Part shown: positions 1-64,000 of the stretch, in pieces
Layout of the letters: each line of letters opens with the position of its first letter
How positions within the stretch are numbered: the first letter of the stretch is position 1
From: Cyanidioschyzon merolae
Taxonomy: Eukaryota
Strand: one strand, 5' to 3'
NCBI GenBank assembly: GCA_000091205.1
Contig: AP006500.2
Length of the DNA: 64,000 nt
The notes under the pieces: model-generated
Database searches by the model: none
What the model was told of the DNA's origin: nothing
Seen by the model: only the letters and a program-made list of their open reading frames with translations
Made by a program: the position numbers and the translations under genes

Positions 1-2890
1 GAAGAAGCTATCAAAAGAAAGAAGAAACTTTCCAGAGAAGACAAACGAGAGGATCGAAACCGCAAAATGGCCTCCCTGACGGAATTTATGCTCGAGAGCA
101 CCAACGAAGATGAGACCTAGCGCTCCATTCGATCGAGACTGGACCCACCAAAAAAGTGCTTGGGGCTCACACCAATCGTTTATGAGGAAGCGCTGAGGAC
201 GGAGCGTGCCTCAGGGAATGAGGCCTGGATAAACCACGGGATAGAGCTGCATGAAGACGCAACTGGGCACTGCCGAAACCGAAACTATTGGCAACAGTAT
301 GCATCAGAACTACTACGCCTCGACCCGGTACCGGAATGGAACGACCCAATCTTCTGGACTGAATCTGTTCGGACCCTGCTATGCTCAAGCAACCGCAAAA
401 CACCTGGCTTTAACGGTATCCCTGCGGAGTGGATGAGACTGGCGATTCCAAAAGACGGGACAACAGGGACACCATCGATACCAGATGAACCTGACACAAT
501 CTTAGGCAAACGCCTTGTGGAGCTCATCCAACGCATGTTCGAAGAGGCGTACATCCCGGATGTATGGAGGACTGCCGAGGTCGTACCGATCCTCAAAAAG
601 GACTCCCACACAGACATGAACAACTACTGGACTATGCGCCTCATCCCGTCAATCATGAAGCTACTTTGCGCCATCCTCACGAACCGGATCCAGACGCGCT
701 TCGAGGAGCGCAAGTTCTTCGCCTCAGAACAGGCTGGATTCCGGAGCCGCAAGGAGTGCATGAGCCATGTCCTGACCCTCATTGGAGTGGCGCAACGTCG
801 CTTCATTAGCGACCAACAACCAACTTACGTATGCTTCGTCGACTTTCAAAAGGCTTGTGACACGTTCCCGCATGAGGCTCCATTTCTGAAGATGGGACGA
901 TCCGAAGTCTCCGGAAAGTGCTTGGCGTTCTTCCGTGCGCTCTATGCAGACTCATGGATGCGCATCCGACTGGGCGACAGCTCAAGAACCCCTTGTATAC
1001 GAATCCACCGTGGACTGCGACAGGGCGACCGCGCATCCCCGCTCCTTTTCAACATCTTCATCAACGATCTGCTTAACAACTGCAGACAATACGGGCTTGA
1101 GGTGCCGTGGATAGACTGTGGAGATGCCCGATGAGGAGCGCCCATTTGGGAACCGCCTCGCAGGCCGTTTAGTTGCGGACGATGCCGTGCTGTTGGCAAA
1201 CGCCCCGGAAACGCTTGCTGCTAGCATGGAACAAGTCAGCGCCTGGGCCGATCGCTGGGGTATGAGCATAGGAGCATCGAAGTGCGGCGTCATGCTCATC
1301 CATGGAGACTCGCAGAGCATTCGCAATCGCTCGTGGCGGTTGCAGAATCAGGAAATTCCGATCGTGGAAACATATCGCTACCTGGAGGGTCTGTCGCACG
1401 CCGACGCTCGACGAAAAGGCACACGTTAACGAGATGATCGCCAAGATGCATAGACGTACAGCGATCGCACGCCCATTCCCATCCGACCCCTCTATCCGCT
1501 TAGCAATCCGTACGAGGGCACTAAGGATGTGTATCATCCAGCCTGCGACCTGGGGTACTGAATGGTGCGGCATGAAGCACGCAAATGCCTCGCGTCTGCA
1601 GACAGCCGCCAACAGGGCAATGCGACTCGTTGTTGTTGTTGGATGCTCAATGCAGAGCAGAGCAACCAACCCGTTGACACTCGGACTTGAACTCCAAATA
1701 CCCTCGATAGAAGCGATAGCAGCAGGTTGCCGGGTACGTATATGGGCCAAAGGGCCCGCCATGCGCACCTCTTTGAGTCGGAGTTTCATGCAGACCCCAA
1801 CGCACCGCAAGAAAACTTGGATGAAATCGACGCAGATTTGGCAGAAGCGCCTCTTGGGCGAAAACACGCTCCCCAATCGTTCCCCAGAAATATAGAATTC
1901 TCCCGTCGCCTGAAGCGAACGGTCCAAACGCCAATATGGGAAGGTAGACATGGTACCAGTCGCGCTAGTAACGCCGGCTTGACTCTATATCGGAACTACA
2001 ACCTAGCATACACATGCAAGTACTGGTGGGAGGCGCTGGAATTCCCGGGACTTGCTCGCGGTACCCTGTGGCTTGCCAAAATCCGTGTTAGTGGCATCTG
2101 GCTACCAGCACCGGCTCTAAGCCGTACGGGAACACTGGAACCGCACTGGGAGTCACACTGTCCCTGCTATCGAGAAGAGACCCCTCGAGACGCTGACATA
2201 TTTGGGCTTACAGTGCCCGCGCTCGAAGCAGGAGCGCAGCGAGCTCCTTGGAGGACACCAGCAGCTGGGCATCACCGTGATAGTCGAAGGCCGGACACTC
2301 ACTCTGAGTATAGCACCGGCAACTGATGGTCCGATAACCGAGCCTCAGCGCTCATCAGTGGCGAACAAACTCACATGCTACCTTCTAGGCATGAGGTCCA
2401 GCGTATCGGATGCGCACACGGGTTTAGTGCACTTTCTGCGCCTACCCACTGTGGTGGGTGTCAAGCACAAACCCGCATTGCCAACCTACAACACATTCAA
2501 TGCATGATCACGAAGGAGAGAGGCGGCTCCCAGGATTCAACCTAACAGCCAAGTTTCTACAGCGTGTATTGCGGCGAAGGCAAGCCTGCATTTGCAGACT
2601 ATCCGAGCACAAACTGACGACGAGACCCGATTCTACGTCGGGTGAACCACACCTCGAGCCGACGCCCTTTGTGGTATAGAAAAGCTGTTCTAGCTCTATG
2701 AGCTATCTGCTCCAGCGTTCAAGTGCAAAGGCGAATACGGAACGGCAGGTACTAGGCACACACGATAGGACGTATGAAACGACCAGAATATCCGAGACGA
2801 AGTATAGCTAATGTAACATGGGAGTAGGGGGTTGATGAATACCTCACCTCGCACTGAAAAAACAAACACACAATAAAAGTAGGAAAAGAA
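1..2890 (+). mobile_element. Degenerate non-LTR (LINE-like) retrotransposon fragment. The window starts inside the element. An A-rich tract near 2850-2890 may be the 3' tail
   Basis: RT-domain ORF at 160-1429 with an upstream in-frame stop (~118) and a frameshift near 1118-1134. Downstream ORFs are broken up. A-rich stretch aaaaaacaaacacacaataaaagtaggaaaagaagaa at ~2858-2895. The 3' boundary is uncertain. Confidence 0.55.
160..1429 (+). pseudogene. Reverse transcriptase domain of LINE ORF2, inactivated by a frameshift
   Basis: RT motifs are readable in the translation: FVDFQKACDTF (motif 3-like, F.D..KA.D.V), GLRQGDRASPLLFNIF (motif 4-like), and VADDAVLLA in the next frame (1118-1429; Y/FADD catalytic box) followed by SKCGVM. 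Two frames are needed to read the domain, so it is disrupted. Confidence 0.75.
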
Positions 2891-3357
2891 GAATGCGCAT
2901 GATCGGAGAACGCTGGCCTAAGTAAACGTTTTGTCCATGAAAACAATCGTAGCTTCAGCAACGGTGAAACCGGGGCTCGGCGTTCCGCGGGGCATGCTCC
3001 ACTGACTTGTCGAATATGCACGAAAATTGTCGAATTCATTGCTGATGACGCTGCTACTGTGTTGCAGTAGTACGCAGTGGACCTGTCTTCTGCGAGTCTC
3101 GAGAACATTTTGCACTCGAACGGAAACCTGTACGTTCGGACGCTTAGACCATTCGCGTCAGAGGATGCTTTTCAAAATGCATTCTTATCGGGAAAACTCG
3201 AACGTCTCCGCGCAATACCCAGCCATATTACCGGCACTAGCGTGGCCGATTGGCCCCCTTCGACGCCGCTGGCTACAGAGCACTAGTAACCGAGACGCTC
3301 TGGGCATCTCGCAAGCATCGCGTTGCCAATCGCATGGATAAGCTCTGGAATGCCAGC

Positions 3358-3507
3358 GGATACAATCGATCATTCGCTATTTGCTCCGTGTCAACGATGA
3401 GACACACCCAGCAATCGTATGCACCGAGTTTCGGATACAATCGATCATTCGCTATTTGCTCCGTGTCAACGATGAGACACACCCAGCAATCGTATGCACC
3501 GAGGTTC
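3358..3507. repeat. Tandem duplication, 75-bp unit x2, about 190 bp upstream of the P5-ATPase start codon
   Basis: ggatacaatcgatcattcgctatttgctccgtgtcaacgatgagacacacccagcaatcgtatgcaccgag occurs twice in a row (starts 3358 and 3433) with one or two mismatches. Confidence 0.85.
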
Positions 3508-3693
3508 CGGGAGCTTTTATCCAAGGCGAAATGACAAAACGCCCTCATATTGGCATCTTGCGTACCCAGAGCCAGGCCACAAGGAGGCGTCTCTCCTCGG
3601 GGGCGACGATGATGGCCTGCAGGGAGGCGTCGGCTGTACGCCCAGTCGCTTCAACTGCTGTGCTGCTGTTGTGGTCGTTGTGCAGGGCGCCGC

Positions 3694-6600
3694 ATGGGAC
3701 AACACTACTGTGGAGCTTTTCGTCCTCAGTTGTGGATACTTGATGACGACTTGTCTTCGGAGACACGAACATCTGAGAACTTTACCCCCAGCGAGCGAAC
3801 CTATGGCACAGAGCAGAGCACGTGGTCTGTGTCGACTCGAAGCGGTGCGTCTGATGGAACGCAGGCTTCCCCGATGGACACCTCGCAAGCTGCAGCAGAC
3901 GACGATGAGGACGCACTGGAGTTTGAACAACAAAACATAGAAGAGCGACTGGAGGGTTTTGAGGCCTTTGCTGACCAGTACTGGCGGATCGTGGTGTACA
4001 TCCTGCTCAACCTGTTGACGTGCGGTCTTGTCTACGCCGCGTTGCAGAGTTTCCCCAGCACCAAAGTGCGTCTGCTCTACAGACGTGCAACGAATCTGGC
4101 TGAAGCTACTATGTTGCTCGTGACGTTTCGAAGGAAAAGTCGCCAGAATAAGGGCCATTACTTTGTGATCCCGTCCGAGCCGCGTGCTCGTGTGCCGAGC
4201 AGCGTCCTCAGCGCGTACCTGGGTCGACTCTCTACGCGCACGATTTTGGGACAAAGTGCGCGTGGTCGAGAAACGTTGCGGCTTTTGAGCGAACCCGTTG
4301 AAACGGTGCTTGTGATCGAGGCTCGCCAGCGTCGGTATCTCCTCATCCAGTTATCAGGGTGGCGACACGCCGGTCAACGCGGCATGCACCAGCGTTTTAT
4401 CTGCTTGCGCATCCACAGTGCGTTTATTCCGGCATTTGAGGAGTACTATCGATTACCCACAGACGAGAGCTCTTTGATAACACCCAGCATGCATCCTATT
4501 CCTGAGCATGAAGTCGCACTACCGGTTGCCGGCTTCCACGAAGAGGACGAAGCAGCTTGGGATCGACCGAGCGATCCCCGTGGAAACCAAGAGTCTGCCG
4601 TGGCGGACGTCGAGGATCCCGCTGCCCCCGAGGCTGAAGTACAACCGGCGTCGCTGGTGCTTCACCGACCGCTGGGCATCGACCTGCTAGAGGCAGATGT
4701 CATCCGGGCGATCGTAGGCGACAACAGTATCGAGGTAGAGATGGCACCCTTACTCAGGCTGTTCCTGCAGTCTGTCACACATCCATTCTTCCTCTTCCAA
4801 TTCTTTTCGATTGCGTTGTGGATTCTCGAAGCGTACTACTACTATTCAGCGACAATTGCATTCGCCTCGTTTATGAGCGCCCTCCTGGAAGCCATGGAGA
4901 TGCGAAGCAATGCGGAGCGACTTGCTCGTATCGCCGCCAGCGAAGGAGATGTGCTAGTGATCCGTCGGTCGCCTACGAATCGCTCTTGTGACTGTTGCGA
5001 GCGCATTTCTTCCCGGGAGCTTGTTCCAGGAGATGTGATCATCGTCGAGAGTGGCATGGTTATGCCGTGCGATTGTACGCTGCTGCAAGGCTCAGCGGTC
5101 GTCACGGAAGCGAATCTCACGGGCGAAGCGGCGCCGCTTTTCAAGTCCTCCTGGCACAGTGCATACGAGGAGCCCAGCTCCAGGGTACCCCCGCGAATTC
5201 CCATCGAGTCTTACCAGCACAGTTCGGGACTTGCAGCGGTATCCGAGGTGACCACGCAGGAAGCTTCTGCACACCAGGGCGCCGAGTCTTCTGCCCATTT
5301 CATCAACATGGAAGAAAGCGAAGGCAACGAAGAGGATGAACAGTCATCTGGCGAAAGTGAGGGCTATTTTATGGGCGCCTATTCGGCATCGAATGAAGCG
5401 GAGGATCTGCTTCCTACACCGGCATTTCACCACATGTCGGTAGGTGGCCTCAGCGCCTGGCTGCAACCCGCATCGGCCGCAGAAGCGTCCGCCGTCGGGA
5501 GCGCGCTGGACGCTTCCGTGGAACACTCGTACACCACCGCCGCCGCCACCACTGCTGCTGCTACTGCTCCTGCTGCTGCTGGCGCTGATGCAGACGTAAA
5601 TGTGCGGCAGGTATCTCGAGACGGAGAACGCTATAGACGCGAGCGCGGTGCCCGGAGCGTACCAAGGATGATGACTGCAGGGCGCCAGCACCAGGCGCCG
5701 GCTGCGCATCATTTAGCCTGGGATCAGGTCAATCATGTGCTATACGCTGGAACGAGAGTCATCGAGGCTCGTCCCGAACGGAGCGTGCCGAGCACCCAGC
5801 AGAGCACGGCGGCAGCAACGGATGCTGGGTTTTCCTCAGCGGGAACTTGGCAGGGTACTGGGATCACTGGTGCCGACAACGGAGCCTCCGCTACGCCCGC
5901 AACAGATGATCAGATGCAGTCGCTGGACAGCGCCGTCCTTGCACTTGTCATTCGAACGCGACTCGATACCGCCAAGGGGACGCTCCTGCATCAGATTTTG
6001 CTCGCAGATGACCAGACCTCGAGCTACGAACGCGGAAATCCGGGGCCGCGTGACACTCGCGACACCAAACTCTCGGTGTGGGCGGCGCTTTGGAGGCGCT
6101 TGCGCTCCAGGTCACCGCCTGGCGACGCCCACTTGGGCGATGGCGAACTCGATGACCCCGAGAGCAGTGACAAGCGACTCTCGCAAATGTATCTGGACGC
6201 GTACAAGGCCATGGTTGTGCTGCTGTTCGGTGGCGTCCTCGCTACGGTCTATTCTTTCACCCTGTTGCGTCCGCTGCTCTCGTTTCGAGAAGCCCTACTC
6301 AGCGCACTCGATGTGTTGACGATTGTGGTACCACCGGCACTGCCAGCGGCGGTTACCTTTGGGATTGTGTTCGCACTGGAGAGGCTGCTTGCGGCCCAGA
6401 TATACTGCATTCGTCCGCCGGCGGTTCTTATTGCATCTGGGATCGAAGCGCTCTGCTTCGACAAGACGGGAACCTTGACGGACCTGGGCCTGGACATTCA
6501 CGAAATCCTCCCGGTAGCGTCGATGCCGCTCGCACTGGAAACATTGCCCGGGATTCAGGTCTCGAGCGACCCGCCTGGCGGCATAACCACGGCTGCAACA

Positions 6601-9600
6601 GAGGGCACCATTGCCCTCTTCGATACGGAGCACGTCATCCGACGTCACGACTTGACAGAGGAGGGAGCAGCACCGGAGCACCAGCCGGCGCCCAGCGGGT
6701 ATGCAGCGCGGCTACCAGCGGGCCTAGCCCTGGTCATGAGTTGCTGTCATACGCTTACAGTGGTGCACGGCCAGGTGCTGGGCGACGAGGTGGATTCGCG
6801 TCTCTTCGAGCTCACCGGATGTGAACTGAGGCCAACTGCGAGCCCCGCTGATAGCCGTCGTTGGCAGGGCATTCATCCAGCTCAGACACTGTTTTATGTC
6901 GCTGAACGTCACGCGGAGAGCTCTTTTGGGCGAGTCGTGAAGATCTTCGCTTTTAGCAGTGAGTATGCGCGCATGGGTGTCATTGTGCAGCGACTGGTGA
7001 CTCCGGAGAGCGAGCAACCACCGCAGGTGGAGTGGTTATTTTTAGTCAAGGGTGCCCCCGAGGTGGTGGTGAACTTTTGCGATCGACGCTCCGTACCGAG
7101 CGATTTCAGTCACCAGGTGCAGCTGTACACATCACAGGGCCTGCGGGTACTTGCACTTGCCGGGCGACGTCTGCTGACAACGGACGCGCGTGCACGTCGA
7201 GTTCGCCTGGATGCCGCTGCGCAGGCACTCACGAAGCGCAACCGCAGCCTTGGTACACGAGAAGGAGCACCAACAGCACCAGCAGCAGAGCCACCGGGGC
7301 GTGCGCAAACAGCCCGCAATGCCACGCCCCTGACCTGGAGCAGGCAACGCTTAGAGCGCTCACTCACCCTGTACGGATTGGCGGTGCTTGAGAATCGCCT
7401 CAAACCCGATACAGCAGCGGCCTTGCATGAGCTGCGGCATCGCGCCGACCTCCACTGCCTCATGGTGACTGGTGATCATATTCGCACAGCAGTGAGTGTC
7501 GCTCGCCAGTCGGGCATGATGGACCGCGACGCCCGAGTCATTATCGCTGACGAGCTGAACGCTCAGCTCGTTCAGCGGAGGCGTCAATGCACACGCTTGT
7601 CCTCGTTCGCTTCCGCGAATGCACAATCAGCAGTACCGGGAAATGCTGGTGGCGGTAACGTTGTGGTGCCGGTGGACACCACCACGAGTCAGGTAGTCTT
7701 CTCCGACAGCATGCATGTGCAGAAACGCTTCAGCCGGATGGAGGTGTTCAGCTTGTTGGCTGCATCACCCTGCTCTGCGCGTCTGAATCGCCTCCTGAAC
7801 CGGAGTAGTGCACTGGGGGTGCGGATCATGGAGCGTGCTCCGCTCGTTGCCTGGGAAGCAGAACAGCCTGCTGGCTTTCCAGGAGCGGTGCCCGAAGATG
7901 CACCGATGACGAGTTTCCAGGGCACGACGCATTCTACGGAAGCTACCACAGAGGCAGGTGTATTTCGCTCACGCACGCGCTCGTTACGGAGCGAAGCAAT
8001 GCTGCGCGATACCAGAAGCGCTCAACCCGGATACGGACGGCGAACTGCGGGTAGTACAGCGGCAGCCGCTGAGCAGAGCGATGAAGGGCTCGTCGGTGCC
8101 ACGGGTGTCTCTGCGGGAACAAGCGGCGCTGAGGTCACGACCTTGGCGCGTGGTCGCCTTTCAGAAGCGAAGACACATCCAGCGTTGTTGCTCAGAGAGG
8201 CGGAGGCGGCAGAAGCGGCACCTTTGGAACAGCACGCTGCGGTCGCTGATGAAGCCGCTGTGCCGCCACTCCCGAATCGACGTCATTCTCTTTGGACTGG
8301 AGAACGTGCTGGCACCAGCGCTCTATCCTCGGTTGCGACGGCAAGGGTGGCGTTGCCCCAGGATGAGCCCGTTGCCTTGGCGATGACCGGAGCTGCGTTT
8401 CGTCTCCTGCTTCGAGAGTTTCATCGTTTGTCGGGGAGTCTCGCACGCAGTCGCACGCCAGGTGCTAGCAGTGGTGTTGGTGTTGGTGGTGTTGGTGGTA
8501 GTTGTGGTGGATCTCGAACGTCATCACGTCGCTACCATTTCCTACGACAGGTGTTTTTGCGTTGTACAGTGTACGCGCGTATGTCGGCAGCCGACAAAAC
8601 CGCCCTCGTGCATTTGCTACGAAGCCGTTTCGGCCTCTGTGTCGGTATGTGTGGAGACGGTGCGAACGATGCGGGCGCGCTGCGGGAAGCTGACGTTGGT
8701 GTCGGTCTCGTGGAACGACGCGTTTGGAGTACCAGCGAGTCGCAGGCCTCTGGCGAGGCACCCCTAGAGCGCATCCGGATCGAGAAACCTGATGCTCTGG
8801 CGCGGGAGTATGGCGACTCGCGCGCTCCAAAAGCCACCGGTACGAAGCGGGACTTGCTGCTGCTGCAGCGTCTCCGACCAAAGTCCAGCTCTTCGGCGGT
8901 TGCGGGTGACGACGAGGACGCAGTGGCATCGCTTGCAGCGCATTTTACCAGTCAGGTGACGAGTATTCGGGCGGTGGTCAAGGTACTCACCGAAGGCCGC
9001 GGTGCAGCAGCTGCTTCTCTGGCTTGTTTCAAGTACATGGGCATCTACTCGCTAACCCAATCGATCAGCACGCTATTCCTCTATCGCATCGGTACGGTGT
9101 ATTCCGATGGACAGTTTCTTTTCCAGGATCTGGTGCTCATCATGCCGCTGGCGTTGACCATGGGTCGAACCGCCTCCCAGACGCGCCTCAGTCGACATCG
9201 TCCACCGGTGCGACTAGCTAGTGCTCCCGTCTGCTGGTCGATGGTGCTCCAGAGTCTGGTGCAGGCCAGCTTCCAAGCCGCTGCCGTCTATGCGCTGACA
9301 CAAGCGGATACCGTACCTGGAAGCGTCTTCGGGATGACGTGTCGCTGGAATGCGCCCTGTCCGGCTGCCACGGTGCTCTTTCACGTCGTCAACGCGCAGT
9401 ATATCTGGTCAGCGATCGCGTTCAATATGAAGTCTCCGTTTCGACAGTCATGGGAACAGAATCCGTGGTTCCGCACCACCCTGGCCCTGCTCTCGTTGCT
9501 CTGTTTGAGCGTGATCGAGCCTGTCGTTCCGCTCTTGCAACGGATGCTGGCCTTGGCACCGCTCTCCACGAGCATGCGAAGATGGCTATGGGTCCTTATC

Positions 9601-9690
9601 GCTTTGAACGGTCTGGCGACGCTTCTGGTGGAGGCTGTTCTGAATTGGTACGAACACGGACGTGTAAGGGTGTCTGTCGAAGAGTATTAG
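3694..9690 (+). CDS. P5B-type P-type ATPase (ATP13A2/Ypk9-like cation/polyamine pump) with very large low-complexity insertions, 1998 aa
   Basis: Continuous 5997-nt ORF. P-type ATPase motifs TGEA (actuator), CFDKTGTLT (phosphorylation site), MVTGDHIRTA (TGD), GDGANDAGALREADVGVG (hinge). The M4 motif VPPALPAA is diagnostic of the P5 subfamily, and PPALP rather than PPELP points to P5B. Insertions are rich in A/S/G/T/E (e.g. GVGVGGVGGSCGGS). Confidence 0.85.
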   Translation: MGQHYCGAFRPQLWILDDDLSSETRTSENFTPSERTYGTEQSTWSVSTRSGASDGTQASPMDTSQAAADDDEDALEFEQQNIEERLEGFEAFADQYWRIVVYILLNLLTCGLVYAALQSFPSTKVRLLYRRATNLAEATMLLVTFRRKSRQNKGHYFVIPSEPRARVPSSVLSAYLGRLSTRTILGQSARGRETLRLLSEPVETVLVIEARQRRYLLIQLSGWRHAGQRGMHQRFICLRIHSAFIPAFEEYYRLPTDESSLITPSMHPIPEHEVALPVAGFHEEDEAAWDRPSDPRGNQESAVADVEDPAAPEAEVQPASLVLHRPLGIDLLEADVIRAIVGDNSIEVEMAPLLRLFLQSVTHPFFLFQFFSIALWILEAYYYYSATIAFASFMSALLEAMEMRSNAERLARIAASEGDVLVIRRSPTNRSCDCCERISSRELVPGDVIIVESGMVMPCDCTLLQGSAVVTEANLTGEAAPLFKSSWHSAYEEPSSRVPPRIPIESYQHSSGLAAVSEVTTQEASAHQGAESSAHFINMEESEGNEEDEQSSGESEGYFMGAYSASNEAEDLLPTPAFHHMSVGGLSAWLQPASAAEASAVGSALDASVEHSYTTAAATTAAATAPAAAGADADVNVRQVSRDGERYRRERGARSVPRMMTAGRQHQAPAAHHLAWDQVNHVLYAGTRVIEARPERSVPSTQQSTAAATDAGFSSAGTWQGTGITGADNGASATPATDDQMQSLDSAVLALVIRTRLDTAKGTLLHQILLADDQTSSYERGNPGPRDTRDTKLSVWAALWRRLRSRSPPGDAHLGDGELDDPESSDKRLSQMYLDAYKAMVVLLFGGVLATVYSFTLLRPLLSFREALLSALDVLTIVVPPALPAAVTFGIVFALERLLAAQIYCIRPPAVLIASGIEALCFDKTGTLTDLGLDIHEILPVASMPLALETLPGIQVSSDPPGGITTAATEGTIALFDTEHVIRRHDLTEEGAAPEHQPAPSGYAARLPAGLALVMSCCHTLTVVHGQVLGDEVDSRLFELTGCELRPTASPADSRRWQGIHPAQTLFYVAERHAESSFGRVVKIFAFSSEYARMGVIVQRLVTPESEQPPQVEWLFLVKGAPEVVVNFCDRRSVPSDFSHQVQLYTSQGLRVLALAGRRLLTTDARARRVRLDAAAQALTKRNRSLGTREGAPTAPAAEPPGRAQTARNATPLTWSRQRLERSLTLYGLAVLENRLKPDTAAALHELRHRADLHCLMVTGDHIRTAVSVARQSGMMDRDARVIIADELNAQLVQRRRQCTRLSSFASANAQSAVPGNAGGGNVVVPVDTTTSQVVFSDSMHVQKRFSRMEVFSLLAASPCSARLNRLLNRSSALGVRIMERAPLVAWEAEQPAGFPGAVPEDAPMTSFQGTTHSTEATTEAGVFRSRTRSLRSEAMLRDTRSAQPGYGRRTAGSTAAAAEQSDEGLVGATGVSAGTSGAEVTTLARGRLSEAKTHPALLLREAEAAEAAPLEQHAAVADEAAVPPLPNRRHSLWTGERAGTSALSSVATARVALPQDEPVALAMTGAAFRLLLREFHRLSGSLARSRTPGASSGVGVGGVGGSCGGSRTSSRRYHFLRQVFLRCTVYARMSAADKTALVHLLRSRFGLCVGMCGDGANDAGALREADVGVGLVERRVWSTSESQASGEAPLERIRIEKPDALAREYGDSRAPKATGTKRDLLLLQRLRPKSSSSAVAGDDEDAVASLAAHFTSQVTSIRAVVKVLTEGRGAAAASLACFKYMGIYSLTQSISTLFLYRIGTVYSDGQFLFQDLVLIMPLALTMGRTASQTRLSRHRPPVRLASAPVCWSMVLQSLVQASFQAAAVYALTQADTVPGSVFGMTCRWNAPCPAATVLFHVVNAQYIWSAIAFNMKSPFRQSWEQNPWFRTTLALLSLLCLSVIEPVVPLLQRMLALAPLSTSMRRWLWVLIALNGLATLLVEAVLNWYEHGRVRVSVEEY

Positions 9691-11438
9691 ACAGGTGCCC
9701 TGGAGGCAACGTCGTCGAACGGTTTCGATCACCGCTGCAACAGACAACATTGAATAGGACTCGTTCGTGTCGTGAACGAATGCGTTCCTGGCAATGTTTG
9801 AAATGTACGCGTGCATGCATAAAAGCGCAGCATTGTTGTCTACATGAACAGAGACCTAGCACAAGGATATGCAAGTCGAGGTGACCGAATGCTCGATATT
9901 CGAGATTCCGCATCACAAAGCAGCACATATATCTGGTGGACTTGCAGGTTGCGCTCACAAACGCGGATGCATTCCAACCGGGCAAGGATTGCTCTCGTGG
10001 TGACGCTCGACCTCTAGTTCCGTTGCCAGTTGTCGAAGGATATCGGTGAGCGTACTCAATTCTCGAGTCGGCGCTTTCGAATGTTGTAAACCGATTCCAC
10101 GGTGGCACGGAAGTTGCGGTCAAAGCTTCGCTTGACAATCCTGTCTTGTTTGTTCGCAGTCTCGGGTTGCGCTTGGCAGCAAAGGCGTTCGACTTTTGTC
10201 TGTTGTCGGAGAACGAGAGAGAATCCACAATATCTGCTGCACCGACGATTGCCCTGCGGCGTCAGGAGGTCTGTTTCATCGGGCGACGCTTCCCCATAAC
10301 TAGCAGAGAGAGCGCTTTCTTCGAATGCATACTACGTTTCTGCTCCCGGTGCAATACCCGACGATCACGGGCTGCCTCTGGGCTGTTTCTGCGGCGAGTA
10401 CCCAGAATGCCGCACGTACAAGAGGACGATGTTCTATTCGATCGGCGAGTTATGGAACGATATGTTATCCGCGATGATGCACGAACTGGAACGAAAACCC
10501 AGGTCGGACGTCGGACGTCGAGATACTTGGATCCCTCTATGCAACCTTCGGGTAAAGCGGTAACGTACCCTAGACTAGACGCGATTGCGAGGATGACTGA
10601 AATCCAAAACCCTGTTCCATGGAGCCAGCGGATACGCGAGCTTATGGGCGTTTATGGCGAGAATGCTCATCATGCTGCTATCGAATGCGGTCTCTTCTAC
10701 GCAAACAAAGAGCGGAGTGCTTGTTTGTCGAACGGCATCGATGATGGAACATGGCACGTTCAGTGAACGTTCAGTATGAATTGGTGGTCGAGTCGTCTTC
10801 GGATGACGTCGAGTGTTTCTACGTCAATGTGGCAGCGTGAATAGCTGAATCCTTGTGTCGCCTTGAACCAGTAAAATGGATATCATGAAGAATTTGTGAT
10901 TCGAGTACGCAAGCCGTATGAAAAGGAGAAACCTTGAGGCCACTACGCAGGCAGTGGGCGTTGCTGTCGATGGTAGTACGGAGCAGAATTCGCGTGCCTG
11001 GCAAAGCGTCTTGATACAGGCGACGTTACGAATGCCCAGTGCACAGCTTCGACGCAGTCACTCTGAAAGAAAAACGACCGAGAATCCTGTATCTATTGAT
11101 GAATTCGTAAGCGCTGCTTGCCGCACTTCAGATGTCGAGGCAGTACATGTGACGAAATTTCAAGAAAAAAAAACATCATCAATTCAGGAACAGATCGCGT
11201 AGGTCCATGTCCCATTTTAAGCTGTCGTCGGGTATATCGACAAGTCAGCGTTTCTGAAACGTTGTTTTTCGCGCCAGACTGCAACAGAAAGGCAAGCATC
11301 CAACAGTTGCTTCAGAACAAGTTCAGCGGGCATGGATCCCCATCCCCCCTGGAGAGGTTCATAAAGCGATTCCACGAAATTCCAACCGAAATCAACGCAG
11401 CGTTGACCATTGCACACGCTACTCCACGAGTTGAAGGC

Positions 11439-14400
11439 CTAGAACATCGTCTCTTCGATCGATTTATCCGAGGCGAGCTCATGCTGCGCGTGTTGCAGTG
11501 CACCCTGCAACGCAGCTGTTGTCGGTGCCTCAAACCACAGGTACAAAGGCCTTTGGATCTCGGGCATCGCGTGAAACGTTGCTCGAGAGCGTCGCTCTGG
11601 CAGGTTGCGCTGATACGCACCCTTGACCAACACCCGACAACCGTGTTTCTCGAAAATATGTCGCAGAAACGCTGAGCTGGTCACGCGTTGGCGAACTGTT
11701 CCTGGATAACCATTGATCACAAGGATAGCGGTACATTCGTCCGCCCATAATACCGCGTCTTTGGCGCTGCACGCGTCGAGCTGGTGCTGCTCCACCAGAG
11801 ATGAATCCGCCCCAGCACCGAGTAGAATGCTATCCGTAGTCGCTGCCGGCACGAGACGACGCCGAAGGCGCTCCAGATCACGCGTGTCGAAAGTGAAGCC
11901 GCGGCCTCGGTACTCTGGTGGACGCCACTCCACCCGTCGACAGCGATGCCCCGAGGCACTCGGAATCGACTGTTGTTGTTGTTGTTGTTGCTGTTGCTGA
12001 GGTGCCGCTGAAGCTAGTCCCGTCGAATAACCACAACCGTGCATGCTGCTCGAGGCATGCGAAACCGTCCGGGCACCGTCACCGTCGAATGATGCAGCTG
12101 GTGGGTCATCGGTCTTCGGGGATCGCCCCACATGCCGCGTTGCAGGGCGACTCGCTTCAACTGGCGACATTGGCGGATAACTTGCCACGTCTCCAGAGAC
12201 GCTCCTGGTTTCCCTCGATTTCTCGATCGTTCTTCGGGTTGCAGCCGGCGCAGCGACATGTGAACGAGTCGCGCCGCATTCGATCATAGGCATCTGTGCT
12301 CCTTGCCGGGCGAAGCGGGGCCGCTTGGTACCCATCCAACGTTCCCGGGCCGTCGCCAACGCAGACGGCACCTCTTGACCCGCTGCTTCCAGACACTGGA
12401 CCAGGAACGGCGCCGCAAAATCATCCTGATGCGGCACGAAAAGCGTATACGCTACCCCGAGACGATTTGCTCGACCTGTCCGTCCAACACGATGCACGTA
12501 GTCCTCGAGTGATCGAGGAGCGTGGAAATTGACGACCACATCCAGGTCTGGAACGTCGAGGCCACGGGCAGCCAACGATGTCGCCAGGAGCAAACGACAA
12601 CTTGCGTGTGAGCCTGCGTCCGCCGATCGTTTCAGTGGATGTCGAAAGAGATCCCAGGTGTCGTCGCGATCGCCTTGATCAATACCACCATGGAGCGCCA
12701 ACATGTGCTCTATTGCCTCGTTTGCGGCGCGTCGCAACGCCGGAGCACGCTTCGACGCCTGCTGCTTCTCCTGTCGATGCCATTCTACGAGTCGTTGAAA
12801 GAGCAGGTCCACCTGTTCTTGACGGGAAACGAACACCAGCATTCGAGCTGTTGTATGCCTGTCCAGAAGATCCAATAGCGCCGCAAACCGAGCCGCTTCA
12901 CCCTGCTCCACCGCTTGCGGTGGGTCCGTTTCCGGTAACACGTGTACACGTTGTTGAATGGTTAACGGAATGCCCGGTTCATACGCTGATCCTGGCGACT
13001 GCGGCATGGTTAACGGCCGTGTCGTACACCGGATAAGCACCAGTCGACGACGTGCCCGATAGCGCTGATGATGCGATCCATCACTGGCGATCGCTGCCTG
13101 TCTCTGCTGCGATATGAGTTTGCGAATGAGCTTTTCCATAATTGGCGGCAATGTTGCCGAGAAGAACGCCATTTGGACCTGCGTTGAAGTCGCAGCGAGA
13201 ATGCGTTGGATCTGTGGCGCGAATCCCAGATCCAGAAGCCTGTCGACCTCATCCAAAACCAGAAGCGCCGTACCACGTAGATGCAGGAATCTCCCTCGGT
13301 TCAACTGGAGAAGGGATATCAAGCGCCCGGGTGTTCCGATGAGGACCCGAACGCCGCGGCAGAGCGTCGCCACATTGGCCGCCAAGTCTGCACCGCCGTA
13401 GGCACATAAACACCAAGACTCGGGCATCGCAGGCACCGCGATATCAGGGTCAGCAACGCTAGCACGAAAACTAGCATCAGCAGCGTATCGCTCGGGTTCC
13501 AGCGCACTGCACGATGGCCAACTGAGGTGCTGCAGCAGCGTCACCAGCAACTTGTGTACCTGCATGGCTAGTTCACGGGTTGGTGTGATGACGACCGCAA
13601 CCGGACACGTTCGTCGGCGTCCTCTATCACGCCATGAGCGAATGAGGTACCGCACAAGCGGCACCAGGTACGCCAGCGTCTTACCGGAGCCGGTTTCGGC
13701 GACGCCCACACAATGGTGACCACGCACCAGCACCGGAATGCAAGCACGTTGCACCAGCGTGGGGTGCCCCATGCCCAGACCGTCTTTCAACCAGTCAAGG
13801 ATCGTGGTAGGGAGTCCGGTCTGTTCCCAGTTGTGCAATAGCGATACGCCGAGCAGACGATGCGGCTGTTCGAGGTCGCGAACGAGAACACCCGGCGCTT
13901 CGGATACCGTTCGATGACGACGATCTGCGGTAACGCCCTCGACCTGCATACTGCCAGAAGCGGCATCGTTATCTTCGGTATCCGAGGACGCTGGTACGGA
14001 AACGGTATCGGCGTTGTCTGGACGACTGCTAGCCGGCAGTGAGCTCAAGCACGGTTCCGAGCGAGGCTGGAGTGCTTGCACTTGTCGAGTGCGATCGGCA
14101 AGGTGTGCGGTTCGGGAAGCAGCGCCCCAATGGCGTTGTCGTTTGGCGGGCTCGTGTCGAGGCGAGGTCCCCGGTGTGCCGTTCCCCGTTCCAGAGAATG
14201 ACGGCTCAGCGGCCGAGGGCCAGCTTCCAGCACTCCGGTGAAGCCCGTTCTTCTCTGAAGCGCACAGGTGCTCGATTTCATGCCCGTCGGAGACCAAACC
14301 GGTTTTCGTTGGGGATCCTGGCTCCGCCTTTGGACACGGAGAACGACGTGGTTGTTGCTGGATGTCGTGGCTTTGGGCAACAGGGTCCAGTTCGCAAGCG

Positions 14401-14522
14401 CTACCGTTTCGCGAATACGGGACAGAAAAACTCAAACACTCGTGCCTGTTCCCAGCAACTGGTCCACTGAGCGTGGCCATGAACGCGTCCAGTGAGTCCG
14501 TAGCAGTTCCCAGTTGCTCCAT
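11439..14522 (-). CDS. DEAD-box ATP-dependent RNA helicase (1027 aa) with long N- and C-terminal extensions and a polyQ tract
   Basis: Helicase motifs in order: AETGSGKTLAYLVP (I/Walker A), PTRELA (Ia), GTPGRL (Ib), LVLDEVDRLL (II, DEVD variant), FSATLPP (III), ARGLDVPDLDVVVNF (V), HRVGRTGRANRLG (VI). A Q10 run is encoded by (CTG/TTG)n on the + strand at ~11968-12000. Confidence 0.85.
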   Translation of the reverse strand: MEQLGTATDSLDAFMATLSGPVAGNRHECLSFSVPYSRNGSACELDPVAQSHDIQQQPRRSPCPKAEPGSPTKTGLVSDGHEIEHLCASEKNGLHRSAGSWPSAAEPSFSGTGNGTPGTSPRHEPAKRQRHWGAASRTAHLADRTRQVQALQPRSEPCLSSLPASSRPDNADTVSVPASSDTEDNDAASGSMQVEGVTADRRHRTVSEAPGVLVRDLEQPHRLLGVSLLHNWEQTGLPTTILDWLKDGLGMGHPTLVQRACIPVLVRGHHCVGVAETGSGKTLAYLVPLVRYLIRSWRDRGRRRTCPVAVVITPTRELAMQVHKLLVTLLQHLSWPSCSALEPERYAADASFRASVADPDIAVPAMPESWCLCAYGGADLAANVATLCRGVRVLIGTPGRLISLLQLNRGRFLHLRGTALLVLDEVDRLLDLGFAPQIQRILAATSTQVQMAFFSATLPPIMEKLIRKLISQQRQAAIASDGSHHQRYRARRRLVLIRCTTRPLTMPQSPGSAYEPGIPLTIQQRVHVLPETDPPQAVEQGEAARFAALLDLLDRHTTARMLVFVSRQEQVDLLFQRLVEWHRQEKQQASKRAPALRRAANEAIEHMLALHGGIDQGDRDDTWDLFRHPLKRSADAGSHASCRLLLATSLAARGLDVPDLDVVVNFHAPRSLEDYVHRVGRTGRANRLGVAYTLFVPHQDDFAAPFLVQCLEAAGQEVPSALATARERWMGTKRPRFARQGAQMPMIECGATRSHVAAPAATRRTIEKSRETRSVSGDVASYPPMSPVEASRPATRHVGRSPKTDDPPAASFDGDGARTVSHASSSMHGCGYSTGLASAAPQQQQQQQQQQSIPSASGHRCRRVEWRPPEYRGRGFTFDTRDLERLRRRLVPAATTDSILLGAGADSSLVEQHQLDACSAKDAVLWADECTAILVINGYPGTVRQRVTSSAFLRHIFEKHGCRVLVKGAYQRNLPERRSRATFHAMPEIQRPLYLWFEAPTTAALQGALQHAQHELASDKSIEETMF
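11968..12000. repeat. Trinucleotide (CAG/CAA)n microsatellite that encodes polyQ in the helicase
   Basis: ttgttgttgttgttgttgctgttgctg read on the + strand. Confidence 0.8.
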
Positions 14523-16080
14523 TCCGTCCTGGGCTTGTTCCTAAACGTACAGCAGCTCACGTCTGTATCCAACGCTGGAGATGCCAATGGTCATTGTTGA
14601 GGGTGCTTGAGTGCGCGAGCAGTCGCGTCGTTCACGTGCGTTGCTCGACAGTCGATGAACTTCATGGTGTCTTCTGAGAAGGGATCCGGGATACTTCGAT
14701 AGATGTCGAACGCTTTTCGATCGACGGAATGTCTGCAATGATCAGGGGTGGTCTTTTTGTATATGGGACACGTGAGCCTGATCGCTCGTGGTCCACCGAA
14801 CGTGCGATCGTTGTAGACAGCCAAGGAAAGCGACCAGGGCTTGGCTCTCGAGACGCCAAGTTCCGAAAATCACCAATCAGACTTGTCTGCGAGGGTCACG
14901 AAGCTTTATACGATGCCCTGTCTGCAGATATTATCGACGGTATGTGCTACAGTGGCTCGAGGCTGGTGCATGCTCGTACGGGGTCCAGCGTCTTCGCAAT
15001 GAGCGATCTGTGAACGCCATCACGACAGAGAACTTGTCGTGGGTGACTGGGGAGCAGACCCCAGACAACCAGAGTACCTGGTATGGAATGAATCGTGACG
15101 CGTTTCCCGACTGGACCGAACGTTTGGTAGTAAGCTGGATCCCGGCTGGTCGCGGCAACTCGCCTGCCGTAGACGGGTGTCTAGCGCTCTGAACCCAGCG
15201 AACTTGCTCGTTGCGTACCACTGGGATCCCGGGGGGAGAGAGCGCGCGCGCGGGCACGCGGTCGATCCTTTGTCTCTCTGCAACCCGACGAGAGCAGCTT
15301 ATCCTAGAGTGGCTATGAGCGTTTCGTAGCTGCCGTGGTTTCCAGCATTCGAGTTGTGCGGCAAAGAACCCTAGTGGATACGCGTTTCGAAGCGTCCTCA
15401 GCGGCTGCATCTTCGCATCTTTCGTGTTCCGTTCAGCGTCTGGATACGTGCTGAAGCGGTTCGAGGACGCACGAACTCGCCTCCGTTCCTAGACGATGCG
15501 ATATTGGACACAATTGCCGCTGAACCGCAGCCTGGACCACGGGTGTGCGAAGATCATCAGCAACTGCTACAGAAGACTGGGCAGCAGCAGCAGCAGCAGC
15601 AGCAGGACACATACCATCAAAAAACCGATCCCCAGTTCCAGAATCAGCAGACCAGAACGTGAATGCGTACTTTACGGGCCTCGTGCTCGTGGTTCATGGG
15701 TGAACGCGTGGTGCACCATGCTCCTGGCGATCCACAGCTGCACCAAGCGCCACATGGTAGCTCGTATCGCTGCTTGATGGGATGCTTTCGACAAGATGCT
15801 GCCTCTGCTGAAAGGCATGCGCAAACGCCCATGAACCAACTCCCGCTTTCCATTCCATTCATGCACGACACAAAGGCGCGTGCTCAACTCTACAATGCGG
15901 ACAGAGCGCGGTGCACTTTCCACGGCAACTAGCAGTAACCCGTCGTCGTCGTCGTCGTCGTCGTCGTCCACGTCACCGTCATTCGCCATCTTTCACAAGC
16001 TCGATAACATCCCTGCAAAAACTCGTCTATCCGAGCGCCTCGCGCTGCACGCAACCGGCAAGACGGTAACCATGTATCCA

Positions 16081-16112
16081 CATACACACACACACACACG
16101 TACACACGTACA
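16081..16112. repeat. (CA)n dinucleotide microsatellite immediately 3' of the LRR-protein stop codon
   Basis: catacacacacacacacacgtacacacgtaca. Confidence 0.8.
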
Positions 16113-16113
16113 G

Positions 16114-19100
16114 CTAGCTTCCCGGTTGGTCCGTTTCCGCTCCGAGAATCACCAGACCCGGCCGCATCCGTTCCAACGATTGTACCGATACCGCCGAAAA
16201 CGAGTCCTTATTGCAGCCGCGCACACACAGCAACCGTAAATACGGCAACGTCGGCAACAATACCGCGAGCCCGCGCCACGTCACCGCTGTGAACGCCAAG
16301 TTCAACGTTTCCAACAAATGCGGCTGCCCGAGATCCTGTTGTACCTGCGCAAGCCGTGCATATTCCCGTAGACCAGCATCAGAAATACGCATATTCTGGC
16401 TGATATTCAGCGCTCGCAGATACGGCAAGTGTTGCGCGATCAGGCGCAGCGCGGCATCGGTGAGCGCACCGCTGCAAACTTCCAAGCTTTCCACATATGG
16501 ACACGCTTGTACAAGATAGGACATTCCGCGATCCGTAATGTGCGCACCGAACAGGTCCAGGTGCCGCAGGTGCCGCGGTAACCCGATGCGTCGATGCAGG
16601 TGCACTGCTACCGTCGCTGAGGACAGCGCTGGAGCCGCCACATCCCTACTGCTGACAGGCTCTGGACTGGCTTCGTTCTCTTCTACCTGGAGCGCATCAT
16701 CGCTGATGAGTCGAGCGTCCAGTCCCAGCCATTCTAACTGCTCCAGCGTGGATAAACTCTTTGTGATGTTGCTCTGAACGGCTGTGTATGAGAGATCAAG
16801 CCGCCGTAACTGACGTAAACGCGCGAGCAGACTGGCTCCGACGGCACTCGTGACGTTGGTATCCGCCAGGTCTAGTTCACGTAATGACTTGAGCGACTGC
16901 AGATGCTCCAGACCAGCATCCGTGATCAACCGGCACTGCGATAGATCGAGTCGCTCCAGGCCCTGAAACAAGCGTACGTAATGACTGAGCGAGCGATCCG
17001 TGAGACGGCAGCCATGCACACTCAGTGAGCGCAGCGTGTCGCGGCTCGAATAGACGCCGTGTGTCGCGTGCACGAGGCGCTCGACGGCAGCAGGGTTCTG
17101 CTGGTACTGCTGGCGGTTGTATTGGTGGTGCGTGCGGCGTCCGCTCGCTAGCCCTGCCAGAGCTGCCAGAAAGCCGTCCGTTACCAGTTGAGCACACTTG
17201 CCCAGGTCCAGGTGCACGAGTTGCTTACCAGGGAGCGCGAGCTCTTCTCCGAATCGCGTCGCTGCATCGGACTCAACGGACAGCGTTTCTCCGCATCCGC
17301 ACAACGACAGTGACTGCAACTGTGGCAGAGCGCCCAGTTCCTGCAGCACTGCCCCGGTGATCCGCGTATACGAGAGGTCGACAACGCGCAGGCTCTGTCG
17401 ATGCTGACGAAGCAGCGGCCTCAACGAACGATCACCGAGACGGAAACAATGCGCCACCGAGAGTGTCTCCAGGGTACCGCTGCTGCTGCTGTTGCTGCTG
17501 CTGCTGTACAGTAGCGCTTCAGTCGTCAGCGGTGCAACGAGGCCCGCAGATGCTTCGGTGGTGGCAACGGATTCAATTGCGGTGTCTTCCGAGTCGCCAG
17601 CCTTTGCCTCTGGTGTCGACAGTGCAGCGACCAGCGCACCCAGGCCTTCATCCGTCAGATGGATGCACGAGCTCAGATCCAAGTGTTTCAGCGCGAAGCG
17701 TCCAGCAGACGTTCTCTGGCACGGTCCACGAGCGACTCCCGACGCCAGCCCCTGAAATGCCTCGTCGGTGAGCGAGCGGCATCCCGCTAGACTCAAGCGC
17801 TCCAGTTTCGAGCACAATCGAAGCAGAGCGCGCACTCCCGGACCCCAGATGCCAAGACAGCCATCCAGAATGCACTCCTTGAGTTGCCTCAGATGGGGTG
17901 CCAGGCCTATCAGACCGCGATCCGTGATATGACTGCAGCCACTGAGGTCGAGCGTTTCCAACGTTGCGGCTCCTGCTGCTGCTGGGGCGAGTGCCAACAA
18001 CCACGTATCCCGTATGCGAGTCCGGTACGGTGCCGCTACTCGAAAGCGATGCCCCAGCGACACAGGGGCAGGTCGAATCTGCAGTCCCGGTCCGATGTTG
18101 GGCCAGAGGCCGGAGTCCGCTGCTGTCAGGGTCACCTGCGGCGCCACCCGCTGGGCATAGAATCGCAGCAGAGCGGGTGTTGCAATGCCGCTGGCGACAG
18201 CTGCCTCCCAACACAGTGCGAGCAGCGGTTCAGGTAAGGAATCCCAGGCGGCAGCGGCAGCAGGTGCTGCAGCAGCCCGCTGGACACCGTCCAGCAGCGA
18301 AGCAGACATACCAGAGGCGTCGACGCCGAGCCGCACAAGAGCCCGAGCCTGTTGCCGCAGGTGTGCTTCCGCTGTCCACGACGATGCCATGAACGTGTTC
18401 ACTGCGTCGGCGGCATCCATCGACTGGCATTGTGGATACCTGTCCAGGTGCGAATCCGCATGCTGGCCATCAACGGTGTACTGGACGAAGCACTGGGCGC
18501 AGAGCGTCTGCAACGACGCAGGCACTGCACCGAAACCGAGGATCGTGACGCTATCACCAATGTCCGGTGGCAACGTCCGTCGAACGAGTTCACGGACTCG
18601 TGGATGACTCGATGCGTTCACAGCGAGCAGCGCTTCACAAAATGCCTCGCTCCCGCTGTCAGCAGCACCAGACGCTGGACTCGATACGAGCCGCTGGACG
18701 CGCACCCAGGTGCTGTTGCGAGGCAGCGGATCCTGCCAGATACCTGCCTTGGGGCCGTCGTTCGGAGACGCGCTGTTGTCGAGACGCAGCAGAGCGCACT
18801 GCGCCTGCTGTTGTCCCGCACGGGCAACGCCGGCGTCCTCACCAGACCCAGTACGCATGGAACGCGGACCGCTCATACACTGGCGCCCTCGACAGCTGTT
18901 TCCAGCAACCGCATCCTGCTCTGCGTCGTTTCTCGCGCGCTCTGATAGCGGACTTGCGGCTCCGAGCAGCTGATGCAGCGCTGAGGTCGCTGCATGGAGT
19001 GTCCGTTTGGCGAAACCAGAGTTGTGTGCATCCGGCTGGTGCGTCGCTGTGGACAGCAGCGCGTCCATCGCATGACGTCTTGGAAACGCCTCAGAGGCAA

Positions 19101-22100
19101 GCTCTGCTGGCGGTGAGTTTGCATCGCTGCAGCGCTCAATGGAGGCAGCAGCGTCCACCGAAAGACGGACTGATGCGGAATCCGCTGCGATAAACGCTGC
19201 ATGATCGATCCTTCCTCGATAGGTGTGAACGTCCACAGCGGGCGTCACTGGTGATGAGAAACCCGCTGACGACGGCGAGCTCGTGCGACGCGGTGTTTCG
19301 AATCGCTCATCAGTCGCTTCTGTGCTGCTTGGTCTGCGTTCGGGCACGTGACCAGCGGGAAGCGCGCAGACACTTGACGCTGAGGCACCAACGACGTCGC
19401 CATAGCGCTGCAGCAATGGTGATGCCTCCAGCATCCCAGCTGGTACAGACTGTAGCTGGCGCTCATCGGAAGCAGTACACGGGCTGTATGTGGCAAACCT
19501 TTCCCCCAGTGAGGTCGGCGACATTCCGGGCTCGCGCTCCAGGGACGACACCAGCGGTACTGCTGCTGCTGGCATGGGGCGCTCACCGTCCCTGCTCAGC
19601 GAGGCACTGGGATGCAGGTCCGCGTCGGCAGCAAACATACAAGGCAGCGGGTCTGTTCCGCGCCAGCGATACAGCAGGGTATAGCCGCGACACGCTACCG
19701 GAGAGCGCGTCGTTTGCCCAGGTACACAGCGATACGCATGGGCGTTCACCAGAACGATTTCAGGAGAACCAGCAGCACACACCGACTGGATGCGATGACT
19801 CGGGTAACGCTCGGGGATGACACCCGAGCGCCGAGTCCAAAAGCCGCCCTCGGAGACGCTGCTCTGCGTTGCTGCATCCGGGCGTGAATGACGCGACCTC
19901 GACCCGTCGTTTTGATGGAAGCGTTCGGCATCCATTCCAGCTGAGCTCGCTAGCGACATCCAATATGAGTGCAGGGCCGTCGTAGCGGAACTCGCCAGCC
20001 ACAGCGACGCTCGAAGCGATGCACGTCGCTGGGGCCTCGAAACACTGCGCTCTGGTGACGCAGCGTCAAGAACGCGTGCACCAGTGGGTGACGCAGTAGT
20101 AGCAGCAGCACCAGCAGCAGCAGATGCCTCTCTTTGGAGCAAGTTCCCGTCCTTGGGGCTAGCGCAGATTCCTTGGTTGCCCGTGGAACTGCCACTGAGT
20201 ACCTGCAGGAGTTCGCTTAACAACGGATGCCGCGCCCCCGCTCGACTGAGCGCCTGCTGGCGTTGGTGCAGAAGCGTGAAGCGTCGCCCAGGTTGCGGCT
20301 TGGAAGGCATCTGCATGGCATGGAGAGCCCAGCATTGCAGCTGCTCGTTGCCGTCGTATTCATCATAGCCACGGTCATGATGATGATGATGATGATGATC
20401 GTGGTGCTGATGATAGTGGGCACGTGGATTTTGGCCAAAGCTCGGGTACGACGCACAGCGTGGATAGCGAACGGATCGCCTATACGGCAATACACTCGTG
20501 CTGGCTGCACGTCCAGTGGCAGAAACACTACTTGCGCTAGCCTCAAGCGATTCGAGGACCTCCTCCAGCGCTTCCACATACCGTTCCATGAGATCGAGGT
20601 CGGTGGTAAGCGGGTCCTCGCCCTCATCTGGATACCTGGCAAGCGGTGCTACTCCAGTGGAGCCATCGCATAACGTTCGGGCGCTCTCGCCTGCCTCGAT
20701 TCCAGTCGAAGGCGACGAACGGTCACCTCGTGGGGATTGTTGACGCCGGACTGTGCCGCCGAGTGACGCTGAGCCAGCGTCTTGACGATACCGTTTGTGA
20801 TCAGTGAACGAGCTCGCCCGCAAGCGGCACCTGCGTTCGTTATTGATGAAATCCTGGAGCGACAGTGCACTTTCCCGAGCCAAAGTCGATCGATTTGTCC
20901 TTTCAGAGCCGCTGGCTGTGAACGATGCGTTTGGCGACTGCAACGAGCCCGACGAGGAGCACGAGGAAAACGCACCAGCCCCAGTTGCATGACGAAAGCC
21001 GCCGTTGATAAACAGTCGCCGTCCGTCCAGAGAGGTATCGGTCTGGAGGCTGGACCTTGACCGCTGCATATCTTCATCGCGAGGTGGTAATGGTGGTGGT
21101 GGTGGTGGTGGTGACCGCGCCTCCAGGCATGTCGTTCGGCTCGAGCTGCACCCGTGTATGCAGGATATGCTGCGACTGAATTTGTTGGGCACTGCAGCAG
21201 CGTTCGTCGGACACTCCTGCAGTGAGCCTTGAATGTTTGTTTTCCGTTCGAGTGCCTGGGTATCGAGTTGCTGGGTTTCCTGGGTCTGTCGCTGGCGGGC
21301 AGTATGTGTGCGCAAACTACAACCGCCAGACGCATTGAGGTCTCCGCTTACCAGGTCCGTCGGCAGCGCGGGGCCCGTATGTCGAGCAACGAGCGCTGCC
21401 AGCGACTCCAGCAATGCATCAATATCAAAGAGCGTCTCGAAAGGCACCGAGATCGACCCGTCAGCGAACAGATCGTGCTGGAAAGGATCATAGGACAGGC
21501 CTTCGAGGCATCCGGTGCGACGCTGTTGCCAACGATGCCAGAGCGCTTCGTCGCTGCTCTGGGATCGCTGTTCAGGAAGGGGCAGCTCATTCGCGACAGG
21601 CGCTGCCATGGAGGCCGCAGCACTGGCATCTACGCAAGCTGGTAGCTCAGGAGCATCAGCTGCTGCCACCAAAGGCTGTTTTGGGGTGCTGTCGAGTGCT
21701 CTGCAGGGTTTCGGTGCTGGAAGCGTCGACAGCGTCGTCGCGTTTGGTGCATGCTGGCGACCGCCGCGTTTCAGCTCGTGCAGCGAAGCGCCATGCTGTC
21801 GTTCGCCAACCAGTACAGGGAACGGTTTGTCGCTGGAATTCGGAATCAGAGAACGAAGGATGTCGTCAACGAGTCGCAGCGAGTCCCTGCCAATATGTAG
21901 CGGCAAACTCGCCGACCAAACTGACATGCGCTGCGGCATCTGTTGATCCTTATCCTGGTACTCAGCGCACAAACTCCACAGACACAACCGAATTAACGCC
22001 ATATCGCGTCGCATACGCAGAATGAATCGCTTCTGCAACCATGAACATAGTGCGCAACAACGATTCGACAGATACTCCGCGTCCTCTGGCTCAGGTCTGG

Positions 22101-23133
22101 GCGCGCTTGCGCAATGACGCTGGATGCGCGGTGGGCCTTCTGTTGCTGTTGTTGTTGTTGTTGTTGCTGCTGCTGCTGCTGCTGACGCGCGAGTCACGGT
22201 GTCCATGACGCTTGCGCCCAGCCGACGGGACGCATACCCGCGTGTCGACGATGTCGTTGACGAGGCGGGCGGTTGTACGCCAACCTCGCACGGCGATGAG
22301 GCATCAGCATCCCCGCAAGCCATGTGGATGCAGGGCGCGTACGCTGATGCGCACAAAACGGCTAAGCAGAGCTGCCACACCTCTCGACGCGTCAGCGCTG
22401 AGACTCCTGTCGTTGACCACCGCGCATCTAGAGCGGACCAAACGGCCTCGTTCGCCAGAGGATCATGATTCGCATTTGTATCCGAGGGTGTCCAGATCAA
22501 GTGTAACAAGAAGGACAAGAGTGCCTCTTCGTGTGTGATGCAGGTATCAAGCGGGTGTAGTTCACAGGAGCGCTTATTCGCAGCGGAGGCGGCTGTGGTA
22601 GGCGTCTGCTCCGAGACCGAATAGGACGCCTCCAGTAAGTCCAAAAACTGTACCTGTTTGAAGCCATCATTCAGTTTTCCGCAAGGTGTGTTCGATATTG
22701 TCGTCAGTTCCGGCACAACGACGGCGCTCGTACGCTGACGCGCAGCATCGCCGCGCTGGCCCAGCCAGCTGGTGCGTCGCGAGGTGTCGGCACCCTCGGG
22801 AAGCTCCCCGGAGACCGTAAAACGCGTCCCTGGTTCCAATACGGCACTCCACGGACCGGACAACGACAACGATGGAGATTCTTCGTAGCTGTCCAGCATT
22901 GGACCCTGTAGGTCTATGTGCGGCGCCTGTACATGCACACTTGCCTGCCGCGCAACAGTCGGGTGGTACTCGGCCCAGGAGCGCAGCGAACGCTCTGCGT
23001 CAGTGCGCGCCGAGGCATTCCCACGTTCCACAGGAGAAGCGACGTTGTCGGTCCGATCATCCGGACGAAAAATGCTGACTGTGATGCCCATGACACAATG
23101 CACCACAACGCTCTCTACGAAGAGCCAAAACAA
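16114..23133 (-). CDS. Giant (2339 aa) protein with C-terminal cysteine-containing leucine-rich repeats (F-box/LRR, FBXL/AMN1-like) and a long low-complexity N-terminal region
   Basis: Repeated CC-type LRR units: LDLSGCSHITDRGL, LSLAGCRSLTDEAF, LDLSSCIHLTDEGL, LDLSQCRLITDAGL, LDLFGAHITDRGMS, LNISQNMRISDAGL. PolyHis (HHDHHHHHHHD), polyS/T, poly-A/Q and P-rich stretches. The ORF is one uninterrupted 7 kb frame. Confidence 0.75.
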   Translation of the reverse strand: MFWLFVESVVVHCVMGITVSIFRPDDRTDNVASPVERGNASARTDAERSLRSWAEYHPTVARQASVHVQAPHIDLQGPMLDSYEESPSLSLSGPWSAVLEPGTRFTVSGELPEGADTSRRTSWLGQRGDAARQRTSAVVVPELTTISNTPCGKLNDGFKQVQFLDLLEASYSVSEQTPTTAASAANKRSCELHPLDTCITHEEALLSFLLHLIWTPSDTNANHDPLANEAVWSALDARWSTTGVSALTRREVWQLCLAVLCASAYAPCIHMACGDADASSPCEVGVQPPASSTTSSTRGYASRRLGASVMDTVTRASAAAAAATTTTTTATEGPPRIQRHCASAPRPEPEDAEYLSNRCCALCSWLQKRFILRMRRDMALIRLCLWSLCAEYQDKDQQMPQRMSVWSASLPLHIGRDSLRLVDDILRSLIPNSSDKPFPVLVGERQHGASLHELKRGGRQHAPNATTLSTLPAPKPCRALDSTPKQPLVAAADAPELPACVDASAAASMAAPVANELPLPEQRSQSSDEALWHRWQQRRTGCLEGLSYDPFQHDLFADGSISVPFETLFDIDALLESLAALVARHTGPALPTDLVSGDLNASGGCSLRTHTARQRQTQETQQLDTQALERKTNIQGSLQECPTNAAAVPNKFSRSISCIHGCSSSRTTCLEARSPPPPPPPLPPRDEDMQRSRSSLQTDTSLDGRRLFINGGFRHATGAGAFSSCSSSGSLQSPNASFTASGSERTNRSTLARESALSLQDFINNERRCRLRASSFTDHKRYRQDAGSASLGGTVRRQQSPRGDRSSPSTGIEAGESARTLCDGSTGVAPLARYPDEGEDPLTTDLDLMERYVEALEEVLESLEASASSVSATGRAASTSVLPYRRSVRYPRCASYPSFGQNPRAHYHQHHDHHHHHHHDRGYDEYDGNEQLQCWALHAMQMPSKPQPGRRFTLLHQRQQALSRAGARHPLLSELLQVLSGSSTGNQGICASPKDGNLLQREASAAAGAAATTASPTGARVLDAASPERSVSRPQRRASLRASLWLASSATTALHSYWMSLASSAGMDAERFHQNDGSRSRHSRPDAATQSSVSEGGFWTRRSGVIPERYPSHRIQSVCAAGSPEIVLVNAHAYRCVPGQTTRSPVACRGYTLLYRWRGTDPLPCMFAADADLHPSASLSRDGERPMPAAAVPLVSSLEREPGMSPTSLGERFATYSPCTASDERQLQSVPAGMLEASPLLQRYGDVVGASASSVCALPAGHVPERRPSSTEATDERFETPRRTSSPSSAGFSSPVTPAVDVHTYRGRIDHAAFIAADSASVRLSVDAAASIERCSDANSPPAELASEAFPRRHAMDALLSTATHQPDAHNSGFAKRTLHAATSALHQLLGAASPLSERARNDAEQDAVAGNSCRGRQCMSGPRSMRTGSGEDAGVARAGQQQAQCALLRLDNSASPNDGPKAGIWQDPLPRNSTWVRVQRLVSSPASGAADSGSEAFCEALLAVNASSHPRVRELVRRTLPPDIGDSVTILGFGAVPASLQTLCAQCFVQYTVDGQHADSHLDRYPQCQSMDAADAVNTFMASSWTAEAHLRQQARALVRLGVDASGMSASLLDGVQRAAAAPAAAAAWDSLPEPLLALCWEAAVASGIATPALLRFYAQRVAPQVTLTAADSGLWPNIGPGLQIRPAPVSLGHRFRVAAPYRTRIRDTWLLALAPAAAGAATLETLDLSGCSHITDRGLIGLAPHLRQLKECILDGCLGIWGPGVRALLRLCSKLERLSLAGCRSLTDEAFQGLASGVARGPCQRTSAGRFALKHLDLSSCIHLTDEGLGALVAALSTPEAKAGDSEDTAIESVATTEASAGLVAPLTTEALLYSSSSNSSSSGTLETLSVAHCFRLGDRSLRPLLRQHRQSLRVVDLSYTRITGAVLQELGALPQLQSLSLCGCGETLSVESDAATRFGEELALPGKQLVHLDLGKCAQLVTDGFLAALAGLASGRRTHHQYNRQQYQQNPAAVERLVHATHGVYSSRDTLRSLSVHGCRLTDRSLSHYVRLFQGLERLDLSQCRLITDAGLEHLQSLKSLRELDLADTNVTSAVGASLLARLRQLRRLDLSYTAVQSNITKSLSTLEQLEWLGLDARLISDDALQVEENEASPEPVSSRDVAAPALSSATVAVHLHRRIGLPRHLRHLDLFGAHITDRGMSYLVQACPYVESLEVCSGALTDAALRLIAQHLPYLRALNISQNMRISDAGLREYARLAQVQQDLGQPHLLETLNLAFTAVTWRGLAVLLPTLPYLRLLCVRGCNKDSFSAVSVQSLERMRPGLVILGAETDQPGS
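22145..22192. repeat. (TTG/CTG)n trinucleotide microsatellite inside the LRR-protein coding region
   Basis: ttgctgttgttgttgttgttgttgctgctgctgctgctgctg. Similar tri-nt runs lie at 20380-20402 (ATG)n, 21090-21115 (GGT)n, 23195-23240 (GCT/GGT)n, 15940-15966 (CGT)n and 17490-17512 (CTG)n. Confidence 0.8.
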
Positions 23134-23605
23134 CGTGTTCCAGAGGTACTCGTCTCGCCGCGGAGCTGTTTGTCACGGCATCCAGTAGTAGAGCTGCTGC
23201 TGCTGGTGCTGGTGCTGGTGCTGGTGGTGCTGCGAGATTGCCGGCCTCGGAGCTGTGGGCGGAGCGCGCGCGCGCCCCCCCCGGAAGTCCGTTGGCGACG
23301 GCGGCGGCTTTGGCTTTGGCTTCGACGCCATGCGGGCGATGCGCAAGCCATGACCGTTTTGTACGCAATTGTCGTGACTAGATATTTTTGTTCTTCGAGG
23401 CTGAGCGGCCGCATGAATCGCCTGTCGATTCGTTGCGTGACGCCCGTACGCAGTCATCACGAATCATGGAACATTTTATGGGTCTGCGGTGACGCCCGGA
23501 GACCGTTCGCTGTATATCCATACAGCGAGCTGGTCTTCCTGGATTATTGATCGTACCATATGAATGTCTCGCACAAGGTGGCGATGCATCTCGCGGAGCC
23601 ACGGA

Positions 23606-25222
23606 TTTATTTTTCATGGAAAGTATCCTGCATTTCAGCAACATATCAGCACGACGTACGCAACGATTCCTTCGAGCGTGCGTTCGATACAGAACCAGTA
23701 GACGCTTTGGAAACAGACGATATTTCCGAAGGTTGATTGAGGCGTTCAGATCTCGGTAAGGAAAGTGCTTGTGCGCTCGGTTGCTGCTGGTGGCAGCAGA
23801 CGCTAGCGAGCCGCTCACTTTCGATTTTTCGCGCCATTCGACTTTCGGTTAACGGTTCGTGCACCAATCTCGGACATCTGTCTCTGTTTCACGCACTGCT
23901 TACCGAGTTGTTTCAAGGTGCAAACCTGCCCATGATTCGTGGACGGCACCCTCAACGCATCGACGGGAATCGTGTAAAATCGATGACTGCACTTGTTGGA
24001 TACGCGCTTATCATAGAATCAGGAGTGCTGGCTCTGCGCGCTCCAGCATGTCCAGCGCCATCAGCTACGATGGGAGAACGCGAGTTATCAGCGATCTCCG
24101 TTTCCAACTCGAAGAATCATTTCGTGAGCACGCGCTCCTTGACGCGATGCTACCGAAAATCGTCGACGACCGCAGCGCGGTCTCATGGACGCACCCTGAA
24201 TACAGCGCAGAAAGACTCGCTTCTCTTAGATACTGTGCTGAGAGCGTCGATATGGATGCGGAAGTCGGTATTCCATTCACTGGCATGCCGCCGGACGCCC
24301 GAAGATAACGAGCCCCGGAAGAATTGAGCAGATCCGATTACTCTCCATCCAGGCGTTGGATCTCTCCTCCGGATGAAGAGGTACAGCGTTGGCCACGGGG
24401 AACCGGCCGTACCTGGAATCGACGATCACCACTGGTCGAAGCACGATTTGCGGAAGACCGGTGTTCGGGATGCGAAGTGCTCGTGCATTGATCCGTGAAC
24501 GCAAACATGACATTTGATCACCACGAAGACGCCTCTGACTTGACCGACGCAGGGAGCATAGGCAGGCACGAGGAGCGGCTCAACGCCAGTCTCAGCTGCG
24601 TAGTTCGTGACCGCTTTTGAATGAGAGAAGCCGACGTTGTCAAAGAGCACGGCTGACGAATGCGTTGCGGAGAAGCCGCAAACGTGCCTCGACCAAGGAT
24701 GTCGTATCGAATGATCCTGTTCGTTTTTTTTCGGATTCGTCAGCGAGCACACCACTGACCCACTGATTCCGGCTCGAGTCGTCGTCACGCGTTCTTGTCT
24801 CCTGTTTACCGACAGAACGCGGGCTTCTCTTTGTGTGCCCCCGTATAACGCTACCGCTTCTCTCTCGAGTCAGACGACTACCCGTGGATCCTGTACCAAC
24901 TGCTCGCATTCCAGGTCGACCCCGATCGCGTACTGATCAACGCGAGACGGTCTCCCGTGGACGCATGCGTTTCACTTCTTCCGGCCGAGTCTCTGCTTTA
25001 ACGCTCGCATCAACGGTACGGAAACTTTACATTCTGTGGCGTTTTCGTGGTGACCTGCCTTTGGAATCGTATAAAGTTGAATCGATTGACGACGAGATCT
25101 TCATGTAGATGGAGCTGGATATGTTCTCTTTCGGGTGCATGACGTCCAGGATACGGACGACGAGATGGACCATTCGTGTGCCTGCTGACGGTAATCCATC
25201 TGACTTGCATCAATAATTCCGT
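23606..25222 (+). repeat. Inverted-repeat copy A (~1.6 kb), nearly identical to the inverted copy at 34537-36146
   Basis: Six-frame ORFs in the two regions encode the same peptides on opposite strands: 23737-24327(+) vs 35435-36025(-) differ at 3 of 196 aa; 24833-25108(+) vs 34654-34929(-); 24426-24788(-) vs 34974-35336(+); 25010-25213(-) vs 34531-34752(+). Boundaries were placed where identity decays. Confidence 0.9.
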
Positions 25223-27070
25223 ACAGCCTCAGATATTCCAGAATCCACTGCACTGGGCGGAACCTGAATCCCCTTGGGATGCTTTTCGTGCTACCGCTGG
25301 CACCCGGAGAACTGCCAACAGCGCCTTCGTAGATACCTCTTTCTTCGACTGACTCCCTACCCGTTTTCTTCCGTCTCGAATAGATCCTGCGACGTGATAA
25401 GTGTGTCGTCGGCAATGATGCAACTGTACTTGACGATGCTGGATGTGCTGATACCGTCGTCTGTGCGGGGCAACGCCTCCGACCTTACCGTGCATGCGGA
25501 GACGACTGCCCAAGGTAGCGGCGTCTGAATGTGCGCTCCGGGTAGCGAGCGCCGGTGCCTCCGCTCTACGGGAGACACACGGTAGCAGTCGGGTGCTGTC
25601 CGTAGCGGTTAAGGGAACTTGCCATGCTGTCGTTTCAGCCAGTGCTGGCTCGTACCTTTACTGCTGCCAACTGGCAGCGCTCTAGTCTCAACTCAGGAGC
25701 TGACGCGCACGCGAGGACGTTCCTGAAGAGAAGCACGTACCCAGCGACTGCTTCGTGTACACGCCGAGCACAACCGAGCCCCACGAGCACCGTCCAGTTC
25801 CTGATGTGTAAGGGTGATGAAAAGCCAGCGTACTTGCGGTTCCCGATACCCGCGTATGGTTATCTCGGCATTTCGAGCGTACTGGCGATTGCGGCAATAG
25901 GTTCTGTGTTCGAGCTCAGCTCCGGGAAGCCGCAGTACGGGGTCGTGTTCACCGCGAGCGTGTTGGCTCTGAGCCTGCCCGGGTTTCTGGCCACCTTCTG
26001 GCTCGCTTTGGAAAAGGGACGAGACGAGTCTGACCAATAGCTTTCAAGGGTTTGGGAGTAGGAGGAGCCCCGCCCTGGCATCGCTTGCAGGCTGGAGAGA
26101 GAGGCGAGCGCTTCACCAGCACGATCGCGTTCGCGACCGAGCTCGCCTCGCGTCTCTTGGCAACGGTTGCGCTACTTTGGCCTGTTGCCGGCAGCAAACA
26201 TGTACCCGTGGGAGTTCTGGTGCCAAATGTCGATCGTATACCATGAACAAATGCGTACGTCGACTTGAATAAGAACGGACTCTGGCTTCTGAGTGGAGTG
26301 GTTTTCGCCTCATCGGAGGCGAGCTGCACAAGCCTGTCGGAAAGGGAGCGGGAATGCCGAGTTTCGTGCCGCCAGCGCAAGTGCACCGTGCGACACGTCA
26401 TTAGATGCAGCCATCAGGGCCTTGACTGAAGACCATGGGTCGAAATACCATGATCACATTCGGGATACAAGGGCTCTACCTGAGTCGCTCGGGTGCACGC
26501 AACGCGCTTGGCGACGACGACGACACCAGCGCACAAGGCGCGACGTCCTGCCACCAAAGGATCGATACGCAGCGCCGCCTTACAGACGTGCATATCTGAG
26601 GAAATACCGCCAATACGAGGGGTCTCTTTACCGAAGATGCATGTCCTGCAGCATGCCTGCACAGGCTGCATTCGTGAAAGGCATGCAGAAAATAGGTTAA
26701 CGGCCGTCAATAGTATGATTGGAAAGGAAGCGAGTTCGCTGAGCATCCCAGCACGAGATCAATGGGTGCGTAGCAGCGGCCTGCATGAACGCTGTACTGT
26801 GCGACAAGCGACGCGATTTGCAGCATCCCAGGTTATCGCTGAGGCCAGTGCCTGGGGTATATGATTCTAGATGCTTTCATCGCGTGGTCTTGTACCATCG
26901 GCGTACTCAGGTGATATGGGTGTTTTCCGGGTGTTCAGTGCCGGAGCGCTCCGTGGCTTATCGGCTGAGCGCCCAGCCAGCCGAATTTGGCGACCTACGC
27001 GATGGCGCCTGTGCGTATGCCCCGAAAGCTTCGCGTACGGAATTCATTGTCTATGTATGTGTTTGTGCTC

Positions 27071-27095
27071 GTACGTGTGTGTGTGTGTGTGTGTG
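27071..27095. repeat. (GT)n dinucleotide microsatellite
   Basis: gtacgtgtgtgtgtgtgtgtgtgtg. Confidence 0.8.
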
Positions 27096-27170
27096 CCCCA
27101 ATGGTGATGTGTGCATTGCGCGAGCGACGAATGACGCCATATCCCGGGGCTTGATCGTCGACCAGCGGAC

Positions 27171-28088
27171 TCAAATAAGATTACGATGCGTTTGTTGGGT
27201 CTGGTTGCAAGTCAGCTTAGCGTGCGTTTGCTGGAGCGCATTGTCAAGAACACGAAGCTCATCGATCCACTCCAACCAGCCGATGTTGTTCCAGTAGCGA
27301 TACTGGAGGCGCCAGCCTCTCCGAACGCCGTCACTGACACTGGCATCCGGATACGCCCAGGCTTGTAGAACCTGTTGTGGGCTCAGCGGCATCGTACGCC
27401 AATGGGCGCTAGCTAGTCCTTCAGCTGTTGGTGCTGGTTCTGCGTTCTTTGACGCGTCTTGCGGAGGTTGCACGCCCATTGCCTGCACCCATTCGAGTGG
27501 CACGCGATAGCCGTAGCAGGCTCGGCAGAGGCCTTCCCCGAGGTATCGCCTTCGAGTCACTTCCATGGCCAGCTGGCGAACGAATTTCTCTAAAGAGCCC
27601 ACACAATCCCAAAAGACATGCTCGCTCCAGTGCATCTCGTGAAGAAGCGTTGTCAGGTTCGACCGCACCGGTCCGTCGAAGGACGTCACAAGCTGCTCAT
27701 TGAGTTCGAGCACGAGACGATCGCCCTCGTGGACTGCCTCCTGCATCCGAGTCAGATTTTCAGCGATACCTTGTAGTGCCTCCTCTATACGCGACGTTTC
27801 CCTTTCTTGCACTTTGTCGAAGGCCGTCCCAGACTGACCCGAGACCGTCACAGGAGAAGCTGTGCCCGGGACGTCGAGGACTTCAAAAACCCAGTGGTGC
27901 TTGCCCAGGACACGAACGGCCTCGATGCACTGGCAAGCCTCTGCTGCGGTTGCAGCGTGCTCGAGTGCCGCGAGATCAGCCTCATGAAATCGTTGACCGA
28001 GAGGCGCAGCAGCTAAAAGAACTCTAACGAGACGGAGCGCCAGACGCAGGGCACGTTTACGCTCAGATCGTTCCCGAGGAGGTCGCAT
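27171..28088 (-). CDS. Hypothetical protein (305 aa) with no recognisable domain
   Basis: Longest ORF in an otherwise ORF-poor 4.7-kb interval. Its amino-acid composition is protein-like rather than the R/A/P-rich profile of GC-driven spurious frames. It lies divergent to the CPR gene. Confidence 0.35.
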   Translation of the reverse strand: MRPPRERSERKRALRLALRLVRVLLAAAPLGQRFHEADLAALEHAATAAEACQCIEAVRVLGKHHWVFEVLDVPGTASPVTVSGQSGTAFDKVQERETSRIEEALQGIAENLTRMQEAVHEGDRLVLELNEQLVTSFDGPVRSNLTTLLHEMHWSEHVFWDCVGSLEKFVRQLAMEVTRRRYLGEGLCRACYGYRVPLEWVQAMGVQPPQDASKNAEPAPTAEGLASAHWRTMPLSPQQVLQAWAYPDASVSDGVRRGWRLQYRYWNNIGWLEWIDELRVLDNALQQTHAKLTCNQTQQTHRNLI

Positions 28089-29589
28089 GAAGCCGCGAGC
28101 TTTTCAACGGTCGATAACAGCTAGGGTTATGGAACGTCGTGCGTCACGCACGCATCGCCTATTCGTTTCGTTGTAATTTCATTGGTAGCTTCAGGTCGAC
28201 GACGCTGAAACGCAACCGGGGCACAAGCAGGAAAACGCCGAGCGCCTGTACGAGCAGTTCGAACACCTCGACTGCGCAGTGGAGACGCGTTGCGGTTTCG
28301 GGACGCGGTTATGGTGTTGGTGCAGGGACCACTACAGTCGCAGAATCGTTGTTTTGGGGAAACGAGAATTGAGGCTCTGCAAAAGCAGTTTGTATTTTCT
28401 ATACGTGTCCAAATGAAACATGAAAGATCTGTTTGAGAAAGAGCGTCACTCATGAGAACAGCGAATCGCGCAACCGCTTACAAACGTTCATCGAGCCAAA
28501 CCCGACCAGCGCAGGAGACGTCTTGCCGAAGCACGGAAGAGGGCGCACGCGATTAGCACGAGTCATTCTCTCTCTGGGAGATGCTGCTGGTGCCAAACCT
28601 GAGAACTTTTTTCGAACGACGAAGGGAAACGAAGTGGATTGGAACTTTTTGAAAGAGAGCGTGAGCGAACGCGGATATTCTCGCTGTGAAAGCTCTATAG
28701 GATCTTCCGAGGAACTAGAGGGTGATCCAGGTCCGAGGCACGGATGTCCAACGTACTGATCCTGAATCAGGCAAAGATGACGATGCTGAAGTCGCCACTT
28801 AGGCAACAGGTACGGTACTGGATCGGCTGCGATGCCCTGGACGTTTCTGCAAACATACCGTTGGCGCGTCTGCTCGTTGCGAAATCGGTATATGAAGTTG
28901 CGAGATGTTTGCATTGCGAAGATGTGCAAACCACCCTCTGAATGAGTTTACAACGCACCAAGTAACTTCAGGCAGGCAGGCAGGCAGGCGTTGGAAATAT
29001 CTGCGCCTGGCGTCACGCGTGCGAAAAGAACACTGCTCCATGGCGCGCTCGATAAACATGGAAGCGGAGCAGCGTATGCCAGGCTGGGATTCGTCGAGCC
29101 ATATTGCCCCGTCAGAGGAGCTGAGATCGATTCCACCGTTGCCAACAGCATCCGGTTCATCTAGGGCAGGATACTTGTATGCAACGCTGCTGCAGCGAAA
29201 GAGGGCGAGATCCTCTCACCTGCATGCGATGCCTCACCTCCGTGCGAGTGCTGTCTTCGCTTGCCGACAAGAGTCACAACTCCGTTGTTTCGCCTGCACA
29301 CAATGCGGATCACCCAGTGACAAGTTGCGCATGTTTGCAAGTACGTGTCAGGGCAGCGGCGTGCTTCTCTGAAACCTGGTGCACCAACGCTCGCTGCGGT
29401 ATTCGCGAGCAGCAACCTGCACTAGCGTTCGCTACTCCTTTCCGTTTCTTCCGCGAATCACAGAGCATTGCAGCATTATTCGGTGAGAATCTATTCTTTG
29501 TACATAAAACGGGCGCCAACAAACCTTCCCAGCGGTCACATATCGATCTGTTGTCCATGGATCAATGACACTCATGCCCTGTAACGTTA

Positions 29590-29745
29590 CGTCTTGCCTC
29601 TAGTGCACCGCCTGCCCACCTAGTTACCTCGCTACCTACGTTCTTACCTACATATTTACTTACCAACATACCTATTTACCTACTTACCTACCTTCTTACG
29701 TATCTACTCACCTATCTACTTCCGTTTGTACCTGCCGATCTAGCT
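29590..29745 (+). repeat. Strand-asymmetric pyrimidine-rich TACCTAC-like low-complexity tract ~180-330 bp upstream of the CPR start codon
   Basis: cctacgttcttacctacatatttacttaccaacatacctatttacctacttacctaccttcttacgtatctactcacctatctacttccgtttgtacc: almost no G, repeated TACC/TACT words. Confidence 0.7.
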
Positions 29746-29920
29746 GCCAGGCCGCCACGTGGATACGTTGTCCAATGGCGGCAGCGATCGACGGCCGATC
29801 GTCCACAAATCGACGGTGGCATTCGTCTGGGGCGCGCGGCCTCACAGCGCGGCGCCTACTGCCTCGTCAACGGCGTTACATTTCTAACGGTTTACGCTCA
29901 CGCTACCAGAGCCACGGATA

Positions 29921-31891
29921 ATGCTAGGTGCAATTCTTCTAATTGCGGCTTTTTGGGTGTTGCTGCGTTCGCTGCGCTCTGTGTGGACAGGTTTCTCAGG
30001 TTCGAGTGCAGCGACAAAGAAGAAACTAAAAGCCGCGAAGAGGAATCGCTTTGAGGACTTTCTCCTCGACGATAAGGTGCGTGCTGGATCGAGTGGCTTA
30101 TCGAATGGCGTTTCCGCTGCCCCAGTTACCGCATCCGACGCTGCAGCTAGCATTATTCAAGAGGCGTTTGAGAACGCTACCACAGGCGGCTTACCTGTGC
30201 TTGTTCTCTACGGAACGGAATACGGCTTTTCCCGTCAGGTGGCGAAGCACGTGGCAACCGAGCTATCGCAACGTCTCCAGGGTCGCGTCTCGCCGCGAGT
30301 GCTAAACATGCTCCACCACGATGTGGTTGATTTTCGGCGTGAACCGATACTGTTGGTGGTCTGCTCCACCACCGGTGACGGGGTCGTTCCGAGTGACGCT
30401 CGTGCGTTCGCAGACCGCCTGGAAGCACGCTCGCTCCCGGTGTCAGCGGATACGCGCTATGGTGTGCTTGCTTTAGGCGACCGCGCCTATCCTCACTTTT
30501 GCCGCGCCGGAAAGCTCCTCTCCGAGTGGTTCCAAACGCTGTGTCCGGGACCAGGTGCAGCGCTCGCCGAAAGGATGGATGTGGATCAGGAAGACTGGAC
30601 AGCCATCAATGCGTGGATTCACGCAGTGGTTTCGGCACTGGAGAAGGAACTGTCGAAGCGCTCCCTGCCTGTCCCGGAATCCGACTATCTTCGAGCCAGT
30701 ATTATGCAAGGAGGAGCCCTGCTTGCCGAATTAGCAAACGATATGAGTCGGCGATATTCGAAAGAGGCACCGTTTCTCGCCCGGATGGTGGTGAAACGCC
30801 TGCTCACGCGCCTGGTGGAGCCCGGTGACAAAGAAACCTATCACATTGAACTAGACATTACTGGGTCAGATCTGAACTATCTTCCAGGGGATGCGCTCGG
30901 TGTGATTCCACGGAACGCTCCCGATATCGTTCGAGAGACGCTGGCGGCGTTGCGTATGCAGGGCTCCGAGCCCCTGGACGACCAAACTTCGGTGCGTCAG
31001 TGGCTCGAGGAGCGCGCTGATCTCAAACATGTACGCGGTTCAGCGCTGATTGCTCTGCTTCGGAAATCTCTCGACAAGAGTACCGCTGCGGACGAGTGCG
31101 AGCTTGCGGATACGCTCCTTCACGACGACCAAACGATGCAAGCGTTTCTCTACGGACGCGAGCTCGCAGATGTGTTGCTTGCGTTCCCATCGGCGCGTTT
31201 GGCGCCGTGTGAACTCACCCAAGTCGTCCGCTCGCTGCAACCTCGCTTCTATTCCATTGCGTCCTCCCCGACAGCACACGATCCGCAGAAAATCGCGCTC
31301 ACTGTGGCCGTCGTACGGTATGCATGTCATGGGCGCAACCACAAAGGAGTCGCAACGTGCTACCTCGCAGATCAGGTCCAGCCCGGAGATCTAGTGCCTG
31401 TGTTCCTTTCGCGCAACCCGAACTTCCGCCTGGTCTCTGATCCCCAGCGCCCCGTCGTGATGATCGGACCTGGTACCGGTGTGGCGCCTTTCCGCGCATT
31501 CACTGCCGAACGCAGAGGTTGCACGGGGCGAACGCTGTTGTTCTTCGGCAGTCGCCATCGTGATCGCGATTTCCTCTACGGAGACGAGTTCGAAGCGTTG
31601 GCTCAGACCGGTCAAATCGAGCTGTACACCGCGTTTTCGCGAGACCAGTCCGAAAAAATATACGTACAACACCGCTTGGTGGAACGGGCTCGTGATCTGT
31701 TCGACTTGATTTGGCGGCACGGCGCCTATATTTATGTGTGTGGAGATGCCGCACAGATGGCGCGTGATGTCGACCACGCCATACGTAAGATATTGGCCAC
31801 CGAAGGATCACTCAGCACTGATCAGGTCGACGCATTCATGCAAAAACTGGAACGCGAGCAACGCTACCAGCGGGACGTCTGGGTGGAGTAA
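29921..31891 (+). CDS. CPR: NADPH-cytochrome P450 reductase-like diflavin oxidoreductase (656 aa) with an N-terminal membrane anchor
   Basis: N-terminal hydrophobic anchor MLGAILLIAAFWVLL. Flavodoxin/FMN domain (VLVLYGTEYGFSRQVAKHV ... LLVVCSTTGDGVVPSDARAF). FAD-binding RFYSIASSP motif. NADPH-binding VVMIGPGTGVAPFRAF and C-terminal YVCGDAAQMARDV ... DVWVE, typical of the CPR/sulfite reductase flavoprotein family. Confidence 0.8.
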   Translation: MLGAILLIAAFWVLLRSLRSVWTGFSGSSAATKKKLKAAKRNRFEDFLLDDKVRAGSSGLSNGVSAAPVTASDAAASIIQEAFENATTGGLPVLVLYGTEYGFSRQVAKHVATELSQRLQGRVSPRVLNMLHHDVVDFRREPILLVVCSTTGDGVVPSDARAFADRLEARSLPVSADTRYGVLALGDRAYPHFCRAGKLLSEWFQTLCPGPGAALAERMDVDQEDWTAINAWIHAVVSALEKELSKRSLPVPESDYLRASIMQGGALLAELANDMSRRYSKEAPFLARMVVKRLLTRLVEPGDKETYHIELDITGSDLNYLPGDALGVIPRNAPDIVRETLAALRMQGSEPLDDQTSVRQWLEERADLKHVRGSALIALLRKSLDKSTAADECELADTLLHDDQTMQAFLYGRELADVLLAFPSARLAPCELTQVVRSLQPRFYSIASSPTAHDPQKIALTVAVVRYACHGRNHKGVATCYLADQVQPGDLVPVFLSRNPNFRLVSDPQRPVVMIGPGTGVAPFRAFTAERRGCTGRTLLFFGSRHRDRDFLYGDEFEALAQTGQIELYTAFSRDQSEKIYVQHRLVERARDLFDLIWRHGAYIYVCGDAAQMARDVDHAIRKILATEGSLSTDQVDAFMQKLEREQRYQRDVWVE

Positions 31892-33077
31892 GCCAAGAAA
31901 CCGTGGTGAAGGCAAAGCGCGTCCGAGTCGGACCGGCGTCTCGACGCCAGTGCGTTCCCGGAAGGAGTTCGCTGCACGGTGTTGGATTCCAATTCCCAGG
32001 AATACGAGTACGTTAGTAGATTATTTAGAGGGCATCGCAAGTGCAGCGAGGCTGCGAGAACCGCGCTTCCAGTGACAGGTGCAAGTACTAGACCCCGACG
32101 ACGGACATGCTCCCCGTCACCGTGTTGTTCTATAAAGATGATCTGGTCTAGGTGTTGCTGTTGCTGTTGCAAGCTGATAACGAGAAGCGTGTGCTCGCAC
32201 ATGGATCAGATTTCTGGCACATTGCATCGCTCCATGCAGTGCGTATCGACGCGAGCACAGGCGGGTCACGCGAGTGCCCAGCTACGGGTGCCAAGCAGCG
32301 GATGACGACGTGCATGTCGCTGTGCTTGCTGTGCGCATCTCTCTCGCCGCGACCATATTTGTGGCGGCTCTTTCCGAAGCACGACCATACTTGCGAACTT
32401 GCACACGCAAACGCTAACGAGGTTCCTGGGTCCAGCATCTGTTGTGCATTCGCGACCGATACGCGAACAGCTTTTCGGTGACACACGGCAAGCACATGCC
32501 GCTCTGAATTTTGCCCGCAACCCGGTTTTGCCTTCCACAGGATACCCGTCATCAGAAACGAGAACAGAGTGGTACAATAGCCGCGCGAACTGGTGTAGAG
32601 GGAAACAACCACAGGCCTCGAGCAAAACACAAACTTATTCGTAACCGCGTATCTGCCATATGCCACATGATTCATGAAAACGGCTACGGGACGTCTCTTC
32701 ATGCCGCAACCTCGAGTCGGCGATCTTCTCGACACTGGACGCACGCTCTGAGACATGATTCTGGAGTCGGACGCTCTTGAGCAGCGACCTTGCCACAGTG
32801 ATGCCACGTCGTCCAGGCAACACTAGCCCTTGCATACACACGGATGCAGCCGCCTGCATCACCACCATCGATACAGGTCTGCACCAATAGCAGCAATATT
32901 CCACTTGGTGACGTTGAAGGCGCCCTGCCCGAAACCTCCAGGAAGGTCCTGGCCGCGCTCGCATCGCGCAGACACACCTAGCTGCTCACGATTCTAGTTC
33001 AGCAAGGACTAGTCGCTCGGTGTGCGCCACGTTCGCTTGCTCCCATAAAACATCTATTAGCTGCGAATACGACCTTT

Positions 33078-33785
33078 CTAGTTCGAATCTTTTTTGCCCC
33101 GCAACTGTAGGCTAGTCGAAGACTTGCGATCCGTAATATCCTGATCACGAGACTTGTTCTTGGAATCGCCAGCGTTCGGCCCAGAGCGCTTGCCCTGACC
33201 CGTCTTCCCGTCCTTGACCTTGCTCCCTTTCTCAGGTAGATTCTTTTCATTCATTCGCTGCTGCATTTTTTCCATGGCCTGTTTTTGGACGCGCTCGAGA
33301 AACTTAAGGATTACGTTTTCACCTTTGGAGTCTTTCGGTGGTGGCAAGAAACGCTGGTGCGGCCTTCCCAGTGCCCAGTTCTTCAAGTTCTCATAGGTCG
33401 TCGCACCACATATCCATCCTTTGGTCCTCTTATTGTAGAAAAAGGGAACTCCTCCACAGGACCCATTCTTGTCGAGCTTCTGCAGGAGCCGCAGGTTATC
33501 GTCCGAGTACCAAACCTCGAAGCGACGGATCGGAACCCCCAGTTCCTTCTGCAGTCGCTCCATCAACGGCTCCATATCCACACAGTGATCGCATTCGATC
33601 CCATAAAACTCAAGGAGGTGCGATCGGGAAGCCAGTTCTTTACTCGGCATCGTGAACGCTTCCACGGACGCTGCGTGGTTCAGGAAGCGTCTTGCCCGAA
33701 TGATGGAGAAGGGAGCGTGCTCTGTCGATTGTGCGTACCGCCGCCACTGCCGCCGCCGCCGCCGTCGCCGTGGATGTTTCAGCAA
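33078..33785 (-). CDS. Thioredoxin-fold protein with a CDHC (CxxC) active-site motif, an arginine-rich N-terminal presequence-like region and a lysine-rich C-terminal tail
   Basis: EFYGIECDHCVDMEPLMERL places the CxxC at the thioredoxin-fold N-cap position. A downstream GSCGGVPFFYNKRTKGWICG block is conserved in plant/algal thioredoxin-like families. The MLKHPRRRRRRRQWRRY N-terminus may be a targeting peptide, or the true start may be the internal Met (MPSKEL). Confidence 0.6.
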   Translation of the reverse strand: MLKHPRRRRRRRQWRRYAQSTEHAPFSIIRARRFLNHAASVEAFTMPSKELASRSHLLEFYGIECDHCVDMEPLMERLQKELGVPIRRFEVWYSDDNLRLLQKLDKNGSCGGVPFFYNKRTKGWICGATTYENLKNWALGRPHQRFLPPPKDSKGENVILKFLERVQKQAMEKMQQRMNEKNLPEKGSKVKDGKTGQGKRSGPNAGDSKNKSRDQDITDRKSSTSLQLRGKKDSN

Positions 33786-33983
33786 AGGCCGCTGTCACTC
33801 CGCGATGGCATTTTTGTACAGATTTATACAGAAGCAATCCGGGGTACGGGTAAGCGCACGTTCTGATGCGTGCATTCGTGTTCGGGTCGCTGTGCCGCGG
33901 AATCAAACTTTGGAACTATACCAGAGCGTGATGCAGTTGGCGTGTCGAAAGATAGGGTGTGCTAGCTCGAAAGCTTAAGTATT
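33786..33983. promoter_or_regulatory. Putative bidirectional promoter region (198 bp) between divergently oriented thioredoxin-like and zinc-finger genes
   Basis: Inferred only from the head-to-head arrangement of the two start codons. No motif was verified. Confidence 0.3.
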
Positions 33984-34415
33984 TTGGAGATGGAGAACTT
34001 GCTCCGCCGGGCCAAGCTCTGGAACGTGCCTGAGGGTGACGAGTGGCGCCTCGAAACGTGTCCAACGTGCAACGGCAAGGGTTTGATTATTTGTCCGTGC
34101 TGCCACGGGCGGGGCAAGTGTCTCTCGCTTGTGTTGTTTGTGAATATGGATACGCCGTGTTTGCTGTGCTTCGGAAACCCAGAGGTGACGTGTGGCAACT
34201 GTGAAGGCAACGGTAAGTTCGTCGTGACTCCTGACGGCCGGTACTGGTGCAAGCCGCCCAAGTATCGACGGAAACCGCCTCCGGGTGTGTCGAGCTGGAA
34301 CTTGTTCGCGAATATCCGGTTTCCGACGCAGGAACTGCCGCCCGAAGTCGCTAACGCCATCCGAGGTTTGAAGTTCGACGTTTTCGGTCAGGTGATCAAG
34401 CGCACCAGTGAATAG
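33984..34415 (+). CDS. Small DnaJ-type (CxxCxGxG) zinc-finger protein, BSD2/PSA2-like (143 aa)
   Basis: CPTCNGKGLIICPCCHGRGKC and CLLCFGNPEVTCGNCEGNGKF give four CxxC(x)G(x)G units typical of the DnaJ cysteine-rich domain. Confidence 0.65.
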   Translation: MEMENLLRRAKLWNVPEGDEWRLETCPTCNGKGLIICPCCHGRGKCLSLVLFVNMDTPCLLCFGNPEVTCGNCEGNGKFVVTPDGRYWCKPPKYRRKPPPGVSSWNLFANIRFPTQELPPEVANAIRGLKFDVFGQVIKRTSE

Positions 34416-34536
34416 TGGGGTAATTGTACAGGTGCGCGCTTCTCGTTTCTCGCTGGTATTCTAGAAGAGCATTTTATACCGTAGTGTTGAGAAAATTCGA
34501 TCAGAAAGGCTGCATGATTTCGCTGATCGTTTGCGA

Positions 34537-36146
34537 AAAACGGCATTATTTATGCAAGTCAGATGGATTACCGTCAGCAGGCACACGAATGGTCCATCTC
34601 GTCGTCCGTATCCTGAACGTCATGCACCCGAAAGAGAACATATCCAGCTCCATCTACATGAAGATCTCGTCGTCAATCGATTCAACTTTATACGAGTCCA
34701 AAGGCAGGTCACCACGAAAACGCCACAGAATGTAAAGTTTCCGTACCGTTGATGCGAGCGTTAAAGCAGAGACTCGGCCGGAAGAAGTGAAACGCATGCG
34801 TCCACGGGAGACCGTCTCGCGTTGATCAGTACGCGATCGGGGTCGACCTGGAATGCGAGCAGTTGGTACAGGATCCACGGGTAGTCGTCTGACTCGAGAG
34901 AGAAGCGGTAGCGTTATACGGGGGCACACAAAGAGAAGCCCGCGTTCTGTCGGTAAACAGGAGACAAGAACGCGTGACGACGACTCGAGCCGGAATCAGT
35001 GGGTCAGTGGTGTGCTCGCTGACGAATCCGAAAAAAAACGAACAGGATCATTCGATACGACATCCTTGGTCGAGGCACGTTTGCGGCTTGTCCGCAACGC
35101 ATTCGTCAGCCGTGCTCTTTGACAACGTCGGCTTCTCTCATTCAAAAGCGGTCACGAACTACGCAGCTGAGACTGGCGTTGAGCCGCTCCTCGTGCCTGC
35201 CTATGCTCCCTGCGTCGGTCAAGTCAGAGGCGTCTTCGTGGTGATCAAATGTCATGTTTGCGTTCACGGATCAATGCACGAGCACTTCGCATCCCGAACA
35301 CCGGTATTCCGCAAATCGTGCTTCGACCAGTGGTGATCGTCGATTCCAGGTACGGCCGGTTCCCCGTGGCCAACGCTGTACCTCTTCATCCGGAGGAGAG
35401 ATCCAACGCCTGGATGGAGAGTAATCGGATCTGCTCAATTCTTCCGGGGCTCGTTATCTTCGGGCGTCCGGCGGCATGCCAGTGTATGGAATACCGACTT
35501 CCACATCCATATCGACGCTCTCAGCACAGTATCTAAGAGAAGCGAGTCTTTCTGCGCTGTATTCAGGGTGCGTCCATGAGACCGCGCTGCGGTCGTCGAC
35601 GATTTTCGGTAGCATCGCGTCAAGGAGCGCGTGCTCACGAAATGATTCTTCGAGTTGGAAACGGAGATCGCTGATAACTCGCGTTCTCCCATCGTAGCTG
35701 ATGGCGCTGGACATGCTGGAGCGCGCAGAGCCAGCACTCCTGATTCTATGATAAGCGCGTATCCAACAAGTGCAGTCATCGATTTTACACGATTCCCGTC
35801 GATGCGTTGAGGGTGCCGTCCACGAATCATGGGCAGGTTTCCACCTTGAAACAACTCGGTAAGCAGTGCGTGAAACAGAGACAGATGTCCGAGATTGGTG
35901 CACGAACCGTTAACCGAAAGTCGAATGGCGCGAAAAATCGAAAGTGAGCGGCTCGCTAGCGTCTGCTGCCACCAGCAGCAACCGAGCGCACAAGCACTTT
36001 CCTTACCGAGATCTGAACGCCTCAATCAACCTTCGGAAATATCGTCTGTTTCCAAAGCGTCTACTGGTTCTGTATCGAACGCACGCTCGAAGGAATCGTT
36101 GCGTACGTCGTGCAGATATGTTGCTGAAATGCAGGATACTTTCCAT
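34537..36146 (-). repeat. Inverted-repeat copy B (~1.6 kb), reverse complement of 23606-25222
   Basis: See copy A. Nucleotide identity inferred from the peptide comparisons is about 98-99%. Confidence 0.9.
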
Positions 36147-37776
36147 GAAAGACTCAGAGGCCAGAAGCGAGCGCATTGGAATCCCGGCTGGAGCATACCA
36201 CTAGAATATCGTACGGTTCAGCAATGTAGATAGGCTATGGCGCCGTATACAACATCTCGGAACGCTTTTTCGTCGTCATTAGCGTATGACCATGGCACTC
36301 CAGTTTTCCATGTCACTGGGTATCTCAGGCGCAAGTCTTATCAGCCTCTCGAGAAACACGGACGCAGTCCGGAACCCGATTGACCGATACACTTGGCCGG
36401 CTATGGAGCAGACGCTTTCCGTTGCCTTATCAGGCCAAATTACAGTGTACAACTCTGTCATGCCGCCTGGTTCGATTGCTCGAGTACGGCGTCGGATTAC
36501 CGCTTCTCGGAGCGCTGGCTAAGAACATGCAGTGTTCGTACATTGAAGCAATTGCCCTGACGACATTCCAGGGTCGCTGGGAAGGCGATGCATTTTAGAA
36601 TGGTCGCACAATATGCAGCTTGACAAGGTTCCGCGTCAATGTTGCGGTCGGCGTTCGAATGCGTTATGCGGTGTCCTGCTCCTCGAGTCATGCACGCTTC
36701 TTTCTATCCATGCCCTGGACGCTTCTCCAAACCACAGCTAGCGCTATGCGGTCAAGCGCCTCAAAGCGTCCGATCGTATTCATCTGGTTTGGCGCTACTA
36801 GGGTCCACAGAAACGCAAGCATTCAGATGAACTGAGAAAAAAGCAGCGCCTGGCAGCACAAGCTGCACGCTCATGGACGCTGCATTCACGCAGTGACCAC
36901 GTAACCAGCGAGAGACGGATATGCACATACAGACGCGGGACCGTCCAGAATTTCGGGTACATGTACGCAAACATGCACCGACCGCTTCGTATCGAAAACA
37001 CCCAAGGACTAGAGCCTTCCGTCGTTTATCAAACCGGGGTGTGATGACCCACGACCGAAACGCACGCTTTCTGCTCGCCGTAAAACGCGCGTGGAACAAC
37101 TCCATAGCTGTCGAGTGTCCAGCTACATACCTGGAGCCCAGATAGCAACTCGTGAAGCCGTCAATACGAACTCCAATCGGGGTTCAAAATCTGCGAACAT
37201 GACCATTAGATTTCGATGCCCGTTCATCGGTGCTCACTGCTGACCTCGATTCCCGCCTAGTCGCTGTCCCACTGTTCCAGATTCTCCTCCTGATTTCTCC
37301 ACAGCGACCGAAGCTCCATGCGATCCGGGGCGGCTGGCGTGTACCAAGGTCTGCATAGCTTCTGTGGAACGCTTCCGCTAGACATGCATCGTTTGTATGC
37401 TCTCCTGTGTGCCTCGGGAGTCGAAGCTGTTGAGGGTAAACTCGACTATGAAAGGCACCATGATTCTGCGGTTGCGAAGCAGCGCATACTCGATACGTTC
37501 ATTGTCGAGTAATCGGCTCCGATCGAGTTACTTGCGGGGCGGCATGCCGATACTTTTTCGATGAATCAGCACCGCCGCGCTTTTCAAAGTAGCGACCTGT
37601 ACCATGATGCACTGCACTGCCCATAGCGGACAAACTTTCGGCCATGGCTTCCGGAATGACCATCATCCTCTCCGACACAGGAGCCAGGACTGCTGAATCC
37701 AAGCACGACGCTCAACCAATCCACCCGAGTACGCTACCGGGGTACCGTGCTTCGCATTCGCCCCCCTGTAAACTGT

Positions 37777-38457
37777 CTAACTTTCGAAGAAAATGCTCGA
37801 CAGCCAGCCGAAAACGCTATCGAGCACGTATATGTAACTAACAGACAAGACTAAGAAGATGACAGATATCACAAGAATCCGCAGTGTTCGTTTCGGCGAG
37901 GGCCACTCGATCATCCGGAACTCGTCGGCAAGGTCCAACAGGAACACTATCCACGCCGGCAGACCCGACGTCTCCCGCAACTTCACTCGCCGCATGAAAG
38001 CCACTTCTCGCTCGATTCGTGCGTCCCACTGCTCATTAGGAGTTTGTTTTGGCACTTGATCGACGACCTTGTCAACGTGGTTCGAGATCCAGGGAAACAG
38101 CGCTTCACCTTCACCCGGGTTTGCAACGGCTGCGCTCGTCGACGCCCGCGTCTCCCGGGCAGTTTCAGCGTGCTCGTTCGTTCTTCGGGCGCCGTTTGTG
38201 TTTTCAGTACGCTTCCCAGACTCGATAAGCCGTTCGTCGTCACGTTCTCCTTCGTTCTGAGCGCACCGAAGGCGCGCCGAACGAGGTCTCACCCGAACGG
38301 CAGCAGCAGCAGCACGTTGCCGTCGTCCAAACGGTGCACAGCAGGTTGCTGCTCCTCCCAGCGCGAAACGTCCACGAGTGTAACGAAGTGTCTGTAGAGC
38401 AAAAGCGCTCGTTCTCGAAGCCGCAATCCTTTGATCCATTTCTGGTGCAACAATCAA
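37777..38457 (-). CDS. SecE-like tail-anchored protein with an Ala/Arg-rich transit-peptide-like N-terminus (226 aa)
   Basis: C-terminus EFRMIEWPSPKRTLRILVISVIFLVLSVSYIYVLDSVFGWL follows the bacterial/plastid SecE pattern (basic, W-P-x-R/K-x-E/T, single TM, LD..F.WL). N-terminus MIVAPEMDQRIAASRTSAFALQTLRYTRGRFALGGAA...RRQRAAAAAVRVRPRS resembles algal transit peptides. The identification rests on a short motif. Confidence 0.4.
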   Translation of the reverse strand: MIVAPEMDQRIAASRTSAFALQTLRYTRGRFALGGAATCCAPFGRRQRAAAAAVRVRPRSARLRCAQNEGERDDERLIESGKRTENTNGARRTNEHAETARETRASTSAAVANPGEGEALFPWISNHVDKVVDQVPKQTPNEQWDARIEREVAFMRRVKLRETSGLPAWIVFLLDLADEFRMIEWPSPKRTLRILVISVIFLVLSVSYIYVLDSVFGWLSSIFFES

Positions 38458-39375
38458 ACGGCTACGAGCCGAACAAGTCCACCGGTGTTAACGGAGTGCA
38501 GAGGCCTGTGCTCCCGGACGCAGATCGCATCTGCACTAGTTCACGTGCGACGTGCAGGATGCTCACTGGGCATCGCATACATTATTGTGATATTCGCATC
38601 AGAATAACATCGCCTGCTGCTGGGATGAGGTGCTTGGCGGGGTTCGCTTATGCGCAGCGGTGACGCCTGCACTGCAATATAGCTGCCTTCGTGGCTTCAG
38701 AGTTTCATGGGTGTGTCGTGTCTGCAAATGACGCTGCATACCGCGCTCGGGTTCATGGGGCCCGGGCACAGCCTCGCAGCGTAGTGTTGCGTTGGATGCG
38801 GGCTCAGCGTTCGCCAGTCATGTGCTTCGTATCGCTTCCAAAGAATGCTGCTGGAGCGATTCCACGAAACGGCTCGCTGTCGAGTAGCGACATGGTCCTG
38901 GGTGTCGTTGGACATCAGTCGGATAACATCTGGTACCGTCGGTGATGGAACGGTGGAGCGGAATCCCGAATTAGCGTAGTCGGACGCGATGCTCCGGAAC
39001 GGTGTGTTGTCCCGGATACGAGATGGCTTTCTTTCTTTATGGACAGTGGAAGTCTACAGCAGCGTTGTCTTTAGAGCGTGGATAATGTTGTCGCTGAAAG
39101 CAAATCGAGGTACCGTGCAACGATCGCAGCGAAGCGACTCGGGTACCCGCTGGACGAGCATCGCAAGACTGCAGGCGTCGCACGCCGCGCTGGAGACGCT
39201 CGTGTTCGAACTTGTGCGGTGCGAGCGGCAAAGACGCCTTTTGAGATGTTATCCAGTTTTGACTGGTCCACGTAGAGGGTCATGTAACGAACAATGCCAG
39301 GATTTCTGTGGAAGACATTCTCGGAGCGTTGCGCTGAGCCCGGCGTAGCCGCCTTCACCATCACTAATAGGAATG

Positions 39376-39790
39376 TCGCTCCCAAACGGAATCAGTTTAT
39401 AGTGTTATGGACACGATGTAGACACCTCGGAATAAGTTATATTTTTGGACTTCACTGCTCCGAACGGAATCAGTGTGTTGTATCATGGATACCATCTAGA
39501 CACCTCGGAATAAGTTATATTTTTGGACTTCACTGCTCCGAACGGAATCAGTGTGTTGTATCATGGATACCATCTAGACACCTCGGAATAAGTTATATTT
39601 TTGGACTTCACTGCTCCGAACGGAATCAGTATGTTGTATCATGGATACCATCTAGACACCTCGGAATAAGTTATATTTTTGGACTTCACTGCTCCGAACG
39701 GAATCAGTGTGTTGTTTCATGGATACCATGTAGAAACCTCTAAATACGTAATACTTCTCGACTTCACTGCTCCAAATGCGCATCCCAAGG
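39376..39790. repeat. Minisatellite, 78-bp unit x ~5.3 copies, AT-richer than its surroundings, ending ~100 bp upstream of the ORF at 39887
   Basis: Unit cactgctccgaacggaatcagtgtgttgtatcatggataccatctagacacctcggaataagttatatttttggactt. Full copies start at 39452, 39530, 39608 and 39686, with diverged copies at both ends. Confidence 0.9.
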
Positions 39791-39886
39791 CGTACTATCT
39801 ATCCGTGTTCCTCCCGGTATCCTCGTATTTTTTCGCTCGCCTTGGTAAGGCGTCAACCCTGAGGTCTGGTTTACGTTGCGTAGTGT

Positions 39887-40510
39887 TTGGACTTGCTGGA
39901 AAGGGTTCAATCAACCGCAGCCGCTAAGCTCGACACCAGACGTATGCCCACTTACCACGTGTTGCGGGACGGCGTCTACTTGGCCCCAGTTCACAAGGCT
40001 GGCGTACTAGCCGACCTCGTCGATGACCGTTGGCGCCGCGACGCGCTCCCGCTGGAACCGGTCCCGCTGCCGGTTGGCACTATACTCGCTGACGATGACC
40101 AGCTCTTCGAGGATCTGGCACCGATCATTTCGGAAGATGCCGAGTATACCTGGGACGCCGCAGAAACAGAGGAGCTTGCAGCGCTCGCCGGTGACTGGCG
40201 TGGTTTGCAGCCTGAAACCGGACCGGATGTACCTCCAGGCGCTGAAGAGATAGGCTCTCGGGGTGATAACCCAGCAACAGGCGTGGGAACGAACGCAGAC
40301 AACAGCTCGAGTCGAGCCATTTGGGCGTCGCCTGCGTGGCGAACTACGCAGCAACGGCAGGCACTGCTCTCGCAGTGGTCGTCGATGCAGCCGGCAACTC
40401 TGCCGAGGGAGCGGGGACCCAACGCACTGGCGGAAGTGCTCTGGCGAAGGCACCGACGAACCTCTGGACTGGACCTTAACCTGGAGGTAACACCGCCGGA
40501 ACCTCTGTGA
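39887..40510 (+). CDS. Hypothetical acidic protein (207 aa)
   Basis: ORF with D/E-rich protein-like composition, flanked upstream by the 78-bp array and immediately downstream by a 128-bp x2 duplication. No recognisable domain. Confidence 0.35.
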   Translation: MDLLERVQSTAAAKLDTRRMPTYHVLRDGVYLAPVHKAGVLADLVDDRWRRDALPLEPVPLPVGTILADDDQLFEDLAPIISEDAEYTWDAAETEELAALAGDWRGLQPETGPDVPPGAEEIGSRGDNPATGVGTNADNSSSRAIWASPAWRTTQQRQALLSQWSSMQPATLPRERGPNALAEVLWRRHRRTSGLDLNLEVTPPEPL

Positions 40511-40520
40511 GGAGGGAATT

Positions 40521-40765
40521 TCGTGCATCCATCCCGCGTAAACGCAACACTGCTCGCACAGCTCGGTTTACCTAGGCCTCCTATGTGAATCGCAAATGCT
40601 AGCACCTGCCTCTACACTTTTCTGAAGCATTCATTCCAACAAGCAACGTCGTGCATCCATCCCGCGTAAACGCAACAATTCTCGCACAGCTCGGTTTACC
40701 TAGGCCTCCTATGTGAATCGCAAATGCTAGCACCTGCCTCTACACTTTTCTGAAGCATCCATTCC
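40521..40765. repeat. Tandem duplication, ~128-bp unit x2, starting 10 bp after the stop of ORF 39887-40510
   Basis: tcgtgcatccatcccgcgtaaacgcaaca.t.ctcgcacagctcggtttacctaggcctcctatgtgaatcgcaaatgctagcacctgcctctacacttttctgaagcat.cattcca occurs at 40521 and again at 40649 with about 3 mismatches. Confidence 0.9.
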
Positions 40766-41080
40766 AGTGCCTTCTCAGCGGAATACTGCCTTGGCGTCGT
40801 AGGCGGCCGCTGAGCGGCTGCCGAACACAGTCGGGTACCACGCGTACCGGTAAACGCGTCTATAGAGACAAAAGAGACCTGGGGTCCCCGGATACCGCAC
40901 TGTACTGAATACCGCGAGGCCTCAGTTGAGGTTTCTGATACATCGTACCGGCGCAAGGGTCAGTTGACTCGTCACCTCGGTGCTGCGTTCGACGGTAGCT
41001 GGTTCAGGGTGCCCTACCAGCGCCAGCGTCACCTTGTCCACAGCGAGCGGCACTGAAGGTATACGAGCGCTGCCGCTGAC

Positions 41081-42487
41081 ATGTGGTTGCGCGCTGTGAC
41101 CTCGTTACCTCGCTCCGTCTATATTCATATACCGTTTTGCCGACGACGTTGTTACTATTGTGACTTTGCCGTTTTGCCGGTTGGGCACTCGACGCGCGAA
41201 GTATCGCAGCGACTTTGGGAGCAGCTCCAGGAGCTGAGCGCACAGGGACGTTCGCAGCACGCGCTCACTGCACCGTCGACGTCCTCGGACCGCACGCTAG
41301 ACCGAATTTATGTCGATGCCGTCATAAGTGAAGTCTCGCAGACTCTTGAGCGGCTTCCTGATCGGCCGAGCTCGCTGCCGGAGCTCGATACGATTTATAT
41401 CGGAGGCGGGACGCCGTCGCTTCTACATGTAGACGAGTTGGCGCGGCTCCTGAGTGTCTTGCCTCGTAGCGGACACACTGAAGTCACCATGGAACTGGAC
41501 CCGGGCACATTTGATGCGGTGCGTTTGCATCAGTACCGTGACCTGGGTATCACACGAGTCTCGGTCGGTGTGCAAGCCCTGTCGGATGAGGTGCTGCGAG
41601 CCTGCGGCCGCAGCCACACGGTGAGAGATATTGAGCGCGCACTCGATGATCTTCATCGCTGTGGCTTTGGTGATGCCTACTCTCTCGACCTGATCTGCGG
41701 CTTACCAAACCTGAGCCCAGGCGCTTGGAGCGAAACCCTAGCAAGGATTGGAACCTGGAAGCCTCCGCATGTTTCGATCTATGATCTCAGCATTGAGTCA
41801 GGGACTCGATTTGCGGCGTGGTTGCGAGACGGGCTGCTCCAATTACCCTTGGAAGATGAAGCTGCAGAGATGCTCAGGGAAGCCATGATAACGTTGCGGG
41901 AAACGTACGGCTTCGATCACTACGAGGTCAGCAACTATGCAAGGGAACCAGCGCTGCGCTCGCGGCATAACCAAATCTACTGGCGTGGAGGCGAGTACTT
42001 TGGATTTGGATTAAGTGCAAGTTCGTATGTGCATGGCAAACGCTTCGACCGGCATCGGCAGCTTAAGGAGTATCTGGAATGGGTTTATTCCGGATGTTTA
42101 CCGTTTGACGAGGTCGCCGGCGACACACTCGATGAATGGCTCATGCTGCGTCTTCGCACACAAGAGGGCCTCTCGTTGGATGCATTGCAGGAGCGCTTTG
42201 GAGCACAAACCGTCGACCGTCTGCGGATCGCTGCGGAACCTTTTTGCAGAAGCAGACACTTGGCCTTTCGTGATGACGCGCACGGCATATCGTTGTATGC
42301 GACGGATCCAGACGGCTGGCTTATTCTTTCACATATTGTCTTGGAGTTGCTTGTAGCGCTGGAAGGCTTCCAGGATCGCTCGCCTGCACGACCAAACGGC
42401 AACATTGCTGGCTGCAACGAGGACGCGTTGAAGCCGGTGCTCCTATACGAAACCTCCTCAACCAGAGCTCAAGCCCCAAACTCGTAA
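41081..42487 (+). CDS. hemW: Radical SAM protein of the HemW/RSAD1 family (oxygen-independent coproporphyrinogen III oxidase-like heme chaperone), 468 aa
   Basis: N-terminal SVYIHIPFCRRRCYYCDFAV gives the CxxxCxxC radical-SAM cluster motif in the HemN/HemW context. IYIGGGTPSLL is the conserved HemW SAM-binding G-rich motif. The overall length matches HemW/RSAD1. Confidence 0.8.
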   Translation: MWLRAVTSLPRSVYIHIPFCRRRCYYCDFAVLPVGHSTREVSQRLWEQLQELSAQGRSQHALTAPSTSSDRTLDRIYVDAVISEVSQTLERLPDRPSSLPELDTIYIGGGTPSLLHVDELARLLSVLPRSGHTEVTMELDPGTFDAVRLHQYRDLGITRVSVGVQALSDEVLRACGRSHTVRDIERALDDLHRCGFGDAYSLDLICGLPNLSPGAWSETLARIGTWKPPHVSIYDLSIESGTRFAAWLRDGLLQLPLEDEAAEMLREAMITLRETYGFDHYEVSNYAREPALRSRHNQIYWRGGEYFGFGLSASSYVHGKRFDRHRQLKEYLEWVYSGCLPFDEVAGDTLDEWLMLRLRTQEGLSLDALQERFGAQTVDRLRIAAEPFCRSRHLAFRDDAHGISLYATDPDGWLILSHIVLELLVALEGFQDRSPARPNGNIAGCNEDALKPVLLYETSSTRAQAPNS

Positions 42488-43797
42488 CGGTTATACCCCA
42501 GCATATTCTGCACTCGTGTGACCATGAGGCGCTCAGAGACTTGTGCCAGTGCTCAAGCTGCAGACTCGCAAGGACGATCGCCCGCCAGTGTATGCCGCAA
42601 CCACATCATCACCGCCAGGTGCTAAGAGACTGCATTCTGGAGCGCAATGCAGTAGGCAACGGAGATGGTGCGCACTGAGCTAGTCCTGAGCGCGCGCCTG
42701 TCTCCCAGCAATAGCGTCTTCGGTAGCTCGGAAGAGTCGGTGTTTCCTTCCAACTTGTGTATCCCTCCGGATTCTAATCGTACCGACAGGGTACGCGCGC
42801 AGCATCCGCATCTCCATGGAAATGCGTACATACCTGCACTCATTTCTCCAGTAGTATCAACGTATATGTGAGACTCTACATGCCGAATTCGTTTGTACAG
42901 AAGCCGCTTGCGCTTATGCAGGATTGCTCAGCTCTAGCGCAGCAGTATACATGAGGCTTGGAGCGCTCGCCGCGTTGCACACTGCTGAAAATCGTTTTCC
43001 GTATGCCGTTGACACAAGCCAATGCGTGAAGCGTGCACCTGGCCTGCGGTAGCTGGTGGTCAGTGCACAGCATCTGGAGCAAGTGCTCTGGTGCAGGCGA
43101 GTGACCTGCTCGGGTTCTTGACGAGAAACAAAGCAGGAATCGGTTGGCGCCGAGGGTCCGCCAGGTGCCGTATCTGGCACACTTGTATCCGTGTAAATTG
43201 TTTAGAACTCAGAGACTATTTTCGTTACATAGCAATTGAACTCGAAGCGGCCTGCAATTTTTTTTGTTGACCTAAGCGGTGGTACGTTACACCAGACTCC
43301 GCACGACGCTGCAAGGTGTGTCGAGCACAGCTCCGTGCACTATCAACGCGCTTACGCAACTGTTTTGCCACGCACTTGAACACGTATCCTAACACCCAAA
43401 TTGGTTCTCACAGACCGGAATTTTTTCACCGCCTGCATCTACATCGCCACACACGTACACAAAAGCCGACACCGAGGCACTGCGGCAGCTCGAACTGTGT
43501 GCCTCTGGGTGGCGTTTCCGTGAGGCCGCAGGTACCACGTTCGTTCACTTTCTGAAACCTATCAGGATCTCCATATTAGCTCGGTTTCACGTCCAACTAC
43601 TCGTCGTCCGCGTGATCCGAACCTGTGAAAAACCAAGTTCAGGCGCAGTCTGCACCACCTGTTGAGACAGCAACCTGTCGATGCCTGTTCCCGTTTCGCT
43701 GACGCCGAGTACAATACTGCTCTCTCGACGAGTGCCGAACGTCGTTTTTGCTTAGTCGGGATACTTGTTCCAGGGTTGCTTCTAGTTAAGGCGCAAC

Positions 43798-46700
43798 ATG
43801 GGTGTACCGCGTTTCTACAGATGGCTTTCAGAGCGCTACCCGCTGATTAACGGCCCCGTCTCACGGTCAAACGCGCCGCCAGTCGACAACTTCTACCTGG
43901 ACATGAACGGCATCCTGCATAACTGCGCTCGCTCTGCAGAGAACCCGCTCGGTGGACGCTCGGACGAGGACATCTACTGGGAGTCTTGCAACTACATTGA
44001 TATGCTGGTCACGCTCATTCAACCCAAGCGTCTTCTGTTTCTTGCAGTTGACGGTGTTGCTCCGCGGGCTAAGATGAACCAACAGCGCGCACGCCGCTAC
44101 CGGGCAGCAACCGCGCTAGAGAAAGTGGCTGAGACGAGCCACCAACGCGGCAACACGACCCAGCGGCTGCGTACAGAGTCAGAGGCCGGGCCTGATCGAG
44201 TGTTCGACTCCAACTGCATCACGCCGGGTACCACTTTTATGCACGGCTTGTCGCGGGCGCTCCTGTACTACGTAGCAGTTAAACTGGAGAGCGACCGCTC
44301 CTGGCAGGATCTTGAAGTGATCGTTAGTGGTGCTGAGGTCCCCGGTGAAGGTGAACATAAGATCATGGAATACATACGCCAACTCAAGGAGCAGAAGCGC
44401 ATGCCGCCGAACACGCGTCACTGCATCTATGGGCTCGACGCTGATCTCATCTTCCTGGGACTGGTGACCCATGAGCCTCATTTTTTCCTCCTCAGAGAGA
44501 AAATAGACTTTCAAGCTGCTTTTCGTAAGGTGCGGTTTGAGAAGGTCACGGCAACGAAAATGGATCGCGATATTCGTGGCGATTTCGAACTGCTGAGTTT
44601 GGGGATCCTGCGCGAGTACCTCAGTCTCGAGTTCGCGTATCTCGAAAAGAGACTACCGGCCGGCGTTTACAATCTGGAGCGCATCATCGATGACTTTGTG
44701 TTTGTGGCCTTTCTAGTGGGCAATGATTTTATGCCGCATTCGCCTACACTGGAGATTCGCGAAGGTGCACTGAACTCGATTCTTTTTCTTTATAAGGAAT
44801 TGTTGCCGCGCTTTGGAGGCTATCTGACGGAGGCAACCGGCAAGGCTAGGAACCCAAAGTTGATCAACTTTGATCGCGTTGAGATTCTGTTGTCGAAACT
44901 GGGCCTGCTTGAGTCGTACATTCTCGAGAAGCGGGCGACAGTTGGCACCCGCGGCACCGCCTTTATCTGGGGCACCGACAGTCCGAACGATCATACGGCG
45001 ATCTGGGGGTTTTCCAGTGAGCCGACTGCAGCAGCGACGGCATCGAAGAAGCAGCGAAGCCCGTCATGTACCACAGATCCTACGCGAGCAAGTCTTGCCC
45101 ATGCAAACAACCCGGATCCGGATTCGGAAGCACCTAGCAGTTCGCCAGCAGACGCTGCAGCATCCGTTGCACCCGAGCGCTCCCCGGGTAACGGCGATGC
45201 AGCAGAGCTGGAGCCCGAGATACCTCTCTGGGATGAGGAGGCACTGGCGGTTGCGCTGGAGGACGCAGCTGACGCTCAGAAGCTGCAACGCATGCTTTCG
45301 TACAAGCGCCGCTATTATCACGAAAAGCTTGGTATCGATTACGATCACGACGCCGCTGCTGTACGCCGCATTTGCCGTTCGTACCTGGAGGCGATTGTCT
45401 GGACCCTGGAATACTACTTGAACGGTGTGGCGTCGTGGCGATGGTTCTATCCCTATCATTATGCACCATTCTGCAGCGACATGGTTGGTCTACAAGCGCT
45501 TGCTCAAGAAATTCGTTTGGAGCAAGGGACACCGTTTCTTCCTCTGCAACAATTGTTGGCAGTCCTGCCGCCGCGGAGTGCTTGGTGCTTGCCCCCCGCC
45601 TACGCGAAGCTCATGACCGACACTTCGTCACCGCTGGCGGATCTGTACCCGTCGCAGGTGGCCATTGACATGCAGGGCAAGCGAAACGAATGGGAAGGGA
45701 TCGTACTGCTTCCATTTATGGACGAAAATCGACTGTTCGCGGCATTGGCCAGTGTACCGCCTGACGCGCTAACGCCTACGGAACAGGAACGGAACCATCT
45801 GGGATCCTGTATTCTTCTTCGATATCGGCCGCAGGAAGGCACCAGTAACGAGCACATGGACGCTGTGCTGTCTGCCGCATCAGGTATAGGGAGTTCCCCG
45901 TTCCCGAGTCGCATGGCCCGTTCTCTGAGCGCCTGCGTCCAAATGGAGTCGCTTTCTCTGCAACACGAGCGAGGATTCGTTCCGCGGTTACCGCCGGGCA
46001 CCAGGCCAGCAGCAGACAAGGCAGTTGGTCATCCGTCGTTACTGCGGCGCGACGTTACGCATTGTTTCGAGAATGTTGCGATTGACGTGTTCGGCGTACC
46101 GAGCAGACTGGAAAGCTGCATCATATGCATGGAGACCCCGCAGGCGTGGCATGAGGCACACGCTGCGCAAGCCTGTGCGAACGCTTTCTTATCCGGGGTA
46201 GCTGATGCTGGTGCTGCTGTTAGTAGTCTTGACCAGAGCCGAACCGGCCTCATGGTACCGGTGCATATGGGTTTCCCCTGGCAGAGTCCAGCACTGCTGG
46301 AAGCGGTGGAAAGCGCCACCGAACGAGTGACCTGGGACGCCAACAAAGCGCTGATCATCGAGAGAAATGACCCGCAGCGTTTCCGTCAGACGGATACAAC
46401 TTTATTGGCCGAACTACTGCAGCGACGAGGTATCTGCCTGGATAAGAATAGCCTGCACGGTCGAGTTCGACGCATTGTTGAGATCGCTGCGGGTGGCGGT
46501 GTCACCGATGCCGCTACCGCGGAGTCATTCCCGCTGGAGCTGATCGAAGCTATCGATTCGAAGGAAGGAAACGAAGCGAGTTCGTCAACGGAGCTCAAGC
46601 CCGGAGACACTGTCATATACGTCGGCAGGCGACATGGAGAGAATGCTCGCTACTTTGGTTGCCGGGCTCAGGTTGTCGCGATACGCGCTGCAAAACTCGC

Positions 46701-48381
46701 TCGCAAGCGCAAACAGGCCTCAGACGACCAAGTGGATACGCAGGTGGTGATTCGCGTGTTGGAGCCTCCTTTAGTGCCGATTCCGGCCCTGAAAGAAATC
46801 GTGGCTCGGAACGATGCCGTACAGTACGCACCGTTGCCTGTCGCATTGCGACGTGCTGGATTGGAAGGCGTCATTTCTCTGCGTTTTGCCGGCATGCTCA
46901 CGGGCAAGGTGCGCTGTCGGATTCCCAAACACGAACGATTCGGTGATTTGCTCGAAGTCAATCTGGGACTAGGTCTCCGTTTCAAGCGGGAAAAGCTTGT
47001 TGTGCCCGGCTATGTCGTGTATCGCCCAGTGCAGGAGAGGCCCGCGGGCGGTACCACCGCCGGAAACGCCCCACAGGCCAGCGAGGGCACCTTTCTCTTT
47101 GCACCCGAGCCGACTGCGCGACTCTTGCGTTCGTACCACGAAACGTTCCCGGGACTGTTGGAAAGAATGGACGAGATTGTTACAAAGCGAGGTGACGGCG
47201 ACCTGGTGCTGAAGGCAGTGGAGCTCTTTGGTACAGCCCAATGGCCCGATATGGTTGCTCGCATCCAGACCTTCCTGCGGTCGCTGGAGAGCGCGCGTTT
47301 GCCCCTAGTGCGCGTGACGTCGCGAGTGCTCACTCAGGACATTGTCACCGATATTCAGACGCAGATCCAGCGTATTGCCTGCGAACGCTCTGCATCGTTT
47401 CCCGCCGAAACCCCACCGGTGGAAGCCGCAACGCCACCCACTGCTCCAACGCTCGTGTGTCTGCGTTCGGAGGTGTTGCCGGGTTTTCCGGCAGTGGCGA
47501 CGTCCACGTCCGGCTTGGTGACACCCTTTTCAGCTTACGAGCTCGGCGATCGCGTTCTGTATGTAGGACGTAGTGGTGCTGTTCCGTTTGGCGCTCGAGG
47601 TGTCGTTGTTGGTATTCATCCACCAAGCAGAGAAGTGGATGTTGTTTTCGATCAGGATTTTATAGGCGGAAGCGATCTGCAGGGAAGATGTAGAGGATGT
47701 GCGGGTAAGACACTCGATGCGGAGACTACGCTGCTGAACCTCTCGCGCCTACCAAGCGAGCATCGCTCAAGTCAACCTACAAAGAGCGCACACCCGGTGC
47801 CCGTAGCGCGACAGCGTGATGCTCCGTTGCGGAAGATGCCACGAGCGCCTCCTTCGGAGCGCACACACTCAGAGAAGCGCCACGAACGCGTCCAAGTTCG
47901 TGGTAATGCTGGAGTGCGCACTGCCGACTTGTTACCGGGTACGTCACGTGCTACGGTCGATGCGCATCACCGGCAGTCACTGAATACATCGACGGGTAGC
48001 TCGAAAGATACAACTCGGCGTCGTGCTGGTCGACGCGAGCCCCACGAAGTGCGATCGTCGCACCAGGGTGACGGTAAGCGAGCCGCTGACGCCGGACGCT
48101 TCCGAACGCGACCGCAAGGATCTCCTCCAAGTAGGCAGGACGCACACCGCGCAACACCCGCAGGGCATACACACATGTCAGGTGCCGGTGCCAGTACCGC
48201 AACGCTCTCTATTCCGGTGTCGGCTGACAGCCAAGTGCATGGAGCTGTCGTCGGTCAGAGCGCTTCGTCGCCACATCGTGCACAAGTGGCTGAGGAGATG
48301 TCCCTGTACCTGAAGCAGCTCTTGCGGATCGATGGACAGGGCGTGGTGCCACCACCGCCACCCTCAGCTAGGCACACCTAA
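43798..48381 (+). CDS. 5'-3' exoribonuclease of the XRN family (XRN1-like length, 1527 aa) with a long low-complexity basic/RS-rich C-terminal extension
   Basis: N-terminus MGVPRFYRWLSERYPLIN ... NFYLDMNGILHNC ... LLFLAVDGVAPRAKMNQQRARRY ... GEGEHKIMEYIR ... HCIYGLDADLIFLGL carries the canonical XRN catalytic-domain motifs. It is one uninterrupted 4.6-kb ORF. Confidence 0.85.
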   Translation: MGVPRFYRWLSERYPLINGPVSRSNAPPVDNFYLDMNGILHNCARSAENPLGGRSDEDIYWESCNYIDMLVTLIQPKRLLFLAVDGVAPRAKMNQQRARRYRAATALEKVAETSHQRGNTTQRLRTESEAGPDRVFDSNCITPGTTFMHGLSRALLYYVAVKLESDRSWQDLEVIVSGAEVPGEGEHKIMEYIRQLKEQKRMPPNTRHCIYGLDADLIFLGLVTHEPHFFLLREKIDFQAAFRKVRFEKVTATKMDRDIRGDFELLSLGILREYLSLEFAYLEKRLPAGVYNLERIIDDFVFVAFLVGNDFMPHSPTLEIREGALNSILFLYKELLPRFGGYLTEATGKARNPKLINFDRVEILLSKLGLLESYILEKRATVGTRGTAFIWGTDSPNDHTAIWGFSSEPTAAATASKKQRSPSCTTDPTRASLAHANNPDPDSEAPSSSPADAAASVAPERSPGNGDAAELEPEIPLWDEEALAVALEDAADAQKLQRMLSYKRRYYHEKLGIDYDHDAAAVRRICRSYLEAIVWTLEYYLNGVASWRWFYPYHYAPFCSDMVGLQALAQEIRLEQGTPFLPLQQLLAVLPPRSAWCLPPAYAKLMTDTSSPLADLYPSQVAIDMQGKRNEWEGIVLLPFMDENRLFAALASVPPDALTPTEQERNHLGSCILLRYRPQEGTSNEHMDAVLSAASGIGSSPFPSRMARSLSACVQMESLSLQHERGFVPRLPPGTRPAADKAVGHPSLLRRDVTHCFENVAIDVFGVPSRLESCIICMETPQAWHEAHAAQACANAFLSGVADAGAAVSSLDQSRTGLMVPVHMGFPWQSPALLEAVESATERVTWDANKALIIERNDPQRFRQTDTTLLAELLQRRGICLDKNSLHGRVRRIVEIAAGGGVTDAATAESFPLELIEAIDSKEGNEASSSTELKPGDTVIYVGRRHGENARYFGCRAQVVAIRAAKLARKRKQASDDQVDTQVVIRVLEPPLVPIPALKEIVARNDAVQYAPLPVALRRAGLEGVISLRFAGMLTGKVRCRIPKHERFGDLLEVNLGLGLRFKREKLVVPGYVVYRPVQERPAGGTTAGNAPQASEGTFLFAPEPTARLLRSYHETFPGLLERMDEIVTKRGDGDLVLKAVELFGTAQWPDMVARIQTFLRSLESARLPLVRVTSRVLTQDIVTDIQTQIQRIACERSASFPAETPPVEAATPPTAPTLVCLRSEVLPGFPAVATSTSGLVTPFSAYELGDRVLYVGRSGAVPFGARGVVVGIHPPSREVDVVFDQDFIGGSDLQGRCRGCAGKTLDAETTLLNLSRLPSEHRSSQPTKSAHPVPVARQRDAPLRKMPRAPPSERTHSEKRHERVQVRGNAGVRTADLLPGTSRATVDAHHRQSLNTSTGSSKDTTRRRAGRREPHEVRSSHQGDGKRAADAGRFRTRPQGSPPSRQDAHRATPAGHTHMSGAGASTATLSIPVSADSQVHGAVVGQSASSPHRAQVAEEMSLYLKQLLRIDGQGVVPPPPPSARHT

Positions 48382-50429
48382 AATCCTGTTTAGACGTCCG
48401 CACACTTCTGCCCTGTTGTGGTTGCGTGCTCGCAATGGATGTTGCAACTCGCCGACCGACAACAAGTCCAGTGCGAACTTTCCGAGATTTCGTGCATCTC
48501 GGTACCCAGGGACGAACGTGATCGCTCGTCGCGGGGTTCTTGGGATCACCAGCTGCGCGGCCGTTATGCTCTGGAGCTTCCGAGTGGGCGGCAGGAGTCA
48601 CCGTTGGCGGTAGTACCGAGCTAGAAAACGGAAACTCGAGTCTAAAAGTATTCACCGAGACTTTGCGTCGTTTTGCTGGTGAGTCCGCCTGAGGGGCATC
48701 CGAATACTCGCGACCTGTAATCACGAAAACAGAAAACAACTTGTCCTCCGGGTTGTCGGTTCCGAGGCGATGTGCTCGCAGAACATGCACGCTTGTTGTT
48801 GCCCGTTGTCACTGGTCGACGGAGAGTTACGTCTTGTATGACGCATGCTTCAGGTTTTCGGTCGCTGTCCTCGTGGGCAACTCGTGGACGCATCCATTGG
48901 TGCCGCTGGATTGATGATGAATGAAAAAAAGAAAATCGACCTTGTCCCTTGGCGACTCAATCACGTACTCATGCCGCTACTCCTCTGAATTTCTCTCACG
49001 AAAACTAATCATTGATCCTGATCGAAATATAAATCCTAATTTCTGTGTTGCCATCCACGGAAAAGCATTCAACAGCAGCATGATACCTCTCAGAGGAGAT
49101 AGATGCCCAGAGGCTCGCCCTCTCTTCTGGTTTCCATGGAAAAACGAAAACGTTCTTGGACTCGGACTTGAGTCATCGCAACGACCACGAACAGTGGAGC
49201 GTGCGTCAATCGTATGTACCAAGGGATCGTGGACGTAAAAAGACAAGTTTCTCGACTGCATCTTCGGTCTGGATTCTCGTTCCGAACCCTGTTTCATGAT
49301 GAGCAACATCGCCGTCAAAAAGTTATTCGTCGCATGGAACCGCCTATGCTTGCCTTTGCAGCAGTCGAGCCCGTTGAATATGAGCGTGTCTGGAACAAGC
49401 CCGTGATCCTCAGATACGACATCGGGCGCCCACAACGAAGCACGGCATCGAGGAGAAACTTCAACGCCGCTCAACAGCATCGATCGGGTGACTGAAGCAA
49501 GCGTTCACGAGCCACAGGACGTCTCGTGAATGACGAGATATATGGTGGATTTATCGCAACTCCAGCCTACCGTGATATGTTATTTGTGCAAAAGACGGAC
49601 GCCCCGTGGCTGTGCGTCAAGATCATGCAAATGGCAAATGAAGCGTCGATCGCAACGTTCGTCTCTTTTTTAGAAAATGTATGGACAACATGCGGAAGCA
49701 GCGAAATCGTGACTTGGACGTATCCGTCGGTACCCTTCGACTGCTGGCAGGGATCTGCGGTGACACCAGACACCTGTGCCTTGAAAGCCCGAAATAACAG
49801 AGGGCACAAAGACGGATTCGCAGAAAAGAATGCCCGCAATGGTCTATGTTGACGTCCTGGACACCGAACGCAAACTATGATGCGCATACACCCGAGTCCG
49901 CTGCATGCACCTGTTCGACTCCATGCCGCCATGATGTTGACGAGGATGGGTCTTACACGGCAGACGCCCTCGGGTTCACCAGTCAATATACACACTGATC
50001 GTCATCGTTGCAGCAGAAGCGGCACTGAATCATCAGTGATGCTCGCCGTGCCTGACCCGTGCGTAGCGCGTGTTGCTTCCAGGCCTGAGTATTGAAACGG
50101 GAGCGCGGTCGAAGGAGAGGTATCGACAAGATGCAGAGTCAGCTCGAGTCTGTTGTATTGGGACTCGCGTGCAAATCGGTTCACCAGCGTTCGATGCGCT
50201 GCGTGACGACGACAGAATCGTTGATGTCGTCGCGAGGTTACGTTCAACCATGCACACACACACAAGGACGCACAGTGTGAAAACCCAGACGCAATAGACA
50301 TGGGAACTGATCGCGCACTCGTGTCTGACGCCCGAGTGCTTTTCGTATGCGCGGAGCGGGTGCGCTGGGTGCACCGTTCACCAAACGTTGCCGTCCTCGG
50401 ACACGGGACGAACACCACTAGCCTTGCTG

Positions 50430-53400
50430 TTAGGTAGTTGCCGGTGCGTGTCGACGCTCCGTAAAACTCAGTGCATCGTCCGCTGCAATGAAGTCCTCTA
50501 GATCTGCATATGGTTCATCAGCACCCTCTTGTCGGAGCACTTGATCAATGTACGCGTTGCGACTGCGCAGATAACATACGCGACGGGTCGACGCTCTGGC
50601 TTTGGTGCATGCTACAGGTGCCTGCTCCCAGTCGGTAAAGATGATCTTCAGCTCGCCGGTAACTAGCCCAGGAGCTGGCGGTGGTGTCGATTTTTGCGTC
50701 GGTGCGTGGTTTGCGAGCCAGCCACAAACCGCGTCCTGGAGCGCCTTGGGCACGTCTTGAAGTTTCTGCTGCAACCTCGCGAGACTGGCGTCTAGCTGGC
50801 GACACTCGGATTCAAATTTCTCCAAGCAGTAGACGAAGCGGGCACAGGCCTGGTTCACGGATCGCGCCGAGGCGCAACGGGCCGGCAGTGCCTCGCGTAT
50901 GGCGTCAGGGCGTATCAGGCGGGCAACTCGTTGTGCAGATGCTCGGGTTCGCTGGAGGAACTCCAGAGCCGACGCCCACTGCACAAGTGGGGGCGCTTGG
51001 TCAGCGTCCGTGAACGACTCCATTTCGGGGGTCTCGTCTCCGCGAGGCCGCTTGCCGCGCTGCTTCACGATACGATCGAGTTGTCTGCGGATCATTTCGC
51101 TCACGCCCTGGAGATAGTGAAGCGCCTGTTGCGAAACAGATGCAAGGCGCATGAAAAGCGCCAGCGGTACCGCTACCGTGCCTGGCGCGAAAAACGACTC
51201 CAAAAGCGTTACAAGTTGTTGCACAGACCGCAGCTCCTGGTCGTTAATCGTGGATGCGCGAGCAACTTGCGTTTTGACGCGAACGCGAGGTAAATGATCG
51301 GCACCAAACTCAACCACAGCCCAGAGTGCAGCCATTCTGGTTTCCTTTGACGCCTGAGCCAGCAGTCGCAGCAATGCGGGCGTGTCTTCGTTGGGCGCTT
51401 CACTTGACGGATCGGCCGACGAACGACACTGCAGGATCAGGTTGGTGCACAGATGGAGCGCGCGCTTCGAGCCTAGCACCAGCAGCAACGGTCGCAAAAG
51501 CAGCCGATGAACGCTAACCTGTGGAATATCGAAATCGAATAAAATACCAAGGAGCTCGTTCTCGATGTACTGGAGCGCCTGCGACTGCGAGTTGTCTTCG
51601 ACACCGCTGCTCGCGGATGCCTGGGACCATTCTCGCGACTGACAAATCAGATGGGCGATCAAGTCCGCATAGATGGAAACGAGTTTCACCGTGAGACCGC
51701 GATGAAAGTCTGCCCGGAGGCGACGCGTCAGGTAGGCGGCAAGCCATTCCAGGCCTGGCGCCTGCGTCAACTTGGTGCTGTCCTGGATCGCGTACAGTTC
51801 GGAGAAGTTGTTCGTGAGCATCAGCCGCAATTGACTTTGTACCTGCGGTACCGCCAGGAACGCGGCGACCTGATGGACAGGCCATTTGGGCAAAATCGCA
51901 GCGATAAAGTCCAAGGCGTGCGTTTTGAGCCAGAGCTCTGCAGACGCCGGACGACACTGAAGTTCAATCGAATCGCGAACTACTGAGGAGCACGCGAGAT
52001 CGAGCGACAGGAACGCGCACTGCAGGGAGGTTTTTCCTGCTGGCACTTCATCGGACGCATTGGCGGGAGCGATAACGAGCCTGCGCAATGCCTCCACGAT
52101 TCCCTGGTATAACCAGCTAGGCCAGACACGATTGTTCACAAAGTAGTCACCTGTACCGCGAAGATCCCAGAAGTATGTTTCAATGTCCAGATGACGCCGA
52201 AGGATTCGAAAGAGCGATGCAGCGCCGTGCGCAGACCTGCATACCTGAAGCAACTGAATCGCTCGAGCTGCGCTCAGCGCCGGCACAATACGTACCCAAG
52301 CGAGCATATCATGCATAAAACCTCCAGCTTCACCGTCTTGTCGGGAAGAGGCATAGGCTAGGTCAGAGGCTGCCTCGGCTGCACTCACCGTGGCCGGTGT
52401 CCACAGCACGATCCGACGGGGATCTTGAAGAACCTCTCGAGCGACCGAACGAGCACCAGTGACGTAATCCTCTCCCGCGGTTGGTTCATGATCGGTTTCT
52501 GGAACGACATGCTGCTGACGTTGACGCGTGACAGCGTTCGCGAGAATGGGCAATATGGCCTCACACAAGTGCATCAGCTGACCATAAGTCTCGAGCAGAG
52601 TCTGCTGTTCTGTCTGCGATGAGCGGCCGACGTCCAGCAAGGTTTCGTAGCATGTGGCGAGCATTTTCAAGCGACTATCCGCGACTTGAATTCGTGTCAG
52701 TGGAGCGAGCCATTGCTCGGTAGATGCCTTCCGTTCCAAGAGGAGGTCGAGAGCCAGCATCCGCAAAACTGTCGGCGCATTTGATAGATCACTGACGAGG
52801 GTGCTCAGAAAGGAACGCAGGAAATTTGTGGAAACGTCGGCCTGGAATGAAGTCGCGGCCTGTTGCGATGTCATGGCGGGTGTACATGCCGCATCACCGG
52901 CTTCCGAAGCATATCCGGTCAATGGCACTGCATGGATGCAACGCAGGAGTTCAGGCAGCGCCTCCGTTGCGACACCAGCTGCGTGGAAGCATCGATGAAG
53001 ATCCAGATGCGGTGTCGAGACCAAAGTTGATCCCCGGGGCGTTTCCGTGGACACTGCCTCGATGCATCGGGCAAGAGATTCCCTCCAGACACTGATGGTA
53101 GCGTGGCGAAGCACCCGACCTCGCAGGGCGCTGCCAATGGCTAACAATATTTCAGCTCGCAGCGGCTCCGGCGCCATATTCAACGTCCTCAGGAGGAGCT
53201 GGCTGGTCTCGATTTCCGCAGACTCTGTCAGATACGGAGACACAAGAAAACAGGCGAGTCCATGCGCAGCGATGCGTCGTGCACGAATGGCCCGCGAACA
53301 AGCCAGCTTACGGAGAAAGATGAGCAATCCGTCACCCATAGGCTGCCAGAGCGCTCCCAGCGGTGCCAATGCCGCTAGAATGCGCTTTGCGAGAGATATC

Positions 53401-55019
53401 GGAAACTCGATCATGAGCTCACGTAACCAGACGAGAACGCTTTCGCTCAGATCTCGAAGATGCACGCGGTATGCGGGTGAGCTCGCGATGCGTTCGATTA
53501 CAGTACAGTATGCTGCTCTGGTGGCGAGCAGATGCTGCGATTCTGCGATGGCCGACAGACATGCTGAAAGAATCTCCTTCCGTGCACTGCTGTGGTGTCC
53601 AAAGAGCTCCGTGAGCACGTGGACCGCGCACCGCTGCAGGAAGAATGACCGCGACGAGATTTGCTCGTGCGTACGACGGCGTCCACGTCGACGAATGGCC
53701 AAAGGTCGATCCGGGCGTCCCGTCTGGGGGCAGCTGTTGCCGCTCCTCAGGCGCTCGGAAAAGTTGCGAATCTTCTGAGCTGGGGTCAGTTGCATCCACT
53801 GGAACGCGAGCTCTGCGATCACTGGCGCAGCGTGCTCGAGCCCCGGAAGCCTGATGATCCGAGAGAGAATCGCCTCCGCCGAGCACGCGGATGTGCTCGG
53901 TGGAGCATTTTCGGGAGCTTCCGCGATCGCAGTTTCCTCTTCATGTCTCCAGAGCAGTGCAGCTGCCTGCTCCCGGGCGAGATCTGCGATGGCTTCGATT
54001 TCTGCCAAATGGAAACAGAGATGAAGATCAATGCTCAAGCGAGCCGCTCGTGATAACGTTCCCGGTATCAGGGCATTCACCTCCGTGGCAATCGAAGCGA
54101 GCAGCGCCTCGCCGAGCGCAGGCTCAGCATGAGCCTCCATCTCGACAATACAGAGGATATCTGGGAGCGCTTGCTCTGGTGCCGCTGCCAGAACGAAACG
54201 AAGGACGCAAGACCAGTCCCGTGCCGTCTCCAGATCGTAGCCAGCTGATTGCCACCACCAGTCAATGCGGAGCACTTGCTGCAGAATGCGTACCAACAGC
54301 TGCGAGAGTGCTGTCAGCGTAGCGCCGTCACATGACCACACGGCGTCCTGCATGAGCTTGCTCTGGACTTGTCGCTCGGTCGTAGTGACCTGCTCCCGAA
54401 TCGAAGTTGGATCGTTGCAGAGAAGCCATCGCTCCCGTAGCTCCATGTATATCTGCAGCATCGGCAGGGCGGTGTCACCGATCCACGGGAAACACAACAA
54501 GTAGCGTGGTGAGTCACTCAGGATTCGGTTTATCCACTCTGCGCTCGCCAAGCACATGGTGCGCAGGCAGCAGGCGTACAGGCATATTCTCAGACGGTGT
54601 GCCTCAGAGTTCAGCTTGGAGGTGAGCTTTGGGTGACAACGCTCACTGCCGTCTGGAAGCTTCAGTTGTGAACTAGAAGCGGGAGCTTGGCATGCAGGGT
54701 CGTCAGCGAGACTGCTTGCGACAAACCCCCGCAGCCGCTGCAACAGCGGCAAACACTCGTGACTCTGAAGTAGACCTTCCTTGACCCACCGCGCCAAACG
54801 CTGCAGAAGCAACTCCGCTGCTTCAAAAAGAGATTGCAGCGTAACGCCTCCTTCACTCGCAGCAACGTTCCCACGCAGGCCCGCAGACGCAACCTGGGCG
54901 CAGTTACAGAGCGTCTGCGCTGCTTCTACAAGCACCTGCCTGTACTTTTCGGGACAGAAGCCTTCTGGTCCCTGTTGCATCAATTCCTGGATATTGTCCA
55001 GAGTTGTCGATGACGGCAT
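50430..55019 (-). CDS. Large (1529 aa) predominantly alpha-helical protein of unknown function, possibly HEAT/ARM-like solenoid
   Basis: One uninterrupted 4.6-kb ORF, Leu/Ala-rich with repeated amphipathic helical segments. No catalytic motif was recognised. The C-terminus is acidic (DLEDFIAADDALSF). Confidence 0.5.
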   Translation of the reverse strand: MPSSTTLDNIQELMQQGPEGFCPEKYRQVLVEAAQTLCNCAQVASAGLRGNVAASEGGVTLQSLFEAAELLLQRLARWVKEGLLQSHECLPLLQRLRGFVASSLADDPACQAPASSSQLKLPDGSERCHPKLTSKLNSEAHRLRICLYACCLRTMCLASAEWINRILSDSPRYLLCFPWIGDTALPMLQIYMELRERWLLCNDPTSIREQVTTTERQVQSKLMQDAVWSCDGATLTALSQLLVRILQQVLRIDWWWQSAGYDLETARDWSCVLRFVLAAAPEQALPDILCIVEMEAHAEPALGEALLASIATEVNALIPGTLSRAARLSIDLHLCFHLAEIEAIADLAREQAAALLWRHEEETAIAEAPENAPPSTSACSAEAILSRIIRLPGLEHAAPVIAELAFQWMQLTPAQKIRNFSERLRSGNSCPQTGRPDRPLAIRRRGRRRTHEQISSRSFFLQRCAVHVLTELFGHHSSARKEILSACLSAIAESQHLLATRAAYCTVIERIASSPAYRVHLRDLSESVLVWLRELMIEFPISLAKRILAALAPLGALWQPMGDGLLIFLRKLACSRAIRARRIAAHGLACFLVSPYLTESAEIETSQLLLRTLNMAPEPLRAEILLAIGSALRGRVLRHATISVWRESLARCIEAVSTETPRGSTLVSTPHLDLHRCFHAAGVATEALPELLRCIHAVPLTGYASEAGDAACTPAMTSQQAATSFQADVSTNFLRSFLSTLVSDLSNAPTVLRMLALDLLLERKASTEQWLAPLTRIQVADSRLKMLATCYETLLDVGRSSQTEQQTLLETYGQLMHLCEAILPILANAVTRQRQQHVVPETDHEPTAGEDYVTGARSVAREVLQDPRRIVLWTPATVSAAEAASDLAYASSRQDGEAGGFMHDMLAWVRIVPALSAARAIQLLQVCRSAHGAASLFRILRRHLDIETYFWDLRGTGDYFVNNRVWPSWLYQGIVEALRRLVIAPANASDEVPAGKTSLQCAFLSLDLACSSVVRDSIELQCRPASAELWLKTHALDFIAAILPKWPVHQVAAFLAVPQVQSQLRLMLTNNFSELYAIQDSTKLTQAPGLEWLAAYLTRRLRADFHRGLTVKLVSIYADLIAHLICQSREWSQASASSGVEDNSQSQALQYIENELLGILFDFDIPQVSVHRLLLRPLLLVLGSKRALHLCTNLILQCRSSADPSSEAPNEDTPALLRLLAQASKETRMAALWAVVEFGADHLPRVRVKTQVARASTINDQELRSVQQLVTLLESFFAPGTVAVPLALFMRLASVSQQALHYLQGVSEMIRRQLDRIVKQRGKRPRGDETPEMESFTDADQAPPLVQWASALEFLQRTRASAQRVARLIRPDAIREALPARCASARSVNQACARFVYCLEKFESECRQLDASLARLQQKLQDVPKALQDAVCGWLANHAPTQKSTPPPAPGLVTGELKIIFTDWEQAPVACTKARASTRRVCYLRSRNAYIDQVLRQEGADEPYADLEDFIAADDALSFTERRHAPATT

Positions 55020-55199
55020 TAATCAATAGGAGACTCTTTGACGCCTTGCGTCTGAAGCGCTATGCGTGCTTTGCGTGCAGGGCGTCACGAAGCATGCATC
55101 TGCATGCGATGCGTTTCGCGCGTTGCTGGCGCGTTTGCGCTTGCCGCGAAAACGATCGATTGCTGCGGAGGCGCGCGTTCTGGAGTCTCCTGGGTTGAT

Positions 55200-57850
55200 T
55201 ATCCTAGCGTTTTAACTTACATGTATTCCACTGCGAGGTGCATGTAATCAAAAGCGTTTTCGCGGTTTATTACGGATGCTTTCGAAGTAGGTTCATTTGA
55301 AGGAAGAAATACACTATGAGAAAGGTGTGAACATGGACTTTGGGGATCCTGGAGGGCCTTCATCTCCGGGTTCCGGAAAAATATGAATAAACAGTTTCGA
55401 GCCCAGAGGAACGAAAGGTGACGAAGAAGCGAAGGGGGCAGGTCAAACGTCAAGAGCTTCGGGAGAAACGACACTAATACCAGATTGTAATGAAATCATA
55501 TCTTCGAGGCCATATTTGGGACGCGTACGAGCCCAAAATGCGAGAGGCTATCAGAAAGCGTGCCGATTCGTGTTCGAGCAGTTTTCGCTACGTTTTCCTA
55601 GGACTGATGCATTTAGTAAGGAAGACGTATCGCGACGCGAAGGATATCAAAACATTCGAGGTTCCGGAAGAATTATTCAACAGGACCTTTATTCGGCACG
55701 TGATGAATGGCGCAAGGGAAGCGTCGAGGAGGAATGAGCGAGTGTATGACCTCCACGAGAATCACGCTGAATACCGCTTCAACGGTACTCGATACAGGGT
55801 TGACATGCGTATTTACGAATACAGAGCGATAGAGTACCTCCCGAACCTAAAGAATCGTATGATCGTGAACCTCAAACGTTTCATGATACGCTCCATCTTT
55901 ACGCTCTACCCGGGCCTATCTCGCAAATGAATAGAGAGCATCATCAATGGGATGACAAACGATCGCCAGCATGAACAGGAGATCGAATTCGTCGACGAAA
56001 GGACATAGCACAGGAGTACGAATGAAGCTTCTGTAATGCGTGCGGCTATTCAAGAGCGCCGTGCGGTCTTGGGGCTGATCAATCAAGCAGAAAAGGTATC
56101 AGATATAAGAAAAGATGAAGAAAGATGTCATCTCCTCATCCTACGCTATTTCGTGTTCCTGAACCGAGAACCCGAACGCAAGGCGGAGATGGAGCTGGGT
56201 GTGGGAAAAATGGAGAGTGGGAGAGACAGAAGGCTGTGCTGCTGGAGAAGCGCTTCAACGCTGTACCGTTGTGCACCATCAAGCCACATTTTGTGACTAT
56301 CGATTCCGGCGTTCGCTACGGCATCATGAAGGAGATCTGTCCGGAGTTCAATGTAAGGAAGACAGCGTTCACCAGTGAAAACCGGACAACGCACTGGAAG
56401 AATATCTTCGATTTCAAGCGTCTCAAAACAAACAAGGGGAAGAAATTCGCTCGGATGATCGAAACAGATGGGGTAGCCATGTGTGTACACTGTCGGCGAT
56501 TGAAGGCAGATCGTCCAGTTCCGTCCTCCGCTTCGTCCGTGACGAATTACGACGATGAGTAGGAGGCGGACCCAGCCACGCAGGAGGTAGAGGATACTGA
56601 CTTTGTCGTTGGCGCGGACCCTGGGAATACGAATATCATAACCATCGCAGTACCCAAGCGTGCGGAGGATGGTAACGATCGCAATTTATGCCAGAAAGAC
56701 ATACATCAGTTAAACCTCTCACGAGCGAGATATCACCGAGAGTCGGGAGTACTTAATGCGAGGGAAAAATGAGACATGAAATGCAGGAATGCAAGAGCAC
56801 CTTGAAGCTATGAACCAGATGACGAGCCGCGGAGCAGACTTTCAAGCTTTCAGGAATTCATGGAAGTTCGCGTTGCTCATTGGGATGCGCTGTGGAATGA
56901 GTATGCAAAGCCCTGGTGGGCTCGTTTGCGTATGAATCTATACGGTGGGAGGCAGCGGGCGTTCGCAAACTTTTTCAATCAGTTGAGCGCCTCGAATGAG
57001 GATGAAATTCAGAGGCTCGGTGCAGCGTACGGAGCAGGGCGCTGGAAGACCAAAAAGTGACTATGCTAGCACCAACGATGAGAACGTACAAGGAGTGTGC
57101 AAGGCGTTTCGTTACGATACCAATAGATGAGTTTCGAACATTTTATACACACCATGAACTGGGGTGTACACTCCAGAGAGTGGAGATGGAAAAGTTCCAG
57201 CGGAGCCATGAGGATATAAAAACGTACGGAGCGCTGACGGTAGAGCAAATGGAGAGGAGGGCGAGACTTCGAGGACTACTTGCATTAGTAAGTACAACCA
57301 ATGATGGCAAGAAACGTATGGAATTCGTGAACTGTGACTTTAATGCCGCTATCAATATAAGGAAATGTGCGGTGCTGGAGACGAGACCTCCAGAGTTGAC
57401 ATGGGAGAATTTTGTGGGGCAACCTCTCAAAGTGGAATTATATGAGAAAAAATTGGAATCAGTAGTATGCGGCCGGTCCAAAAAGACTGCAAGGCGTCTG
57501 CACGTTACTAAGAGACGTCTTGTCTAGGGCGGGTTTCTCGCCACTACTCTACACTTCTGGTCGCAACGTTTGTCTTTTGAAAGGCGTTTGTTGTCGGTGA
57601 TGGCGGTGTTGAGTACTAGAATTCCCCGTGTGAAAGCCAGGAGGCAGCTTTGTCAGGTTGACGTGCGTTTTCCCAAGGATCAGGACGCTGCGACTTGGAC
57701 GAGTATTCAACGTCTCCTGGTCTAAACGTTGCGCACACGCACACGACGCCTCGCCGAGCTACCTTTCCTATGCAGCAGCATCTTCCCTAGAGTTTGCCGG
57801 GCTTGGGCTTTAATCAGGTGCGCTACGGCCTGAACGCCTTCTAATGCGGA
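55200..57850 (+). mobile_element. AT-richer island surrounding the TnpB/Fanzor-like ORF; putative relic of the host transposon or OMEGA-type element (boundaries not defined)
   Basis: Base composition shifts visibly to lower GC versus the flanking genes. It contains the Fanzor-like ORF plus ~300 bp of 3' non-coding sequence where a guide (omega) RNA would be expected. No TIRs or TSDs were identified by eye. Confidence 0.35.
55490..57527 (+). pseudogene. TnpB/Fanzor-like RuvC nuclease ORF (IS605 OrfB family homologue), frame-disrupted or intron-containing; Fanzor1-like in length
   Basis: Segments read in three frames: 55490-55930 (f2) N-terminal domain; 56125-56766 (f1, one TAG at 56563) containing [20 protein letters not shown], the RuvC-I G.DPG..N motif; 56860-57060 (f1) RQRAFANFFNQL, like the R.DF.HK.S..L helix of TnpB; 57057-57527 (f0) VTIPIDEFRT, RuvC-II-like, and EFVNCDFNAAINIRKCAV, the RuvC-III D.NAA.NI signature. 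The zinc-finger cysteines between RuvC-II and RuvC-III are mostly lost. Confidence 0.6.
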
Positions 57851-58359
57851 AGAAGCCTACCCAGGGGGCGTACGCCTCTCGCACTGCTACCTCGGCGAGC
57901 GCAACTGCCGCTTGCTTTCAGGCTGCAAACTGCCACGGGGTAACGAGGTTGCCTGCCCTCGTCGTGCCCTGCCTTTATCGTAAGGATAATTCGATATCAC
58001 TTCAGCAGCCAAGAACAAAAGGCGCTCATAGGAACCGGTGGGAAGTCTCTCCAGGCACTACCCGGGTCGACGCGCGCCGACATTCCCCACGAAAGCAGGG
58101 CGCACACACACGTACGCAGCACTGAAGCAGCTGGTTGTCTCGCTCTGGCGTTTGCAACGCTGTGATGCTCGGTTTTGACGGGTATCGCTCGACGGAGGCT
58201 GTGCAGCAGCCAACTGAACATGCGCATCGGGGCTCGTCGCTTGAAATCATGTCAAGGTATGCAAAAGTTTAGTGGACAGCAAGATCAGCGAGCATTCCTT
58301 CGACCTCGAAAATATATCTAACTTTCTGGAGACCCATGAGATTCATGTCGCTCCCTGGT

Positions 58360-59358
58360 TTACGAAAACGGACCTCTACCACTGTGTCTACTTGACGACA
58401 ACGTATGCTCGCTTTCTTCGCGTTCATGGCACGCCCCAAACGTTCCGAATGCTTGGAGGTTCGCGGAGAACTCGGGCATCACCCTGATGATGTCTGCGTC
58501 GGTGCCCGGCGCCAGTCGCGCCTTGTCGAGGACGCAGCGCTCCACGTGCAGGCCTGCACGCGGCTCCGCTGGATCCATAACGAGGAACGCATCGATTTCC
58601 GGACAGTATTCCAGGACTAAGACATAGTGACCTTGGAAATTGGAATCATCTAAACTCCGAAACGCATGAAATAGTTGCTCCCGAATCCATGTGAGCACCT
58701 TGGATGACCATCGAACCGGTAACGAACAGCTGTACCTCAAGTGCCGCCTGTCGACGAGAACAATCCACACAGGACTGCTACCGGGCCTGACGCTAGCCTT
58801 CGAGACGGTCAAAGATGGGGCTTTATAGCCGCAGTCTGGATGTGGTGCCCGATACGCAGCAGGGATGAGCGCCATTGTCGGCAACAGCGTCGAGAAAACC
58901 GGTATCCCGAGTCGCTGTGCGAGCACAAAACGGCTTTGAACACGAGCCGCATCCGACTCAATCGCTTTACGATAGAAAGGCCAGTCTTTAAAGGTCGGAT
59001 TAATGCCTGCGAAAGTAGTCCAGAAGGCTACGTTGAGGAAGCCAGTCTTGTGCAGCAGGAGAACGAGGTCGATCGTCCACGTAGACCTCGAGCCGGCGAG
59101 CTCCTCGAGTCTGGATCGCTCTGGGACAGGACGACAAAAGTATCGGAAAACGTTTTCTACACATGTGATGCCGCAATCCCAGTCCGCGCGTTGGGTCAGT
59201 GGAGCCAAAACTCGGTGGCTGTGACGCTGGCAGGTGCTCGCTGTTGCGAAGCGTTCGCGACCTCTGGCAGAAACGTTTCCGCTTCGGTTGCGTGCGGAAG
59301 TCATCAGCGTTTCGCCATACGGGGTATGCAGCGTGCTCCTGACCTGCAACAACTGCAA
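58360..59358 (-). CDS. GUCD1-like protein (guanylyl-cyclase-domain-containing 1 / AtGC1-like papain-fold protein), 332 aa
   Basis: QRADWDCGITCVENVFRYF matches the conserved WDCG(L/I)AC motif near the N-terminus of GUCD1/AtGC1 homologues. Later His/Asp-containing blocks are consistent with a C39-like peptidase fold. Confidence 0.45.
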   Translation of the reverse strand: MQLLQVRSTLHTPYGETLMTSARNRSGNVSARGRERFATASTCQRHSHRVLAPLTQRADWDCGITCVENVFRYFCRPVPERSRLEELAGSRSTWTIDLVLLLHKTGFLNVAFWTTFAGINPTFKDWPFYRKAIESDAARVQSRFVLAQRLGIPVFSTLLPTMALIPAAYRAPHPDCGYKAPSLTVSKASVRPGSSPVWIVLVDRRHLRYSCSLPVRWSSKVLTWIREQLFHAFRSLDDSNFQGHYVLVLEYCPEIDAFLVMDPAEPRAGLHVERCVLDKARLAPGTDADIIRVMPEFSANLQAFGTFGACHEREESEHTLSSSRHSGRGPFS

Positions 59359-60785
59359 GGAAGCCGTATGAGCGTAGGCTCTATGACTTAAGTCTCAAGC
59401 TAAGGACACTGCGTAGCGCCACGTGACTCATGCCCGCTGAAATGCAAACGATGGAAAACGGGTTGTTTCGTGGCTGCGGGCAGCGACATCTCTAGTCGGC
59501 GCCAGCAAGAACAGAGCAGGTGGTGGGCTCTCTCTCTCTCTGGACGATGTCCGCAGCGGCGCTTTCGGCACCGTCATAAATGCAAACTGGTGGATCTTCA
59601 TCCGGAGGATTTGCATAAGATGCCAAGTTCCTCGATGGTAAGCCTGGTTGTGGCTTCCGGAACACTGGAGCTGGGAGCGGAATCGTGGGTACTGAAATCG
59701 ACGTCGGTAGCAATGGCGAGCTCGGGGAACGCCAGTCAAAGTGAGAGATCGGATGCCTCAGAAAAAGATCCATCAACGTGTTGAGAACGAAGCGCGGAAT
59801 ATTATCAAGCAGCTGCAAGATTGCTCTGCAGTACATGAATCAACAGTGGCGCTCGGTTCGACGTCCATAGTTACGGGAGGTTCCAAGCAATCATTTTCGT
59901 AGAAGAGACATTTTTGGGCAACCGCTGTGCACCTATGCGATGGAGCAATCTTGGCGCTCTGGAGCACACAGATGCTGCTGATGCTGCTCAAATGCTCGAA
60001 ACGTTCAGACTTCTTTTCACGTGCTCGCGCTGCGCTGGCTCCGACGTTTTCGGCCAATGTCTTTAGACCACGCCCTGACCGTTTTGAAGATCCCAGTTGG
60101 TATCTTGCACTGCACAGCAGTCATTCCAATCGATGCCTACATATCCTTCGATGCCCTTGGGACTGAATCCAAGCGTGTGAACGGACTCGCCAGGAGTCCT
60201 CGAAAATTCACCTAAATGTGCGTATTTATGTTCATGTCCATGCGATTGCCGCTCAAAGCTGCTGGCTCCAGAGCACCTGCGCGCCAAGGAGTCCCAAACT
60301 GGTCTCGCTTCCACTCACAAGCTGTGCTGTATGTCCGCTATAGGAGGCTACGCTGGATCTGCCGAGCAACGCTTCCCATGGTGAGTACTGTTGTGCAGGT
60401 GGTAGCGCTTGGAAACTCCATACGAGCAGAGGACCTCCATTCGCCGATTGTTGGAACCATTCGTTCACCCGCGGGCGTCTGTCGGACTCAGGTTTTGTAC
60501 ACCATGAGGGTACGCCAGCTCGTTGCTGGACACCCGCATACGGCGTGTGAGTATCTGCTCATCAACTGATCACAGGGATCCTAATCGCTCCGCTGGACGC
60601 CCGGATGAAAGCAGATCTTCCCGATTCGAACACCAGAGGCAATTTCTGTCTGTGTCGGACGGGATATGCTCGACTATGCATAGACTCGCCCGAAGGTATA
60701 TGAGACACGCGCGAGCTACCTCAATGATATGGATAGAGGCGCAGCGCTCAGCCGATCATCATATGCGAGCAAAAAAAGAATTCGA

Positions 60786-61110
60786 GCAGATTTCCAAGCA
60801 TGGAAGCCAACGCAAGACAAGAACAGATAAGAGCGATCTTTTTAGAGCAGTAATCAAGCACTAGCAGATTTCCAAGCATGGAAGCCAACGCAAGACAAGA
60901 ACAGATAAGAGCGATCTTTTTAGAGCAGTAATCAAGCACTAGCAGATTTCCAAGCATGGAAGCCAACGCAAGACAAGAACAGATAAGAGCGATCTTTTTA
61001 GAGCAGTAATCAAGCACTAGCAGATTTCCAAGCATGGAAGCCAACGCAAGACAAGAACAGATAAGAGCGATCTTTTTAGAGCAGTAATCAAGCACTAGCA
61101 GATTTCCAAC
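60786..61110. repeat. Minisatellite, 78-bp unit x ~4.2 copies
   Basis: Unit gcagatttccaagcatggaagccaacgcaagacaagaacagataagagcgatctttttagagcagtaatcaagcactag. Copies start at 60786, 60864, 60942, 61020 and a partial one at 61098. The copies look essentially identical. Confidence 0.9.
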
Positions 61111-62269
61111 CGTATGTTTTAAAGCAGAAAAAGTCAAGAGCGCCACGACGCCGTACATGCTCTCGCACGACCCAACCCCGAATCTGGATAAAGCCTCAGC
61201 CCCAAAGATCGTGCAAGTATTGGTACGGTGAGTGAAACGGAAACGTACTTAAACCGTGGAGGTTTGAGTATTAACCTATGTGCAGACGCCTCCCAGCTTT
61301 TTTCGACCGGAAGCCAGTGGTCAGTTTTGGTTTATCCAGGCACCATACGAGCATCAGAGGCTGCCCCATAACATTAGATTGCCTAATTCCTTCAGCACTC
61401 GTCTTCAGCACCGAAAAATCGTGTGATATTGATGGCAATGTCGGAGTCTCGGATCACGAACTCCTTGTGCGCATTGCCGCTGGTTGAACGCATCAATGCG
61501 AGGATTGCTAGAACTCGCGCGCTCTGTGCGACTACAGTCTCGTTATCGCCCAGTGGGGCAAACACCATTTCTTGCCTGTCCGCCCGCTTCTTCTTCGTCT
61601 TCGGCACTAGCTCTTCATCGCTCGATGCTCGGCGAGAAGAGCGTTTTTCCTTATTTTTACCGGCATTCGGCGACGTTGACCCCTCCTGGATCCCCGACAT
61701 TCATGTCCATACTTTTCCCTTGGATTCTTCATTTCTTCAAACGGACACATTTCGAACACATCTGCTACAAGCCGCGAACATGCATTTGATAACACGCACC
61801 CGGATGCGGAACACCATTGAGGTGAACGACTTGAGTGAAAACGCTCACGCGGGACATCCGCCGAGGCGCTCTAGCCGACGCCCTCAGCGGTACGTCAAAG
61901 CCGTTCTTTCTCCGTGTTGCATCTGCACCAGCGGTGTGAGCGCTATCGGGAGTAGGCGCGGCAGGCACTCGGTGCACGATAGAATATATGGAACGACCAG
62001 TATATCCTAAAGGAAGTATGGGTCATGAAACATGAAGTTAGGGTTCATCATGATGGACACTTGCTCGATTGCCATAATCCATCCCCCAAACTGGAATCCC
62101 TGCTCAATGGAAACGTTTTGTCGAACAAAAGCAAAAGAATCTGCCGAGGCGCCCTCGAAGCGAGGCTCGCGTGCTGTGCCCTGCGCAACGTGTCCAGTGC
62201 GCCATCGTTCCAGATATCTCCAGATGCAGCGGTACTAGGTGTCGTTTTTATTTTGGCTAGAAACGGATC

Positions 62270-63478
62270 ATGAACGCATGGAATCGCGTACGAGTCCTTC
62301 TTCCGTCGGTGGTCGTTTTCATCGGCGTCATTTGCTTGTTACTGGGATATGTACGTGAGAAGCAAACCACGTTAGCGTTAGCACCGGCTATTGCGAGCTC
62401 TGCAGCGCTCTCTGCAGTACCGCGGGCGTCACGGTTGCCGCTGCCGGTACGCGTCTCCGTGAGCACGCTTGCGCGAGCTTCGGAGGGCCCCGTCGAGGCA
62501 CCTGCCAACCCGAACGATGTGGTCTCGGCTTGGGGGAACACAGAGCGTTGTGAAACTGTGGTAAAGCGAGTTTTTGAGAAAGCACGTATCGACCGAAGCT
62601 CCGTCGGGGAGAGCACCTGCGGTCTTTGGGGAACCAGGGCGCCCGCGTTAGACTCGGGCAGCCTCGAGTACGAACGCGTCCTACAACGCCTTGAAGCGGA
62701 ACAGCAAGAGCATCTTGATCGCGCGCTACTCTACGCCTCCCTGTACCTGTTGCGTTTTTCGCAAGCGGAGAGACTCGGACAACGTCTGCACGCTTTACGA
62801 ACGCTGCGGGAACTCTGTCACGCATGGCAGCACGCACTCCGTCTCGGGAATCTGGGGGCAATACCCCTGATCACACAAGCACTTGAGGATCCGAATGCGC
62901 TTATACGCCGCGAGGCAGCCTATGTGCTCGCATCAGCATCTCAGAACCACTACGAGTTCCAGCAGTTCGTGCGGCCAACGGCACCGGAGCTGCTGCGACA
63001 TGCCGCTGACTCCACTGAATGGTTGCCTGTTCGAAGTGCTTGCCTACATGCTGCGCTGGCTATGGTTGAAAATTACCGCCATGACTACGGCGAAAGTACC
63101 ACGGATTCCGCCCTGCGGATCTTTGAAGAAGCGTTGGAAATCTGCTCGAAGTTGTGCACGGCTGCAGTCCATGAACGAGCAGATATGAACCGCTTCGTTC
63201 GTCGCTCCATCACATTCATACGCTACTTGTTGTGCATCTCGTCTCGGTCGGGAGACGAATCCGTGTCGACGCTTTTCTTGCGAGCATTCGATCAATACGC
63301 TGAACGACACGCTGTGCGACACCGGCTCGAGCAGACGCTCCGTAGCGCCTGCGTTGCCTCCGATGCGAGACTCGAGCTCAGCGCGTTGATGCAGGTATTG
63401 CGCTCGACACGAATGCCTGCCCTCCCGGATGCAGCGATGCTGAATACCCTCGCTGGGCGAGGCGAGTTCACCGGTTGA
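62270..63478 (+). CDS. Sil1/HspBP1/Fes1-family armadillo-repeat nucleotide exchange factor with an N-terminal signal anchor (Sil1-like, probably ER), 402 aa
   Basis: N-terminal hydrophobic segment LLPSVVVFIGVICLLLGYV. Core ALRTLRELCHAWQHALRLGNLGAIPLITQALEDPNALIRREAAYVLASASQNHYEFQQFV parallels HspBP1 ALELLADLCENMDNAADF...RWRAAQLIGTCSQNVAAIQEQV (LC, R..AA..., QN....Q pattern). Armadillo-like repeats follow. Confidence 0.5.
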   Translation: MNAWNRVRVLLPSVVVFIGVICLLLGYVREKQTTLALAPAIASSAALSAVPRASRLPLPVRVSVSTLARASEGPVEAPANPNDVVSAWGNTERCETVVKRVFEKARIDRSSVGESTCGLWGTRAPALDSGSLEYERVLQRLEAEQQEHLDRALLYASLYLLRFSQAERLGQRLHALRTLRELCHAWQHALRLGNLGAIPLITQALEDPNALIRREAAYVLASASQNHYEFQQFVRPTAPELLRHAADSTEWLPVRSACLHAALAMVENYRHDYGESTTDSALRIFEEALEICSKLCTAAVHERADMNRFVRRSITFIRYLLCISSRSGDESVSTLFLRAFDQYAERHAVRHRLEQTLRSACVASDARLELSALMQVLRSTRMPALPDAAMLNTLAGRGEFTG

Positions 63479-64000
63479 CCGATTGCTTCGCGTCGACTCT
63501 TGAGTCGATGCTCGTGAAGGCATCGCAGGGCCGCCTTGTAGCCTTATGGCGCAGGCACTGAACTTTGTATCCAGTCGGTTTCTGGATCGATGAAGGCTCT
63601 TCTCTGTATGAGACCGCTGTTCGGCATGTTAGAAGGAAAAGGCGACTGCGAACGAACTGAGGTCTCAAAGATGATCATTGGCCGCATACGTCCATCCGGG
63701 ATACCTGGTTAGACTCATGTACATTTTACCCTGACAAATCTCGAGACTCGTGCGACGATAGCTGTGATGTTTACGTGCGTGCCAAGCTCCTTGTGACGAA
63801 ATGAGCAGCAAATGCCTAGAAAGGAACGATTTCATCGCTTTCTGTTCGCTGGTGTCAGATCGATGCCTCGAACCGGAATCACCCACACACCCAATGACGA
63901 TCGGCATTTCAGGAAAGTGGCTACCGTATTTGCCCACTCGCCTCAATATCTCACCAGTCTAGTACCGGAATTCCGAATGGGATAATGGTTCGATCCTTGC

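Follow-up and report, generated by a model that had tools for sequence, protein, structure and literature searches.

Cyanidioschyzon merolae serves as a minimal model eukaryote because transposons and repeats are so scarce in it. What, then, is a pair of long, near-identical inverted repeats on chromosome 18 of strain 10D of this red alga, and can it flip the genes that it encloses? Within the 64,000-nt stretch analyzed here (the window), a repeat search and a self-BLASTN each return a single inverted pair, 23612-25222 (arm A) against 36150-34540 (arm B). As reverse complements, the arms align over 1611 nt with 10 mismatches and no gaps (99.38% identity), and they lie 9317 nt apart. An earlier note on this DNA had described a contiguous inverted repeat of ~1.6 kb at 23606-25222 and 34537-36146, with 98-99% identity. 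The pair is real, contiguous, and near-identical; the self-comparison that the note proposed moves its ends by 3-6 nt, and the identity had been put slightly low. Similarity ends sharply on both sides, and the flanks, compared over 120 nt beyond each end, show no relatedness. The mismatches fall at 23648, 23921, 24259, 24277, 24456, 24672, 25066, 25146, 25211, and 25218, with 2 of the 10 within 12 nt of the inner edge (estimated P ~0.003 under a uniform spread). Long, near-identical inverted repeats around a unique segment are the hallmark of a recombination-mediated invertible segment. Besides the arm pair, there are few sites at which the C. merolae genome can be rearranged by ectopic recombination.

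The spacer (25223..34539, 9317 nt) holds five genes, identified by ORFs, Pfam, and name look-up: CMR438C (25624-26040, plus strand), CMR439C (27171-28088, minus), CMR440C (29921-31891, plus; CPR, also named sulfite reductase flavoprotein alpha), CMR441C (33078-33785, minus; thioredoxin-like), and CMR442C (33990-34415, plus; BSD2/DnaJ-type zinc finger). The trio first reported as enclosed (CPR, thioredoxin-like, and zinc finger) is therefore present, and that list lacked CMR438C and CMR439C. Arm A occupies the divergent promoter region between CMR438C and the LRR protein gene CMR435C (16114..23133, minus), which starts ~480 nt from the arm, in agreement with the earlier placement of this copy in the 5' flank of the LRR gene. 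Arm B occupies the 3'-3' gap between CMR442C and the SecE-like gene CMR443C (37777..38457, minus), whose 3' end lies ~1.6 kb from the arm.

Independent contigs from hot-spring metagenomes/SRA data, ~99% identical to 10D, contain each of the four junctions between arm and flank: outer A in L010, L012, L013, and L017; inner A in L001 and L044-L050; inner B in L001, L003, L032, and L037-L041; and outer B in L011, L016, L018, L019, and L033-L036. Several natural populations, from two continents, carry the repeat. A 22-mer from the outer edge occurs in nine metagenome contigs with only two flank contexts. The near-identical copies of the arm found in natural populations are thus two in number, and not the repeat family that had been supposed.

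Each arm holds the remains of two genes on one strand: first a decayed transposase of the IS630/Tc1 type (DDE_3), then the final third of a Fanzor1 (TnpB-like) nuclease. The transposon sense lies on the minus strand in arm A (23612..25222), with the Fanzor end outward toward the LRR gene and the transposase end toward the spacer, and on the plus strand in arm B (34540..36150). At first reading, the unit had seemed to hold no recognizable long ORF and only unidentifiable frames; profile searches identify these frames as transposase and Fanzor1 remnants. The unit is, as had been suggested, transposon-related and non-autonomous. A 196-aa frame on the opposite strand has no relatives outside this locus and is probably spurious.

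A phmmer search of the transposase frame against 1.8 billion representatives gave 33 matches. These relatives are DDE_3 proteins (Pfam E = 4.5e-26 to 6.6e-18) of the IS630 family (NCBIfam NF033545, 110-127 bits; curated cut-off, 100). The 120-aa ORF of arm A itself matches Pfam DDE_3 at E = 0.007, below the Pfam cut-off, and its assignment to the DDE_3/IS630 type is one of homology of a remnant. An HMM built from 10 intact relatives locates the DDE core at 34893..35333 in arm B (plus strand; E = 1.2e-20, positions 148-287 of 301) and at 24429..24869 in arm A (minus strand; E = 1.3e-20). The second catalytic Asp is retained in arm B (LFDN). The catalytic Glu is replaced (PAYAPCVGQVRG, compared with PPYSPWFNPIEG in relatives): an Arg stands at +35 from the second Asp, where relatives have Glu in D-34-E spacing. 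A stop interrupts the region of the first Asp, and neither arm has an intact catalytic triad with DD34E spacing.

The inner edge of the arms cuts the transposase at about codon 23. At arm B, an N-terminal helix-turn-helix remnant, RLHDFADRLRKTALFMQVRWITVSR (34507..34627, plus strand; HMM positions 12-49, E = 0.014), begins with 33 nt that lie outside the arm in the spacer-side flank, and its spacing to the DDE core is as expected. This outside flank adds ~10 bits to the transposase score, a gain reached by 0 of 20 shuffles, and the flank of arm A adds nothing in the same test. Copy B thus seems to keep transposon sequence that is missing in copy A, an observation that a partial B-to-A duplication fits equally well. 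The two ends of an arm show no significant inverted match that would mark terminal inverted repeats, and the B-side extension has no inverted match to the 3' part (best score, 17; shuffle mean, 18.5). No TA or other target-site duplication flanks either copy, a test made imperfect by the undefined true 5' end at B. Arm A is bordered by TTTATT and ACAGCC, and arm B, in the same orientation, by TGAGTC and TTTTCG.

The Fanzor1 part consists of three collinear pieces with E values from 2.5e-5 to 7e-3 against a profile from alignment A1, the family of a 629-aa ORF. Piece 1 (profile 400-441) lies at 35427..35552 in arm B (E = 0.0075) and 24210-24335 in arm A (E = 0.001); piece 2 (profile 523-566, the RuvC-II region) at 35756..35887 (E = 0.0013), mirrored at 23875-24006; and piece 3 (profile 562-612 of 624, RuvC-III) at 35932..36093 (E = 2.5e-5), mirrored at 23669-23830. 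All are on the plus strand in arm B and the minus strand in arm A. The intact 629-aa ORF also matches piece 2 (tblastn E = 6e-4), and the A1 profile matches solved Fanzor1 structures (9cf0, 1.3e-13; 8gkh, 1.2e-6; 9cer, 0.004). Single pieces are weak; it is their collinearity, together with the retained RuvC-III motif RDLNASINLRK, that makes the proposed Fanzor1 identity convincing. The nuclease has no complete RuvC D-E-D active site in either arm: the RuvC-I part (profile positions 1-399) is missing, and VDALR replaces the conserved VDEFR of RuvC-II, with loss of the catalytic Glu. The predicted Fanzor ORF ends near 36130, ~20 nt before the outer edge of arm B. Fanzor1 elements encode a guide RNA (omega RNA) at their 3' end; a general Rfam search gave no match anywhere in the window.

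This gene order is that of Fanzor1-bearing Tc1/mariner (IS630-like) transposons, in which a DDE_3/IS630-type transposase precedes Fanzor1 on the same strand (Bao & Jurka 2013, PMC3627910). Intact relatives encode a 300-aa transposase and a 629-aa Fanzor1; two contigs (L052 and L053) carry both genes intact in this order, and decayed copies (L028-L031) retain it. Unlike these transposons, the arms are dead, with ~1.2 kb deleted inside each, RuvC-I gone, and the catalytic Glu replaced in RuvC-II as well as in the transposase; they also lack terminal inverted repeats and a TA duplication. The only Fanzor family given for C. merolae is CMe-1A, which has no transposase and ~150 copies (PMC3627910). 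The arms are evidence that this alga has a second lineage of Fanzor1-carrying transposons, transposase-associated and distinct from the abundant CMe-1A. A CMe-1A-like copy lies at 55.4-57.5 kb of the window and has no nucleotide similarity to the arms. Eight class II elements, transposase-related and weakly similar to bacterial transposases (E = 0.07 to 6e-7), have been described in C. merolae 10D (Nozaki et al. 2007, PMC1955436). That range is what an IS630-like remnant would give, and both arms may plausibly be counted among the eight; the portion of that paper considered here mentions no coordinates, inverted pair, or Fanzor part.

The syntenic locus in Cyanidiococcus has the same genes in the same order and orientation as C. 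merolae: LRR(-), CMR438(+), CMR439(-), CPR(+), thioredoxin-like(-), zinc finger(+), and SecE(-). Most of this gene order is also found in Cyanidium. We find no arm, inverted repeat, or transposase or Fanzor remnant at the syntenic loci of either genus, and the two intergenic gaps that hold the arms in C. merolae are ~1.8-2.0 kb shorter in Cyanidiococcus. Both arms were therefore gained in the Cyanidioschyzon lineage after its split from Cyanidiococcus, when the five enclosed genes already stood in this order.

Unique flank begins 12 nt from site 25211 and 5 nt from site 25218, so that both can be reliably phased, and only such edge sites are safe, since interior haplotypes of short-read metagenome contigs may mix both arms. 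In arm A, 10D, L001, and L046-L048 carry C and T at these sites, and L045, L049, and L050 carry the arm-B state, A and G. Conversely, L033, L035, and L036 carry the arm-A allele C at 25211 in arm B. Edge alleles so close to unique flank are thus common to both arms, and this sharing across strains indicates gene conversion, which would hold the interior of the arms at 99.4% identity while their extreme inner edge drifts.

We consider it probable that the arms are two opposite-facing copies, Fanzor ends outward, of one dead, internally deleted transposase-Fanzor1 transposon, gained in this lineage and now a passive recombination substrate. Neither copy is mobile today, given the lost catalytic residues, the stops and frameshifts in both genes, and the absent terminal inverted repeats. 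As to their origin, we prefer a scenario in which an already defective element inserted twice at nearby sites and copy A later lost its transposase end, and would give this sequence of events about an even chance. With no target-site duplication at either copy, transposition is a putative origin for both.

A single insertion at B might instead have decayed before a 1.6-kb piece, from transposase codon ~23 to about the Fanzor end, was copied inverted into the promoter region between CMR435C and CMR438C, with break repair or template switching, and not transposition, as the mechanism. This is a possible account, which we entertain tentatively. It fits the decay common to both arms (the same internal deletion, the same stops and frameshifts, and the same loss of catalytic residues), an inner edge inside the transposase ORF, and the 25 codons outside arm B that score as transposase N-terminus where the flank of arm A does not; the absence of terminal repeats and target-site duplications and the count of just two copies also agree with it. 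However, an outer edge so close past the predicted Fanzor end would be a coincidence for a random breakpoint, and with active gene conversion the common decay needs no late duplication. Furthermore, the way in which differences crowd at the inner edge suggests a greater age for the arms than would follow from their 0.6% divergence. Two insertions of one defective element remain our preferred origin.

A crossover between such arms would invert the 9.3-kb segment and break no gene. The arms resemble the transposon or segmental-duplication pairs and plastid inverted repeats that mediate inversions by non-allelic homologous recombination: they are long, 99.4% identical, inverted around a unique segment, and show signs of gene conversion. 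Homologous recombination is efficient in C. merolae gene targeting (PMC3764038). On mechanistic grounds, flip-flop inversion of the segment is plausible, and inversions may occur. Following the earlier suggestion to look for both orientations in assemblies, we find the reference orientation across arm B in four contigs (L033-L036). In contrast to the known inversion systems, the flipped junction (outer flank A, arm, and B end of the spacer) is seen in one short-read contig alone (L014) and is weak evidence. In the sample that gave this contig, both arms seem to be identical and of one haplotype, and the path of the assembler through the repeat may therefore be arbitrary. A whole-genome comparison of 10D with MS1 Ha3 highlighted rearrangements only on chromosomes 3 and 19 and reported no inversion on chromosome 18 (PMC13353863 and its supplement). 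We think it rather unlikely that L014 is a true flipped haplotype and the segment a natural polymorphic, recombination-driven inversion flanked by Tc1/IS630-Fanzor1 remnants of a kind undescribed for this alga. If it were, the pair would be a simple, genetically tractable system in which to measure gene conversion and recombination within a chromosome, in a eukaryote otherwise nearly free of repeats. With a sexual cycle and long-read assemblies now available, the arm pair is in any case a ready natural reporter of both gene conversion and inversion.

Might selection maintain the pair as an invertible switch, or as a chromatin boundary, that regulates the enclosed redox genes? Persistence of the repeat in natural populations on both continents and the flipped junction of L014 would suit such a role, which we nevertheless judge very unlikely. 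No recombinase or site-specific motif is present, the same genes run without arms in sister genera, and both the doubtful path of L014 and the comparison with MS1 Ha3 argue against such a role. Moreover, a flip would leave every gene with 400 nt or more of its own flank and with an identical arm, so that no change in expression is expected. The arms are an ordinary transposon-derived repeat pair, and general principles are unchanged by them.

Two inverted copies of one transposon around unrelated genes are also the classical layout of a composite transposon of the Tn5/Tn10 type, in which the arms would be the ends of a mobile unit that brought in the redox segment. The earlier note had listed this option, and the synteny contradicts it: with the same gene order in arm-free Cyanidiococcus, the arms are later gains and the segment was not carried in between them. 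In addition, no duplication flanks the whole 12.5-kb unit, including at the outer ends where target-site duplications had been sought; neither copy has terminal repeats, and both are catalytically dead; and the transposase ends point inward, one of them truncated. The structure is thus a look-alike of these transposons rather than a member, and a composite origin is extremely improbable. The foldback element also once proposed would have sub-repeated termini, which are not present.

A mistake of the reference assembly in one arm, which the earlier note had allowed, or in the orientation of the segment is next to impossible. Misassembly classically arises at near-identical repeats, but independent assemblies from at least 10 samples contain the same four junctions, L033-L036 run from the spacer through the entire arm B to the SecE-like gene in the reference orientation, the Cyanidiococcus gene order agrees with that of 10D, and the 10D genome is finished telomere to telomere (PMC1955436). 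Many of the natural-population contigs break exactly at the arm edges, one of them (L002) spanning exactly 25223-34539, and the pair is a pitfall in short-read assembly and in the design of gene-targeting constructs near CMR435C-CMR443C.

The window contains one large inverted pair, recovered by a repeat scan of 20-40 kb and by self-BLASTN of the whole window (23612-25222 against 36150-34540). Both arms are 1611 nt long, lie 9317 nt apart, and are 99.38% identical, with 10 mismatches (at 23648, 23921, 24259, 24277, 24456, 24672, 25066, 25146, 25211, and 25218) and no gaps. Two of the 10 fall in the final 12 nt on the inner (spacer) side. Base-by-base comparison, including 120 nt of flank per side, shows that the likeness ends sharply at both edges. 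The inverted repeat described in an earlier note is thus real, and its coordinates were 3-6 nt off. Exact look-ups identify the CPR-like ORF at 29921-31891 within the spacer as BAM82615.1, annotated “sulfite reductase flavoprotein alpha-component”, and the ORF at 27171-28088 as CMR439C (305 aa). Both are proteins of C. merolae 10D, encoded on chromosome 18. Rfam and tRNA scans of the window gave no matches.

The window’s proteins are also found on many hot-spring metagenome and SRA contigs that are ~99% identical to the window. Contig L002 coincides exactly with the spacer (25223-34539), and many others stop k-mer-deep within an arm; taken together, independent contigs cover all four arm/flank junctions. 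Because of this coverage, the repeat is not an artefact of the 10D assembly, a possibility that the earlier note had raised. The repeat is also present in natural populations that are ~1% different from 10D. One scan of the JGI metagenome collection with a 22-mer from the arm’s outer edge returned nine contigs, which map to the A outer flank, the B outer flank, or the arm alone. No third flank context was found among these nine. In the sampled metagenome populations, the near-identical unit is therefore a two-copy repeat and not a young dispersed family, contrary to the earlier suggestion of a repeat family.

We find that the arms carry the remains of a transposase. The longest ATG-initiated ORF in an arm is 131 aa, and Pfam searches of six-frame translations of the whole arm (stops as X) gave no match. 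A 120-aa ORF did give a weak Pfam DDE_3 match (E = 0.007). This match is confirmed by a full phmmer search of 1.8 billion representatives, in which the 147-aa open frame at 34893-35333 had 33 matches. The longer matches are proteins of ~300 aa that match DDE_3 with E-values from 4.5e-26 to 6.6e-18, pass the NCBI IS630-family model (110-127 bits; cut-off 100), and have D-34-E spacing. A 301-position HMM built from ten of them aligns with the arm frame over positions 148-287 (E = 1.2e-20). The catalytic Glu is replaced in the arm (PAYAPCVGQVRG vs PPYSPWFNPIEG of the relatives), and stops and frame changes interrupt the transposase upstream of its core. We considered “LADESE” (~35021) as the first catalytic Asp followed by an internal deletion, and rejected it since the HMM alignment runs through the core unbroken in another frame.

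A helix-turn-helix piece of the transposase (HMM positions 12-49) lies at 34507-34627, at the expected spacing from the core, and its first 33 nt fall outside arm B. The arm B flank contributes ~10 bits to this match, a gain equalled in 0 of 20 shuffles; the matching flank of arm A gives no gain in transposase HMM score. Since the piece reaches beyond arm B, the inner edge of the arm cuts into the transposase near codon 23. Slightly more of the element is probably preserved in copy B than in copy A.

The ~800 nt of arm beyond the transposase could be accounted for through an intact relative. Contigs L052 and L053 each carry a 300-aa transposase and, 115 nt downstream in the same direction, a 629-aa ORF. 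In a profile built from 23 homologues of the latter, the motifs DPGR, DEFR, and RDxNAAxNI are invariant. Solved Fanzor1 structures matched by this profile are those from Parasitella (9cf0; 1.3e-13), Spizellomyces (8gkh; 1.2e-6), and Guillardia (9cer; 0.004). The profile was required for this, as phmmer of the single 629-aa ORF against the PDB found no match. Along the arm the profile has three collinear matches, on the strand that encodes the transposase, with E-values from 2.5e-5 to 7e-3; the second is also hit by tblastn with the intact 629-aa ORF (E = 6e-4). In arm B, these lie at 35427-35552 (profile 400-441), 35756-35887 (523-566, with “VDALR” replacing “VDEFR”), and 35932-36093 (562-612 of 624, with “RDLNASINLRK”); every piece is mirrored in arm A. 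The predicted end of the Fanzor ORF is ~20 nt short of the arm’s outer edge. The transposase HMM match and the three collinear pieces together indicate that each arm comprises a transposase pseudogene and the last third of a Fanzor1 pseudogene, with ~1.2 kb deleted in between.

The arm frames had earlier been described as unidentifiable. This holds for the 196-aa frame (23737-24327, mirrored at 35435-36025; on the strand opposite the 120-aa ORF), which has no outside relatives, and fails for the transposase and Fanzor1 frames. The 196-aa frame was rejected as a gene, as it matched just one other sequence, this locus in a second sample. Codon-usage scores trained on the window’s long ORFs failed to tell real small genes from frames in the arms and were dropped.

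Other decayed copies (L028-L031) also have the transposase-then-Fanzor order and are 67-75% identical to the arm in nucleotide sequence, confined to the transposase. On L025-L031, no neighbouring gene falls in a 90% cluster with an NCBI member, so these copies come from uncultured relatives. The intact two-gene element (IS630-type transposase of 300 aa, Fanzor1 of 629 aa) occupies L052:393-3299 (60% GC) and L053:3-2909, both from uncultured organisms. Its homologues are found on dozens of stand-alone 2-4-kb contigs, and one is present in the green alga Tetrabaena socialis.

In 10D, Nozaki et al. 2007 counted just eight class II elements, all weakly like bacterial transposases, and 253 copies of a WSV486-related element of 3.2 kb (PMC1955436). 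Bao and Jurka 2013 showed that the latter, CMe-1A, encodes Fanzor1 without a recognisable transposase or terminal repeats, and that Fanzor1 is carried elsewhere by Tc1/mariner-type elements (PMC3627910). The two arms probably belong to these eight class II elements. Unlike that of CMe-1A, their Fanzor1 is linked to a transposase; a transposase-linked Fanzor1 lineage thus also once existed in C. merolae. Each arm is a dead Fanzor1/Tc1-type transposon, and the pair, an inverted repeat of transposon origin, offers a substrate for recombination. Both are of known kinds, and we have found no description of the inverted-pair arrangement in the literature.

Two further Fanzor1 remnants lie in the window. 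A decayed element at 55391-57527 (+), with six collinear frames matching the Fanzor1 profile (E from 1e-30 to 1e-6) and including “CDFNAAINIRK”, overlaps a low-GC, strongly GC-skewed stretch at 55-58 kb and probably belongs to the abundant CMe-1A family. A weaker remnant lies at 61395-61700 (-). Neither has an adjacent transposase remnant or nucleotide likeness to the arms.

The two arms exchange sequence. We tabulated the ten diagnostic sites across all contigs with flank context. Sites 25211 and 25218 are 12 and 5 nt from unique sequence and are therefore phased by single reads. In arm A, these sites are C,T in 10D and in contigs L001 and L046-48, and A,G (the arm-B state) in L045, L049, and L050; in arm B, 25211 is C in L033, L035, and L036. 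Such co-changing alleles, shared at the same sites of both arms, are a signature of gene conversion. Haplotypes of the interior (23921-24456) are likewise seen in both flank contexts, some apparently recombinant; we give them little weight, since short-read assemblies may mix the arms there. The clustering of differences at the inner edge (P ~0.003 under a uniform spread, by our own estimate) fits conversion that keeps the interior similar while the edge drifts. Between 10D and L033, L035, and L036, arm B is 1.0-1.4% different and its adjoining outer flank ~0.65%; divergence between 10D and MS1 is 0.71% (PMC13353863). Arm B of L018 and L034 also has a 48-nt tandem duplication of 36000-36047, absent from 10D.

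How the pair arose can be read in two ways. We give about an even chance to two nearby insertions of one element that was defective beforehand, after which copy A lost its transposase end and the two evolved in concert. The coincidence of the arm’s outer edge with the end of the Fanzor gene speaks for these two insertions, as does the demonstrably active conversion between the arms. An inner edge that falls within the transposase, extra element sequence at B only, and missing target-site duplications would instead suit a single insertion at B, from which a 1.6-kb part was then copied inverted into A, an origin that we consider somewhat less likely.

We examined the CPR loci of relatives with 10-kb flanks. 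The CPR orthologues are 67% (Cyanidiococcus yangmingshanensis), 68% (an uncultured relative), and 57% (Cyanidium caldarium) identical. The Cyanidiococcus locus reads LRR(-), CMR438(+), CMR439(-), CPR(+), thioredoxin-like(-), zinc finger(+), SecE-like(-), an arrangement identical to that of 10D in both order and orientation. The locus lacks an inverted repeat and any remnant of a transposase or Fanzor, and the two gaps that bear arms in 10D are ~1.8-2.0 kb shorter. BLASTN and tblastx found no similarity between the arm and the relatives’ syntenic loci. It follows from this arm-free order that the arms were gained within the Cyanidioschyzon lineage and that the spacer orientation of 10D is ancestral. 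It also follows that no composite transposon, one of the readings offered in the earlier note, imported the 9.3-kb segment. No target-site duplication, which that note had suggested looking for, flanks either copy or the whole unit. A search for terminal inverted repeats, both inside the arm and of the B-side extension against the 3' part, likewise found none.

CMR438C (25624-26040, +; 138 aa) adjoins arm A, has the same length in Cyanidium, and is 77% identical to its Cyanidiococcus counterpart over the aligned 81 residues. It is a real conserved gene; arm A therefore splits a divergent promoter region common to CMR438C and the LRR gene CMR435C. In Cyanidium caldarium (L024:13838-15501), the SecE-like and zinc-finger genes are reversed in order and orientation relative to Cyanidioschyzon and Cyanidiococcus. 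This difference is an inversion, old and small, at the site of arm B’s later insertion.

Homologous DNA recombination is efficient in C. merolae gene targeting (PMC3764038). Together with the alga’s meiotic recombination (PMC13353863), this makes a crossover between the 1.6-kb arms a predicted, mechanistically expected event. Four contigs from different samples, L033-L036, extend out of the spacer, across all of arm B, and into the SecE-like gene, the reference orientation. One contig, L014, links the spacer’s B end to the A outer flank by way of a full arm, the junction expected after inversion, although the arms in its sample group are seemingly of one haplotype and the assembler’s path through the arm may be arbitrary. 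The B-type edge alleles of L017 had suggested a further flipped contig; in L049, which shares its sample, arm A itself has B-type alleles, so L017 reflects gene conversion and not inversion. In a published comparison, long-read assemblies of 10D and MS1 Ha3 differ by one inversion and one translocation, and the rearrangements magnified are on chromosomes 3 and 19, not 18 (PMC13353863). A 9-kb flip could go unseen in a whole-genome dot plot, and that comparison offers no support for one.

Some contigs and repeats have features of their own. The first 672 nt of L043 (JGI 3300050366, Ga0506594_000175) are unrelated to the window, and the contig matches the spacer from 25576 on. Its left part has a calreticulin-like signal/N-terminus and then an ApoD/crustacyanin-type lipocalin ORF with high GC3; possible explanations are assembly chimerism, structural variation, or an engineered construct. 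Many independent contigs start or stop at ~33640-33930, the 5' end of the thioredoxin-like gene CMR441C, whose frame encodes an Arg-rich stretch here (RRRRRRR); the probable cause is a variable simple repeat that breaks short-read assemblies. Tandem repeats lie at 39378-39773 (78-nt unit, ~5 copies, 88-94% identity), 60785-61109 (78-nt unit, ~4 perfect copies), 40521-40766 (118-nt pair, 128 nt spacing), and 3357-3507 (75-nt pair).

Follow-up and report, generated by a model that had tools for sequence, protein, structure and literature searches.

Positions 55243–57599 of the window, the 64,000-nt stretch of Cyanidioschyzon merolae 10D chromosome 18 analysed here, are almost certainly a decayed, 5′-truncated copy of CMe-1A, a Fanzor1-bearing transposon of this red alga. 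Seven ORFs of the window are identical to C. merolae 10D proteins. The family is already known, as CMe-1A was described from the C. merolae genome in 2013, together with its consensus and protein; the preliminary description of the locus had given the host element as unknown. We searched the window by blastn with the published 3169-bp CMe-1A consensus, taken from supplementary file 2 of Bao & Jurka 2013. Positions 55243–57586 align to consensus positions 827–3169 in a single HSP, with 83.0% identity over 2350 bp.

55243–57599, + strand: CMe-1A copy, decayed and 5′-truncated (consensus 827–3169 plus ~13 nt)

Consensus positions 1–826 are missing from this copy, and the DNA upstream of 55243 gives no alignment. 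The missing part includes the 635-bp module that CMe-1A has in common with TE-N2_CMe. At the other end, the homology of other copies (84 loci, L002–L085) stops at 57524–57599, in most cases at 57552–57599, and the information content drops to background within 10–13 nt past the GGCG at 57586. Element sequence extends ~60–72 nt 3′ of the stop codon, and the DNA beyond ~57599 is unique host DNA. Of the 300-bp 3′ flank earlier put forward as the site of an omega RNA (57528–57850), the stretch from 57528 to ~57599 is element and the remainder is host DNA. The AT-richer island seen at first inspection is real: the element has a GC content of 48.7%, against 56.1% for the window, and is the lowest-GC stretch of that size in the whole window. 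In addition, its + strand is purine-rich (57%). A search for terminal inverted repeats (TIRs) and direct repeats found no inverted repeat linking the two element ends, the matches being short and of the kind expected by chance; the published element is likewise without TIRs.

The intact protein of the CMe-1 family is inferred to be a D-E-D RuvC nuclease with a Fanzor1 fold, as judged from aligned motifs and a predicted structure. The split RuvC motifs lie on the + strand at 56611–57365, all three in the order first reported, with the helical segment in its place between the first two.

56611–56649, + strand: RuvC-I, 13-residue motif; catalytic Asp codon GAC at 56617–56619; aligns to DPGR of PpFz1
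56950–56985, + strand: helical segment RQRAFANFFNQL between RuvC-I and RuvC-II, located as a motif in the sequence
57117–57134, + strand: RuvC-II, IPIDEF; catalytic Glu codon GAG at 57129–57131; aligns to DEFRTS of PpFz1
57336–57365, + strand: RuvC-III, (C)DFNAAINIRK; catalytic Asp codon GAC at 57336–57338; aligns to nRD of PpFz1 and SpuFz1

These motifs are identical or near-identical to those of published CMe-1, and the helical region is kept in the family consensus as GKQRAFANFFNQL. The catalytic residues are retained across the clade, the RuvC-I Asp and the RuvC-II Glu in 86 of 86 members each and the RuvC-III Asp in 83 of 86. The Arg of the family RD motif, which precedes the RuvC-III Asp, is a Cys in the relic.

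A search of the PDB with a diverse family profile (A3) matches PpFz1 (E = 5.5e-21), SpuFz1 (E = 9.4e-14) and GtFz1 (E = 6.4e-9) and returns no other matches. The preliminary description had read the feature as a decayed TnpB/Fanzor RuvC nuclease in a mobile element and had staked that reading on a RuvC profile match; such a match exists at the family level (E = 5.5e-21 to 6.4e-9), to solved Fanzor1 structures alone, and the fold agrees. The more direct form of the search it proposed came back empty, as the repaired 679-aa translation has no match in Pfam, NCBIfam or PDB (phmmer). A PDB search with a profile of close homologues (A1) also gave no match, so that the diverse profile was needed. 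Because the direct searches are empty, the Fanzor link rests on the family profile, the fold searches and the published assignment. The fold was modelled on a near-intact relative, P0001 (49–77% amino-acid identity over tblastn segments, 52% by blastp), not on the relic. A first AlphaFold2 run on a shallow alignment was unusable (pLDDT 40), and the model of P0001 has a pLDDT of 82.8 and a pTM of 0.81. Fanzor1 structures take the first seven places among its Foldseek matches (E = 3.5e-16 to 2.7e-13, TM up to 0.74), and Cas12 variants follow.

The structures matched by the profile are those of SpuFz1, PpFz1 and GtFz1 (PDB 8gkh, 9cf0 and 9cer; Saito 2023; Xu 2024), which, like the CMe-1 family, are eukaryotic and transposon-borne. 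Their D-E-D split RuvC motifs align with those of the CMe-1 family and the fold matches (TM 0.74), whereas sequence identity is just 12–15%. The CMe-1 family differs from them in having no C4 zinc finger and in carrying a disordered 26-aa tandem-repeat insert directly before RuvC-I. Furthermore, the three proteins have been characterised by experiment, while the CMe-1 nuclease is known from sequence and predicted fold. Two 78-nt tandem arrays elsewhere in the window (39382–39771 and 60758–61147) were considered as copies of the 26-aa repeat and rejected, being non-coding and unrelated in sequence. Bacterial TnpB (IS200/IS605, e.g. ISDra2), an RNA-guided nuclease to which the eukaryotic Fanzor1 proteins are homologous, is alike in catalytic architecture, but too distantly related to be picked up directly: the TnpB domain PF07282 (Cas12f1-like TNB/OrfB_Zn_ribbon) stays sub-threshold in relatives of the relic (E = 0.0023–0.23) and gives no match in the relic, and the zinc ribbon ligands are absent from the CMe-1 clade.

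The largely missing zinc finger had been listed with the frame changes as a sign of either an intron-containing gene or decay. Between RuvC-II and RuvC-III, two CxxC pairs of a C4 zinc finger occur in none of the 86 clade members, the median being one Cys, and the published intact CMe-1 protein has THHELGC...EKC where the finger is expected. The C4 zinc finger belongs to the motifs by which Fanzor1 was defined in 2013 and was called strictly conserved by the same authors, who yet list CMe-1 as a Fanzor1 (Bao & Jurka 2013, PMC3627910); it is best taken as typical, not universal. Since homology and fold are decisive for Fanzor1 membership, we read the absence as a clade-specific loss, not as decay of the relic.

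CMe-1A was described as a non-autonomous DNA transposon of ~150 copies, each ~80% identical to the consensus, without TIRs and with the Fanzor1 protein CMe-1 as its sole gene (Bao & Jurka 2013, Mob DNA 4:12, PMC3627910). A reading of its mobility that we take seriously, while leaning somewhat against it, is that CMe-1A is a non-autonomous Helitron2-type element, its hairpins and adjoining T-run being DNA signals for a rolling-circle transposase acting in trans and not an RNA scaffold. This reading concerns the mobility of the family and is compatible with the locus being a dead CMe-1A copy. The T-run and the 3′ hairpin were tested on family members, the copy at 55243–57599 having no 5′ end. 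In 9 of 13 independent full-length 5′ junctions, TTTT lies within the final 10 nt of the flank, against a background of 2.4% (P ~ 2e-12). Consistent with a Helitron2 carrier, TIRs are absent, the 3′ ends are constant while the 5′ ends are variable or truncated, a hairpin stands at the 3′ terminus, and the closest protein relatives include volvocine green-algal proteins. In particular, CRe-1 to CRe-3, the Fanzor1 elements of Chlamydomonas reinhardtii, belong to Helitron2, and Chlamydomonas Helitrons related to them show TTTT insertion, 3′ hairpins and 5′ truncation (Bao & Jurka 2013, PMC3627910). CMe-1A has in common with the CRe elements the TTTT-adjoining insertion, the lack of TIRs, the 3′ hairpins and the frequent 5′ truncation, and the clade recovered by the profile search includes volvocine proteins, e.g. 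Tetrabaena socialis PNH08370.1, with the zinc finger lost alike.

Several observations weigh against a Helitron2 carrier. For the asymmetric terminal inverted repeat by which Helitron2 is defined, the best match in CMe-1A is 8 nt (p = 0.12, not significant), and such a repeat is not demonstrable. A RepHel gene was not seen in the window or in 84 metagenome loci. To our knowledge, no Helitron transposase is known for C. merolae. The T-run could be the first bases of CMe-1A itself rather than its target, and the extra stability that G·U pairs give the hairpin on the + strand speaks rather for RNA or for one particular DNA strand. Furthermore, CMe-1A was given no class by Bao & Jurka, the authors who had defined Helitron2 (PMC3627910). 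A retroposon whose T-run is the poly-A tail of the opposite strand was rejected, because the 3′ end is constant on the Fanzor strand and the T-run end is variable, the opposite of LINE-like 5′ truncation. If true, the reading of CMe-1A as a Helitron2-like passenger would supply the transposon class that was not assigned in 2013.

The 3′ end of the element bears on the omega-RNA question. By analogy with characterised Fanzor1s, an intact protein would bind an RNA transcribed from the 3′ terminus of the element and cleave DNA that matches the guide next to it. The guide RNA of bacterial TnpB is encoded at the right end of the transposon; in characterised systems the source of the omega RNA is the transposon end, and an overlap with the stop codon can occur (Saito 2023, PMC10432273). 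If ever present in CMe-1A, an omega RNA would overlap the 3′ end of the ORF and stop at ~57599.

57492–57599, + strand: 3′-terminal region, candidate omega-RNA scaffold and/or transposition signal, degraded in this copy (from copy alignments and folds)

Better-preserved copies have three hairpins, one over the last codons, one from the stop codon and a terminal one of 17–19 bp with G·U pairs; these pairs give the terminal hairpin a higher stability on the + strand than on the complementary strand. Over the terminal 64 nt of 51 copies, the + strand has a mean folding z-score of −0.82, the − strand one of −0.20 and the flank one of +0.05. RNAalifold predicts zero consensus pairs from 51 3′ ends; as the two hairpin variants differ in pairing register, one alignment is unable to carry a single structure. 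For a hand-drawn three-hairpin structure, the covariation cells number 53 where 42 are expected, and 72.7% are paired compared with 71.6% in shuffles; as this barely exceeds the column-shuffle expectation, we do not claim covariation. A scan of 54900–58300 against Rfam (E ≤ 1) found no match.

It is very improbable that, with its protein gene dead, this copy still yields from 57492–57599 a stable omega-like RNA, with a guide starting at ~57600, for use in trans by the protein of an intact copy. Characterised systems do make omega RNA from the transposon end (Saito 2023, PMC10432273), across copies the + strand of the terminal hairpin region exceeds shuffles and flanks in folding stability, and some copies are still intact according to Bao & Jurka 2013 (PMC3627910). 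However, the 3′ region of this particular copy folds no better than shuffles (z = −0.28, and z = +0.37 for the terminal 64 nt), the copies show weak covariation, the Rfam match is absent, and a fully intact ORF was found in none of the 84 related metagenome loci (L002–L085).

For the family as a whole, a more far-reaching proposal joins these strands, and we offer it as an unlikely though not negligible one. CMe-1A would travel as a rolling-circle passenger of the Helitron2-like kind, inserting behind T-runs; the RNA partner of its zinc-finger-less Fanzor1 would come from the final ~110 nt of the element, which are rich in hairpins; and a consensus-restored protein of 734–784 aa together with that RNA would form an active, possibly heat- and acid-tolerant, RNA-guided nuclease. 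C. merolae grows at ~42–45 °C. What is new here lies at the level of the family and is of modest use to those working on Fanzors, namely the zinc-finger loss, the T-run adjoining full-length copies and a terminal hairpin with greater stability on the + strand.

The coding part of the copy was aligned both to the published consensus and to one that we built from 40 copies, the latter forming one intact ORF of 784 aa.

55327–57527, + strand: Fanzor1 (CMe-1) pseudogene
56125–56562, + strand: mid-protein (pre-RuvC) piece; Pfam DUF8286 (PF26935); HMM positions 272–388, E = 8.7e-66

In a tblastn search, the published 734-aa CMe-1 aligns in three segments and three frames (aa 22–302, 64%; aa 294–578, 69%; aa 577–734, 85%), giving 64–85% identity over aa 22–734. 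Consistent with this, the family HMM matches eight stop-to-stop pieces within 55478–57524, all colinear (E = 5e-84 to 5e-7), well beyond what chance would give. The relic begins at ~55327, upstream of the coding start at 55490 proposed before, and there the ATG start has been replaced by GTG (55327–55329). The natural stop codon, TAG, is at 57525–57527. The preliminary description had noted at least three changes of reading frame, and the actual count is higher: there are five uncompensated frameshifts (+1 at ~55388, −1 at ~56204, −2 at ~56763, −1 at ~56847 and −1 at ~57049) and one compensated +1/−1 pair at 55586/55599. In addition, six premature stops start at 55388, 55475, 55928, 56006, 56560 and 56777. 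These lesions, together with the lack of the first 826 bp and of the start codon, set the relic apart from the published element. With its start codon lost and its frame broken by frameshifts and premature stops, the copy is unable to make protein, and it has no function of its own. In annotation, 55243–57599 is best masked as a CMe-1A fragment and not given as genes.

Between the two origins first offered for the frame changes, an intron-containing gene or a pseudogene relic, the second holds, and no observation speaks against it. That a working Fanzor gene is split here by introns, with the frame changes as exon junctions, has next to no likelihood: introns do occur in eukaryotic Fanzors, CRe-1 to CRe-3 having 5–10 exons (Bao & Jurka 2013 supplementary table, PMC3627910), but the frame changes in the relic are 1–2-nt indels with no intervening sequence, no insertion against either consensus exceeds 4 nt, which excludes introns, the HMM coordinates run unbroken over the junctions, the premature stops lie in well-aligned coding sequence behind a GTG start, and the published CMe-1 gene has one exon, listed as '734 (1)' (PMC3627910).

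As to how the pseudogene arose, the copy very probably either landed without its first 826 bp in the interval from CMR449C to the following gene or was truncated at that place. Neutral drift since then has very probably brought it to ~83% identity to the consensus, with loss of the start and gain of the frameshifts and stops. A bacterial gene caller reported the relic as several separate ORFs; the piece at 56125–56562 is catalogued in Pfam solely as DUF8286, by a precomputed match to the ORF in an identical metagenome contig.

Two further pieces of CMe-1A lie in the window, both on the − strand.

61280–62122, − strand: second copy of CMe-1A, more diverged and with internal deletions (consensus 5–255, 826–970, 2840–2968 and 3056–3086 by blastn; HMM and tblastn matches)
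2626–2828, − strand: CMe-1A fragment (consensus 84–282; blastn, 76.8% over 203 bp)

Consensus positions 84–282, to which the shorter piece corresponds, are within the 5′ module common to CMe-1A and TE-N2_CMe (Bao & Jurka 2013, PMC3627910).

The preliminary description had proposed, from the sequence, a decayed TnpB/Fanzor-like RuvC nuclease, and the Fanzor-like motif set that it reported is confirmed in place. Positions 55478–57524 (+ strand) contain eight stop-to-stop pieces in three frames that match an HMM derived from homologues (alignment A2); the pieces are colinear over HMM positions 30–736 (E 5e-84 to 5e-7), and all four reported motifs are located. The relic occupies an intergenic position between CMR449C and the next gene. 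Its GC content is 48.7%, versus 56.1% for the window, the minimum among all same-sized window stretches, bearing out the AT-richer surroundings noted earlier, and its + strand is purine-rich. Seven long window ORFs are identical to annotated Cyanidioschyzon merolae 10D proteins. BAM82621 (CMR449C, FANCI-like) and BAM82620, which is annotated 'deoxyribonuclease' and carries Pfam domains of XRN 5′-3′ exonuclease, are exact matches of window ORFs.

Features of the relic locus
50430–55019, − strand: CMR449C, the gene before the relic
55327–55329, + strand: relic start codon, ATG changed to GTG
~55388 (+1), ~56204 (−1), ~56763 (−2), ~56847 (−1), ~57049 (−1): uncompensated frameshifts
55586/55599: compensated frameshift pair, +1/−1
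55388, 55475, 55928, 56006, 56560, 56777: first positions of premature stops in the family frame
56611–56649, 56950–56985, 57117–57134, 57336–57365, + strand: the four reported motifs
57525–57527, + strand: natural stop codon TAG
58360–59358, − strand: next gene after the relic

A single Fanzor1 family, CMe-1A, is listed for C. merolae, with ~150 copies each ~80% identical to a ~3 kb consensus, some still intact; it is described as being without TIRs, with TSDs undetermined and class unknown, and its 5′ 635 bp are common to TE-N2_CMe (Bao & Jurka 2013, PMC3627910). The supplementary files of PMC3627910 give the 3169-bp CMe-1A consensus and the 734-aa CMe-1 protein. The relic aligns to this consensus with 83.0% identity across 2350 bp, all in one HSP (consensus 827–3169, window 55243–57586), and to CMe-1 in three frames, with residues 22–302 at 64%, 294–578 at 69% and 577–734 at 85%. 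Both alignments identify the relic, at the level of sequence, as a 5′-truncated CMe-1A copy; family, consensus and protein have thus been known for C. merolae since 2013. In addition, metagenomes (JGI samples Ga0078972, Ga0080006, Ga0207433 and others) hold Cyanidioschyzon-like genomes in which CMe-1A copies number in the hundreds, a relative is encoded by 386 metagenome stretches, and one metagenome contig is identical to the window throughout the compared stretch. A fully intact ORF is found in 0 of 84 metagenome loci with other copies (L002–L085), but their majority consensus, unlike the individual copies, has one.

Lesions were scored against the published consensus and our own consensus of 40 metagenomic copies, which gives back one intact ORF of 784 aa. 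The frame changes had been read as either introns or pseudogenisation, and only the latter holds: compared with either consensus, the relic has no insertion longer than 4 nt, the CMe-1 gene as published consists of a single exon (Bao & Jurka 2013, PMC3627910), and therefore an intron-containing Fanzor gene is excluded. The relic keeps all three catalytic codons; despite their survival, the gene, as read from its lesions, cannot be expressed.

Searches of Pfam, NCBIfam and PDB with the conceptually repaired translation of the relic give no matches. A large protein collection contains 51 relatives at 42–73% identity, all metagenomic and mostly fragments, many bearing the precomputed label PF26935 (DUF8286). 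A profile of these relatives retrieves 1494 cluster representatives (E <= 0.001), many full-length at 600–700 aa, and one relative among the matches is a protein of Tetrabaena socialis, a volvocine green alga. A profile of 86 diverse members has exactly three PDB matches, all Fanzor1: Parasitella PpFz1 (E=5.5e-21), Spizellomyces SpuFz1 (9.4e-14) and Guillardia GtFz1 (6.4e-9), with the DPG, DEFRT and RD.NAA motifs aligned to the corresponding RuvC motifs. Furthermore, an AlphaFold model of P0001, the closest near-intact relative (94-sequence alignment; pLDDT 82.8, pTM 0.81), has Fanzor1 structures as its best seven Foldseek matches in PDB (E 3.5e-16 to 2.7e-13, TM <=0.74), followed by Cas12 variants at E >= 5.6e-3. 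Family profile and P0001 fold both match Fanzor1, and therefore the earlier reading of a decayed Fanzor-type nuclease, which had been staked on a profile match, is supported; of its two alternatives the pseudogene is the right one, and three of its details need amending. PF26935 is the sole Pfam label on these proteins (window 56125–56562; loci L001, L002, L003); DUF8286 covers the pre-RuvC middle portion of a protein that is in fact Fanzor1.

The missing CxxC...CxxC zinc finger had been taken as decay, which is not the case: it is absent also from intact CMe-1, whose segment from RuvC-II to RuvC-III reads DEFRTSYTHHELGCTLQRVEMEKCQR (Bao & Jurka 2013, PMC3627910), and two CxxC pairs between these motifs occur in 0/86 clade members (alignment A3), where the median Cys count is one. 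The same proteins keep the catalytic D, E and D in 86/86, 86/86 and 83/86 cases. The A3 clade (window 57129–57338 region) contains CMe-1 plus volvocine algal proteins, and on this alignment zinc finger loss is a trait of the CMe-1/volvocine clade, in conflict with the 2013 definition, in which the C4 finger is called strictly conserved (Bao & Jurka, PMC3627910).

Homology of the window to the 84 other copies ceases at 57524–57599, mostly 57552–57599; 3′ ends are sharp in depth profiles, and past GGCG at 57586 information content reaches background in 10–13 nt. Judged by these boundaries, only ~60–72 nt after the stop codon are element sequence and 57600–57850 is host sequence, so that an omega RNA, if there was one, would not fill the proposed flank 57528–57850. 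In better-preserved copies the last ~110 nt fold as three hairpins, the first inside the last codons, the second starting at the stop codon and the third a terminal stem of 17–19 bp that includes several G.U pairs and is retained in two or more sequence variants whose pairing registers differ. One good copy has z=−3.8 (+ strand) and −2.5 (− strand), another −0.74, and the window copy, whose hairpin structure is degraded, −0.28. Averaged across 51 copies, z of the last 64 nt is −0.82 (+ strand) and −0.20 (− strand), with flanks at +0.05 (Wilcoxon p=0.0017 and 3e-5). A pair-count test scarcely exceeds column shuffles, RNAalifold finds no consensus structure for the 3′ ends and Rfam no match for the region; the case for an RNA structure under selection is no more than moderate. 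Characterised Fanzors derive their omega RNA, which may overlap the stop codon, from the transposon end (Saito 2023, PMC10432273), and the location of the 3′ hairpins would therefore fit a putative omega RNA.

We found no TIRs of CMe-1A and no transposase near the relic, matching the published description. Full-length copies start right after 4–8 T (loci L005, L009, L013, L027, L055, L060, L062, L063, L073): TTTT lies in the last 10 nt of flank at 9/13 independent full-length 5′ junctions of the metagenome loci, against a background of 2.4% (P ~2e-12). Several T-run flanks are GGCGTTTTT, similar to the element's own 3′ end GGCGTTTG. The 3′ end is constant across copies and 5′ ends are variable or truncated, which, with the T-run junctions, goes slightly beyond the 2013 description. 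The nearest protein relatives include green-algal ones; Chlamydomonas Fanzors of such type sit on Helitron2, and related Helitrons there insert after TTTT (Bao & Jurka 2013, PMC3627910). Taken with the 3′ hairpin, these features make a Helitron2-like rolling-circle element the best hypothesis for the carrier, albeit a tentative one, since the search for the asymmetric terminal repeat that is diagnostic of Helitron2 gave no significant match (8 nt, p=0.12).

The window holds further relics and repeats, the second CMe-1A copy being located by blastn with the published consensus.

Other relics and repeats
2626–2828, − strand: TE-N2-like 5′ module fragment, matching consensus 84–282
23612–25222 and 34540–36150: inverted repeat arms, 1611 nt, 99% complementary
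39382–39771 and 60758–61147: non-coding tandem arrays, five 78-nt units each
61280–62122, − strand: second CMe-1A copy, internally deleted
61869–62122: 5′ module fragment (consensus 5–255) within the second copy

The second copy retains consensus segments 5–255, 826–970, 2840–2968 and 3056–3086, and its 3′ end lies ~130 bp from the array at 60758–61147. The CMe-1A 5′ module also occurs in the separate element TE-N2_CMe (Bao & Jurka 2013, PMC3627910), and module-like fragments are found near many CMe-1A copies in metagenome loci. The inverted repeat encloses 9.3 kb of host genes, a sulfite reductase flavoprotein gene among them, and each arm carries a very divergent Fanzor1-like relic (motifs IPVDALR and RDLNASINLRK) that is ~26% identical to CMe-1 in protein and does not match the CMe-1A consensus at the DNA level. 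These arm relics may represent a second, older Fanzor1 family, beyond the one counted in the 2013 survey. The two tandem arrays, each rendered by the repeat finder as four overlapping 156-nt register copies, are unrelated in sequence. Directly upstream of RuvC-I, the CMe-1 family ORF has 78-nt (26-aa) tandem repeats whose number varies: P0001 has four, the window copy and the published consensus roughly one each. The 78-nt period is thus common to the non-coding arrays and the ORF repeats.
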